64,000 nt of DNA from Mobula hypostoma (lineage: Eukaryota), in contig NC_086108.1 in the NCBI RefSeq assembly GCF_963921235.1, positions 35,776,001 through 35,840,000 of the forward strand. The letters run 5' to 3'. The notes beneath the pieces were generated by a model that saw only the letters and a program-made list of their open reading frames with translations, did no database searches and was not told where the DNA came from. Position numbers and translations under genes: made by a program. Numbering within the stretch: position 1 is the first letter of the stretch; each line of letters begins with the position of its first letter. Shown here piece after piece: positions 1 through 64,000 of this stretch.

Positions 1-589
1 GCGTGTGTTGGCAGTGCAGTGTGAAGGCTTAGAGCCGGTGCTTTTCATTAGTGCTAGTTATCTTGCACATTTGTTTCTTTACCTGGTCATGGTGACCAAA
101 TCTTATACAAATCCTCTATTACGGAGGATTATGTGCATCATATTAATAAACCAGATGTCATCATCCAGAAAAGCAATATATTCGTTTTGTTGTGACAACA
201 GATGGGGCTCCCTATCATCAGCTATAAGGAAACACATTGTCAGGGTTCCCCCAGTAACATGTGAAGGTTTGCATAGACTTGCCTTTGCTTACTATCTCCT
301 CCTTATTGACCCATGCCTAACCACTCCACAATCCATTGTTGCCCCTCATCCCATCCCACTACAATCTGACCTGACAATTTTTTGGACACTTCCATCTGAT
401 CCCGCAATCTGTTCCACCTCAGCGTCTGTGTGAACATCACAATATCTAGCACCCTCCCAATGGTGGAGCCCTCCTTGGAGATACTTTTGTCAACACCAGA
501 CACAGGTCCAAGACCTCCTGTTCTCCTGTTTTAATCTGCTATAGCATGCAATCAAGGAATTATTTGTAATATCATCGCAGCCTAATTAT

Positions 590-780
590 TTACTTATTTG
601 CCACACAGAACAAGTCCAACGAGCCACACCTCTCAGAAAACCACCAATTTAAACCCAATCTGAGCATGGAACAATTTACAATGACTAATTAACGACTAAC
701 TGGTCTGTCTTAATTTTGTGGAAGGAAATAGGAGGACCCAGAGGAAACCCCCCTGCTCACAGGAAGTACACACAAACAGT
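590..780 (-). mobile_element. SINE fragment (V-SINE/HE1-like), degraded
   Basis: Reverse complement resembles the SINE core seen at 14600, 26530 and 43420 (ggaaac...acccagaggaaaccc...cacaggaag...caaac). Confidence 0.45.
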
Positions 781-781
781 C

Positions 782-3700
782 TGGCCTTGTGGCTCAGAAG
801 GGTTGGGAAAGGAAGAAGGCAGCAGTAATAATGTACTCTATAGTTAGGGGGGCCTGATGAGCGATTCTGTGGACGCAGGAAAGAAACACAGATAGTAGCT
901 TGCCTCCCAGGTGCCAGGGTCCGGGATGTTCTAATCGCGTCCGCAATATTCTGAAGTGGGAAGGTGAACAGCCAGAGTTCATGATACATATTGGTACCAA
1001 CGACATAGGTAGGAAAAGGGAGGAGGTCCTGAAAGCAGACTACAGGGAGTTAGGAAGGAAGATGAGAAGCCGGGCCTCAAAGGTAGTAATTTTAGGATTA
1101 CTGCATGTACCATGTGACAGTGAGTATAGGAACAGAGTGAGGTCAGGATTAATGGATGGCTGAGGGATTGGAGCAGGGGACAGGGATTCAGATTTCTGGG
1201 TCATTGGGACCTCTTTGGGGCAGGTGTGACCTGTACAAAAAGGATGGGTTGCTCTTGAATCCGAAGGGGACCAATATCCTAGCAGGGAGGTTTGCTAAGG
1301 CTATTGGGGAGAATTTAAACTAGAATTGCTGGGGAATGGGAACCAAACTGAAAAGATGGAGGAAAGGGCTGTTGGCTCACAAATAGAGAAAGCTTGGAGA
1401 CAGTGTGAGAGGGAGGATAGGCAGATGATAGAGAAGGCTGTGCTCAGACCGAAGGTTTGAGATGCATCTATTTTAACGCAAGGAGTGTGGAGAACAAAGC
1501 GGATGAGCTTAGAGCGTGGATCAGCACCTGGAGCTGTGATGTTGTGGCCATTACAGAGACTTGGATGGTGCAGGGGCAGGAATGGCTACTTCAAGTGCCA
1601 GGCTTTTGATGTTTCAGAAAGGACAGGGAGGGAGGCAAAAGAGGCAGGGCACTGTTGATCAGAGATAGTGTCACGGCTGCAGAAAAGTAGGAAGTCATGG
1701 AGGGGTTGTCTATGAAGTTTCTGCGGGTGGAATTTAGGAATAGGAAGGAGTCAATAACTCTACAGGGTGTTTTTTATAGACCACCCAATAGAAACAGGGA
1801 CATCGAGGAGCAGATAGGGAGACAGATTCTGGAAAGGAGTAATAATAACAGGGTTGCTGTGGTGGGAGATTTTAATTTCCCAAATATTGATTGGAATTTC
1901 CCTAGAGTGAGGGGTTTAGAAGGGGTGGAGTTTGTTAGGTGTGTTCAGGAAGGTTTCTTGAAGATGTAGATAAGCCTACAAGAGGAGAGGCTGTACCTGA
2001 TCTGATATTGGGAAATGAAACTGGTCAGGTGTCAGGTCTCTCAGTGGGAGAGCATTTTGGAGATAGTAATCACAATTCTATCTCTTTTACCATAGCATTG
2101 GAGAGGGATAGGAACAGACAAGTTAGGGAAACTTTTAGTTGGAGTAAGGGGAAATATGAGGCTATCAGGCAGGAATTTGGAAGCATAAATTGGAAACAGA
2201 TGTTCTCAGGGAAACATACGGAAGAGATGTGGCAAATGTTCAGGGGATAATTGTGTGGGGTTCTGCATAGATATGTTCCAACGAGACAGGGAAAGGATAG
2301 TGGGGTACAGGAACTGCAGTGTACAAAGGCTGTTATAAGTCTAGTCAAGAAGAAAAGAAGAGCTTACGAAAGGTTCAAAAAACTAGAGATCTAGAAGATT
2401 GTAAGGCAAGCAGGAAGGAACTTAAGAATGAAATTAGGAGAGCCAGAAGGGGTCATGAGAGGGCCTTGGTGGGCAGGATTAAGGAAAACCCCAAGGCATT
2501 CTACAAGTATGTGAAGAGCAAGAGGAGAAGACGTGAGAGAATAGGACCAATCAAATGTGACGGTGGAAAAGTGTATATGGAAACAGAGGAGATAGCTGAG
2601 GTACTCAAAGAGTTACAAAATACACGTGGACTAAGATGTTAACTGTCCTGTACTATCACCAGTGGGATCATCAGTTGATCTGCCACCTGTCTTCAGGAGT
2701 TTCAGCCCGCTTATGATCAAGACTCCCTCGAGGTGGTGGGCCAGCAGTGCTAAAGCACCACCTCCCACTGGTGAGCTTAAAAACTTGGCATCTGCCTCTG
2801 TCAGAGTTGTTGGTCACTTCCATCCAACAGATAGTCTGCTCTTCAGGTGTCTATGCAACTACTGAAGGGTTTGCAAGATATGTATACACTGTCTGACTAT
2901 CTGCCCCTCTGGACATACTTGGTCCACACCCATGCTGATCCTTTCTCTGCTGCCTCAGCTACAGCCCTGCTGGTTGACTTGATCTCTCTTCTAGTGAAGC
3001 CAAGGTCATGCAGCCACTTCTGGAGAGTGAATACAATAAACCCACGGCAGCCTGCTTCGAATGGATAGCATGAGACCTTCCACCCTCTTGTCTCTGCACT
3101 CTGATCTTAACTCTGCATACTTGGTTAACTTGCGCTCATGGGCTTCATCGATGTTGTCTTCCCAGGAGACTGTAAGTTCACCAATAACCACTTCTCTACT
3201 GGTGTCAGACCATACGATTATATCTGGACGCAATGTGGTGAAAGCTATTTGCTCCGGGAAACTGCCTTTCCCGTCCAGGTCAGCCTTGACACACCAATCA
3301 TTGGCTGAAGAAAGTATGCTTGATCGTGAGCCTGCGCTGTACACCCTTGACTTGGAGCCTTCTTTCACAAATGATATGCGATGTTCTGTGCAACATGGGG
3401 CATGAGATAAGTCGTGCTGCAGTACTCTCTGCTCAGCCGCTTCTGTTACAACTTTGAGAACGTTGTTATGTCTCCAAGTGTACATGCCGCTGGAAAGATT
3501 GACTCTGCATGCACTCAAAATATGTTGAAGTGTTCCCTTCTCGCCCCAAGCAGCACACCTGTCTGTCTTATCTTCATACCAGGTGCTGAGGTTGGCAGGT
3601 GTTGGGAGCAGATCGTACGCTGCTCTGCATAGAAAAGAAATGATTTACAGTGGATTGAAAAGCTTGAGCATATAGACATTGAGAAAGAAGATGTCTTGGA

Positions 3701-5288
3701 GCTTTTGGAAAGCATCAAGTTGTATAAATCTCTGGGATTGGACGAGATGTACCCAAGGCTACTGTGGGACGCAAGGGAGGAGATTGCTGAGCCTCTGGCA
3801 ATGATCTTTGCATCTTCAATGGGGACGGGAGAGGTTCTGGAGGATTGGAGGGTTGCAGATGTTGTTCCATTATTCAAGAAAGTGAGTAGAAATAGCCCAG
3901 GAAATTATAGACCAGTGAGTCTTACTTCAGTGGTTGGTAAGTTGATGGAAAAGATCCTGAGAGGCATGATTTATGAACATTTGGAGAGGCATAATATGAT
4001 TAGGAATAGTCAGCATGGTTGTGTCAAAGGCAGGTCGTGCCTTACGAGCCTGATTGAATTTTTTGAGGATGTGACTAAACATGTTGTTGAAGGTAGAACA
4101 GTAGATGTAGTGTATATGGATTTCAGCAAGGCATTCGATAAGCTACCACATGCAAGGCTTATTGAGAAAATAAGGAGGCATGGGATCAAAGGGGACCTTG
4201 CTTTGTGGATCCAGAATTGGCTTGCCCACAGAATGCAAAGTGTGGTTGTAGACAGGTCATATTCTGCATGGAGGTCGGTGACCAGTGGTGTGCCTCAGGG
4301 ATCTGTTCTGGGACTCCTTCTCTTTCTGATTTTTATAAATGACCTGGATGAGGAAGTGGTGGGATGGGTTAGTAAATTTGCTGATGACACAAAGGTTGGG
4401 GGTGTTGTGGACAGTGTGGAGGGCTGTCAGAGGTTACAGTGGGACAATGATAGGATGCAAAACTGGGCTGAGAAGTGGCAGATGGAGTTCAACCAAGATA
4501 AGTGTGAGGTGGTTCATTTTGGTAGGTCAAAAATAATGGCAGAATATAGTATTAATGGTAAGACTCTTGCAGTGTGGAGGATCAGAGGGATCTTGGGGTC
4601 CGAGTCCATAGGACACTCAAAGCTGCTGCGCAGGTTGACTCTGTGATTAAGAAGGCATATGGTGCACTGGCCTTCATCAACCATGAGATTGAGTTCAAGA
4701 ACCGAGAGGCAATGTTACAGCTATATAGGACCCTGGTCAGACCCCACTTGGTGTACTGTGCTCATTTCTGGTCACCTCACTACAGGAATGATGTGGAAAT
4801 TATAGAAAGGATGCAGAGGAGATTTACAAGGATGTTGCCTGGATTGAGGAGCAGGCCTTATGAGAATAGGTTGAGTGAACTCGGCCTTCTCTCCTTGGAG
4901 CAGCCAAGGATGAGAGGTGACCTGATAGACATGTATAAGATGATAAGAGGCATTGATCATATGGATAGTCAGAGGCTTTATCCCAGGGCTGAAATGGCTA
5001 ACACGAGAGGGAACAGTTTTAAGGTGCCTGGAAGTAGGTACAGAGGAGATGTCGAGGTAAGTTTTACTCAAAGAGTGGTGAATACGTGGAATGGGCTGCT
5101 GGCGATGGTGGTGGAGGTGGATATGATAGGGTATTTTAAGAGACTCCTAGATAGGTACATGGAGCTTGGAAAAATAGAGGGCTATGGGTAACCCTAGGTA
5201 ATTTCTAAAGTAAGTACATGTTCGGCACAGCATTGTGGGCCGAAGGGCTTGTATTGTGCTGTAGGTTTTCTATGTTTCTATGTTTCTA
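782..5288 (+). mobile_element. CR1 LINE, near full length: 3' part of esterase ORF1 plus APE-RT ORF2, degraded, interrupted at about 2607-3632
   Basis: ORF1 SGNH-esterase-like CLPGARVRDV and HIGTNDIG; APE motifs YRPPN, VGDFNFPNIDW, GDSNHNS; RT motifs [26 protein letters not shown]; (CTATGTTT)n 3' tail at 5268-5288; frameshifts and stops. Confidence 0.93.
2608..3632 (-). mobile_element. 5'-truncated RLE-type non-LTR retrotransposon (HERO-like) nested in CR1
   Basis: Minus frame LCRAAYDLLPTPANLSTW...CAAWGEKGTLQHILSAC...YTWRHNNVL...LRPDIIVW...VIGELTVSWEDNIDEAHERKLTKY: CCHC knuckle, RHN and PD..E..K restriction-like endonuclease. Confidence 0.85.
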
Positions 5289-6119
5289 CCTCCCAGAGGA
5301 CACCAGAATTGAACTCCAAGGTCCAACACCTTGAGCTGCAATGGTATCACACTAACGGCTACACTACCATTGGCACCCTACTGTGTTTGGTACAGCAGAT
5401 CTCTCAGTGCTTGCTGATCTCTTGTCTGCTAAGCCTCCCTCCATTCTACTCGCCCTTTGACTCAAAGCTGCCCATCGACATTATGGGCTTCTCCAAGGAA
5501 ATGGCTGCCTCTCCAGTATTTGATGAATGCTCTCGGGGCATAATCCCTTACAGATGAGTCCGTCCTCCAACCACAGAGGAATACGATCTGGATATTACGT
5601 CACCAGTGCTACAATGTGGCACAGTAATATTTATTGAGCCATTATTTTCCGATGGATAGCAAGAAATGGAATCAGTTGTCCAGGAAGATTGAGGGTATGT
5701 TTTCCTAGTCATCTGATTTCAATCAGTGAGACAGTGAGGGTGATATAGTTGACCTTACCAACCTGAAACTGGGCTGTGTAAACAGTTATTTATCGACACA
5801 TAAACAATACTGGGATGTGCCCATGACTGACTCAGATCGCTTCCTGCAGCTCTGTAATACAGGATGCTGTGCTCTGTTCCCTGCGAATCAGACCACAGTA
5901 GACATCACTCTCCATGAAAGAGAACCAGTGGTCCTCCTGAAACTTGCTTGAACTCCCATCTGAAGGACAATGGCATGACTTAAGTTTTGTCAAGGCAGGG
6001 TGCAGCCTAGGTCAAAGCACACACTTGTTTTACATCCCACATTGTTTTTCTCCTCTATTTCCTCACAGTTTTAAACCAACCAGTACATTCTCATTAAAAA
6101 AAACAATATATATGAGAAA

Positions 6120-6761
6120 CACATATCAAAGTTGCTGGTGAATGCAGCAGGCCAGGCAGCATCTTTAGGAAGAGGTACAGTCGACGTTTCAGGCCGAGAC
6201 AGGCCAAGAGCTGGACAGGTGATTGGCAAAAGGGATATGAGAGGATCATGGGACAGGAGGCCCAGGGAGAAAGAAAAGGGGGAGGGGGGGAAAAACCCAG
6301 AGGATGGGCAAGGGGTATAGTCACAGGGACAGAGGATGAAAAAGGAGAGAGAGAGAAAGAATGTGTGCATATAAATAAATAATGGATGGGGTACGAGAGG
6401 GAGGTGGGCCATTAGCGGAAGTTTTGGGCCTCCTGTCCCATGATCCCCTCATATCCCTTTTGCCTGGACCTCCCGTCCCATGATCTTCTCATATCCCTTT
6501 TGCCAATCACCTGTCCAGCTCCTGGCTCCATCCCTCCCCCTCCTGTCTTCTCCTATCATTTTGGATCTCCCCCTCCCCCTCCCACTTTCAAATCTCTTAC
6601 TAACTCTTCCTTCAGTTAGTCCTGACGAAGGGTCTCGGCCTGAAACGTCGACTGTACCTCTTCCTAGAGATGCTGCCTGGCCTGCTGCATTCACCAGCAA
6701 CTTTGATGTGTGTTGCTTGAATTTCCAGCATCTGCAGAACTCCTTGTGTTTGCGTTTTTAA
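6120..6761. mobile_element. Penelope-derived non-coding element made of two inverted pseudo-LTR segments, with a 15-bp TSD
   Basis: 6120-6423 matches the Penelope terminus at 62648-63060, internally deleted; 6424-6757 is the same terminus inverted; flanks are aatatatatgagaaa (6105-6119) and aatatctatgagaaa (6762-6776). Confidence 0.85.
6618..6653 (+). ncRNA. Minimal type I hammerhead ribozyme motif (Penelope-type)
   Basis: agtc-CTGACGA-a-GGGT-ctcg-GCCT-GAAA-cGTC-gact: conserved core boxes, helix II, palindromic ACGT helix III, helix I agtc/gact; predicted cut after 6649. Confidence 0.75.
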
Positions 6762-6842
6762 AATATCTATGAGAAAATAAGTTGTACACGCCAGCCCTTT
6801 ACTTTTCCTGCCCACCTGGCTTCACTTATCACATTCCAGCTA

Positions 6843-7215
6843 TCAGAATCAGAATCAGTTTTAATATCACAGGCATATGTTGTGAAATTTTTTAACTTAG
6901 CAGCAGCAGTACAATGCAATACATGATAATATAGAAAAAATAAGTTAATCAATTACAATAAGTACATATATATATATATAACAGTTAAATTAAAAATAGT
7001 GTAAAAACAGAAATAATTTGAGCAAGTGAGGAAGTGTTCATGGGTTCAATGTCCATTTAGGAATCAGAGGGTAGAGGGGAAGAAGCTGTTCCTGAATCAC
7101 TGAGTGTGTGCCTTCAGGCTTCTGTACCTCCTTCCTGGCGGTAACAATGAAAAGACGGCATGTCCTGGGTGATTGGGGCCTTTAATAATGGACGCTGCCA
7201 TTCTGAGGCACCGTT
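6843..7215 (-). mobile_element. Rex1/Babar-like LINE 3' fragment
   Basis: (GAATCA)n tail and a 3' end matching the copy at 32480-32880. Confidence 0.75.
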
Positions 7216-7366
7216 CCTCTGTCCTGCTTTCCCTCTCCCCAATTTTTTATTCGGGTCTCTTCCCCCTTCCTTTCCAGTCCTGCTGAAGGGCGTCAGCTTG
7301 AAACATTGACTGCTCATTTCGATGGATGCTGCCTGACTTGCTGAGCTCCGCCAGCATTTTGTGTGA
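7216..7366 (+). mobile_element. Degenerate Penelope terminus with a mutated hammerhead core
   Basis: cagtcCTGCTGAagggcgtcagcttGAAAcattgactg...gatgctgcctgacttgctgag. Confidence 0.55.
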
Positions 7367-9586
7367 GTCGTACTTCATGTTTTGAAATATGAGATGTAAT
7401 ACATGTGAACTGCAATGTGTTAGTTGGAACCACGTATCTCCGTATTCTATCTTTGTACCTACAGTGGGTATGTATAACTTTCTCTTGTTGAAAAGTAATG
7501 TTTTTACATTTCTTAAAAAGTCCATGCTTCTACACCAGGGCAGTTAAAAACCTACTTGTCATGGGCATTGCAATTATCAGAGTGTAAATGCCACTGGATG
7601 TATGTTTGAGAAGGGCTCTGTGCACAGCAGGATAAGACTAAGGAGGGGGATCATCAGGTGATGTCAAGTACCAAGTGGCAAAAATTTTTATCTGCCTCCC
7701 TTAAGAAGCAGACATGAATCTAAATTTCAAAACTGAGATAGATCTTTCAGCAAAAAACAACTTGCTGGAGGAATTCAGCAGATCAAGCAGCATCTGCGGG
7801 AGATGAAGATTTGTCAACATTTCTGGTCAAAATCCTGGATCAGTGTCCTAAAAATGCCACTGTTCCAGCAGGCTCTTTGTTGTCCAGATTCCGGCATCTA
7901 CAGTCTCTTACGCCTCCTCTAGGAACATCCTTGTTGGCCTACTGGTATTAAATGGTTTGTAATCAATGTCAGCAGGCTCAAATCTGCCCTAATCTAATTG
8001 AATGGAACAGGCAGAAAGAATGAATGTGGTAAATGTGGTAGGTGTATAAAAGGCAGGGCCGAAGGGGAGAAGCCCATTCTAGTAATGCTTCTTCTATACG
8101 GGTACCAAATAATGGAAAGTATGAATGTCCTCAGACTCTCCCTCGGTTTAATCCCCTGGTGATCTCAGGGAGCTGAGTGAATCAGTAACCTCATGAAGTC
8201 ACAGCCAGCCAAAAACTAAAGCTCTCCCCCAAGCTTCATTGCTAGATTATTCATCTTGTGTAAAGCCCGTAAACAAAATTTCCCTTTCATACTTCAAAGC
8301 CAGATGAAGTACTTTACCGGGGCCTGTACTACCCTGAAACTCTCCAAGACCCCACCCTCATAACTTAGCTCATGGGCTTTTTATTTAGTTATTTCCCCTG
8401 CTGCCTAAGCACCAGTTTCACTTCCCTTTCTGTTCACATGACAAAAGGTTTACCTCAGCAACAGACATCACATATTGATACTAAAAGCTCCTGTTTTAAT
8501 ATTAGCTGCACATCATGTGTTCTGAATGAAAGCTTATCACAAAAATAACCTTGGAATATTGAAAGTCCCACGCAGTTTATTGTGTTTTGGGTAGGGGAAG
8601 GAGGGATGAACTATGACTTGACTGTACAAGAACCTCAATGTAAGAAGTTATTCAGCAACAAAAAAAACCTTCATTTAAAAACAGAAATCGATCACTATAT
8701 TATCACATGATTCTTTCCTTATCTTAAGATCTCAGCATTTTCAGATTCAATGTAAGCTTTGGAATGTTTAGGCAATGATCCATTTCCCAGGTTTTCTGTT
8801 ATTTCCCTGCAATGGTGAGATAGAGTGTAACTGACATTGGCCATTCCTGTTTGACATGGCAGATTCTAGTTCAGAATAGAGGGTCCTTACCATCAACTGG
8901 CCTTAGTCCTTGGGCACAGCATTGCTGAATTATACCCTACAGTGGAGAAGGGACAATTACTGAGGCAAATCCAACCTCAGTACTCCAGCTGGAGAAAACA
9001 TTCTAGCCATGAAACTGTTGCTCTATAGCAAATACTAAATGCTAAATGCAATTAACTATTTTATGATGTTTGAGCCCCAAGAAATGGCTCCCAGCAAACG
9101 GCTAGCAAATTTACCAGCTAAAATATTCATTACTGAAATCTATTTGGATAGTTTTTAAAAGTCTCTGACTAGCAGATAAATGGAAAGGCTTCTATGTCTG
9201 AAAGAGGAGCAACTAAACCAAACCCAGCACCACCCTAGCCCTGGCATCTAAATAATTGGCCCTCTCTTCGAATGTTAAATTTTGGGTGTTTCATGCCCAT
9301 ATTAAACAACCTTCCAAAATAGTTAGATGGCTTCTTAGTTGCTTGAGGTTTGAAAACCCTACCTTAAACGTTTGAGGCAACAACCTCCAGAAATCTGAAA
9401 AAAAACAGAAAATGTGGAAAGTACTCAGTAAGTCAGGCAGCATCTGCAGGGAGAGAAGTAAAATCAATGTTTCAGATCAACCATCTTCCATCAGAACCCA
9501 TAAATGAAGGTGAAAGGAAATGGGGGAAAGGGTGGAGAGACAAAGAGATGTCATAATAATGCTGTCAAGGTAATAATTCTGTCTTA

Positions 9587-10240
9587 AGATGGCTTCTGAT
9601 TTAAGATGGCACTGCTGAAGTTCGATGACTACTTGCTGGTGGCCAGTGAAACAAAGAAATCAACTAGATACTTTGCTGTTCACACTTCTCCTGGTAAACA
9701 ATCGCTGCAAACAGAGGCCTGTAGCTTCCCTATCAGAGATGAGTGGAATCGCCAGTACGATCTGGCACTTTTACGATATAGGCTGAGATTTCAGAGAGGT
9801 ACGACAGTAGCAGCAAGCCCAGGCCAGAGTTGCTGGAGTGGACTTGGAGGCAATTCGATGCATCGAAGCTGAGGCGAAGTCAATGAAAGATCAGAGGTTT
9901 GGTCGATTCAAGAGCCGAGCCTAATTGAAAAGTTGGGTACTGTCTGAATTAAAGTGGCAGAGCGTGAGCCCCAGGGCATATCGAAGTGGAAGAGGCCTGC
10001 AGCTAGGGAACTTCAGAACAAAAACTTCACTACCGAAAGCTGTTTGCTTGCTTTTATTGTTTGCATGATCTCTCTCTCTCCCCCTCCCCCCTCCGCCACA
10101 TTGAATGTTTGATGGTCTTTGTTTTTAATGGGATCTATTGGGTTTCTTTGTTTCGTGGCTGCCTGTAAGGAGAAAAATCTCAAGGTTGTTTAAAGCACAC
10201 ATACTTTAATAATAAATATACTTTGAACTTTGAACTTTGA
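9587..10240 (+). mobile_element. Non-autonomous retroelement with Rex1/Babar-like 3' tail
   Basis: Begins aagatggc; ends aataaatata-(ctttgaa)3. The 3' end matches the reverse of the ends at 16254 and 34260. Confidence 0.45.
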
Positions 10241-10919
10241 ATTACTTCAAAACTTGTCAGTCAGAGACAGAAGGGAATAAAATCAAATTAAAACAAGAAA
10301 GCACAGCCGTATCCATGGAGAGAAAATAAAAGTTTTGTGACCAAATTGATAAATTCAAAGTATTGAGTTCCAAAGACTACAGCATTTCCAAGATGAAAGA
10401 TGAGGTGATTTTACTTGGGCTTATATTGGACAGTGTTAGCAGGATGAAGGCACAGAGGTCAAAGACCGGGATGGAGAATGAAGCTGCTAAGCAACTCAGA
10501 GTCACCTCTGAAAACTGAACAGAAGTATTTTCCAATTAGGTTACCAGCCTTGTTCGATCTCTTCAACGTAGAGGAGACCATAGTCTCATGAGAAGGAGAG
10601 GGAGTGCTCGTGGAGGTGCAAGAACCACCAGGGTGTAGTGGAGGCAAATGACCTAATTGAAATTCCAGAAGGAAAAAGGGAGGGGAATCTTGGTAGAATT
10701 ACAGAGGATAACCTGTTGAAGGTAGAAGCTGTTAAATTAAAAAGGGGAATTCCATCAACCTGGGAGGGAGTGCAGGAAGTAGAAGATTCCAGTTTAACAG
10801 CCCTGACAACTCTGGAAGGGGGAAACCAGCAAAAGAGATAAATAGAATTTGCCTTTAACAAACTAGCACAAAAAGCCTATTAAAATGTCAGAGACATCAG
10901 ATGTATTCCTGATGATGAC

Positions 10920-11560
10920 ACATTTTCATTGTTGGTATAACCAGTTCCCTCCTTCGTCTTTTCCATGTAGACACAGGAGGTGCAATGCCCTTCCTTCCCT
11001 TCGCCCAGAATCCAAACAGCTCTTCCAGGTGAAGCAGAGATTCACTTATGCTTTGTCCAAATGAGTACATTACATTAGATATTGAAGATGTGGTCTCCTC
11101 TACATTAGAGAAACCAAATGCAGTTGTAAGACCACTTCGCAGAACATCTAAGAGCACGTTACTTGCCAATTTTTTTCTTCAGCCAGTTTCTGATTGCTCT
11201 CTGTCTTTACTGTTTCAAAACATTCTTAACATTGGCTTGAGGAAAATCATCCATCTGAGTAGGTTGCAGTCCTTGGATGTAATTTAACATCCTTTTTCAT
11301 TCTCTCATCAGAGGTGGTTGCACTTTCCTGTTTCAGATTGATTCTTTTTTTAAAATTTTTATATCAATCTGCCTAACTGTCACTTAGGCAACTTTGGTCT
11401 CCATCCTTTGGTCTTTTATCTCCACAAACACCCCTTTGGTTCTCTCCATCCTTCTCCTCTCTGCAACGTCAAATACGTTTGTTGTTTCAGTTATCCTGTT
11501 CTGATTATTTTTCCCTCTCCCCATGGTTGCTGTTTGACTTGTAGAGTCTTTGCAACATAC
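10920..11560 (+). mobile_element. Highly degraded Penelope (GIY-YIG region and terminus)
   Basis: ccaaacagctcttccaggtgaagcagagattcac resembles the QGPKQSFQVRRHF-coding DNA of the other Penelope copies. Confidence 0.5.
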
Positions 11561-11810
11561 TCTATCCTGGATAACTGACCCTCCCTTGCAATGGATTAAA
11601 TTTCCAAAACTGCAGGTGAAAAATGCCTTCAGAGAAGCTAGTTTGATTTGTGGTCAACAAGCTGTCCAAGAGGATGAGCTGCCACAGGGGGAATGAGTCT
11701 CTTGTTTTTGCTGGAAAAATCAAGATTTGCTGCACCCCTCATACTCATGGTGAGCTGCTCAGAGTTAAGGAACTTCCAATCCATAACAGTCAGCGGAATA
11801 TGGGATTTAC

Positions 11811-12234
11811 TGTTGCCAGGTTCGAATATGGCCCAAGTGTGGAATGAGAGACACTGAAGCAGGTCACTACATCACAGACTTTAATGCGAACATTGTTAGA
11901 AGGAAAAAGAAAACAATAAATGCTAGGCCAAACAGGGTTGTTGACTAAAACACTCAAATGGAAAACAAAGCCTACACTGCGGCTGAAAAGAACAACTAAG
12001 AATAAAATGAATTCCGCTAGTCTTCAGAGTCAGTTGACTCCACAGTCCAATTTCTCAGGCAAAGCGGAATGCAGGTAACGAAGTGTAGCTATGTCCATTT
12101 CCAAGTCTCGACCAATACTATGATGGAATGAATGGAGTTAATACTATCACAATTAAGTAATAATTAGCTGACATGTGCATATTCACGAGCACAATTTCCG
12201 AATCTGTTGTGCCGCTGAATCCGTGGTTGTGACA
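11811..12234 (-). mobile_element. Solo LTR (424 bp)
   Basis: TGT...ACA termini (tgttgcca/tgtgaca) flanked by tttac/cttac (5-bp TSD, 1 mismatch); ATTAAA on the minus strand near 11880. Confidence 0.55.
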
Positions 12235-14596
12235 CTTACATTTCATCTAAGCAAAGACTAACACTGGGTCAGATGTAAAACTGGAACTATCCTCCCAGGA
12301 GTCCAGAACAAGTTGCAGCTGGGCAATATGGAAATCCAGTGTTAGCTCCAATCCCATCACATAAATTATATACAATTTTTACAAGAAACATCACAATTGC
12401 AATAAAAGAAACAAAGTCCATTGAAGTGAACAAAGTGGTCACAATGTTGTTATACTGAGGTAGTGATTTGTGTTGTGCTGGTTAGTTCAACAAACAAATG
12501 ATTGAAGAGAAGTAGCTGTTCTTCAAGCTGTTGGTTTGGGACTTCAGGCTTCTGTGCTTCCTGCCAACAAGTGAGATAGAGAAGCCTGTACCTTTAAAAC
12601 TGGGCAGGATGCGATTCCAGTGTTAGTTCCAATCCCATCAGTTTCCATGTGGATAGCTCAAGTTACAATTACCGGGCCCAGACTCCCTCCTGTAATCCAT
12701 GTGCCCATTTTCAGATCAACTTACTAAACTGTTCACTCACACTCATCCACTTTCACCAGCATTGCCTTTCATCCTGCAACAAAATGTCTCAATCAGACCT
12801 ACCTTTGAAATTACTCAGTAAGAACATCAAGCCAAATGGGCAATTATTGGCCAGACACCAGAGGTTTCATAGGGTTTCTCAGCTGATGAGGCAGCAAGTG
12901 CCAGCCTTGTCCAAGTTTGTGTTCACTCAACCAGCATGAGAACTGTCGGATAGAATTCATTTGGAAATTACTTCACTGTTTAAAATAACTCACTGGAATG
13001 CAACTCATGCTAACTGCACTGTTCAGTGCCTTCATGGCACAGAGGAAGACCACGTAATGTAACTAGTTAAAGCCAGTTAAAGCTACACGGTACCTCTTAA
13101 AAGATGGGGACATTGTGAATTCAGTGGATGAGTGCCTGAAGTTCTTCAACTGAAGATTGATCTGCCACTGAAAAATGGCAGGGCAGGCTTTGCATCTTAC
13201 TTAGAGGCTATATCAGAGTACATGGAGAGGAGGAAAGACACCTTCCTTCTAAAGTGATCAGGAGACCTTCCATGCACACGTTCAAAAGGTGGATGGAGGA
13301 GAAAGAAGTGGACATCAATGCCAAGAGTCAAGCCCTGATGATGAAATGCAGAGAGGCAAAAATTTCAGTGACTTCACCGACAAATACAAGGAAATAGAAT
13401 GTGTCCGAGACTTGTAGTTACCTGATCAGATCATTAAATTTTACATCCTAAAGTCAGAATTGGGGCCTGTATCTGGTGAGTTACCAGGATAAGTAGCTTG
13501 AGGATTCCAGCTTTTGCGAGGCTGAAGTCACATGCAAATACTTGATGTGAAGGGCTCAGCCAAGGAATACACATGAAAGCTGATGCCCGTGTACTTCAAC
13601 GACATGCCCAAGTGATGGCTAACTACAGCCTTTGAGCCCAACCTCACAACAATGGAAGGCTAGTGTCTCAACAAATTCACTGTCCCAAGCTCATAAAGCA
13701 TACAAATATCATCTAATCACCTCCCTTCTGTGTAGTCTTATCCCCTCATGAGCTTTCCTAACCCCTGGTCAGGCTGCACACTTCATATCTTCAGTGTTTT
13801 GCCGGGTTCAGAGTCTACCTTTGAGATACCAATTAAATTTCACACAGCATCAGTGTCCATGCCTTTGGTTGTGTGTGTGCCCACTTTGTCAATGCTGTTC
13901 TATACTCTTTCCTAAGCGGTTTGAGATCTTGGAGATCTGAAAGGTATGATGAGGTGGGGAGGGGAGCATGCTTACCTCATCTGCAACTTAGGAAAGAGAT
14001 AGCAGAGTGAAGAGTAGCTGGATTATGAGGATAGCATTATCTTCAATGATTTCAGCCATACTGCTGACACAGATTCAGCCACAGCAGCAATAAAGGCCAC
14101 CATCCTCTCACCTATAGGAATTGTGAAGATTTCTATCCACCCTGATAAACTACGGCTACCTCCGGTCATAAACCCAGTTGAAATTCAGACTGTTCAGCAA
14201 GCTGAGTGATGTGGCTTTCATGGTTGAGAAGGTGATACAGCCTCTGAGAGGTGGGTGGGAGATTCAGTCAGATGCAATAACCATGCACCTATGAGGTGGA
14301 GCATGGTTATAAGCCTGACTGACAGCTATTGTTGGGAGCTGAGTCACAGGGTCTGTTGTACTGAAATGTGTCTGAGTTGAAGCAAGCAGTTGGATGACTA
14401 AGGCACTTGAAGGTATACTCACTTACAAGCATTTATTTCAGACTTCTGACCTGTATGCAGTATTTCACCCAGATGGTTAGGAATGGCTCTTAGCTGTGAA
14501 CTCCATGGCTTTGGCTATCAACTTTTACTATTTTCCAAGTATGTGCCTGGAAGGCCTTCCGGCTCTCTTAGATACGGAATATCACTCCCTCTCTGC

Positions 14597-14895
14597 TGGG
14601 GGGAAGCACAGTGGCACAGCGGACAGAGCTGCTAGCTCCCAGCTCCAGCAACCTGACCCCAGGTGCACTCTGTGCGTGGTCTGCATGTTCTCCCCACGAC
14701 CACTTAGCTTTCCTCTGAGTGTGTCAGCTTCCTCCCTTATCCCAAAGATGGGGTGAATTGCCCATGGTAAATTGCCTCTGGCGTGCAGGTGGGCCGGAGG
14801 AGGAGGAGCAAATGGGAATGTAGGGGAATAAAATATGGTAGATGGTCAGAGGTTGGTGGCGGACCAAATGGCCTGTTTTCCTGCCGTATCTCTCC
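14597..14895 (+). mobile_element. tRNA-derived SINE (V-SINE/HE1-like)
   Basis: A-box-like gtggcacagcgg; core tgcatgttctcccc...ttcctccc...cccaaaga; CR1-like 3' end ggaccaaatggcctgttt. Confidence 0.65.
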
Positions 14896-16253
14896 GTGAC
14901 CCTATCATCCTTCTAGTATTGTGTCTGAAAGCACTGAAACCTTTGCACTCCTGTGCGACGTTTTTTGTCACTGTTTCCCCAATCAACCAGAACCAGTAAA
15001 TGTTAACTGTGAGTCTCTCTCCATGGACGCTACCTGACCTTAGAACATTCAAGAAGGAGTATGACAAGTTTTTAAACTCTAAGGTAATCAACAGAGTTAG
15101 AGCAGAGAGGTGGCATGAAGGTTAAAAACAAATCCATGATCTTATCAAATGATAGAACAGGGATGGCCCCCACCTGAACCTGCTTCACATGCCCTCCTAA
15201 TGAGTGATGCATTGGCTGCACACAGGAATCCTACAGATAATCAGGCAGCTTATGATGCAAACAAGAGGCCTGAAGTAATTGTCCGTCGGGATCTCTGTGC
15301 TTATTTTTGGGTGTTGTCCATTTTGTCCACAAGTAGTACAGGCAACGCCCGCTATGCCAGAATTTGATGTGAAACACTTCTGTAATCAAGGTAAACCTCC
15401 TGTCTCATTTCAGCCCAAACAAAAATTGCCTGACGTAAGTAGTTGGTCGGCACTTTGAGCAACAGATGGGACTTTCGTGCTCCCTCATGATTCTTTTACT
15501 TGTACAATGATTCAGATCACAGAATGAACAGAACGCCATCAGGCTGGGTACTGTGGTGGACCACAGCTTTGCATTACCAAAATGCCTGACGGAGCACTAA
15601 AATTATATATTTTTTCCATTGGAAATGAGATGGGCTTTTGTTTAGAGACAAAGAACCCATGTTCGTGATGAGTTAAGCTCTATAGTTTTAGTTCCTGTTT
15701 CTCAATTGGTCAGGGCAACCCTTTGTTCGTGTTTGTAAATATGATCCACAGTAGAAGCTGACTGATTATTATCACCGACTGGGTGCTATATTGAAAATAT
15801 GAGAAGCACGGATGTACAGCAAATGAAAAAAAGTACCATGTGTTTTATGGAAAGTAAGACTGGCACATAATTCAGCAACAAAGTTGAAAGCCAACTCTGA
15901 ATATCCAAATATTATGTAAATAAACAGAAGGTATCAGAGTGTACTGTGCTAGTTTATAGTCCGTGATCTCACCTTGGGAGCCCAGATCCATTTCCTGTTC
16001 AAATGGGAGGAAACCCCAGAGGGAGATTGGTCTTAGTTCATCTGTGCTGCACTGAATGTCGAAATACACGCCATTGCATATCTAAGGAAACCCACAGCAA
16101 CTTCTTCTAATGCCATGTTCTAAAAAAGGCATACAAGCTGCCTAACTTCCGCAGCCTCCCTTTTTACAATTACTTCAGATCTGATAGTAAACAATATAAT
16201 TAAGATCGGTTAGAATATGGTGGAGTTACATTCAGGAGCGATTTTGATCAGGG

Positions 16254-17285
16254 TAAAAGTTCAAAGTAAACTTATCGAAGTATATATATGTCACCACATA
16301 CAGTGCTACCTTGAGATTCATTTTCTTGCAGGTGTTCACAGTAGAGCAAATGAATACGACAGAATCAATGAAAAACTCCACACAAAGACTGACCGACAAC
16401 CAATGTGCAAAAGAAGACAAACTGTGCGAATAGGAAAAATAATAAATAAATTATCAACAGATAAACAATACTGAGAGCATCAGTAGTAGAGTCCTCGAAA
16501 GTGAGTCCATCATTTGTGGAATCATAGTCATAGTTATACTTTATTGATCCCAGGGGGAAATTGGTTTTTGTTAGAGTTGCACCATAAATAATAATAGTCA
16601 TAGAATCATAAATAGTTAAATAGTAATATGTAAATTATGCCAGAAAATTATGAAATAAGTCCAGGACCAGCCTATTGGCTCAGGGTGTCTGACCCTCCAA
16701 GGGAGGCGTTGTAAAGTTTGATGGCCACAGGCAGGAATGACATCCTATGACACTCTGTGCTGCATCTTGGAGGAATGAGTCTCTGGCTGAATGTACTCCT
16801 GTGCCCACCGAGTATATTATGTAGTGGATGGGAGACATGGGCCAAGATGGCATGCAACTTAGACAGCATCCTATTTTCAGACACCACCGTCAGAGAGTCC
16901 AGTTCCATCCCCACAACATTGGCCTTACGAATGAGTTTGTTGATTCTGTTGGTGTCTGCTACCCTCAGCCTGCTTCCCCAGCACACAACAGCAAACCTGA
17001 TAGCACTGGCCACCACAGACTTGTAGAACATCCTCAGCATCGTCCATCAGTTCAGAGATGAGATGAGAGAAGTTATCCAATTATGCACACTGGTTCAGGA
17101 GCCTGATGGCTGAAAGTTTGTTCCTGTACCTGGTGGTGGGGGACACAAGGCTCCTGTACCCCCTTCCTGATGGCAGCAACAAGAAGAGAGCATGTCCTAG
17201 CTGAATGGGGTGGATGCTGCTTTCTTGTGGCAGTGCTCCGTGTAGGTGCTCAGTTGTGGGGAGGGCTGTGCACATCACCTTCTGT
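16254..17285 (-). mobile_element. Two nested Rex1/Babar-like LINE 3' fragments (inner copy about 16523-17045)
   Basis: ORF 16672..17040 (FYKSVVASAIRFAVVCWG...HPLH...RMSFLPVAIKLYN) and ORF 17081..17332 (HALFLLLPSGRGYRS) are Rex-type C-termini. Confidence 0.75.
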
Positions 17286-18266
17286 AGGCTGATGGTGATT
17301 GTGTATTGTGGATTATTGTGCCCATTTTCCAAACCAGTAGAGGATGTACTGGGTTTAAATTCACAATTCTAAGAGTGATGAAAGGCGACGTCATATACTG
17401 GGATAGCCAGGTTGTCATGCAGTGGTTAGATATAGTCGGGAAATTATGTGTGGTGCTGCATTATATTCAATCACAGATCGCAAGCTGCAAAAAGAATTCT
17501 TCAGATTAGAAACTCACAGCCTTTGACCCAAAATTGCAAATGGAACCTTTTCAATTGCAGCTACGCTTTTACTGTAACTGGCTTTATCTGGACTGTCTTT
17601 TCAATTTCACAGAACACGCAAAAGACTTAATCTGCTTGCCTCTAATAGAGAGGAATTCCTGATATATTCAGGATGATGTAGATAAGCCAAAGGAGTTCTT
17701 ACCTTATTGACCGACAATGTGGGAAGCGAGATATTGGAAAGCAAAAGAAAGCATTTAAAGCAGGGTAAACTGAGGGGGATATATCCCAAAGATAAACACA
17801 AGTGTTTCAATTGTTGCAACTATTTAACCACCAAAAAAAAAGAAAATATCCCCAAGTCCCTTCTTTTAAGTACTGTGGATTCCGGTTAATTGGAACACCT
17901 TGGGACCAGTACATTTTGGCCCAATTAAGCAGCTGCCCCAATTAGCCAAAGTTTCATGGAAATAGTTAAAAACATATTAAAAAGACAAACTAATACTGAG
18001 TAACAAATTAAGTATTTAAATCAGAGCACTAAATAATTCTTAATACTATAATAGTTCTTAATAGTTATCGACGGCTGAATTCATCCTGTGTGTTCATGCC
18101 ATGTTCCTTTGATTGACTGTAAATGAACAAAATCAGCATAGAGACCTAGTGCGGGTAATGGACGTCCTTCAGAAAATGCTCTTGACAATTGCATCCTCCA
18201 AATCTTCATTTTCATTGTAACATTCGTGATGATTGTTGACACTTTCAAATTCTTCGTAGCTCCTAA

Positions 18267-18871
18267 GGTACTACTGCTGTTGTACAAGGCCTTGGTGAGA
18301 CCACACCTGGAGTATTGTGTGCAGTTTTGGTCCCCTAATCTGAGGAAAGACATTTTTGCCATAGAGGGAGTACAAAGAAGGTTCACCAGATTGATTCCTG
18401 GGATGTCAGGACTTTCATATGATGAAAGACTGGATTTACTAGGCTTATACTCTCTGGAATTTAGAAGATTGAGGGGGGACCTTATTGAAACATATAAAAT
18501 TCTAAAGGGATTGGACAGGCTAGATGCAGGAAGATTGTTCCCAATGTTGGGGAAGTCCAGAACAAGGGGTCACAGTTTGAGAATAAAGGGGAAACCTTTC
18601 AGGATCGAGATGAGGAAAAACTTCTTTACACAGAGAGTGGTGAATCTGTGGATTTCTCTGCCACAGGAAACAGTTGAGGCCAGTTCATTGGCTATATTTA
18701 AGACGGAGTTAGATATGGCCCTTGTGGCTAAAGGGATCGGGGGTATGGAGAGAAGGCAGGTACAGGGTTCTGAGTTGGGTGATCAGCCATGATCATACTG
18801 AATGGCGGTGCAGGCTCGAAGGGCCAAATGGCCTACTCTTACACCTATTTGCTATGTTTCTATGTTTCTAA
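18267..18871 (+). mobile_element. CR1 LINE 3' fragment
   Basis: LYKALVRPHLEYCVQFWSP...; near identical to the copy at 49326-49940; (CTATGTTT)n tail. Confidence 0.92.
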
Positions 18872-18976
18872 CTTGTTGAAGTAATGAAATTTTTTCCTTT
18901 TCACTCCTGGCCATTCCTTCAAGCCTGCAATGAGGAAAACATTTCTGAATTGTCTTACTGCTTATTAATCATCAAC

Positions 18977-20596
18977 CAGTGGCATGCAAAAGTTTGCACA
19001 ACCCTGATCAAAATTTCTGTTACTCTGAGTAGTTAAGTGAGTAGAAGTGATCTCCAAAAGTCATGAAGTTAAAGATGAAACATTCTTTTCAACATTTTAA
19101 AGCAAGATTAGTGTATTATTTTTGTTTTGTACAATTTTAGAGTGAAAAAAAGGAAGGGAGCATCATGCAAAAGTTTGGGCACCCCAAGAGATTTGAGCTC
19201 TCAGATAACTTTTACCAAGGTCTCAGACCTTAATTAGTTTGTTAAGGGTATGGCTTATTCACAATCATTGTTAGGAAAGGCCAGGTGATGCAAATTTCAA
19301 AGCTTTATAAATACCCTGACTCCTCAAACCTTGTCCCAACAATCAGCAGCCATGGGCTCCCCTAAGCAGCTGCCTAGCACTCTGAAAATTAAAATAAATG
19401 ATGCCCACAAAGCAGGAGAAGGCTATAAGAAGATAACAAAGTGTTTTCAGGTAGCCGTTTCCTCAGTTTGTAATGTAATTAAGAACTGACAGTTAACAGG
19501 AACAGTGGAGGTCAAGTTGAGGTCTGGAAGACAAAGAAAACTTTCTGAGAGAACTGCTCGTAGGATTGCTAGAAAGGCAAATCAAAACCCCCATTTGACT
19601 GCAAAGACCTTCAGGAAGATTTAGCAGACTCTGGAGTGGTGGTGCACTGTTCTACTGTGCAGCGACACCTGCATAAATATGACCTTCATGGAAGAGTCAT
19701 CAGAAGAAAACCTCTCCTGCATCCTCACCACAAAATTCAGCATCAGAAGTTTGTAAAGGAACATCTAAAGAACCCTGATGCATTTTGGAAACAAGTCCAG
19801 TGGACTGATGAAGTTAAAATAGAACTTCTTGGCCACAATGAGCAAAGGTATGTTTGGAGAAAAAAGGGTGCAGAATTTCATGAAAAGAACACCTCTCCAA
19901 CTGTTAAGCACGGGGATGGATCGATCATGCTTTGGGCTTGTGTTGCAGCCAGTGGCACGGGGAACATTTCACTGGTATAGGGAAGAATGAATTCAATTAA
20001 ATACCAGCAGATTATGGAAGCAAACATCACACCGTCTATAAAAAAAAAGCTGAAGATGAAAAGAGGATGGCTTCTACAATAGGATAGTGATCCCAAACAC
20101 ACCTCAAAATCCACAATGGACTACCTCAAGAGGCGCACGCTGAAGGTTTTGCCATGGTCCTCACTGTCCCTCGACCTATGCATCATTGAAAATCTGTGGA
20201 TCGACCTCAAAAGAGCAGTGCATGCAAGATGGCCCAAGAATCTCACAGAACTAGAAACCTTTTACAAGGAAGAATGGGTGAAAATCCCCCAAACAAGAAA
20301 TGAAAGACTCTTAGCTGGCTACAGAAAGCGTTTACAAGCTGTGATACTTGCCAAAGGGGGTTTTACTAAGTACTGACCATGCAGGGTGCCCAAACTTTTG
20401 TTTCCTGCCCCTTTCCTTTTTTGTTATTTTGAAACTGTAAAAAATGGAAATAAAAAAGTCATCTTGCTTAAAATGTTAAAGAAATGTGTCATCTTTAACT
20501 TTATGCCTTTAGGAAATCAGTTCATCTTTTACTCGCTTAGCTATTCACAGTAACAGAAATTTTGACAAGGGGTGCCCAAACTTTTGCATGCCACTG
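18977..20596 (+). mobile_element. Full-length Tc1 (DD34E) transposon with IR/DR ends
   Basis: About 210-bp TIRs starting CAGTGGCATGCAAAAGTTTG and ending CAAACTTTTGCATGCCACTG; inner direct repeats near 19164 and 20385; encloses a transposase gene. Confidence 0.93.
19352..20376 (+). pseudogene. Tc1 transposase pseudogene
   Basis: MGSPKQLP...GEGYKKI; WTDE, VKHGDGSIMLWAC, Q*DSDPKH, IENLW, AKGGFTKY; in-frame stops and frameshifts. Confidence 0.9.
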
Positions 20597-22094
20597 AGAA
20601 AAACGGTTCTGAATTGTCTTACTGCTTATTAATCAACAACCATAAATGACAAAAAAATATTTTTTGAAAAGAAGCACAGTTTAAAAACTGTTTGCTCTAA
20701 GCACGTGTATGTAGTATTTAATGGCCACACAAGTGCACGTAACTGATGCTAATAAAAAACTGTTTGGCAACAATATCCTGTCCCAATTAAGTGGCATAAT
20801 ATCCCAAATAAATGAAGGGAATCCCAGCTATTTTCTTGATTGGCTTTTGTTCTTTAACATTTGTCCCAAATAAGCAGCTGCCAATGGTCTAATAAACTGG
20901 AATCCATTGTGTGCCCAAGGGCACTGCACAGGCAAATTCATATTTTCATCTCTATGGATAGACAGCAATCAGATGGGCAACCAGTTAACATGTTTCAATG
21001 AAGATAATTAAGGGAGAATATCAGAGGAGATCCTTCTGATCTTCATTCAATAACTCCTTTGCACTTTAATGTTTTATCTGAAGGACATTATTGCACACTT
21101 GGATAACAGGCAAGCTTTTGACTTGGGGTAGGTTTTAAACTCATGACTCCCTGACTCTAAAGCAAGAGGCTATAAATGTTTTATTTATATCTGGAACATG
21201 CATTTGATGATAAGCCCAGCACTTCTTATCTGGTGGTGATAGATCACATTCTTAAACAACTTCGTCCTCTGCTAAGTGCCATTGTTGGGAAATTAGTTTC
21301 AGGATTTAAAGTGACACTGAAGGATGAGCAATGTATTTCCAGGTCAGGATGATGTGAGGGGAGGAGGGGAACTTAGACACGTTGACAAACCCAGGTGCTG
21401 TTGGACAAACCCAGGGAGTAACTACAGCACATTCTGTACGATGGCACAAGCTGCAGTCACTGACTGCCAAACCTGCTGGGAGAGCTATAGAAAAAGACCA
21501 TGCCAGACTGTGAGATAACTCACACAAGGGAAAATCCTACTTGATCAGGTCCTTCCTGATCTACCTTTTGCAGATTTGTCCATGTTAAAGTAATTGCCAA
21601 ATGTTTTTGGTTGAGATAAATTTTTGTCCTCACACTGAAGAAATCCCCCAAAGGTGTAGCTATTCTTCTAAATGGGATGGTTGGAAAATTGGGCATCCAT
21701 GAGATGCAGTGAACATAAAATTATAAGATATTAGAAATAATTCAGAAAATGTGTAGCTCAGGAGATTAATGATTAGGTTGAGTTGTTCTCTGATCCAGAC
21801 CACAATGTACGAAGTTCACCACACAACCAATCAGTGAGGAGATTTCCTCCCCATATCACAATGAAAGACTATTCAGCTGATTGATAAGCAAAATGAAGGC
21901 CAAGCATTTGGAGGACACACCAACCAATACATACGCTGAAGATGTCTCCTTGTGTGGTGACAAAATGTTGCAAGTAAGTTATCAAGATCGGAGAGCAACT
22001 CAAGGCAACCACCCTACGATATATATTAGAGATTAGATGTTCCACGTACAGTGAAATGTGTTGCTTGCATCAACAACCAACACACTCTGAGGAT

Positions 22095-23775
22095 GTTCAA
22101 ACTAGAATTGCATGGGGATGGGAACCACAGTGTCTGAAAAGATAGTGGATTGGGTGTGGAGTCAGATGTTGCTAAGACCTCAGACAAAGTCAGTAATCAA
22201 AAGGCTGCACATGGTGGGACAAATGTTCTGAGTTGTGTATATTTCAATGCAAAAGTATTATAGGAAAGGCAGAGGAGTTCAGGGCATGGATCAACACATG
22301 GAATTATGATATTGTAGCCATTAGTGAGACTTGGTTGCAGGAGGGGCAGGACCAGCAGCTCAATATTCTGGGGTTCCATGGTTTTACACATAATAGAGCA
22401 GGAGGGATGGCATTACTAGTCAGGGAAAATGTCACAGCAGTGCTCAGTCAGGATATATTGGAGAACTCGTCTAGTGAGGCTTTATAGGTGGAACTGAGGA
22501 ATAAGAAAAATATGACCACGTTAATGGGGTTGTATTATAGACCACCCAACTATGCACGGGATTTAGTGGAACAAATTTGCAAAGAGATCACAGGCTGCTG
22601 CAAAAAACGTGAGGTTGTGATAGTAGGTGATTTTAACTTTCCACATATTGACTGGGACCCCCATATAGTAAAAGGACTAGATAGGACAGAGTTTGTCAAA
22701 TGTTTTCAGGAAAATTTCCTTAATCAGTACATAGAAGTCCCGATGAGAGAGTGTGCAATACTTGATCTCCTATTAGGGAATGAGACAGGATAGGTGTCAA
22801 AGGTTTGTGTAGCAGAAATCTTTGCATCTAGTGAACATAGTACCATTACTTTCAAGGTAATAATGCAAAAAGATGGGTCTGGTCCGCGGTTGAGATTCTA
22901 AATTGGAGAAAGGCCAACTTTGATGGCATCAGAAAGGATCTGGTAACTGTGGACTGAGGCAGGTTGTTTTCTGGCAAAGGTGTACTTGGTAACTGGGAGG
23001 TGTTCAAAAGTGAAATTTTGAGAGCACACACCTTGTATGTGCCCGTCAGAATAAAAGGCAAGGATAACAGGTCTAGGAAACTTTGGTTTTCGAGAGATAC
23101 TGAGGCCCTGGTTAAGAGAAAAGAGAGATCCATAGCAGCTATAGGCAAGTAGGAACAATTGAGATACTTGAGGAGCATATGAAATGTATGAGAACACTTA
23201 AGAAAGAAATTAGGAGGGTTAAAAGAAGGCATGAGGTTGCCATAGCAGACAGGTGAAGGGGAATTCTAAGGGATTCTACAGATAGGTTAAGAGCAAAATG
23301 ATTGCAATAGCCAAAGTTCTGAAATGGTAATCAATAAGTGGAGACAAAAGATCTGGGTGAGATCTTAAATAGATTTTTTACATCTGTATTGACTCAGGAG
23401 ACAGACACAGTGTCTATAGAAGTAAGCAAAATAGCCACAAGTTGATGGACACTATACAGTTTACAGAGGAGGAGATGTTTGCTGTCTTGATGCAAACTAG
23501 GGTCAACAAATCCCCAAGCCCTGACAAGGTGTTCCTTCGGATCCTGTCTGAAACAAGGTGCAGAAATTGCAGGGGCTGTAGCAGAGATATTTAAATCATC
23601 CAGAGTGACAGGTGAGGTACTGAAGGACTGGAGGATAGCTATTGTTGTTGCTCTGTTTAAGAAAGGCTCTAAGAATAAACTAGGAAATTACAGGCCGGAG
23701 AGCCTGATGTCAGTACTGGGACAATTATTGGAAGGTATTCGAAGGGACTGGATATGTGAGTATTTGGATAGACCT
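22095..23775 (+). mobile_element. CR1 LINE fragment (APE and start of RT), degraded
   Basis: YDIVAISETWL, YYRPPN, VGDFNFPHIDW motifs; many stops. Confidence 0.88.
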
Positions 23776-24639
23776 GTTTGAGTCTGCATGGGTCAAAGCT
23801 GTGCACTCATTTAACTCCATTCCTTTTGAAGAGTTTGAAGCTCAGCATGAATGAAGTCACCTCTAATGTCTGTCACAAGTAACTCTGGAGGACCACGCTT
23901 AGCCAAGATCTTTCCCAGCTTTGAATCTGTTGCTTGAGGAGCAAATGGTGGTGATGCATTTGAGTGGATTGGACAAGAGCACAAGGGAAAAGGGTTTCAA
24001 GGGATACACTGATAGATGAAGAAGAGAAAAGTTGGGATGAGGTTTGAATGGAGCATTAGTACTAGCATGGGTTGCTTTGCCCAAATATTATGTTAGTGTA
24101 TCATAAATCACCATGCATGTACAATGTTCAGTTTATCTCCTTATCCCCCATACAATGAAGCAGTCAATCCCTGCAGGTAGCAGGACCTGTAAAACATTCA
24201 AGCGGTGCCTATCGAGCGACAAGTGCCCTTCACGCTGCACAGGCCCGTCTCCGATAAGGAAGAGATGTACCAACTGACAGTGATGCCCAACAGCATTACC
24301 AGTGGTGAGGCCACCTCATCCACATCCTAGGGCTCACACGTGAACAGAAAATAAACTGGACCAGTCACACAGACACTGCAGCTACAAGAGGAGGCAAAGC
24401 CTTTTCACCATCCATAGGACATGTCAGGAGTACGCAGTAGCTGGACACTTATCTGAATAGGTACAGTTCTAACAACTTGCAAAATGGCGGAGGACATCTG
24501 GAATCAAACAGCCTACCAAACTAACTACTCAGCTAGTTTCCTGAATACTCCCTCTATTTCCAAACCCCCCCCCAACACACATGTGGCCACATTCTGACCC
24601 ACCTGCAAAATACACCATTGCAGCTTGAAAGGTCAAAAT

Positions 24640-24948
24640 ACAATGGACAGGGGAAAGAATATTTCCAGTAGTGAGAGAGTCTAGGACCAGGGCCACATCC
24701 TCGGAATAAAAAGACATCCCTTGAAAACAGAGGATAGGAGGGATTTCTTTAGCTACAGAGGGCTGTGGAGAACAAGTCATTAGATATATTTAAAATAGAG
24801 GTTGATTAGTAAAGGCACCAAATGTTACAGGGAGAAAGCAGGAGAATGGGGTTGAGAGGGGAAATAAATCAGCCATGATCGAAGGTGGAACAGATGTGAT
24901 AGACCAAATGGCCTAATTCTGCCCCTGTATCTATGGTCTTATGGTCTT
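24640..24948 (+). mobile_element. CR1 3' fragment
   Basis: gagtctaggaccagggccac...gaccaaatggcctaattctg-(tatggtct)n tail. Confidence 0.7.
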
Positions 24949-25482
24949 TCCAAGGCATCCTCAGCTGCATCTGTCTGCTACCAAAAAGGATAAGGACAGT
25001 GGGAACACCACCACCACCTCCAAATCTATTCCTAATTCTTCAAGATGCTTAGTCTCATCTGAACTCCCAACCCAACAGCATTGAGACCAAGGGTTCAACA
25101 AGATGGTTCACCACGACCTTCTTAGGAAAAGGGAAGAATGGAGATTGTCTCATCTCCCAAATGTCTCCTGTCCATGATTTTCTCAGCGACTGGCAGATGC
25201 TGTTAAAGAAGGCTTGTAAGGAATGAGGAAAAATGTGCACTTGAATTCACAAGGAACTACCAAAGCAGCACTTCCAGATATACTTATATATTCACACCTT
25301 CTTTCTTACTCTAAATCAATATGGAAAAATTTAACTGACCAGACTTTATTTTTTTAGTTGCAGTCACAGCAAAGTGAAACAAGAGAAGCTGTGTGCCCTT
25401 TCTTTGAACTTCACAGTTTTGTGGCCTTTGGGAGGTTTCTACCTTCTGCGCATTGAGTAGCAAGAAACTTGCCATGTGTGCC

Positions 25483-25531
25483 TGAGAGAGAGAGAAAGAG
25501 ACAGAGTGAGGCAGACAGACAGACAGACAGA
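25483..25531. repeat. (GA)n/(GACA)n microsatellite
   Basis: Read directly from the sequence. Confidence 0.8.
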
Positions 25532-26289
25532 GTTATATCCTGTGCCCTCGTCAAGTTTGTCCACTTGTAGAACAGATGCCAGGCAACAGTAAAAAGTTTC
25601 ATGCATGCCCTGCATTGTGCTTCTTTAACACTTTTCTATTTTTGTGCTCTTAAAAGCAAGTGAAGCCCAAATTGTGGTGGAAAGCTCGATTTTATTTCCA
25701 CCGCTTCTCTCGCCTGTGTGTCTAACAATACAGCAGAAACTTACTGTACACTAATCCTAAAACCCATTGCACAAATGTAAGTTTCTGCATTTCATGTCAC
25801 AGTCCATACTATGAATGAAATAGATGATGGTTGTGCATGGCGTTAGAACAGATTACTTTTATTTCTTATGTTATTATGCCTGCACAAACTTTTGAAAATG
25901 GTGGGCTTCTTGTGGGCATTTTCTCTATCCATTGCTTCCTAGTGCAATGACACAATGGGCATCAATCAGCACGTCAAGCCTGAACAGACATATGAAAAAC
26001 ATGACTATTAATGTTTGATGAACTGATTTCACATACATGCCCACCCAGTATGTGAGTAACTGAACCCTCAGTGGCTGACCACACAAACACAGATATCATC
26101 CGTCTGTAATGTTTCCCTAAGCACAACGAGATGAGTCATTTATTATCATTTCTACCTGTGCTGTCATAAGACAGTTCATTCATTTCCCAGCACTTAAGCA
26201 CCAAGATAATTTTGTAGATATAGAGCAGGAATGTTTTCCAATCTTGGGTCGCTCTCTCTCTAAGCACCAGAGGCCGAGAAGGAGGCAGG

Positions 26290-26965
26290 CAGAGTTTTTT
26301 TTAAATTAATGAGAGAGGTAGGTAGGATAAACAGTCAAAATCTTGTCCCTAGGAGAGGAATGTCATGATTTTAAGGTTAGAGCAGGGAAATTTAGAGGTG
26401 ATGTGAAGGGCGAAAGTTTTTACGCAGAGTGCGGTAGCTGCCCAGAGTAGGTTGTTGGAGTTTAAGAGGCTTTAAGATAGACCCATGAATATGAAGGGAA
26501 TGGAGGGGTTATGGATGATATGCAGAAGGGGTGGTGTGGTAGTGTAGTGGTTAGCACAATGATTTACCGTACAGGTGGCATGGGTTCAGTTCCCACCACT
26601 GTCTGAAGGGAGTTTGTACGTTCTCTCTGTGACCGTGTGGGTTTTCTCTGGGTGCTCCGGTTTCCTCCCACGTTCCAAAGACTTTCCGGTTAGAAGGATA
26701 ATTGGTCATTATGAATTGTCCTGTGACTAGACTAAGATTATATCAGGGGATTGTTGGGTGGCGTGGCTCGAAGGACTGGAAGGGCCTACTCCACTCTGTA
26801 TGTCAACAGCCTAGGGTTAAGTTAGGGGTTTCTGGGCGGCATGGCTCAAAGGGCCAGAAGGGCCTATTCTGCACTGTATCTTAATAAATAAATAGATTTA
26901 GTATAAATCTGCATAAATATCATGAGCTGAATGGTCTGTCCTGTGCTGTACTGTTCTATGTTCTC
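26290..26965 (+). mobile_element. CR1 3' fragment interrupted by a tRNA-derived SINE (about 26530-26890)
   Basis: SINE A/B boxes gtggtagtgtagtgg and gggttcagttccc; CR1 tail ctgtgctgtactgttctatgttct. Confidence 0.65.
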
Positions 26966-27599
26966 TGACAGTCATGAATGATTTGTGCTTAACTGGCAAA
27001 TACAACCAATTATTCTCTCTCTTTTACTCGGCTTCACTCCTGGGATTGTCTCAGGACATGAGATGAGCATTGAAATGGACTAGAAGATTAAATTACCCAA
27101 CACTTACTCATTGAGGTTAAGACAAAACTTAGCCCTTGCAGAGAGATTGCAAGCTAAACAGGGAAGTGAGTAAATATTGCTAAATGCTTGTCCTAAAAGG
27201 AAAACTTCTATTTCAAAAACAAAGTTTATTCATAATAAAATATCTGTATGAAAAGAAAAACAGTTTTAAAATATTCTACATTCTTAGTCAATATAATTAG
27301 TATTGATATCACTTTTGTTAAAACTGTGGTGGTTGTCTGTAGTATCCAATGCTGACAGGAAACCTGTGAGGGAGTGTTTTTAAAGTGGAAAGCCATTGCA
27401 CTGGGGCAGTTCCATTCTCTTGATCTCAGAACTCCAGGTCCAGTGATAGGAACAAGCGTCAGAAACTGGGGGTTCTTCCTTGGTTGCAGTGGATGACCGT
27501 GAAGTCTTCTGTGCTTTGTCATGCCCTTCGCTCTCCATGGAGTGTTACAGTACACATTCCTGGCTGTTAGATTTCACTATAGATCTTATTCACCCAGGC

Positions 27600-28537
27600 C
27601 ACCCAATCCACGCCAGGTCTCACCAATATACAGCATATTCTCCACAACTTCCGCCGTCTTCAACGGGATCCCACCACCAAGTACATCTTTCCCTCCCATC
27701 CAAATTTATGCTTTCCGCAAGGATCACTCCCTACGCGACTCCCTTGTCCATTCGTCCCTCCCAACTGATCTCCCTCCTGCCATTAATCCTTGCAAGCAGA
27801 ACAAGTGCTACACCTGCCCCTACATCCCCTCCCTCACTATCAGTCAGGGCTCCAAACAGTCCTTCCAGGTGAGGTGACACTTCACCTGTGAGGCTATGGG
27901 GGTCATACACTGTGTCCTGTGCTCTTGATGTGGCCTCCGATATATCGATGAGGCCCGATGTAGATTGGGAACTGCTTTGCCAAGCACCTACGTTCTGTCC
28001 ACCAGAAAAAGCAGGATCTCCCAGTGGCCACACATTTTAATTCCACTTCTCATTCCTATATGTCTAACCATGGCCCCCTCTACTGTCGCAATGAGGCCTC
28101 ATTCAGGCTGGAGGAACAACACCCTATATTCCATCTGGATAGCTTCCAACCTGATGGCATGAACGTCGATTTCTCAAACTTCTGGTAATGGGCCCTCCTC
28201 TTCTTCACCGTTCCCCTTTTTCCTCTCTCGCCTTGTCCCCTTGCCTGCCCGTCACCTCCCTCTGGTGCTCCTCCCCACTCCTTTCTTCCATGGTCTTCTG
28301 TCCTCTCCTGTTAGATTCCCCTGTCTCCAGCCCTGTATCTCTTTCACCAATCAACTTCCCAGCTCTTTACTTCACCCCTCCCCCTCCCGGTTTCAGCTAT
28401 CACCTTGTCTTTCTCTCTCCTCTCCCTTCACCTTTCAATTCTACTCATCTCTTTTTCCCCAGCCCGAAACATTGACTGTACTCTTTTCCATAGATGCTGC
28501 CTGGCCTGCTGAGTTCCTCCAGCATTTTCTGTGTGTA
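27600..28537 (+). mobile_element. Penelope-like element 3' part (GIY-YIG region plus terminus), degraded
   Basis: RKDHSLRDSLVHS...PCKQNKCYTCPY...QGSKQSFQVR is colinear with ORF 63072..63815; the terminus keeps only cccGAAAcattgactg. Confidence 0.85.
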
Positions 28538-29160
28538 GCCTTAACCTGTTGTTCTCTCTGCGTCGTGGGTCCTTATAAGGGTAAATGCATTGTGTAATTT
28601 GCCAGTAAAGTGTCATCGTCCAATATCAAACTCAGTTCACTTGGCCATTAATTGATAGTTACTAATGTGGTGAGGGGAGACAGTTTTGCTCCCCTTTTGA
28701 ATACATCTTGCCTCCGGCTATGATATCTGCACCTGGAATGTGGCTCCATTGAAGCAAGATAAAAATAGGGGAAAGGCCTCAGTGCAAGATCCAACTTTAA
28801 GTTCCTTGTCTGATGATTGATTGAGTAATTCTTGTCTTGTTTTTACACTATTTGCCTGGCTAAAGGAAGATTATTTTGGTAAAACAATAAAAGGAATGGT
28901 GGGCTGGGGTGTGACTGAGAGCAAATGGACAGTGGGCAGGATATGAGAGTTATCCAACTGTTCTCACAGAGGTTTCCTTAACAAAAGCAAGGGTCCCAAA
29001 GTCACCCAGTCTCCTCATCTTGCCATTCACATCACTGTTCAAAAACATTTTTCAAATCAGCTTAAATACGAGGAATTCTGCAGATGCTGGAAATTCAAGC
29101 AACACACATCAAATTCACTGGTGAACGCAGCAGGCCAGGCAGCATCTCTAGGAAGAGGTA

Positions 29161-29195
29161 CAGTCGACGTTTCGGGCTGAGACCCTTCATCAGGA
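29161..29195 (-). ncRNA. Minimal hammerhead ribozyme motif (helix I 5' strand shortened)
   Basis: Reverse complement tc-CTGATGA-a-GGGT-ctca-GCCC-GAAA-cGTC-gactg. Confidence 0.6.
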
Positions 29196-29197
29196 AG

Positions 29198-29233
29198 AGT
29201 CCTGACGAAGGGTCTTGGCTCGAAACGTCGACT
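29198..29233 (+). ncRNA. Minimal hammerhead ribozyme motif
   Basis: agtc-CTGACGA-a-GGGT-cttg-GCTC-GAAA-cGTC-gact. Confidence 0.72.
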
Positions 29234-30274
29234 GTACCTCTTCCTAGAGATGCTGCCTGGCCTGCTGCATTCACCAACAAATTTGATGTGTGTTGCTTTC
29301 AAATCAGCTAAGGGCCAGTTTTCCAAGCAATGGCTAATTATTCTCACCACACAGATGCACATACAAATTACACAAACACACATACAAGCTAACAAGAAAA
29401 GAAAATGCCAAATTTAGTTAAAATAATGTAAAACTTTGTTTCCTGTTCAGCAAGATTGGTTTTCACCTCCTAGTGCCAATAGCTTGCAAATGCTCAAGGT
29501 ATTAATTCTTTTTTTCTCCTATCTGATAGGTGAACTAAGAAAAACGATAAACAGGTTCTGGCCTTCAGTGCTGTCTGAGTAGTTTGCACATTCTTCTTGT
29601 GGGAGAGTGGGTTTCATCTGGGTATTTCAGTTTCCTACCACATTCCAAAGACATGCAGGGTATCAGTTTACCCAGTAAGTTGTCCTTCAGGTATTTCGCA
29701 TGGGAGAAGCAGCTTCGTATTACAGGGCATATGAAAGATAATAGGTTGCACGAAAATAAGGGTGGGAATGGGATTGGTCGAATTCTGTTTAGAATTCGGA
29801 TTGGTCATATGACCTCCTTCCCTGTTGTAAGAAAAAAAATGGAAATTCCAAAAATCTCCATTTCAATAAATTATCTTTTGGCATTTTTTCATTAATTTTC
29901 CCTTTGAATTTTGTAAAAGCATGTCAGCCTTCCAAGACAGCCATTTTCTATTGATTGATCTATGGGATCAGAATTCAGTAATTTATTCGTATTTCTGCTT
30001 CTTGCCCTCATGATACCTTCTCCATTTCCAACCATGTCAAAGGAAGAATCAGCATCAAATATCAGCACCAATCTTTATTCTTAAAAGATCTGTGTAACAT
30101 TTCACTCTCAGCATTCTACAAAAATCTGTTAACAACTATGCAGCTTTCGTAATTTGTTGCCCATGTTAATATAAATAGATATCGATAGGCTTGCATCTTT
30201 AAATTATGGAGAGCGGATGTAGTGCAGTGCGGGTTTCACCTGCCCAACCACTCGTTCTGCCACTTATGGAGATG

Positions 30275-30817
30275 TACATCAATGGCTACCCGTATACCTG
30301 CTCTTTAATGCAGATATCTAATCAGCCTGTCATGTGGCAGCAACACAACACATAACAGCATGCCAAGACGTTCAGTTGTTGTTCAGAACAAACATCAGAA
30401 TAAGGAAGAAATGTGATCTAAGTGACTTTGACTGTGGAATGGTTGCTGATACTTGGCGGGGTGATTTGAGTATCTCAGAAACTGCTGATCTCCTGGGATT
30501 TTCACACACAACAATCTCTAGAGTTTACAGAGCATGGTGCGAAAAACAAAAAACAGACAGTGGCAGTTCCATGGGCGAAAATGTCTTGTTAATGAGAGAG
30601 GTTAGAGGAGAACAGCCAGACTTGTTCAAGATGACAGGAAGGCAACAGTAGCTTAAATAACCATGTATTTTAACAGTGGTGTGCAGAAGAGCATCTCTGA
30701 ACACACAACACATCGAAACTTGAAGTGGATAGGTTACAGCAGCAGAAGATCACAAACATACACTCAGTGGCCACTTTGTTAGTTACAGGTGGTACTGAAT
30801 AAAGGGGCCAGTAAGTG
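30275..30817 (+). mobile_element. Non-autonomous Tc1/mariner relic
   Basis: KKCDLSDFDCGMV...SISETADLLGFSHTTISRVYR HTH remnant; cactcagtggccacttt TIR-like sequence. Confidence 0.75.
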
Positions 30818-31149
30818 CATGTATTATATAGCAAAAGGAAGCAATTCAGCCGATTACGCCTGTGTTATCCAACTGAAACAGCTACATCTTAATGCATGTA
30901 ATAAAGTTACTGTTACTTTCATTTCCTCTTTAATCATCGCCATACAGATTATGATTTACAAATTTAAAAACAAGCTCATTTCCTGCCCTCCTCACATTTT
31001 TTGCAAGTGAAAGCAGTTTCTCCAACTAGTATATCAAGAATCCAAATAACCTTTGCCACCTTAACAATAACCTTGACATTCAAGGACCAAGGACCCTGGC
31101 ACTTGTGAGAACAGTGGTATGCTAAAAGGTGGTTATGCTAAAAAATGTC

Positions 31150-33860
31150 ACCATTAAGAAAGAAGATGCTGGATCCTTCGAAAAACATTAGGATAGATAA
31201 TTCCCCGGAGCATATGGGATTTATTCCAGGTTACTCGGGGAAGTGAGGGCAGAGATTGCTCGCCTTTGGCAATGATCTTCATGTCCTCATTTACTACAGG
31301 AGTAATACCGGATGATTGGAGGATAGCAAATGGTATCTCCTTGTTTAAGAAAGGCAGTAGAAATAACCCTGGGAATTATTGAACAGTGAGTCTTACTTCA
31401 GTGGTGGGGAATTTATTGGAGAAGATTCTTAGAACAAGGTTTACAAGCATTTGGAGAAGGATAGTATGATTAGGAATGGTCAGCAGGGCTTTGAGAGGGG
31501 CAAGTCATGCCTTACGAGCCTGATTGAATTCTTTGAGATTTGGGGAAAAAAACACTGATGAAGGAAGAGCAGTGGATGTGGTTTATAGGGATTTAGTAAG
31601 GTGTTTGATAATGTTCCCCATCGTAGGCTCATTCAGTAAGGCAGGAGGCATCGGATTCAGGGAAAATTGGCTGCATGGATTCAGTATCGGCTTACCCATA
31701 GAAGGCGGAAGGTGGTTGTAGATAGAGCATATTCTGCCTGGAAGTCAGTGACCAGTGGTGTTCTGCACACATCTGTTATGGGACCCCTGCTCTTTTTTAG
31801 AATTGACTTGGATGAGGAAGTGGAAGGGTGAATTAATAAGTTTGCAGATGACATGAAGGTTGGTGGTGTTGTGAATAGTGTAAAAGGTTGTTGTGGGTTA
31901 CAATAGGACATTGATAGGATGTAGAGCTAGGGCTGAGAAGTGAGAGGTGCTTCCTTTGGATGGTCAAATTTGAAGCCAGAATACAGGATTAATGGCAGAA
32001 TATTTAACAGTGTGGAGGAACAAAGGGATCTTGAGGTCTATGTCCATAGATCCTTCAAAGTTGCTTCACAAGTTGGTAGGGTGGTTAAGAAGACCTGTGG
32101 CAAGTTGGCCTTCATTAGAAAGGAGATGGAGTTCAAAAGCCATGAGCCAGTGTTGCAACTCTATAAAACCCCAGTTAGATTACACTTGGAGTAATGTGTT
32201 TAGTCCTGGTCATTTTATTATAGGAAGGATGCGAAAGCTTTAGAAAGAGTGCAGAGGAGACTTACCAGAATGCTGCCTGGTTTGGAGAGCATATCTTATG
32301 AGGGTAAGTTGAATGAGCTAAAAGTTTTCTATTCAGAGCAAAGGTGGATGAGAGGTGCCTTGATAGAGGTGTACAAGATGATAACAAGCATAGACCGAGA
32401 GGGCAGCCAGAGATTTTTTCTCAGGGCAGAAATTAATAATATGAGTGGGCATTATTTTAAGGAAATTGGAGGAAAGTATAGAATCAGAATCAGGTTTATT
32501 ATCACCGGCATGTGACATGAAATTTGTTAACTTAGCAGCAGCAGTTCAATGCAATACATAATCTAGCAGAGAAATAAATAAATAAAATAAAAATAATGAT
32601 AATAAATAAACAAGTAAATCAATTATGTATATAGAATAGATTTTTTTAAATGTGCAAAAACAGAAATACTGTGTATTAAAAAGAAATTGAGGTAGTGTCC
32701 AAAGATTCAATAACCATTTAGGAATCAGATGGCCAAGGAAAAGAAGCTGTTCCTGAATTGCTGAGTGTATGCCTTCAGGCTTCTGTACCTCCTACCTGAT
32801 GATAACAGTGAGAAAAGGGCATACTCTGGGTGCTGGAGGTCCTTAATAATGGACGCTGCCTTTCTGAGACACTGCTCCCTAAAGATGTCCTGGGTACTTT
32901 GTAGGCTAGTACCCAAGATGGAGCTGACTAACTTACAACCTTCCGCAGCTTCTTTCAGTCCTATGCAGTATCCCCTCCATACCAGTGAATTTTTGAGTGT
33001 ATTTGTTGACATGCCAAATCTCTTCAAACCCCTAATGAGGTATAGCCGCTGTCTTGCCTTCTTTATAACTACATCGATATGTTGGGACCAGGTTAGATCC
33101 TCAGAGATCTTGACACCCAGGAACTTGAAGCTGCTCACTCTCTCCACTTCTGATCCCTCTATGAGGATTGGTATGTGTTTTTTCGTCTTACCCTTCCTGA
33201 GGTCCACAATCAGCTCTTCTATCTTACTGATGTTGAATGCCAGGTTGTTGCTGCAGCACCATTCCACTAGTTGGCATATCTCACTCCTGTACGCCCTCTC
33301 CTCACCACCTGAGATTCTACCAACAATGGTCATATCGTCAGCAAATTCATAGATGGTATTTGAGCTATGCCTAGCCACACAGTCATGTGTATATAGAGAG
33401 TAGAGCAGTGGGCTAAGCACACACCCCTGAGGTACGCCAGTGTTGATCATCAGCGTGGGCGTGATGTTATCACCAATCGACACAGATTGTGGTCTTCCAG
33501 TTAGGAAGTCAAGAATCCAATTGCAAAAGGAGGTACAGAGACCCAGGTTCTACAACTTCTCAATCAGGATTGTGGGAATGATGGTATTAAATGCTGAGCT
33601 TTAGTCGATGAACAGCATCCTGACGTAGGAGGTATGTCAGAGCTAAGTGTTTTATACAGACAGTGGTGGTTGCCTGGAATCAAGGGTAGTGGTAGAGGCA
33701 GGACACATTAGAGACATTTATGAGACTCTTCAATAGACACGTGGATGATAGTAAAATGAAGGACTATCTGGAGAGGATGGGTTAGGGTGATCTTAGGTCA
33801 GCACAACATCGTGGTCTGAAGGGCCTGTACTGTGGCGTGCTGTTCTATGTTCTATTTTCT
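31150..33860 (+). mobile_element. CR1 LINE RT/3' part, degraded, split by a Rex1/Babar insertion
   Basis: RT motif DNA (gtgaccagtggtgtt, tttgcagatgac); the CR1 sequence stops at about 32480 and resumes at about 33629; ttctatgttcta tail. Confidence 0.85.
32480..33628 (-). mobile_element. Rex1/Babar-clade LINE, 5'-truncated
   Basis: ORF 32725..33483 with [25 protein letters not shown] and [11 protein letters not shown]; (GATTCT)n tail. Confidence 0.9.
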
Positions 33861-34254
33861 ATTTTCTTTGTTGTAGTTCCAGCTTTCCTATTCTCTACTG
33901 AAAACATTCTCCTTTATTACTAACCTGTTAGATCAACACATTATCAGCTTTAATTTAAAAACATTAGTATTTTCGACTCTTTTATGCATCTTAACATCGT
34001 TTCTGCAAATCAGAGCCTTCATGCTTCCTAGATGCAGAGGATTATAGATAAAAACAATAACCTGCTTATTTTATAAATCCTACATTAAAAAGGGCACAAA
34101 TACATAGCTCTTCAGAGACTAGACCAGGAGTCAACACATGATTACAGCTGAAATTCAGAAGTGGGTTGATCAGTCCATGGCAGATACTGGTAAATATTGA
34201 CATCAAAGTAAATAAAACTTATCCATAGCACCCAGTAATCACTGACAGTTCTAT

Positions 34255-34625
34255 GTGTTCAAAGTTCAACACAAATTTTATTCTCAAAGTACATATACGT
34301 CACCATACACAACCCTGAGATTCATTTTCTTATGAGCATACTCAACAAATCTAAAGAACAATAACTATATCTGGATCAATGAAAGATATCCTAACAAGAG
34401 CGTTCAACCAGAGTGCAGAAGACAACAAACTGTGCAAATGCAAAAAAAAATGCAAACAATAGTAAATAAATAAATAAGAATAAATATCGAGAACATGACA
34501 TGAAGAGGCATTGAAAGTGAGTCCATTGGTTGTGGGAATATTTCAATGATGGGGCAAATGCAGTTATCTCCTTTGGTTCAAGAGTCTGATGGTTGAGGGG
34601 TGGTAACTGTTCTTGAACACGGTAA
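34255..34625 (-). mobile_element. Rex1/Babar-like 3' end fragment
   Basis: Same 3' UTR as the copies at 16254-16520 and 47000-47250. Confidence 0.65.
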
Positions 34626-35537
34626 ACTAAGTCAAAACTAAGTAATGTAGGGTTCAAAGCAGGAATTGCTTCTGCGCATGTGTAATAGAGAGGATCAGGA
34701 ACTCTCTCCCATACAAGGCCATTGAGATGAGGCAGACAGGAAATTTCAAAAGTGGGATTGATAAATTTTTATATGGCCATATTACTGATGATAAATAGCT
34801 TTCAACTGATGGTAAATAAAATAGTAGAACAAACTGAGGAGGCTGAATCTTGTTCTTGTGCTTGTGTAGAGTATCTGTAATGAGCTTCACGGGATTGAGG
34901 AATTAACTTGTTGGAAGAGTTCTTGTGGACATTGTTTTACAGCATAAATGATTCCGACCAAGCAGATTTTGTAAATATAAGATTCTCCAAAATGTTGTTC
35001 CTTGCTTGGCGGTTTTATTCCTTTTATAGACATAATAAATACAAATATTTTCAGATGAGTTCCTTGGAATATCAGTAAAACCTGATTTTAGTTTACTCCC
35101 ATTATCTTTGTTCATCTCGAATTACTTTTTCTCTGCCTGTTATCTTTTCTTAATTATCATCGATTATTATTAACAGGGTGGAAAGTCTCTCAATCAGATA
35201 TTTGTTTTGCGTGAACGGTGTGGATTAGACAGCAATCTCAGCCAGCCAATTCCAAGGTGTGATTCTCACACTGGATTTGAATGCACTCTAAAAGAGTAGA
35301 TTACCAGGTAATTCTTTGTATTTACAGAAAAAAACTCAGTGAACATGTTTAATCTTGGTGGTCAGCCCTCCATTAGATTATAGCATTTGGAGTGTCATCT
35401 CAGGACATTTTATTATTTAATGAATATTATTGAAATGCAAGTTAAAAGGCAAGAAAGTGTAAATCTCCTTCAAAAACAAACGTTAGAGCTTTAATATTTG
35501 TAGAAAATGAAAATGGGTTACAGATGTCACTGACTGA

Positions 35538-35850
35538 CTATAGTGTAGTGCTTCGTGTAATGCATTACAGCACCAGTGACCTGGGTTCAATTCCCGCTGC
35601 CGGTGCCAGTGATAATAAACCTGATTCTGATTCTGTCTATAAGGTGTTTGGACCTTGTAAATATATGCTGGTATTTATCTGGGGCACCATGGTAACGTTG
35701 GGTAGCATGATGCTACTACAGTTCGAGGTGTCAGAGCTTAGACTTCAATTCCGGCATTCTCCGTAAGAAAGTTTGTACGTCATTCCCATGAAGTGCGTGG
35801 GTTTCCTCCAGGTGCTCCAGTTTCCTCCCACAGTCCAAAGATGTACCTAG
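35538..35850 (+). mobile_element. tRNA-derived SINEs (two copies; the second continues at about 37037-37160 after a CR1 insertion)
   Basis: B-box gggttcaattccc; core gtttgtacg...tgcgtgggtttcctccaggtgctccagtttcctcccacagtccaaaga. Confidence 0.65.
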
Positions 35851-35857
35851 TGCGATT

Positions 35858-37036
35858 CTTTGAGGTAGACAAAGGAGATGCAGTGGACATGGTGTACTTG
35901 GATTTTCAGAAGGCCTTTGATAATGTGCCGCACATGAGGCTGCTTAGCAAGATAAGAGCCCATGGAACTACAGGGAAGTTACTAGCATGGGTGAAGCATT
36001 GGCTGAATGGCAGAAAACAGAGAGTGGGAATAAAGGGATCCTATTCTGGCTGGCTGCCGGTTACCAGTGGAGTTCCACAGAGGTCAGTGTTGGGACCGTT
36101 ACTTTTTACGATGTACGTCAATGATTTGGACTACAGTATTAAGGGATTTGTGGCTAAATTTGCCAATGACACAAAGATAGGTGGAGGAGCGGGTAGTGTT
36201 GAGGAAACAGAGAGCTTGCAGAGAGACTTAGATAGTTTAGGGGAATAGGCAAAGAAGTGGCAAATGAAATACAATGTTGGAAAGTGTATGGTCATGCACT
36301 TTGGTAGAATAAATAAACGGGCAGACTATTATTTAGATGGGGAGAGAATTCAAAATGCAGAGATGCAAAGAGATTTGGGAATCCATGTGCAAGATACCCT
36401 AAAGGTTAACCTGCAGGTTGAGTCGGTTGTGAAAAAGGCAAATGCAATGTTGGCATTCATTTCTAGAGGTATAGAATATAAGAGCCGGGATGTGATATTG
36501 AGGCTCTATAAAGCACTCGTGAGATGACACTTGGAGTATTGTGTGCAGTTTTGGGCTCCTTATTTTAGAAAGGATATACTGACATTGGAGAGGGTTCAGA
36601 GAAGATTCACAAGAATGATTCCAGGAATGAAAGGGTTACCGTATGAGGAACGTCTTGCAGTTCTTGGGCTGTATTCTCTGGAGTTCAGGAGAATGAGGGG
36701 GGATCTCATAGAAACATTCGGAATGTTAAAAGGCCTGAACAGATTAGATATGGCAAAGTTATTTCCCATGGGAGGGGATTCTAGAAAAAGAGGGCATGAC
36801 TTCAGGATCGAAGGACGTCCTTTTAGAACTGAGATGCGGAGAAATTACTTTAGACAGAGGGTGGTAAATTTGTGGAATTTGTTGCCACGAGCAGCTGTGG
36901 AGGCCAAGTCATTGGGTGTATTTAAGGCAGAGATTGATAGGTTCTTGATTAGCTGGGGCATCAAAGGGTATGGGGAGAAGGCAGGAGAGTGGGAATGAGT
37001 GGATGGAATGGCAAATGGCCTACTTCTGCTCCTAAA
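35858..37036 (+). mobile_element. CR1 LINE, 5'-truncated (RT plus 3' end)
   Basis: YLDFQKAFD, SGVPQ, EYCVQFWAP; stops at 36246 and 36525; tatggtct tail. Confidence 0.92.
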
Positions 37037-37389
37037 TCTTGTGTTCTTATGGTCTTCTGGTCATTGTCAACTGTCCTGTGATTAGGCTAAGGTTAAAGCA
37101 GTGTTTGCTGGGCCCGAAGGGCCTGTCCGTGCTGTATCACTAGATAAAAATAAAATAAATATATTGGCCATCTTATTATCCAGCTGTATGAGTATTTCTT
37201 TTAGATGGCAATGCCAATACAACTTAGACCCTTAACATATACCCAGCAGCAACTTAGAAGCTGCAGCAAAACATCGCAATAAACACCTGGGTCTTCCGTC
37301 ACACTTTGGACAGTATAATCGTAAAATGAGAACATTTGCATGATCTTGAGATATAGTGTTTATTTGAATCTAAAACCAGAGCGTAGCTC

Positions 37390-37567
37390 TACATGCGCAT
37401 GAGGCTGCCGCCTGATTGAGCAATCACGTCAATGATGGTTCAGAAGAAAAACTTCCTTTTTTTGTGGTGTGAATTCGCATTACCCAGTTCTACTCACACA
37501 AACAGTACTTCCCCCAACCCAGCCCCACACTCCACCCCTCCACCACCATAAGCCCTGCCTATATATG
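37390..37567 (+). promoter_or_regulatory. Candidate proximal promoter of the RGS1-like gene
   Basis: TATATAT at 37560-37566; CRE-like TCACGTCA at 37424-37431; palindromic CATGCGCATG at 37392-37401; CACCC/C-rich boxes at 37510-37545. Confidence 0.55.
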
Positions 37568-37651
37568 ACCCAGTGTGAGAGGAAGAAACATTACTGACAG
37601 CAAATGAAGCAGAATTTACAGAATCATCCAGAGCACATCAACCAGACAGAC

Positions 37652-37758
37652 ATGCCTGAGTTCATGCTCCCCTTGAAAGCATTAACCAAACAGAAGGACA
37701 TCAATAACGGTGCTGCCACCAAAACTCAACTGACTGAGGAAAGGAAAGCAAAGTGTCT
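37652..37758 (+). CDS. RGS1: RGS1-like coding exon 1 (107 nt)
   Basis: ATG about 90 nt after TATATAT; open frame [35 protein letters not shown]; donor gtaagc. Confidence 0.8.
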
Positions 37759-40720
37759 GTAAGCATTATCTTCTTACTATTACTCAAAAAGCACCCTAAA
37801 TTATAACTTTGTGAGTAGATTTCATGAACTGTACTGCAAAACATAACTGACCCTTGCCTTTCAGACTGCACTTCAACAGATATTCTCTCTTTTATTTCAA
37901 AATTATTTAAAAACAAACCAGTAACTTTTTTTTACTAATTCAGTGTTAGATATTTGAAGTGATATTTTACATGTACATAGTGAGCTGCTTCACTTCTTGA
38001 TAAAGTTACCAAGAGCAGAAGGGTGTGTGTAAAAACAGAAGTGTAGATAATAATGGATTCATACTTCAGTATAAATACTTTGCTGTTCATTGTGTTAGGA
38101 TATGTAAATATCACACTCTTAACTTAGATCTAAAATGGAAAACAAATGCAAATTACCTGAAGAAAATAACTAACGTCATCAGAACTCAAATCAATTTTAA
38201 TAAACGGACTTTATCTATAAAGCATAGTTTGCTGGCATTAGTCAATCAATAGCTCAGGTCATTTCAACAGCAGATCTGCAGAAGGCAACCTACTTTATTA
38301 TACCTCATGCTGTATTTCCTGAACAAGCTTAACTAGGCTCTCTCTTAGTAACTTCCATATGACTGAGAATGATGTTTTAATTAAAATATTCTATCATTTG
38401 TATCTGAGTAAAGAAATGCTAAAGTCAAGAAGTCCAATTATTGGTTCTTAAGTATAGAATACAATAAGTTGGAGCAGAAGTAGAATTCTTCACCGTTCAG
38501 GTATTGCAGTTACTTAATTTAAAATAATATTGTGAACACTGACCTTTCTTTTTTACTTTTTCCTTAGACCCAAGGACTTGAAATCTCGCCTGCTTTCCAT
38601 TTGGCTGAACTCTGAACCTCGACATCCAGCGTTAAGTTTTCTATCCAACATGTCAGGAAAACTGGATCTGTCCCTGGGGTAAGTATATTCTCTTTCATCA
38701 ATTTTAGAAATTATTTCTAAATTTAAACATTAGGTGGTCATCAGACTACAGATTATAAAAGGGAGTACAGTATGGGAGCTTCATTATAATCATTGCACTA
38801 GCAGTATAATGTATATTTCAAAAACAAATTCACTGAAATGGGTCAGCTCCTTACTCCAGTATTTAAAAGTAAATTTGTACAAAATGGATATAAATTTCAG
38901 AACAAAATAGCTATTTTAGGCAATTGAAAGTTGAGTTGAATTTAGGAATAAAATATCCATGTAACTCAGTCTATTCTGTTTTCCATAGGATCACACTTGA
39001 AGAAGCAACAGAATGGTCTAAGTCTTTGGATATTCTCCTTGCTGATCCGTGTAAGTAATAATTCCTACTCTGATGCTGGATGATCACTACCAATGATTCC
39101 TTTCATGAATGTTCTCTCTAAATAACAAATCTAAAGTGATACTTTCTCTTCCTCAAGGTGGACTTGCAGCTTTCAGGGCATTCCTCAAGTCAGAGTTCAG
39201 TGAGGAGAACATTGATTTCTGGTTGGTCTGTGAGGACTACAAGAAGACCAAATCTACAGATAAACTGGGTTCCAAGGCACAACATATTTACAGAGAGTTC
39301 ATTCGAAGTGATGCTCCAAAGCAAGTGAGTGCTTTTTTTTGTAAATAGACGTTGTATCTGGACTGAACTGCACAAGTAATGGTGGTAGAAATAATATTTT
39401 TTCCAGTAATTCAGTTGCATCTATTATTTTTACTACTATTATTTCAGTAAATTGATGCATTCGTTACAAGTATTTTACTGGTCTGTTCATTCTGAGTGTC
39501 ACCAAGCCTTTATTAACTTCTGTGGCAAAACCAAAGAATGCCATTGTAGGTTGGTCAATCCCAAGAAAATCACCCAAAAATCTTTAACGTATTTAAGATC
39601 AGTGCCCAAGTGACGCAACTGTGAAATATGCTGTTATAGTTATAGTGCATCCTGTTCGAGTATCACTTCAAAGGAAATGTTTGAACTCTTACCAGTGCAT
39701 TTCCAACTCTCTAATCGTTACATTTCAAAATTTAAGCTCTGCTTATCTAACAGAAATTTTCTAGCGCTTTTTGTGCAGTAATTAATAGGAAGAAGATGTG
39801 GGGTGAAAAAACAAATGTGTTTTTTTTATTCCATACTCACATCAGTCTTTTCACTCAGATTTCCACTTGTGTGGACATTCCATAATAAGGGATTATTAAT
39901 AAGCATAGCTGGGAAAATGCATATTGGTATCTCCTAAAATTCTGCAGAATATCTTTATATTCCCTCCCTGAAAACAGTATGCAACTGCATGGTATTTCCA
40001 AGAAACCTCCTCAAGATAATAAGTCTGAGATTGATCAAAAATATACTTGACACTGAACTTCAAAGACAGCTTTGACTTTTTTTTTCATTCAGATTTGAAC
40101 CCAAAGCAAATTTATGTGTACCAATGCTGAGTAAATCTAACACTACTGCAAGCTTGGTAGTTCAATATATGAATAGACAGCAGGGTGCCTAGTGGCTGAG
40201 TTGCAAGGAAGGGTTAGGGAACATTGTGTTGATCTGTCAGTAAAAGAAAACAAATTAACAACAGAAAAGCATCACAGTTATTTAACAGGTCATTTCCTGC
40301 ATTTAAGGATTTAGTAGAACTGAAACTATAGACAGTTAGAGCTCGAAATCTTCATGACTCAATGCCAGAAAACAATTCATTTGGGCATCATGGGGAAATT
40401 CAGCACTCTGAACAGATGTACATTCTCAGATTTAGCAGGGTGTCAATTTTCAGACAAAAGTTACAGATTTTTTAATATAATGTTGAAATGAATGCAATTA
40501 AGTATTTATCTACTATCCTTTTCTAATATAGGTCAACATCGATGGCACCATGAGAGATTTGCTCAGCCGGAGTGTTTTAGTGCCAACTCCCCACTGTTTT
40601 GAGGGGGCCCAGAGAATTATTTTCAGTTTGATGGAGAAAGACTCCTACCCTAGGTTTCTAAAATCGGATGCCTACACAAACCTGATAAACAAGATACAAG
40701 CCAGCAACAATAACAGATAA
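37652..40720 (+). CDS. RGS1: Regulator of G-protein signalling, R4 family, RGS1-like; 5 coding exons join(37652..37758,38568..38678,38989..39050,39158..39324,40532..40720), 211 aa
   Basis: All introns are GT-AG with compatible phases (2,2,1,0). The spliced protein is [11 protein letters not shown]...[47 protein letters not shown]...[17 protein letters not shown]...[40 protein letters not shown], a complete RGS box. The N-terminal MP, the SDAPKQ motif, the C-terminal tail and the position upstream of RGS2 favour RGS1 over RGS13/RGS21; orthology is inferred. Confidence 0.85.
38568..38678 (+). CDS. RGS1: RGS1-like coding exon 2 (111 nt)
   Basis: Polypyrimidine tract plus tag acceptor; [16 protein letters not shown]...; donor gtaagt. 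Confidence 0.82.
38989..39050 (+). CDS. RGS1: RGS1-like coding exon 3 (62 nt)
   Basis: [20 protein letters not shown] (start of RGS box); ag/gtaagt. Confidence 0.9.
39158..39324 (+). CDS. RGS1: RGS1-like coding exon 4 (167 nt)
   Basis: [29 protein letters not shown]...SDAPKQ; donor gtgagt; lies within ORF-track 39109..39348. Confidence 0.95.
40532..40720 (+). CDS. RGS1: RGS1-like coding exon 5 (189 nt including stop)
   Basis: [62 protein letters not shown]. Confidence 0.93.
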   Translation, partial: VNIDGTMRDLLSRSVLVPTPHCFEGAQRIIFSLMEKDSYPRFLKSDAYTNLINKIQASNNNR

Positions 40721-41206
40721 ATGAAGAGTTTTCACCAACAGTAAAATGATGAAAACATGGATGGTCAAGACTGTATTTCTCATATTTGTGTGTACCACAG
40801 CCCTGCATTGAACTAAAGATAAAATCTGCCAGGAAGCAGGAAAAGAATAAATAATGATTGTGACACAGTTAAATTCTTTCAGAAGAAGGGCAAGGAGTAC
40901 TGCCCAGCTTCAGGGACAAATACATTTCCACGTGCTGTGTCATTTGTGTATAATTGTGAGGCTTCTCTCCAGGACCAGGACCATTTTCTTTTCTTTCACC
41001 AAAAGAATTACAAGGAGAACGTATGCCAAATTTGATTCAGTAGAGGGACAGTAAAATATGAACCTACCTTCCTCAGTCATGTTTTAAGATGAACTGGAAA
41101 ATATTTCATCCGACCGTTGCATGCAAGCCATGTGAAACAGTTTAGGCCTGGATTGCTTTGCACTATGCTTCATGACAAATTGCATAATTACATATGATGA
41201 TAAAAG

Positions 41207-41218
41207 TATTTATTTATT
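41207..41218 (+). promoter_or_regulatory. AU-rich element in the likely RGS1-like 3' UTR
   Basis: TATTTATTTATT contains overlapping ATTTA pentamers and the TTATTTATT nonamer, about 490 nt after the stop. It is in the UTR only if polyadenylation occurs downstream (e.g. AATAAA near 41670 or 42022). Confidence 0.35.
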
Positions 41219-42554
41219 ATTTCTGTTTCGTTTCTAATTTTAAATGAATAGTTAAGATCAATGTCGTAGGATCACAGTTTCTTTTAAAATATGCTTCTTT
41301 CAACAATGGTAGTGCCTGACCTCGGATCATCACAAGCATTTAGGTGACTTGTTAGTGAGAGCTTTTTACCAAGAGGTTAAGTGTGGGAAAGCTGAGAGCA
41401 GTTAATGCAATGATGGTATCAATTACGATATCTGCGCTGTTACCTCACTAACCATCATCCTGCAAGTTATTTTCTGCAGGGGCAATCCTGACCCAATCGT
41501 TAGAGTCAGTCTGAATGAACAGTTATTGTAATACCATTACTGAAGCTGGATTATAATCTTTTACTCATAAAGCAAAACTCCTTATGAGAAATATCATTGA
41601 TAGAGTCATCATAGCAGTAACATGCCGTAGGATGACAGGGCAGTATAAATAGAACAATCCTCCTAACCCAATAAAGAACACGTGATCAAACAGTTGTTCA
41701 AAGGGACTTACAACTACCTGTCTGCCTGCCTTCTATATGTTCGAATGATTTCCTATTGACAATTGCGTTGGTCATTCAGCGATGTCACCTGCAGCACAGA
41801 GCATTATGATGGGGGATAGTGAATAGTTTGAAGGATATCTATTGTTTAGGGTAACAACTCATGCTTTTGGATCACACCACTTGTCCAGCAAAGAGATCAT
41901 ACTCACCTATTTTCCAGCAACATTATCAAAGATCACTTTACTTGAATTGGCTACACTTCTTCCATTAGATCCTAACAATTCTATTCAGTCTGACTAGTGA
42001 TGCTAATGACTATAAAAGGGCAATAAAACATTTCCTGCAGTAACTAAACTGACAGGAGAATTCACTTTTTTTTCAGCTTGATTGCATTAACATGCAGCGA
42101 AGTATATTGTTCAGTCAGAGAACAGAGTTAACCATTTGCTCAAGGCCTTTGGTGTGTTCAGATAATGTTAACAAGCAGCTCGGTGGCTTTTTATAACTTG
42201 GGCCCTTCTCGGGACATGATGGCTGTGTAAACTATCCACACTAAAGAATAAATGGGTACTTGGCCCGAAAGGTCGACTGGTTACTCTTTCCCATCGATGC
42301 TGCCTGACCTGCTGAGTTCCTCCAGCCTTCTGTGCGTGTTACTAAACACTCATAGGCCATGAACATAGTAGACAGATATGAGAAAAATAGTCAAAGAAGT
42401 AATGTAATGAAAATAAATAATGTTGATAATATGTTTTGCTGTGCTCTACATTCGTCTGTTCACTAATTATGCAGAATATTAAATGAATATATAAAATGTG
42501 GCCTTGTACTTGACTATTTTCTGCACATTTTTACTACTACTGCTTCTCTACCTT

Positions 42555-43150
42555 CAAGCCAAGTCAAGTTTATTGTCATATAAACATGTATATGCATGCA
42601 CAGGTACAATAAAAAACTGATTATGTGCCCAGTGTCACAGGCACGTAGCGTGAGACACACAGCTTTCACAAGAAAAACATAAACATACTGTAAACTATAC
42701 AAATTATACAAGAAAGAATACAATTTAAAGAAAACAAATAACAAAGTCTATCATAGTGCAAAGTGTTGACATACCAGTGTAGTGGAGGTTGGTTCAAGAA
42801 CAGAAAGGTTGAAGGCAGTTGGTTGTCCTTGAACTTGATGGTGTATGACTTTGGTCTTCTGTATCTCCTGCCCAATGGTAGCTGTGACAAGATGGCATGA
42901 CCTGTATATTGGGGTTCTTTGATGACAGATGCTGCCTTTTAGAGGTAGCACCTCATGTAGATACTTTTGATGATGAAGAAGGATGTGCCCATAATGTATC
43001 AGGCTCAGTTCACAACATTCTGCAGCTTCTCAGCTTACATTCCTGGGCATTCAAATTGCCATACCAGATCACAAAGTAAAAATGATTTCAACAGTATCTC
43101 GGTAGAATGCCGGGTGATATGCTGAACATCCTTAACCTTATAAGAAAGTA
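42555..43150 (-). mobile_element. Rex1/Babar-like fragment, degraded
   Basis: QLPLGRRYRRPKSYTIKFKD C-terminus; (CAAGT)n tail. Confidence 0.6.
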
Positions 43151-43419
43151 GAGACGGCACATGAGTCTGGAACTATAAAGAGAAATGATCACTCCAACAG
43201 ATTGTTTTTCTATCAACATAGGCTATGCAACATTGCCCTAGCAACAGGGAAATGTTACACGGAGGGGCTTTCTTTATGTCTGGCCTATTTGCCATCTTCC
43301 GTTGATCTCATCAAATGATACATCATCTACAACAGAACACAAACTAATGCTACAATATGAAGCTGGGTGCATGCAGAATAACACGTTCCAAGTAAAAAGA
43401 TTTTAGTAAAATTATTTTT

Positions 43420-43900
43420 TTTATTGAGATACAATGTGGAATAGGCCCTTCCGGCCCTTTGAACCATGCCACCCAGCAATGGAGGCTACCTCAGTAAATA
43501 TATTTCAGACAAAGTTAGATAGATTTTTGCATAGTAGGGGAATTAATGGTTAAGGGAAAAGGTAGGCAGGTGGAGATGAGGCAATGGCCAGATCAGCCAT
43601 GATCTTATTGAACGGCGGAGCAGGCTCAACAAGCCAGATGGCCTACTCCTGCTCCTATTTCTTATGTTTTTATGTTCTTACCGCCCGATTTCATCTGAGC
43701 CTAATCACAGGACAAATTGCAACGGCCAATTAACAAACCAACCGGTATGTCTTTGGACTGTGGGAGGAAACGGGAGCACACAGAGAAACATGCAGTCACG
43801 GGCAGAACGTACAAACTCCTTACAGGCAGGAACGGGAATTGAACTCTGGTCCTCTGTACTGTAAAGTGCTGTGAATACCACTACGCTACCGTGCCACCCC
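43420..43900 (-). mobile_element. SINE (minus strand) containing a CR1 3' fragment (plus strand, about 43482-43680)
   Basis: Reverse SINE core gtctttggactgtgggaggaaac...caaactcc and tRNA head accactacgctaccgtgcc; internal CR1 tail. Confidence 0.7.
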
Positions 43901-44719
43901 CTTAATGTAATGTGACATGTCCCAAACTACAGTCAACATAGATTAAGAGGCAGAAGGGAAATAAAACTCCTTCTTACTATTGTATTCATGTGCATTCACA
44001 AAACAATGCAGAGAAAAGTATGTCTGAAATGACTATATAGTTGTAGTTAGCAATGCAGTTAGGAGCCATAAACTGAATATGGATGTTTTGTACAGTGAGC
44101 TGTTTATATAGCTACAGAGTTCTAAATAGCTCGTGCATATTTCTAAAATCTGTTTATTACAAAAAGTGCCTTCATGGTGGCAACCTTCAGCAGATTATTA
44201 TGACCATAGTCCAGTCTCAAGAGGATGCTCTTGCCACAGCATAACTATCAATTTGAAATGATAAGGCAATTTCTGACCATGTTTGGTCGGTTAATGTGAC
44301 ATGCAGAACAGTAATGTTAGGAGGGATTATTCACCTTCTTTTACAGCTGAGTGCGTGGAAGAGGCGTGGCTACAGACTAAATTCATGTGCAGTAATAATT
44401 GCAAATTATTGCACAAGTAAGACCCACTGCCATGAAGATATGTAGTTCATTTATCAATACATCTGATGCAGATAAGCTCTAAACAAAGCAGACTGTTAAA
44501 AAAAACTGTACTAAATACATGAGTCTTTTATTTATTTGTCTTTTGGGCATAGGTCATTGCTGGATGGCCAGCAATTATTGTTTGTGCCTAAATGTTTCTG
44601 AGAAAGTAGTGAGAGCCAGCCTGAAATACTGTGGTCCTCCTGGAGAGGTCCTCCAACAATACATATGGGGAGGCAGGTCCTCAATGTAAACCTGACACAG
44701 GTGAAGGAGTAGCAACATA

Positions 44720-45254
44720 CAGTCAGTGGCCACTTCATTAGGTATATCCCGTGCCTAATAATGTGGCTACCGAGTGCATGTTTGTAGTCTTCTGCCACTG
44801 TAGCCCATCCATTTCAAGGTTCGATGTGTTGTGATCGAACCATTGATGTAACGTGTGACTATCTGAATTGAACCAATTTGAATCTCTCAATTTGAACCAG
44901 TCTGGCCCTGCCTCTCTCATGAACAAGAAATTTTCACCCACAGAACTGCTGCTCACTGAATACTTTTTGAGTCTCAGACTATCCTTTGTAAACTCTAGAG
45001 ATTGTTATGCATGAAAATTCCAGGAGATCAACAGTTTCTTAGATACTCAAACCACCCCATCTGGCACCAACAACCATTCCACAGTCAAAGTCACTTAGAT
45101 CACGTTTCTTCTTCATTCTGATGATTGCTCTGAATAACAACTGAACCACTTGGAATGCTTTTATGCATTGGGTGGCTGCCATATGATTGGTGAATTAGAT
45201 ATTTGTGTTAACAAGCAGGTGTACAGGTGTACCTAATAGAATGGCCACTGAGTG
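44720..45254 (-). mobile_element. Non-autonomous Tc1/mariner, same family as the element at 30275
   Basis: TA|cagtcagtggccacttcattagg ... cctaatagaatggccactgagtg|TA. Confidence 0.8.
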
Positions 45255-46994
45255 TATTTCCCAGTCAGGATGATGTGAAACTTATAAGGGATCATGCACG
45301 TGGTAGTGATCCAAAGTGCCTGAAAGCTTTGTCCTTTTTGGTGTTAGAGGTTACGGGTTCAGCATTACGGCAGCATCATTTCTTGGAATTATCAATGCAG
45401 AGAAAACCAGCATTGTAAGCAACCAGCAGCGCCTAAACTCCTTCCCTTCCCCCTCACGGCTTTATACTGGCCCCCCTCTATCTACCTGAAACGTTGACCA
45501 TCCATGTCCTTCCATAGTTGCCGCCGGGCCTGCTGGGTTCCTCCAACATTTTACTTGCTGCTCCACATTCCAACACCTGCAGTTTACTGCGTCTCCTGCT
45601 TCACCCTTTGGAGCCAATTACCCAGACATTTCAGTTTTAGCTTGTAAATTTGCTCAATAGCAGCATGATCATGTACTGTGGACTCTGTCTGGCATCTTTT
45701 AAAACACATTTCATGCTCATCTAATTGCGTGGTCAGAAAGGTTATCACCTCACTACGTCCACAAGGTGTCAGTATCAAGCATTTGTATTTCTGGTGTAGG
45801 GCAGATGTCAAAGTTTGAGCCATACACATTGTAAGCACACAACCTCAGTTGTTACCATGGCAGCATCACTTTGCCTAACAGGGGAGATCTGTGTACTTGG
45901 GTTTCGGTCTCATACAGATAGTTCAGATCCAACAGCTAACCCAAATAAGATTGTCCCTTGGGAGTTTGAAAAGGATTCCCATTATGCAACCAGTCAGTAT
46001 TTGGCCAAAGGCACACTCTGTCCTCTTAAATTAAGCAGTATCAGCTGCAAAACCCATCAGCAAATGATTAGTAATCAGCTATTCCTACCAACTAAGTATT
46101 TCTTCTCTACAAATCTGTGCCAGATCAGACAACACTTCAGATCCCACAGCATTCTATGGGAAAACAGGATGTCTTAGATGGTCTAAAATAGTTCAAAGAA
46201 TGTTCAAGCCATTGCTCATCGGGACAGATGCATTACAAACAAAATCTAACAGTGTTCTGCAAGGGAATAACTTGCTGGCATAACCAAGAGGATAAAATAT
46301 TAAAATCTAATATCAAATGAATGATCAACTGGATAAGCATCAAAAACCTCAAACTCATTGAATTTAATTCGGGGATTTGGAGGTTTAATATCATTCAAGA
46401 TAATGTTTCCTCAGTGAGGAAAATCTCCTTCTCTCTAAATCTGGAGGGGGAAAAAATCAATCAAAATGGAAAACATCCAAACACAAATTAAAATCTCACC
46501 TACGCAGTGAAGTACAAGTGCTAGACCTGTGCAGATATTTAAAAGACTGTAGAAGCATGTCCATCCATACGTTATCACAAATGTTAAAACGTGCATCAGG
46601 TATGCATTGTGGTGACTAAGCCCCTGGGGACATTCTGAATACACACAATACTTATGCATATTAGTCTTTGCCTGACTTTTGCAATGCGACAGGTGATGTT
46701 AGAATTTGTAACCAACTAGATTGTACAAGTCCTAAATCACATGTAATGGCACGTTTTTCTCAAGGTACTTAATTTTAGTCATAGGTAGTATGCCAAGGTG
46801 AGAGGTGGAAGGAGCTTTAAAAAGAGGTAAGTCATTCAGAACCTTGACTACTTTGGATACACCTTTGTTCCTTCCTCAGTAACTCCACAAGTCACGTATT
46901 ACTCATTCTCACCCTAATTCTGAGAGTGGGCGATGCCTGCATAATTATCTTAATGTTGAGTGGTGGTTGAACAACAGCACCAGAGCAAAGTCTG

Positions 46995-49155
46995 AGTAAT
47001 TTTTAATCAATGTATGTTACCGTGAGTTTCCTTTTCTTACAGCATTTACAAGAATTGCAATCAAATTTATGAAAAACCAATTATGAACAAAGATTGACAA
47101 AGAACCAATGTGCAAAAGAAGATAAATCATGCAAATAGTTTGAAAGAGTAAATAAGTAGGTTGTGTTGAGCTGAATGAAGTTACCCACACTGGTTCAGAA
47201 GCCTCACTGATGCAGAGCAATAACTGTTCCTGAACCTGGTGGTGGAGGGCTTAAAGGACTTTCCTGTACCCCCTATAAGGTTGTTTAATGTCATTTGATG
47301 TGCACAGGTATAAGTAAAGGCATCCATTAGTCTTGCGAGACCATGGATCTGCACCTGGAAAGTCTTCACTCTCCAGGGCGCAGGCCTGGGCAAGGTTGTA
47401 TGGAAGACTGGCAGTTGCCCATGCTGCAAGTCTTCCCTCTCCACGACACCAATGTTGTCCAAGGGAAGGGCAAGGGCCGATACAGCTTGGCACCAGTGTC
47501 GTCGCAGAGCAATGTGTAGTTAAGTGCCTTGCTCAAGGACACAACACACTACCTCGGCTGGGCTCGAACTCACGACCTTCAGATCGCTAGTCGAATGCCT
47601 TAGCCACTTGGCCACGTGCCCACACACTTACAAGTGTAAGGAGAAGGAAATAATTGTTATTCTGGATCTGATGCTGCACAAAAAAAAACACAATAGATAA
47701 AGAACACATAATAATAATAAAAAACATACAATACATATAAATACATTAGATAGCTTATATACATAGATTGATCGTATGTCCATAAAGTGACACTAGGCTG
47801 AACATAAGGTGACTAATGGGAAATAATAAAATAGGGGCGGAGTTAGTGGGTGGAGGTGTTGATCAACCTCAGGGTAAGTAACTCTTTTTGAGTCTGGTGG
47901 TCCTGGCATGGATGCTACATAGCCTCCTCCCTGATGGGTGTGGGACAAACAGTCCATGAACAAGGTGGGTGAGACCCTTCATGATGTTACTGGCCCTTTT
48001 CCGGCGTCTTTCTGTATACATGTCCTTGATGGCGGGAAGGCTGTTGCCAGTAATGCATTGGACAATTTTAACTACACATCGTAGAGCATTCTTGTCCGCT
48101 GCAGTGCAGTTTCCGTAGCAAAGAGTGATGCAGCTTGTTAGGATGCTCACTGTTGAGAATCTGTAGAATGAAGTGAGTGTGGATGTGCAACGTGCGGCTC
48201 TCTTCAGCCTCCTCAGAAAGTAGGGGCAGTGGTAAGCTTTCTTGACTGTGTAGGATGTGTTCTGGGACCATGAGAGGTTGGGTTTGATGTACACTCCCAT
48301 GAGTTTGAAACTGCTTGTAGTTTGCATTGCTGTGCCATCAATGTAAAGGGGGGTTGTGAGTGCTCCCTGAAGCCGACAACCATCTCCTTTGCCTTGTTGA
48401 CATTAAGGAAGAGGTCAATTACCTGGTGCCAGTCCTTGAGCTCTTCCTGATTGCTTGACCGTACAGTTATGCATGAGCAGAGGGTTCAGCAGTCAGCTCA
48501 GCACATGGCCCTGGGCTGGGGGGAAACCATGTTAAAGATAATGGGGAAGGAGGAGCAATTGTACATCCTGACTATCTGGGGTCTGTTCATTAGGAAGTCC
48601 AACACCCAGTTGCACAGTGGTGTATTTAGAACAAAGAGCAGGAATTTGTTCACCAAGGTCCTGGGAAAATAGTGTTAAATGCCAAAATGAAATCCAGAAA
48701 CAGTGTTCTGACAGACTTGCTTTCTAGCTGTGTCAGGGCCAGGTGAATGACAGATGCTATGACATCTTCAGTAGAGCAGTTCTGTCAATAAGCATTCTGG
48801 TGAGTGTCCAGTGTGGCGGGAATGGAGTAGTTATCAGCAGGTAGTAGCATAAAAAGGGTGTAGCCTGGGTAGGGGGGTCCTTGATGATGGATGCTGCTTT
48901 CTTGTGGCAGCTCTCCTTGTAGATGTGCTCAATGTTGGACAGGGCTATTCCTGAGATGGACTGGGTTGTATCCACCACTTTCTGTAGACTTCTCAGTTCT
49001 TAGGCATTGGTGTTTCTGTACTAGGCCATGATGCAAACAATTCGGAGACTCTCCACTGCACATCTATAGAAGTTTGTCGAAGTTTTAGGTAACGCGCCGA
49101 TTCTTCTAAGAAAGTAGAGGTGCTGTCATGCCTTCTTTGTGATGGCACTTACATG
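46995..49155 (-). mobile_element. Cluster of nested Rex1/Babar-like fragments
   Basis: ORF 47869..48327 (SFKLMGVYI...VKKAYHCPYFLRRLK...HPSGRR) and ORF 48757..48978. Confidence 0.75.
47311..47622 (-). mobile_element. tRNA-derived SINE with a CORE-like middle and probable RTE-type tail
   Basis: Reverse complement: gtggccaagtggctaagg...gttcgagccc (A/B boxes), tccttgagcaaggcacttaac, ...catggtctcgcaagactaatggatgc. Confidence 0.65.
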
Positions 49156-49325
49156 TTTACGTGATAGCACATGGGGTTGACACATAAAGATCCAGGAGAA
49201 CTGGAAGCAAGGTTCTCTTGCAAAGACTTAACACACAAACATGAACATACATGTTCGTATATACATGCACATTTATACGCATAGACACATACTCACAAAG
49301 TGTACATCTACACATGAGCCAATGC

Positions 49326-51214
49326 ACAGAAACATAGAAACATAGAAACATAGAAAATAGGTGCAGGAGTAGGCCATTCGGCCATTCGAGCCTGCACCGC
49401 CATTTATTATGATCATGGCTGATCATCCAACTCAGAACCCCGCCCCAGCCTTCCCTGCATACCCCCGATCTCCGTAGCCACAAGGGCCATATCTAACTCC
49501 CTCTTAAATATAGCCAATGAACTGGCCTCAACTGTTTCCTGTGGCAGAGAATTCCACAGATTCACCACTCTCTGTGTGAAGAAGTTTTTCCTAATCTCGG
49601 TCCTAAAAGGCTTCCCCTCTATCCTCAAACTGTGACTCCTCGTTCTGGACTTCCCCAACATCGGGAACAATCTTCCTGCATCTAGCCTGTCCAATCCCTT
49701 TAGGATTTTATACGTTTCAATCAGATCCCCCCTCAATCTTCTAAATTCCAACGAGTACAAGCCTAGTTCATCCAGTCTTTCTTCATATGAAAGTCCTGCC
49801 ATCCCAGGAATCAATCTGGTGAACCTTCTTTGTATTCCCTCTATGGCAAGGATGTCTTTCCTCAGATTAGGGGACCAAAACTGCACACAATACTCCAGGT
49901 GTGGTCTCACCAAGGCCTTGTACAACTGCAGTAGTACCTCCCTGCTCCTGTACTCGAATCCTCTCGCTATAAATGCCAGCATACCATTCGCCTTTTTCAC
50001 CGCCTGCTGTACCTGCATGCCCACTTTCAATGACTGGTGTATAATGACACCCAGGTCTCGTTGCACCTCCCCTTTTCCTAATCGGCCACCATTCAGATAA
50101 TAATCTGTTTTCCTACTTTTGCCACCAAAGTGGATAACTTCACATTTATCCACATTAAATTGCATCTGCCATGAATTTGCCCACTCACCCAACCTATCCA
50201 AGTCACCCTGCATCCTCTTAGCATCCTCCTCACAGCTAACACTGCCGCCCAGCTTTGTGTCATCCGCAAACTTGGAGATGCTGCATTTAGTTCCCTCATC
50301 CAAGTCATTAATATATATTGTAAACAACTGGGGTCCCAGCACTGAGCCTTGCGGTACCCCACTAGTCACTGCCTGCCATTCTGAAAAGGTCCCATTTATT
50401 CCCACTCTTTGCTTCCTGTCTGCTAACCAATTCTCTATCCACATCAATACCTTACCCCCAATACTGTGTGCTTTTAAGTTTGCACACTAATCTCCTGTGT
50501 GGGACCTTGTCAAAAGCCTTTTGAAAATCCAAATATACCACATCCACTGGTTCTCCCCTATCCACTCTACTAGTTACATCCTCAAAAAATTCTATGAGAT
50601 TCGTCAGACATGATTTTCCTTTCACAAATCCATGCTGACTTTGTCCGATGATTTCACCGCTTTCCAAATGTGCTGTTATCACATCTTTGATAACTGACTC
50701 CAGCAGTTTCCCCACCACCAACGTTAGGCTAACCGGTCTATAATTCCCCGGTTTCACTCTCCCTCCTTTTTTAAAAAGTGGGGTTATATTAGCCACCCCC
50801 CAATCCTCAGGAACTAGTCCAGAATCTAACGAGTTTTGAAAAATTATCACTAATGCATCCACTATTTCTTGGGCTACTTCCTTAAGCACTCTGGGATGCA
50901 GACCATCTGGCCCTGGGGATTTATCTGCCTTTAATCCCTTCAATTTACCTAACACCACTTCCCTACTAACATGTATTTCGCTCAATTCCTCCATCTCACT
51001 GGACCCTCTGTCCCCTACTATTTCTGGAAGATTATTTATGTCCTCCTTAGTGAAAACAGAACCAAAGTAATTATTCAATTGGTCTGCCATGTCCTTGCTC
51101 CCCATAATCAATTCACCTGTTTCTGTCTGTAGGGGACCTACATTTGTCTTTACCAGTCTTTTCCTTTTTACATATCTATAAAAGCTTTTACAGTCAGTTT
51201 TTATGTTCCCTGCC

Positions 51215-51216
<2 letters not shown>
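49326..51216 (-). mobile_element. Young CR1 LINE, 5'-truncated, RT region almost intact
   Basis: ORFs 50452..51327 and 49413..50447 are separated by a single frameshift; (CTATGTTT)n tail at 49326-49356. Confidence 0.95.

Positions 51217-51217
<1 letters not shown>

Positions 51218-51308
<91 letters not shown>
51218..51308. repeat. (CA)n microsatellite
   Basis: About 45 units with one GA interruption. Confidence 0.97.
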
Positions 51309-51309
<1 letters not shown>

Positions 51310-51632
51310 ATTCACAAAAACACCCATATTCCCAGTTGATGTTCTATGTGCACATAATGGGCTTAGTGGTCTTTATCAGCTTCCAAAGAGTGATCAGCTG
51401 GATTACACAGGTCATAAGGAAATTCCAGGTGGAAGTGTAGTCATAGTATAATAACAAAATGGAGAAGAGCTTTGAGCAAGCAGCTTTTGCAAGTGAGCAT
51501 AAGGCTTGAAGCTCCACATTTCTCCCTGCACAAGAAACAACACCCTTATCACCACACCTACAGAAAAGCAATGAGCTTATCATCAGAGCTATCTAATGTT
51601 TTAGATAGTAAACCTAAAACAGATAGTAGATG

Positions 51633-51843
51633 TATTCAGAGAGTGGTTGGTGTATCAAATGCACTGCCTGAGTCAGTGGTGGAGGTAGATACACTAGTGA
51701 AATTTAAGAGACTACTAGACAGGTATATGGAGGAATTAAAGGTGGGGGTTTAAATGGGAGGCAGGGTTTAAGGGTCGGCACAACATTGTGGGCTGCAGGG
51801 CCTGTACTGTGCTGTACTGTTCTATGTTCTATGTTCTATGTTT
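51633..51843 (+). mobile_element. CR1 3' fragment
   Basis: QRVVGVSNALP..KFKRLLDRYM; (TTCTATG)n tail. Confidence 0.8.
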
Positions 51844-52153
51844 TAGCACGTTTTGTGACCTTGGGTCATGTCAACCACAGAATAGATAATTTTGCAAGCA
51901 TCATGCCTGTGGCAATGTAGGAAGTGTGGAAATCGATTGGTGTACAGCAAGTTCTCACACTTTGCATTGAGATAAGAAACCAAGTGACCGGATCTAATGA
52001 TATAAGTCGGAAGGTAAACGTGATGAGGTCAGGAAGCATAAACTTCTGCTTTTACTTGCAATGATGGTACAGCGTCTTTTACATCCATCGAGGAGAAAAG
52101 CCTAAGTTCTACCCCTCAGTTCCCAGCTAACACTTCTGACAGAGCTGTGCTTA

Positions 52154-53003
52154 CAGTACCTACAAAAGTACTCACCCCCACCATCCCCCCCATATGTTTG
52201 GTTTACAGCATTGAATCACAGTAGATTTAATTTGGCTTTTTTTGACCCTGGCCAACCGAAAAATAATCTTTCATGTCAAAGGGATAACAGATCTCTACAA
52301 AGTGATCTAAATTAATTACAAATATAAAATACAAAATAATTGATTGTGAAAGTATTCACCCCCTTTAATATGACACACCAAATCATCACTGCTGTGGCCA
52401 ATTGGTTTTAGAAGTCACATAATTAGTTAAATGAAGATCTGTTTTTGGAGACCTGTGTGCAGTCAAGGTGTTTCAATTGACTGTAGTGAAAATACACCGG
52501 TATCTGGAAGGTCCAACTGCTGGTGAGTCAGTATCCTGGCAAAAACTACACCATGAAGACAAAAGAACGCTCCAAGCAACTCCACAAAAAGGTCATTGAA
52601 AAGCACAGATCAGGAAATGGATGCAAGAAAATTTCCAAGTCACTGAATACCCCTTCGAGTACAGTTAAGTCAATTATCAAGAAATGGAACAAATAAGGCA
52701 CAGCTGTAAATCTGCCTTGAGCAGGCAATCCTCAAAACTGAGTGACCGTGCAAGAGGGGACCTACTGAGGGAGGCCACCACGAGACCTTTAACAGCTCTG
52801 GAGGAGTTCCAATCTTCAGTGTTTTATACTTAAAATTAATTTAGATCATTTTGTAGAGATCTGTTTTCACTTTGACATAGAAGAGTCTTTTTGTGTTGAT
52901 CAGTGTCGAAAAAAGCCATAGTTAAACCATTGTGATTCAATATTGTAAAACAATAAAACATGAAAACTTCTAAGGGGGGGGTGAATATCTTTTATAGGCA
53001 CTG
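52154..53003 (+). mobile_element. Internally deleted Tc1 element
   Basis: TA|cagtacctacaaaagtactcacccc ... ggggtgaatatcttttataggcactg|TA; transposase N-terminus MKTKERSKQL... from 52553, with stops. Confidence 0.87.
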
Positions 53004-53019
53004 TATATTTCACATTATT

Positions 53020-53340
53020 TTCTTATGGCATAGAAGGGCATTTGGCCCTTCAAATCTAGGCCGGCCTTTAGAGACAATTCCATTACTCCACTTACTTTCC
53101 TGGATCCTTTCTTTGCACAAAGGTCCGTGAACGCCCCTAACCCTACCTCCTAACCACCGCCCGCCCCAGCCTCCCATTCCTCTGGCACCTACACCAGGGC
53201 AATTTAATGTAGCCAAGTAATCTATTATCCCTGGGATAAGGGAAGAAACCAGAACACTTGGTGGAAATCCGTGCAGTCACAGAATGAACGTGCAAACTCC
53301 ATACAGGCAACATGAATTTGCGTGTCAAGATTATGTAGAA
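53020..53340 (-). mobile_element. SINE fragment (V-SINE-like)
   Basis: gggaagaaaccagaacac...agaatgaacgtgcaaactccatacag. Confidence 0.55.
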
Positions 53341-54227
53341 ATTTAACACAAGGTAAACGTCCATCTGATTTTGACAATGAAAACTTTGAACCAGTGCAAA
53401 TGAGCCTCAAAGGAAAAAGAACTATTTAAAGTCAGACTGATTCATTGAGCATTGCTTTATTTACTTTATAGCTACCTTTGCAAGGTACCCCATGCAAGGC
53501 TTATTGAGAAAGTAAGGAGGCATGGGATCCAAGGGGACCTTGCTTTGTGGATCCAGAACTGGCTTGCCCACAGAAGGCAAAGAGTGGTTGTAGACGGGTC
53601 ATATTCTGCATGGAGGTTGGTGACCAGTGGAGTGCCTCAGGGATCTGTTCTGGGACGCCTTCTCTTTGTGATTTTTATAAATGACCTGGATGAGGAAGTA
53701 GAGGGATGGGTTAGTAAGTTTGCTGATGATACAAAGGTTAGGGGTGTTGCGGATAGTGTAGAGGGCTGTCAGAGGTTGTAGCAGGACATCGATAGGATGC
53801 AAAACTGGGCTGAGAAGTGGCAGATGGAGTTTAACCCAGATGTGTGAAGTGGTTCATTTTGGTAGGTCAAATATGATGACAGAATATAGTATTAATGGTA
53901 AGACTCTTGGCAGTGTGGAGGATCAGAGGGATCTTCGGGTCCGAGTCCATAGGATGCTCAAAGCAGCTGCGCAGGTTGACTCTGTGATTAAGAAGGCATG
54001 CGGTGTATTGGCAGTCATCAATTGTGGATTTGAATTTAGGAGCCAAGAGGTAATGTTGCAGTTATATAGGACCCTGGTGTTATGGTCCAGTCCGTGAAGT
54101 CCGTGTTCCGGTCCATGGTTCCTTGTTCCAGGGTTTCTGGTTTTCCCCCGTTTCTGTTGTGGGCACATGTTTCTCGTTTTGGGGCTGAGACATAAATACC
54201 TCTGCAAACCAGTAATTCCCTGTTTGA

Positions 54228-54641
<414 letters not shown>

Positions 54642-55112
54642 TGAGTCCTTGCCTTCGCTAGGTGGGTCTGGCATTTGCCGCCACCCTGTGTTGGGATCCG
54701 TCTCTTCATGTTCAGTGTTCTGTGTATGAGTCCCAGCCCTACAACCTGTTCCCAAGGAGGGGTCCCGGCTCTGTGTTATGTGTGTGAGTCCCAGCCCTAC
54801 GTCCTGTTCCCAAGGAGGGGTCCCGGCTCTGTGTTCCATGCTCCTGTCTTTCCTAGTCCAAGGCTCCATGCTCCTGAAGGCCCTTGTCCTGTCTGTGCCT
54901 AGTCCAGTCCTATCTGAGTCCTGTCCATGTGCCTTTACCTGTCCTTGTGTCTTGCCCTACCCAGGAGTTCCTCACCCAAGCCATGTTAAGTCCTGTAGCC
55001 TCGTCTTGTCCTCGCCCAGTTCTGGAGTGTGAGCCTGAGTCAAGTCCCAGGTGCTGGGTCCTTGCCCAGTCTCTGGCTCAGAGCCCATACCCAAGCCTCT
55101 GCATTTCAGGAC

Positions 55113-55323
55113 CCAAGACCCCAGCCTGCAGGCCTTGAGCCTCGAGACCCCAGCCTGCAGGCCTCGAGCCTCGAGACCCCAAGCCTGTCTCCAAGCCTCG
55201 AGACCCCAAGCCTTTCTCCAAGCCTCAAGCCTCGAGACCCCAAGCCTGTCTCCAAGCCTCGAGACCCCCAAGCCTGTCTCCAAGCCTCGAGCCTCGAGAC
55301 CCCAAGCCTGCCTCCTAGCCTCG
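55113..55323 (+). repeat. Minisatellite of CCAAGCCTCGAGACC / CCAAGCCTGTCT units
   Basis: Alternating 12-15 bp units repeated many times. Confidence 0.9.
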
Positions 55324-56214
55324 AGATTTACAAGGATGTTGCCTGGATTGGGGAGCATGCCTTATGAAAACAGGTTGAGTAAACTCAGCCTTTTCTCCTT
55401 GGAGCGACGGAGGATGAGAGGTGACCTGATAGAGGTGTATAAGATGATGAGAGGCGTTGATCATGTGGATAGTCAGAGTCTTTTTCCCAGGGCTGAAATA
55501 GTTAACACAAGGGGGCACAGGTTTAAGGTGCTGGGGAGTAGGTACAGAAGAAATGTCAGGGGTAAGTTTTTTACGCAGAGAGTGGTGAGTGCGTGGAATG
55601 GGCTGCCGGCATGGTGGTGGAGGTGGATGCGATAGGATCTTTTAAGAGACTTCGGGATAGGTACATGGCGCTTAGAAAAATAGAGAAATTACCCTAGTAA
55701 TTTCTAAGGTAGGGACATGTTTGGCACAACTTTGTGGGCCGAAGGGCCTGTATTGTGCTGTAGGTTTTCTATGTTTCTATGCTTTGCAAAAAAACAATTA
55801 GAACATAAAGGAAATGTTGATGCTCAAAATTACCATGATTCCTAAACATTTACAAAACATCTAACTGATGGAAAATAGAACAACTACTTAAGATTATAAG
55901 AAACATGGAGGCAACAAACAGGGCACTTAGCTCTCAAACTCACTCCACATAAGGTTACAGCTGACCCAACTTTGGCCTCGATACAACTCATCTGTGTTCT
56001 CCCAATACCCCTTGACTCATCTGCAGCTCAAGTATCTATCAGTCCCTGCCTTGGTTGAATGCACTAATTTCACCTCCTCAGATTTCTGAAGTAGGACATT
56101 TCACAGTCATAATGCTGTGACAAAATTCCTCCCCATCTTTGACATCACTGATCAACTCCCTCTCCTGAAATTAGTTCAGGATGCATAGTCTGAAAAACAC
56201 TCACAACACGGTGT

Positions 56215-56665
56215 GAGCATTTATACTTGTGCGTTGGTGTGTCTGCGTCACGCTGCAATTTGGACACATCGCGCATGCGCACACACCTGCCTGTGCAAGG
56301 CTTCATGGTCATGGTAGTCTTTCTCGGGGTAAACAAGTTTAAAGCAAGCATCTTTTTTCATAAAAGTGAAATGTGTCCTCCATAATTTCGGAGGTCTGTA
56401 AAGCTTTATGGAAAGCATTGCAGCCAGAGTTCCTTCCCTGCCCTTCAGTCGCCCAATGGGAAGCTATTGCAGCGTAGGAGGAAATGCGATGCTACCAAGC
56501 GGACCAATCACAGTTGTTGCGGTCTGCGTTGCCGCTACGCGTAGTTACATTTTGGGAGAGGTGCACATCAGGCTACGGCGTAGGGATCTGCGTAGGCTCT
56601 GCGTAGTGTTTGCAGCAATGCCATACCTACAGCATCGATTTGACACAGAAGTATAAATCAGCCCT
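56215..56665. mobile_element. MITE, possibly PIF/Harbinger-like
   Basis: Inverted ends atttatacttgtgcgt and gacacagaagtataaatcagccct; CpG-rich interior with ctacgcgtag palindromes. Confidence 0.55.
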
Positions 56666-57094
56666 AAAATTCAGGCAAAATAAGACAGAGGCCCACAATT
56701 TTAATTAATTTATACAACAGTCTCTTAAAAACTCAGATTAATGCAGAAGGACAGTAACCAAGCCAAGTTAGTTCTGTTTTATTTTAAACTCCTTTAAACA
56801 GACATCTGCATTTTTGCGGTTACATCAAAGGTGTACGAATGTCCCAAAGTGCACTGTTAAGTTTGTTCACGTCAACAATCAAATCAAATCTGATATGCAG
56901 CAGGTCACATCCTTCAAGGATCTGAATCATTTAAAATCCTTTTGCATTATCATTAATCTCATTTCCTGCGGCTGTTTGTTGACACATTGTTTGCTTTCTC
57001 CAAATGAGCCAAGAATGTTGTTTGTACCCTAGCGACATATGCTGCTGTTAGGCAAACCTAATCTGATCTGCCTTGAGGTAACCTGAAGCAGAAC

Positions 57095-57240
57095 ATGCGT
57101 CAGCGCTGGGTTCCCTGCCCAGGATCTTGAAACCAGTTTCAATTTGTTGTTATAAACAGTAAATCATCCTTCACTCTAGTCACAGCTAATCCACACCCAC
57201 AAGCGAAATGGGTGTGTATGCCTGTGCGTATATATAAGGA
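57095..57240 (+). promoter_or_regulatory. Candidate proximal promoter of the RGS2-like gene
   Basis: TATATATAAG at 57229-57238; half-CRE TGCGTCA at about 57096-57102; CCACACCC at 57191-57198. Confidence 0.55.
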
Positions 57241-57342
57241 GGCAGAAGAGGAGAAAGGGCAGATACTGTCAGCTCTTGCCAGAGAGATAGTGACCAGAGT
57301 ATAACTGAGGAAATCCAGCAGCAGCTTCTAGTGAAGAAAAAC

Positions 57343-57449
57343 ATGCAGAAGTCCCTGATTTTGCTTGTGCACTCAAAACATTCTCCAAGCAAAACTGAAT
57401 ACCAGAGCAAACAGGACGAGATGCAAACGAAAATGCACAAACAGAGCTT
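57343..57449 (+). CDS. RGS2: RGS2-like coding exon 1 (107 nt)
   Basis: ATG about 110 nt after TATATATAA; donor gtaagt. Confidence 0.8.
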
Positions 57450-59688
57450 GTAAGTAATAAGTAATAAACCCTCCATTAACTACCAGCTGTTACACAACCC
57501 AGTATAAAGCTTGTTGTTTCATGTCTGCCTCTCTGGGTAGACAGATTTAACTTTTGCACTTTCAGAGTTTTAGATCTACTTCTGCTTTGCATAGTACTGA
57601 CCAACTATTTTCAGAACTGTAAAAAATTATTGCTTCAGTAAAACAAAGATAATTGCTAGAATTATAGAGCATTGCCCGAGATTTGAAATCTAATTGTAGA
57701 CAATAGGGCAATGTCGCTTTGCATTTCTTTTGGAATTAACACTGTAGATTTTTGCTTCACTATTTTCTCACTTTACTTGTGGAGTTTTGAGGAGAAAGAA
57801 ACATCTTTTGGATTATAGGTTATTATAGTTATACTTCTCTTGACGTTCCTAATGTCTGTATCTTTTCCTTTGCAGTATTAAAGAGCTGAGGAATCGGTGT
57901 TCACACCTATTGCAGCATCAGAAGGCAACCACCAATTCCTCTCAACATGCAAAGGTCAAACCAGGAGGAGGAAAAATCATTTTAAAGTAAGTTACTGTGC
58001 CTACTTAAACCTTGGTGCTCCAAAACATTTATTTGAAATGTGCATTTGTAACCTTGAATGCAAAGACGTCAATAATAATTTTATTTCTATTTCTCCACAG
58101 TCCCACCCATGAAGAAGTACTGAAATGGGCTGAATCACTGGACAAGCTACTGGGTCATAAATGTAAGCAGCTTACTGTACATCACTTATGATCAGTTGCC
58201 TCTCTGTGCTGATTACCCTTTCTTCTTCGGAATATAATGAGAAGTTCTGAATTCCCATTAAATCTGTCCAAGAGGGAAAGGCACTCTTTAAAATTCAGTG
58301 CCCAAAGTAAATAATCTGATGTTTTAATGGAAAATTGCAACCTACTTAAATCCAAATAATACACTTAGAGATATAAAAACATGGAAGTTTAAATGCTGAA
58401 GTTTAATTTCATTTTTAAAAATCCTTCATAACATTGTTACATAGATTCTACTGCATAGATTCTTATACAGTTTGACTTGAAAGAAATTAATTCAAGTTCT
58501 AATAATGTAAAGTCAGGTGATATTAATGTGATGAACATTAAGAATAATGTTCACCCTTTCCCTAGTAACATATACACATTGCATTACGTGCTGCATAAGT
58601 AAGCATTATGGCCAGCAGCAGCAAAGAGTAGCAGTAATCTGCACTGCAAATATCAGAGTTATAATATTATGGGCTTTAGAAAGTCAACAGAGCTGTTTAG
58701 AAATTTTAATGTAATTACCATGACAATTGAGGAATGAAGTAGCATGAAGTAATGTATTATTTCTTTTTTCTTCTCTCCAGATGGGCTGATTGCCTTTAAA
58801 ACGTTCCTTAAGTCTGAGTACAACGATGAGAACATTGAGTTCTGGCTGGCCTGCGAGGACTACAAGAAAATTAAGTCACCCACAAAACAAGCCTCCAGAG
58901 CAAAGAAGATCTTCTCAGATTTTCTTGAGCCAATGTCTCCTAAAGAGGTAATTGTTGACTGACTTCTTCCTATCGATTATCAGGGTTTACTTCATTGAAA
59001 ACTAAACAGGCATCAATGTCCATGGGATCAATTATAATGATAGACTGAAGTAGAAGCTCCACAGTAGTGCTGGTTCAATGTGTACATAATGCTTACTGAC
59101 ACACACGGACAAGACAAGTCTCAGATTCCGTTCTGCGTGTGTGGTGAGCACAAAGGCTCTACATTCTTCCTGCGTTAAAGGTACTCAACAAGTGAAGCTG
59201 CACCAACGCAGGGGCATAAACAGTCAATGTTTTGGGCTGAGACCCTTCGTCAGGACAAGGAGCTCAGTCCAAAACATCAACTGTTTATTCCACTCCATAG
59301 ATGCTGCCTGACTTGCTGAGTTCCTCCAGCAATTTACGTATGTTGCTCAAAATAGCCAGCATCCACAGAATCTCTTCTTTGACAATCACCCTCAGCTGTC
59401 TGCAATAATAGAAGTAAACAAATGTGGTAGACTAGACATGTTAATGCTGACAAGTGCTCTGCAGCAATCACTAATAGTGTTACAATTTATTTTTTATAAC
59501 AGATTAATGTGGATTACTATACTAAAGATGCAATCACCAAAAACCTTCAACACCCAACCTGCTCGTGCTTTGAAGTTGCACAGAAGAAGATCTACGCTTT
59601 GATGGAGAATAATTGCTATGCAAGGTTCCTTCAGTCAGATATCTACCAGAACATACTCAACAACAGTCTCGACCATCACCAAACATGA
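57343..59688 (+). CDS. RGS2: Regulator of G-protein signalling 2-like; 5 coding exons join(57343..57449,57876..57986,58101..58162,58781..58947,59503..59688), 210 aa
   Basis: GT-AG introns with phases 2,2,1,0. Protein is [13 protein letters not shown]...[21 protein letters not shown]...[54 protein letters not shown]...[12 protein letters not shown]...[26 protein letters not shown]...*. The MQ.. N-terminus, amphipathic helix, KYGL and the MENN motif are RGS2-like. Confidence 0.87.
57876..57986 (+). CDS. RGS2: RGS2-like coding exon 2 (111 nt)
   Basis: tttgcag acceptor; [13 protein letters not shown] amphipathic helix; donor gtaagt. Confidence 0.85.
58101..58162 (+). CDS. RGS2: RGS2-like coding exon 3 (62 nt)
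   Basis: [20 protein letters not shown]; cag/gtaagc. Confidence 0.9.
58781..58947 (+). CDS. RGS2: RGS2-like coding exon 4 (167 nt)
   Basis: [55 protein letters not shown]; cag/gtaatt. Confidence 0.95.
59180..59375. mobile_element. Degenerate palindromic Penelope-derived element in RGS2 intron 4
   Basis: aaacagtcaatgttttgggctgagacccttcgtcaggac ... ctcagtccaaaacatcaactgttta; hammerhead GAAA box mutated to AAAA. Confidence 0.7.
59503..59688 (+). CDS. RGS2: RGS2-like coding exon 5 (186 nt including stop)
   Basis: [61 protein letters not shown]. Confidence 0.93.
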   Translation: MNVDYYTKDAITKNLQHPTCSCFEVAQKKIYALMENNCYARFLQSDIYQNILNNSLDHHQT

Positions 59689-60804
59689 ACATGCTCATTC
59701 GTTCAAAGCAAATCTGAAGATGACCTCTTGTCGAGATGTGGTTGTTTTCTTTGCTGTGAGTGAAGCACTCCATGGGAAAGGACTGAAAACTAACAGCTGG
59801 TCGGACGTGAACAGTGAAAGGCCAAGACGAGGTCCCAGAAAGAATAGAGAAAAGTCCAATGAAGCCTTTTGAAAGGCAGAGAGAGAAAAGTAACAATGGC
59901 CCACTGTGAGCAGAAAACTCAGTGGCTTACCAGAGCCAAGTTATCTGCGTGGAGGTAAAGGAGACAAAGCAGAGTGCAGAGCCTCCAGGAAGACAAAAGG
60001 ACCTTTGGAGGTCAGGAAGCCTGCCCTGCCTTTGAGAGAGAGAAAGAGAAAAGTTAGTGAGGAGAGAGGTGCATGTTGCACTGGCAGTGCACCAGCAGTA
60101 AAAAGTGCATTGACACAATGACAATGCTTTCATTTAATAGTGCTTAAGATCTATATAATTAAATGTGTGATTGCTTAGTCTTTCAGTGTACTTATCTAAC
60201 ATTGGAAAATGCAAAATCTTCCTCTGTAATCTCTAATAAGATTGGATTTGTGCTTCCAGCTGTCTAGATAGTTAGTCGGATCTAATACAGCTATCCCCAA
60301 CTTGAAATATTTAGGGGTAGAGAGAAGGTTAACTGCTCCAAGTTTGCACCATGTTATCCCTGTAAAAAGCGACTTGGCTGACTGCTTAAGATCTGATATC
60401 TTTGTGTAACTAGTGATTGCCTGGCTTCTCACACTATCAGTGTTTCTGTTGGACATGATCCAAAGTGAACAAAGCCAATCGATCATAGAGTCAGTAAAAG
60501 ATTTTTAATCATTTTAATGTACTGAAGCTGAACTTTGGATGATGACCCTTCAAATCCAATGTATAAACCATGCTTTTGTGCTTCATTTCAAAATGCAACC
60601 CAACCTGCATTACCTATATCACTTCTTGATACTTAACCAAGCTCAGAACTTTAAAGGGTGTGGCGGGGTGGTGTGAAAATATTCAGAGATGTGATTTACA
60701 GACCAACATTGTGCAGATGCTAAAACTGTATTCTTGCCTGTGATGTGAACAACTTAAACATATGTTGATTCAGTTATTGAAGAATTCTGAATTAATAAGT
60801 TATA

Positions 60805-60810
60805 AATAAA
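60805..60810 (+). terminator. Candidate polyadenylation signal of the RGS2-like gene
   Basis: AATAAA about 1.1 kb after the stop, followed by T/GT-rich tracts at 60844-60870. Confidence 0.55.
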
Positions 60811-62647
60811 GTTATTTGAATTCAGCTCAGATGTTATACCAGATTTTTTTTGTGCTTCTAATTTTTTTGTAGTAATCTCACTCTTTCATTAAGCCTTAAA
60901 TGCAATTACATTCTATAAGGTGATACAGTTGTGGGACAACATTAAGAAGTCACAGTAGAGGTTTGATTGGAAGCAACTGAATTTTCACCATATACTTATC
61001 AGCAGATTGACCCCATGAAGGCAGAAACCAACAGTAGTAATTGGGAGCTGGTGAACCATGTTCAGTATGGGGTGGGGACCTCCCTGGCTGAGGAATGATA
61101 ATGAGAAAGGCAAAGGGCTGTTACCAGACCTTACTGAGCTCACCGGGAGCCAACCTCCTCATGGCTGTCAACAAAAAAAGCATTTTCTAGAAACACTCAG
61201 CAGGTCGGGCATCATTTGTGGGAACAGTTACCGATTCAGATCGCAGACACTTTGCCGTGCTCTGTTTTCACTCCTCTCAGAAGGCAGGATAAAGCAGTCA
61301 GATCCTGAGGTCAGCAAACATCACATTCAGTCATCAGGTGAGCTGGTCCGTTGACATCGACCTATGGCATGCACTAACTCCAATGTTGACTGTCCTCTGC
61401 AGCTGGACCAATTTCGTATCTGCCGGGCATAACTTAGAGCCAGCATGCATTATTTAAAGACACTCGTAAATACAGCACCTGGCTGCAGAGCTCAGTATAA
61501 TTCTCCTGAGGCACCACTCCCTTCTACATCCCCATCAATCACCTACTTTTCTTCCTGAGCACCGCTGAGCCATTGCACTTCGTGACAGCCTGAGAGGCAC
61601 AACTTGCAGTTTCATATTTTATCATCTGTTCTGCCAACATTCGAACAACACTAACTGTTGCACTTGGAACGTGAACTGCAGAGTCCTCCAAAAACGACTC
61701 TGCAAATGTAGAGCGCGATCAGAGCTGAGGACATTAAACATCAAACCGCAATATCCCCCCCTCCCAAGAAAGAGTCCCACAGCCGCAAGTCGCGCAGAGG
61801 TGGTCAAACCTGCACCCTCCTGCAGCAGCAGCGGGAGGGAGAGCAGTCAAACGCAAGCTGACGCTTTAATCGACGAGGAGTAACGGAACCCACCACGGGT
61901 CCACGTTCTGCCATTAGGAAACGATGGCCATGCACTCCACTCCCAGCCTAGCCAAATTCCCCAGGAGATAGCTGGAGTGCCAGATCACTCAGGTCCCCCC
62001 AAACACATCTGACTGTATGTTGGATCTGGCCTGTCAGGAGGGGATAACTAAAGTCAGATGAAATCAGTGAGATTAAAAGGGAGGGGGTTTAACTGTGTGG
62101 GAGAGTCAAAAAGCAGCAAGTGGTGGCAAATGGTTGTTTTTCAAACTGAGCCGAACTGCCTCACATGGGGTCAACCAACACTTTTTACTATACACTATGT
62201 TAATGAACAGCACTTGGCATAACTTCAATGTTTGTGGGTGAATCCAAAAGGAAGTAAAGTGTAACGTATTACAGGAGAATGAAGGCCGGCTGCTGAGAGA
62301 GACAGCATCATGACAGGTGAACTTTAGCGTGGAGCAGAGGAGGGTGATTCGCTTCAACAGAGCAATATAAATAGAGAGTAGTCTGGAAAGAGATGCAAGA
62401 ACAGAAGAACCGAGGGGCGTCTGCGCAAAATCTTTGAAGGTGGGGGGACAAATTATGAAAGCTATTAAAGGAAATGAGAAGAAAAGGCATCTGACCATAC
62501 ATCCCTACAAGGGACTGTGAGGACTGCTGAGAAGATCATCAGGGTTCTCTTCCAACCACCAGGAGCATTACCTACACAGAGCCCTTAGCATTGTCAGTGA
62601 CTCCACCCCCACCCCCACCATCTGTACCATAATCTCTTTAGCCACTG

Positions 62648-63812
62648 CAACACACATCAAAGTTGCTGGTGAACGCAGCAGGCCAGGCAGCATCTCTAGG
62701 AAGAGGTACAGTCGACGTTTCGGGCCGAGACCCTTCGTCAGGACTAACTGAAGGAAGAATGAGTAAGAGATTTGAAAGTGGGAGGGGGAGGGGGAGATCC
62801 AAAATGATAGGAGAAGACAGGAGGGAGAGGGATGGAGCCAAGAGCTGGACAGGTGATTGACAAAAGGGATATGAGAGGATCATGGGACAGGAGGCCCAGG
62901 GAGAAGGAAAAGGGAGGGGGGGAAGGAAACTCAGAGAATGGGCAAGGGGTATAGTGAGAGGGACAGAGGGAGAAAAAGGAGAGAGAGAGAAAGAATGTGT
63001 GTATAAAAATAAATAACGGATGGGGTACGAGGGGGAGGTGGGGCATTAGCGGAAGTTTGAGAAGTCAATGTTCATGTCACCAGGTTGGAGGCTACCCAGA
63101 CAGATTTAAAGTGTTGTTCCTTCAACCTGAGTGTGGCTTCATCTTTATAGTAGAGGAGGCCGTGGATAGACATACCAGAATGGGAATGGGATGTGGAATT
63201 AAAATGTGTGGCCACTGGGAGATGCTGCTTTCTCTGGCGGACAGAGCGTAGGTGTTCAGCAAAACGATCTCCCAGTCTGCGTCGGGTCTTGCCAATATAT
63301 AGAAGGCCACATCGGGAGCACCGGACGCAGTATATCACCCCAGCCGACTCACAGGTAAAGTGTCGCCTCACCTGGAAGGATTGTTTGGGGCCCTGAATGG
63401 TGTTAAGGGAGGAAGTGTAAGGGCATGTGTAGCACTTGTTCCGCTTACAAGGATAAGTGCCAGGAGGGAGATCCGTGGGGAGGGATGGGGGGGAATGAAT
63501 GGACAAGGGAGTCGCGTAGGGACCGATCCCTGCGGAAAGCAGAGGGGCGGGAGGGAAAGATGTGCTTAGTGGTGGGATCCCGTTGGAGGTGGCGGAAGTT
63601 ACGGAGAATAATATGTTGGACCTGGAGGCTGATGGGGTGGTAGGTGAGGACCAGGGGAACCCTATTCCTAGTGGGGTGACGGGAGGATGGAGTGAGAGCA
63701 GATGTGCGTGAAATGGGGGAGATGCGTTTGAGAGCAGAGTTGATGGTGGAGGAAGGGAAGCCCCTTTCTTTAAAAAAGGAGGACATCTCCCTCGTCCTGG
63801 AATGAAAAGCCC
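62648..63812 (-). mobile_element. Penelope-like element, 5'-truncated: GIY-YIG endonuclease region and terminal repeat
   Basis: ORF 63072..63815 PCKRNKCYTCPY...GVIYCVRCSRCGLLYIGKTRRRLGDRFAEH...VATHFN; ORF 63445..63840 FKERGFP (RT thumb/linker). Confidence 0.93.
62710..62745 (-). ncRNA. Minimal type I hammerhead ribozyme motif in the Penelope terminus
   Basis: Reverse complement agtc-CTGACGA-a-GGGT-ctcg-GCCC-GAAA-cGTC-gact, in the same sense as the Penelope ORF. Confidence 0.8.
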
Positions 63813-64000
63813 CATACCAGCTAATGTAGCATTGTGACAAAAACTATTAGGATGTGAAACAGCTTCTTACCCAGGCAATGAGACTACTGGACTCCAACCC
63901 AGGTCTCATCACTTATGAAGTGTCAATAGTGTTATACTGTTTACTTTTTAACCTGTGCTGTAAATGCACCTTATGCTAAATGCCAGTTTTCTAGAATCGA

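Follow-up and report, generated by a model that had tools for sequence, protein, structure and literature searches.

A 234-bp fold-back insertion with two opposed hammerhead motifs, built from 3' ends of an abundant Penelope-like element

A 234-bp fold-back unit carrying two opposed hammerhead motifs was found to be a real insertion in a 64-kb window of Mobula hypostoma DNA (the window being the whole stretch of 64,000 nucleotides that was analysed). The feature is genuine but ordinary, a very short dead insertion of a Penelope-like element (PLE). Very probably it is a one-off event in which the last 133 nt and the last 99 nt of an abundant endonuclease-bearing (EN+) PLE, of the Neptune/Nematis type, came to lie head to head.

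Results

Anatomy of the insert

The 13-mer TTTCAAATCAGCT borders the unit on both sides (left copy 29050-29062, right copy 29297-29309, both read on the + strand) as an exact target-site duplication that cannot be extended in either direction. Searching both strands of the 64-kb window gave these 2 occurrences and no other, and the chance expectation of such 13-mer matches within ±10 nt of both ends is approximately 9 × 10−6. The insert itself (29063-29296, 234 bp) begins with 34 nt, followed by two 99-nt arms that stand 4 nt apart. The loop AGAG separates the inverted arms (29097-29195 and 29200-29298), which show complementarity at 91 of 99 positions; the last 2 nt of the right inverted arm overlap the duplication (2-nt microhomology).

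When aligned with their family, the left arm (29097-29195, − strand) extends to 29195 and the right arm (29198-29296, + strand) begins at 29198, leaving at the head-to-head junction 2 nt (29196-29197) without a match in either arm; the loop's remaining 2 nt are right-arm family sequence. Both arms are 5'-truncated PLE pLTRs, whose 5' ends lie 2 nt (left) and 4 nt (right) before the C3 of the respective hammerhead. Only the left arm carries the 34-nt PLE 'tail' (29063-29096, − strand), an optional 3' extension.

Each arm contains a minimal type I hammerhead motif, at 29164-29195 (− strand) and 29198-29233 (+ strand), with cores starting at 29193 and 29202, respectively. The predicted C17 falls at 29166 on the − strand and at 29229 on the + strand, the latter being the cut position proposed in an earlier, sequence-only reading of this DNA. 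That reading had described the exact 13-bp duplication bounding a 234-bp unit, the two near-perfect inverted 99-nt arms around a 4-nt loop and the opposed hammerhead cores, one per arm, all of which we recovered. It had missed both the identity of 29063-29096 as a PLE tail and the unequal stem I, which has 4 bp in the right hammerhead and is down to 2 bp in the left (the norm for minimal hammerheads being 4-5 bp).

The insertion is absent from one relative and shared with another

Assembled contigs from 4 of 24 listed sequencing runs were mapped onto 28700-29750; one of the runs, X1, possibly comes from the source sample itself and does not count as independent. The empty site was found in run X10 (organism D, flanks ∼6% diverged). 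Its contig 9 (547 nt) aligns, at consecutive record coordinates, to 28856-29052 and 29300-29646, joining 29052 to 29300 with a skip of 247 (234+13) and containing the 13-mer as a single copy. In run X5 (organism B, flanks ∼1.4% diverged), both outer junctions are bridged, with 35 and 31 nt of the element, contig 31 linking arm, duplication and flank on the right side. The insertion therefore postdates the split from D and predates the split between A and B. An assembly fold-back artefact is ruled out, since the arms differ at 8 sites, one relative has both outer junctions and another has the empty site.

Among the 32 contig pieces listed (with 137,550 more beyond these), none spanned the centre at high identity. 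One X5 piece that crosses the centre shows 10 differences and 2 gaps over 95 nt and probably derives from another locus. In run X17 (organism A; that it is RNA is a guess), the family arms were covered and the unique flanks were not, which gives no evidence either way.

The arms belong to an abundant Penelope-like element family

Both arms are 95% identical to positions 62647-62745 of the window and 92-95% identical to 6618-6751. In particular, the left arm matches at 92 of 97 positions the copy at 62647-62743, which continues into a GIY-YIG frame, and the right arm is 95% identical to 6618-6718 and 62647-62745. The 62647-62745 segment sits ∼330 nt past the stop of this frame (63075-63866), which matched the Pfam GIY-YIG model with an E value of 2 × 10−4 and 22.1 bits, just under the curated cut-off of 22.6, and which has a CX4CxxC linker before the endonuclease together with CCHH-type residues. 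The GIY-YIG frame and a frame overlapping it are 43% and 36% identical, respectively, to protein P0001, whose RVT_1 and GIY-YIG matches are both slightly below the cut-offs. The homologue search for longer proteins gave 1 match among 2685 candidates.

The longest family copy in the window (62647-63870, − strand) comprises frameshifted RT-thumb-side and GIY-YIG frames, an intact hammerhead motif and a tail-less 3' end; around it no duplication of convincing length was found, the best being 8 nt with one mismatch. The window showed neither a full-length member of the arm family nor an RT frame or core belonging to it. This is a very abundant family: in X1, summed contig depth on the arms was ∼3 × 10^5 times that of the flanks, a ratio that is not a copy number.

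Judged from these sequence matches, the arms are the 3' end (pLTR) of an abundant EN+ PLE. According to the available text of PMC8557442, linkers of the CX4CxxC type (CX2-5CxxC) are common to Neptune, Nematis and Naiad and absent in Penelope/Poseidon. The 62.6-63.9 kb copy shares with Neptune/Nematis PLEs a C-terminal GIY-YIG domain preceded by such a linker. The clade would thus be of the Neptune/Nematis type, as assigned by the linker motif only. The locus combines the traits of an EN+ PLE insertion, namely arms linked to GIY-YIG, a hammerhead in the pLTR, an inverted truncated copy with a tail at one end and a target-site duplication. A MITE or DNA-transposon reading was rejected on the grounds that the inverted arms are retroelement 3' ends and of unequal length.

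Elsewhere, the window is densely populated by decayed mobile elements, and no host exon was identified there. A related PLE of ∼1.1 kb (27450-28540, + strand), 79% identical to the 62.6-63.9 kb copy, ends 500 bp to the left of the insert and has its hammerhead core deleted between two CAG words. Frames at 3006-3644, 3633-5191, 16672-17046, 19573-19980, 32725-33549 and 49413-51372 resemble what we take to be CR1 and Rex-type LINE RTs, a LINE end with a restriction-like endonuclease and a Tc1-like transposase.

A tailed and a tail-less arm

The copy at 6618-6751 closes with the same 34-nt extension, which is missing from the copies that end at 29296, 6116 and 62647. The window has five 3' ends of this family, and they occupy two sites only, 2 with the tail and 3 tail-less, and the right arm of the insert terminates at the tail-less site. 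Loose contig ends cluster at 29064, in 321 contigs of X1 and 350 of X5.

PLE tails of 30-40 bp have been described (PMC8557442, PMC3846280, PMC11167929). The accessible portion of PMC3846280 reports inverted pLTRs, mostly head to head, with a 31-bp tail on one of them and duplications of 8-10 bp. The presence of the tail on one arm only thus reproduces the published 'inverted copy plus tail' PLE pattern. Biochemical work on PLEs, as far as set out in the available text of PMC11167929, shows that reverse transcription starts at two RNA sites bounding the tail and that the Anolis PLE protein, once purified, can nick both strands and extend them in vitro. The activity of the protein did not need hammerhead cleavage, and the Anolis PLE hammerhead cleaved only with the protein.

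Proposed priming of the two cDNAs

On the + strand, cDNA-sense sequence from the tail end directly follows the left duplication. On the − strand, cDNA-sense sequence from the tail-less site directly follows the right duplication, with 2 nt of microhomology. Both outer junctions show target-primed geometry, and this is the geometry expected if both 3' ends of a 13-nt staggered cut had served as primers; on it we base a two-primer reading. The PLE endonuclease would have made a 13-nt staggered cut, and both 3'-OH ends would have primed reverse transcription, one from the tail start site and the other from the tail-less site. Both cDNAs would then have halted just past the hammerhead and been end-joined with 2 untemplated bases. 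As a step of the mechanism, two-primer synthesis is reasonably likely.

During L1 twin priming both target nicks prime cDNA, which yields a head-to-head junction within the duplication. The insert resembles L1 twin priming in both respects; however, L1 pieces are adjacent parts of one RNA, whereas here both pieces cover the same 99 nt and begin at two PLE start sites. Among the papers covered by our literature search (main texts, few of them from subscription journals), none was found that applies twin priming to PLE inversions.

The main competitor of the two-primer step is self-priming (snap-back), in which one cDNA or an antisense template would prime itself and fold back at the hammerhead's 5' edge. 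The product would still be a one-off PLE insertion, and when weighed against two-primer synthesis we regard snap-back as possible, though clearly the less likely of the two. It is the interpretation given to palindromic head-to-head junctions in the part of PMC3846280 available. The near-symmetric centre of the insert (−2 and −4 from C3) is as compatible with snap-back, or with one stop site common to both cDNAs, as with two independent stops. One minor base is common to both arms (29114/29281; the alternative base makes up 86% of X1 depth), a weak hint at a single template. The positions of the 3' ends speak against snap-back: starting from a tailed cDNA it requires a chance stop at the second start site, and starting from a tail-less cDNA it cannot produce the tail. 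That the right arm stops exactly at the tail-less site used by independent copies is unexpected for a DNA-templated copy.

The window contains a second head-to-head insertion of the same PLE family at 6105-6776 (642 bp, with a 15-bp duplication matching at 14 of 15 positions), again with one tail-less and one tailed arm. Its junction lies ∼317 and ∼157 nt upstream of C3, and this asymmetry of ∼160 nt also counts against snap-back. The tail-less arm of this second insertion has lost ∼105 nt, including most of its hammerhead, and its tailed arm shows a short internal duplication near the junction.

A metagenome scan for head-to-head hammerhead junctions returned 9 loci, none of this PLE family, and 7 of the 9 were short chance palindromes. 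In locus L002 (554-679), a perfect palindrome with 63-nt arms has its centre where another minimal hammerhead, one with an ACAUGU helix III, has its 5' edge. Such a centre would favour snap-back, but the locus was chosen by its pattern and the palindrome reaches the contig end, and it may be an assembly fold-back. A longer palindrome, L007 (564-671), has a CUGAUGA word and no GAAA core.

Similar central junctions recur at low depth

Contig joints were used to compare centres across the family. Among the 15 joints shown (329 in all), 11 connect a left-arm to a right-arm piece. Both ends fall within the arms in 6 of these 11, at six different places, while the other 5 stop at the edge of the reference arms, 4 of them being unplaceable. 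Depth at 29196, relative to the arm depth at 29178, was 0.083% in X1, 0.068% in X5 and 0.026% in X10, or ∼260, ∼310 and ∼120 single-copy multiples, respectively. At 29196 a perfect palindrome of the same spacing should have C, and this base was present in 31, 28 and 11 contigs (X1, X5 and X10), with summed depths of ∼110, 65 and 25 times single-copy. As this base appears in all three runs, including X10, which lacks this locus, similar centres do recur. Independent events in so abundant a family could supply them; alternatively, a hot spot of modest strength, or a family with this centre numbering up to ∼100 copies, may exist.

A hot spot would arise if reverse transcription halted repeatedly at the 5' edge of stem I, because of an RNA fold, an RNA 5' end or a splice acceptor located there, so that independent insertions would share a near-identical centre. 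The ends of both arms, 2-4 nt from C3, agree with this proposal, as do the contigs with C at 29196. An older, decayed head-to-head pair of a related PLE family (59217-59371; 6-nt spacer, no clear duplication) likewise has one arm ending at stem I, its other arm beginning in stem II. In addition, a pyrimidine tract and an AG immediately precede stem I in family copies, and PMC4209133 (available text) places the end of the D. virilis intron at the 5' end of helix I. Yet the depths with C at 29196 are below 0.04% of arm depth, and some of these contigs are perhaps short end extensions and not crossings. Six other centres appear among the 15 joints shown, and since the reference cannot place junctions upstream of the hammerhead it provides no background rate. 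Most loose ends at 29195, moreover, run on into unspliced upstream family sequence. Overall, we consider a stem I hot spot improbable.

The pyrimidine tract and AG stand directly at stem I at 6587-6619, 62744-62775 (− strand) and 7250-7277, and the 6.6-kb copy has a TACTAAC branch-point-like word as well. By its sequence the arrangement resembles a 3' splice acceptor and is reminiscent of the Penelope intron of D. virilis; no spliced form of the family was seen. An RNA end or splice junction at stem I might explain why both arms stop there, and we offer this as a lead only.

The sequence-only reading had offered two origins, a very heavily truncated Penelope insertion that includes an inverted terminal copy or a self-propagating retrozyme- or SINE-like family. 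The first is the one retained here, and the second gave way to the variable junctions, the lack of a same-sense tandem and the uncompensated CpG decay. A retrozyme family with a fixed junction is unsupported, because the junction of 6105-6776 differs, many other junctions occur in the runs and less than 0.1% of arm depth extends over the centre. As a rival reading, the unit could belong to a small SINE- or retrozyme-like non-autonomous family with a fixed palindromic centre, re-mobilised whole by the PLE protein. Read-through transcripts of either strand would have a sense pLTR 3' end, a possible target of that protein; the depth covering the centre reaches ∼260 times single-copy in X1, and non-autonomous PLE derivatives exist (PMC8557442; bioRxiv 10.64898/2026.07.22.740005; both as available). 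Nevertheless, 43% of the X1 centre depth has a different base at 29196 and the rest includes chance 2-nt extensions of ordinary copies, and no second copy of this centre was present among the 15 pLTR-like matches in the window. The unit is also without promoter or tandem arrangement, its decay is uncompensated and a 99-bp duplex would be a poor template. We therefore hold such a family to be very improbable and return to the one-off PLE insertion.

A separate class of contigs, found in three species, has a joint from 29195 to 29063, returning from the hammerhead edge to the tail end. These could be head-to-tail partial pLTR tandems, an arrangement able to give same-sense hammerhead dimers.

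Hammerhead motifs, folding and decay

Both arms have a hammerhead core with an extra A after A9, a G10.1-C11.1 pair, a 4-bp stem II and a palindromic ACGU replacing helix III. In the right stem II there are two private changes (29216 and 29220), one of which yields a G-U pair. The motif is also present at 6622 and 62741, in ordinary family context. Rfam gave 0 matches at the gathering score over the 64 kb, hammerhead models included. In 29000-29400, at E values up to 10, it gave 10 matches, none of them a hammerhead; the top five, to miRNA hairpin models, scored at most about half the gathering score and were rejected as generic hairpin matches.

The minimal hammerhead was defined in PMC4209133. 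With the minimal metazoan PLE hammerheads in the available text of that paper, the motifs share the extra base at 9/10.1, the G10.1-C11.1 pair, the palindromic 15.2-16.2 stretch and, in the right arm, a 4-bp helix I, whereas helix II has 4 bp here versus 7-8 bp in Schistosoma. Opposite-strand pairs 100-700 bp apart are reported there and linked to truncated PLEs; in contrast, the two motifs here are just 8 nt apart and one has lost half of its stem I. Among the papers covered (few from subscription journals, and main texts only), none was found on PLE hammerheads of the host group, and the supplementary alignments of PMC4209133 may list the motif.

The unit had been proposed to switch between a long hairpin and a cleaving fold. 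Folding does not support this. The whole unit folds as one hairpin of −185.1 kcal/mol (+ strand) or −188.2 kcal/mol (− strand), and forcing the hammerhead fold costs +53.7 and +47.5 kcal/mol, respectively. Pair probabilities for stems I and II are at most 1 × 10−13; when growing prefixes are folded, the emerging core is paired with the antisense arm. As the arms meet at their 5' ends, the antisense arm is transcribed first from either strand. This order, together with a cost of ∼50 kcal/mol for the hammerhead fold, makes a hairpin/ribozyme switch unlikely. The double hammerhead has a predicted energy of −8.7 kcal/mol (right) or −6.1 kcal/mol (left) versus −59.0 kcal/mol for a 72-nt local hairpin. 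ViennaRNA, which ignores help from the protein, disfavours the double hammerhead even for an intact family copy (−14.7 versus −32.1 kcal/mol), and is thus a poor judge of ribozyme activity. The loop-less ACGU motif is predicted to need a same-sense partner, and a single transcript of the unit could not supply such a dimer. In these models the hammerheads would be pLTR passengers sequestered in a 99-bp hairpin.

The 8 mismatches between the arms, 4 private to each arm, include 0 that are compensated. Four of the 8 are at CpG positions, which represent 12 of 97 positions (p ∼0.01). In the left arm, three clustered changes at 29113-29125 make a small perfect hairpin (TTCAC/GTGAA), perhaps through one templated event.

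These data bear on whether the unit has a function as RNA, either by alternating between a self-cleaving fold and a long dsRNA hairpin or as a co-opted hairpin that gives small RNAs or is edited. The catalytic cores are intact on both arms, the hairpin is strong on either strand and the insertion has been retained since the split of organisms A and B. Still, the negligible pair probabilities of the hammerhead stems and the antisense arm preceding the ribozyme on both strands argue against a switch, as does the need of these motifs for a same-sense partner, single minimal motifs being inactive in vitro (PMC4209133, available text). The arms have diverged at 8 of 99 positions, as compared with 1.4% between the flanks of A and B, with no compensation. 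An RNA function of this kind is extremely unlikely, the least probable of all the explanations considered, and a dead PLE insertion remains our preferred reading.

Discussion

Taken together, our results place the insert among the complex EN+ PLE insertions described in the accessible parts of PMC3846280 and PMC8557442, with which it shares head-to-head inverted pLTRs, a tail at one end and a short duplication. It differs from them in that only two pLTR ends remain and there is no ORF. Its duplication is 13 bp long, as compared with 8-10 bp in Adineta PLE insertions (PMC3846280).

Non-LTR retrozymes, as portrayed in the available text of bioRxiv 10.64898/2026.07.22.740005, are likewise non-coding, carry a type I hammerhead and derive from PLE pLTRs. 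They are, however, head-to-tail tandems with same-sense ribozymes, whereas the arms here are inverted with one sense ribozyme per strand. The unit thus lacks the at least 2 consecutive same-sense hammerheads in tandem by which retrozymes are recognised.

The locus itself is one of very many truncated PLE ends, and papers on PLEs already depict its configuration. It is useful as a clean worked example, with an exact duplication, the empty site of a relative, a tailed and a tail-less arm and target-primed outer junctions. The geometry of the outer junctions fits a PLE protein that extends both strands from two start sites in vitro (PMC11167929, available text).

The junction statistics of a high-copy family such as this could test how PLE head-to-head inversions form. 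In these genomes, head-to-head PLE insertions might arise by priming from both nicks at two RT start sites, with the 5' edge of stem I as a preferred stop. This would give a recurrent class of 230-bp fold-backs, whose perfect-palindrome form may have spread slightly. We assign a low probability to this wider proposal. If both-nick priming and the stem I stop were true, junction counts could decide between twin priming and self-priming, given an arm depth of ∼3 × 10^5 times single-copy, and the ribozyme or an intron would be tied to the template's 5' end. Such insertions would also seed hairpins of ∼100 bp genome-wide, and dsRNA would form where they are transcribed.
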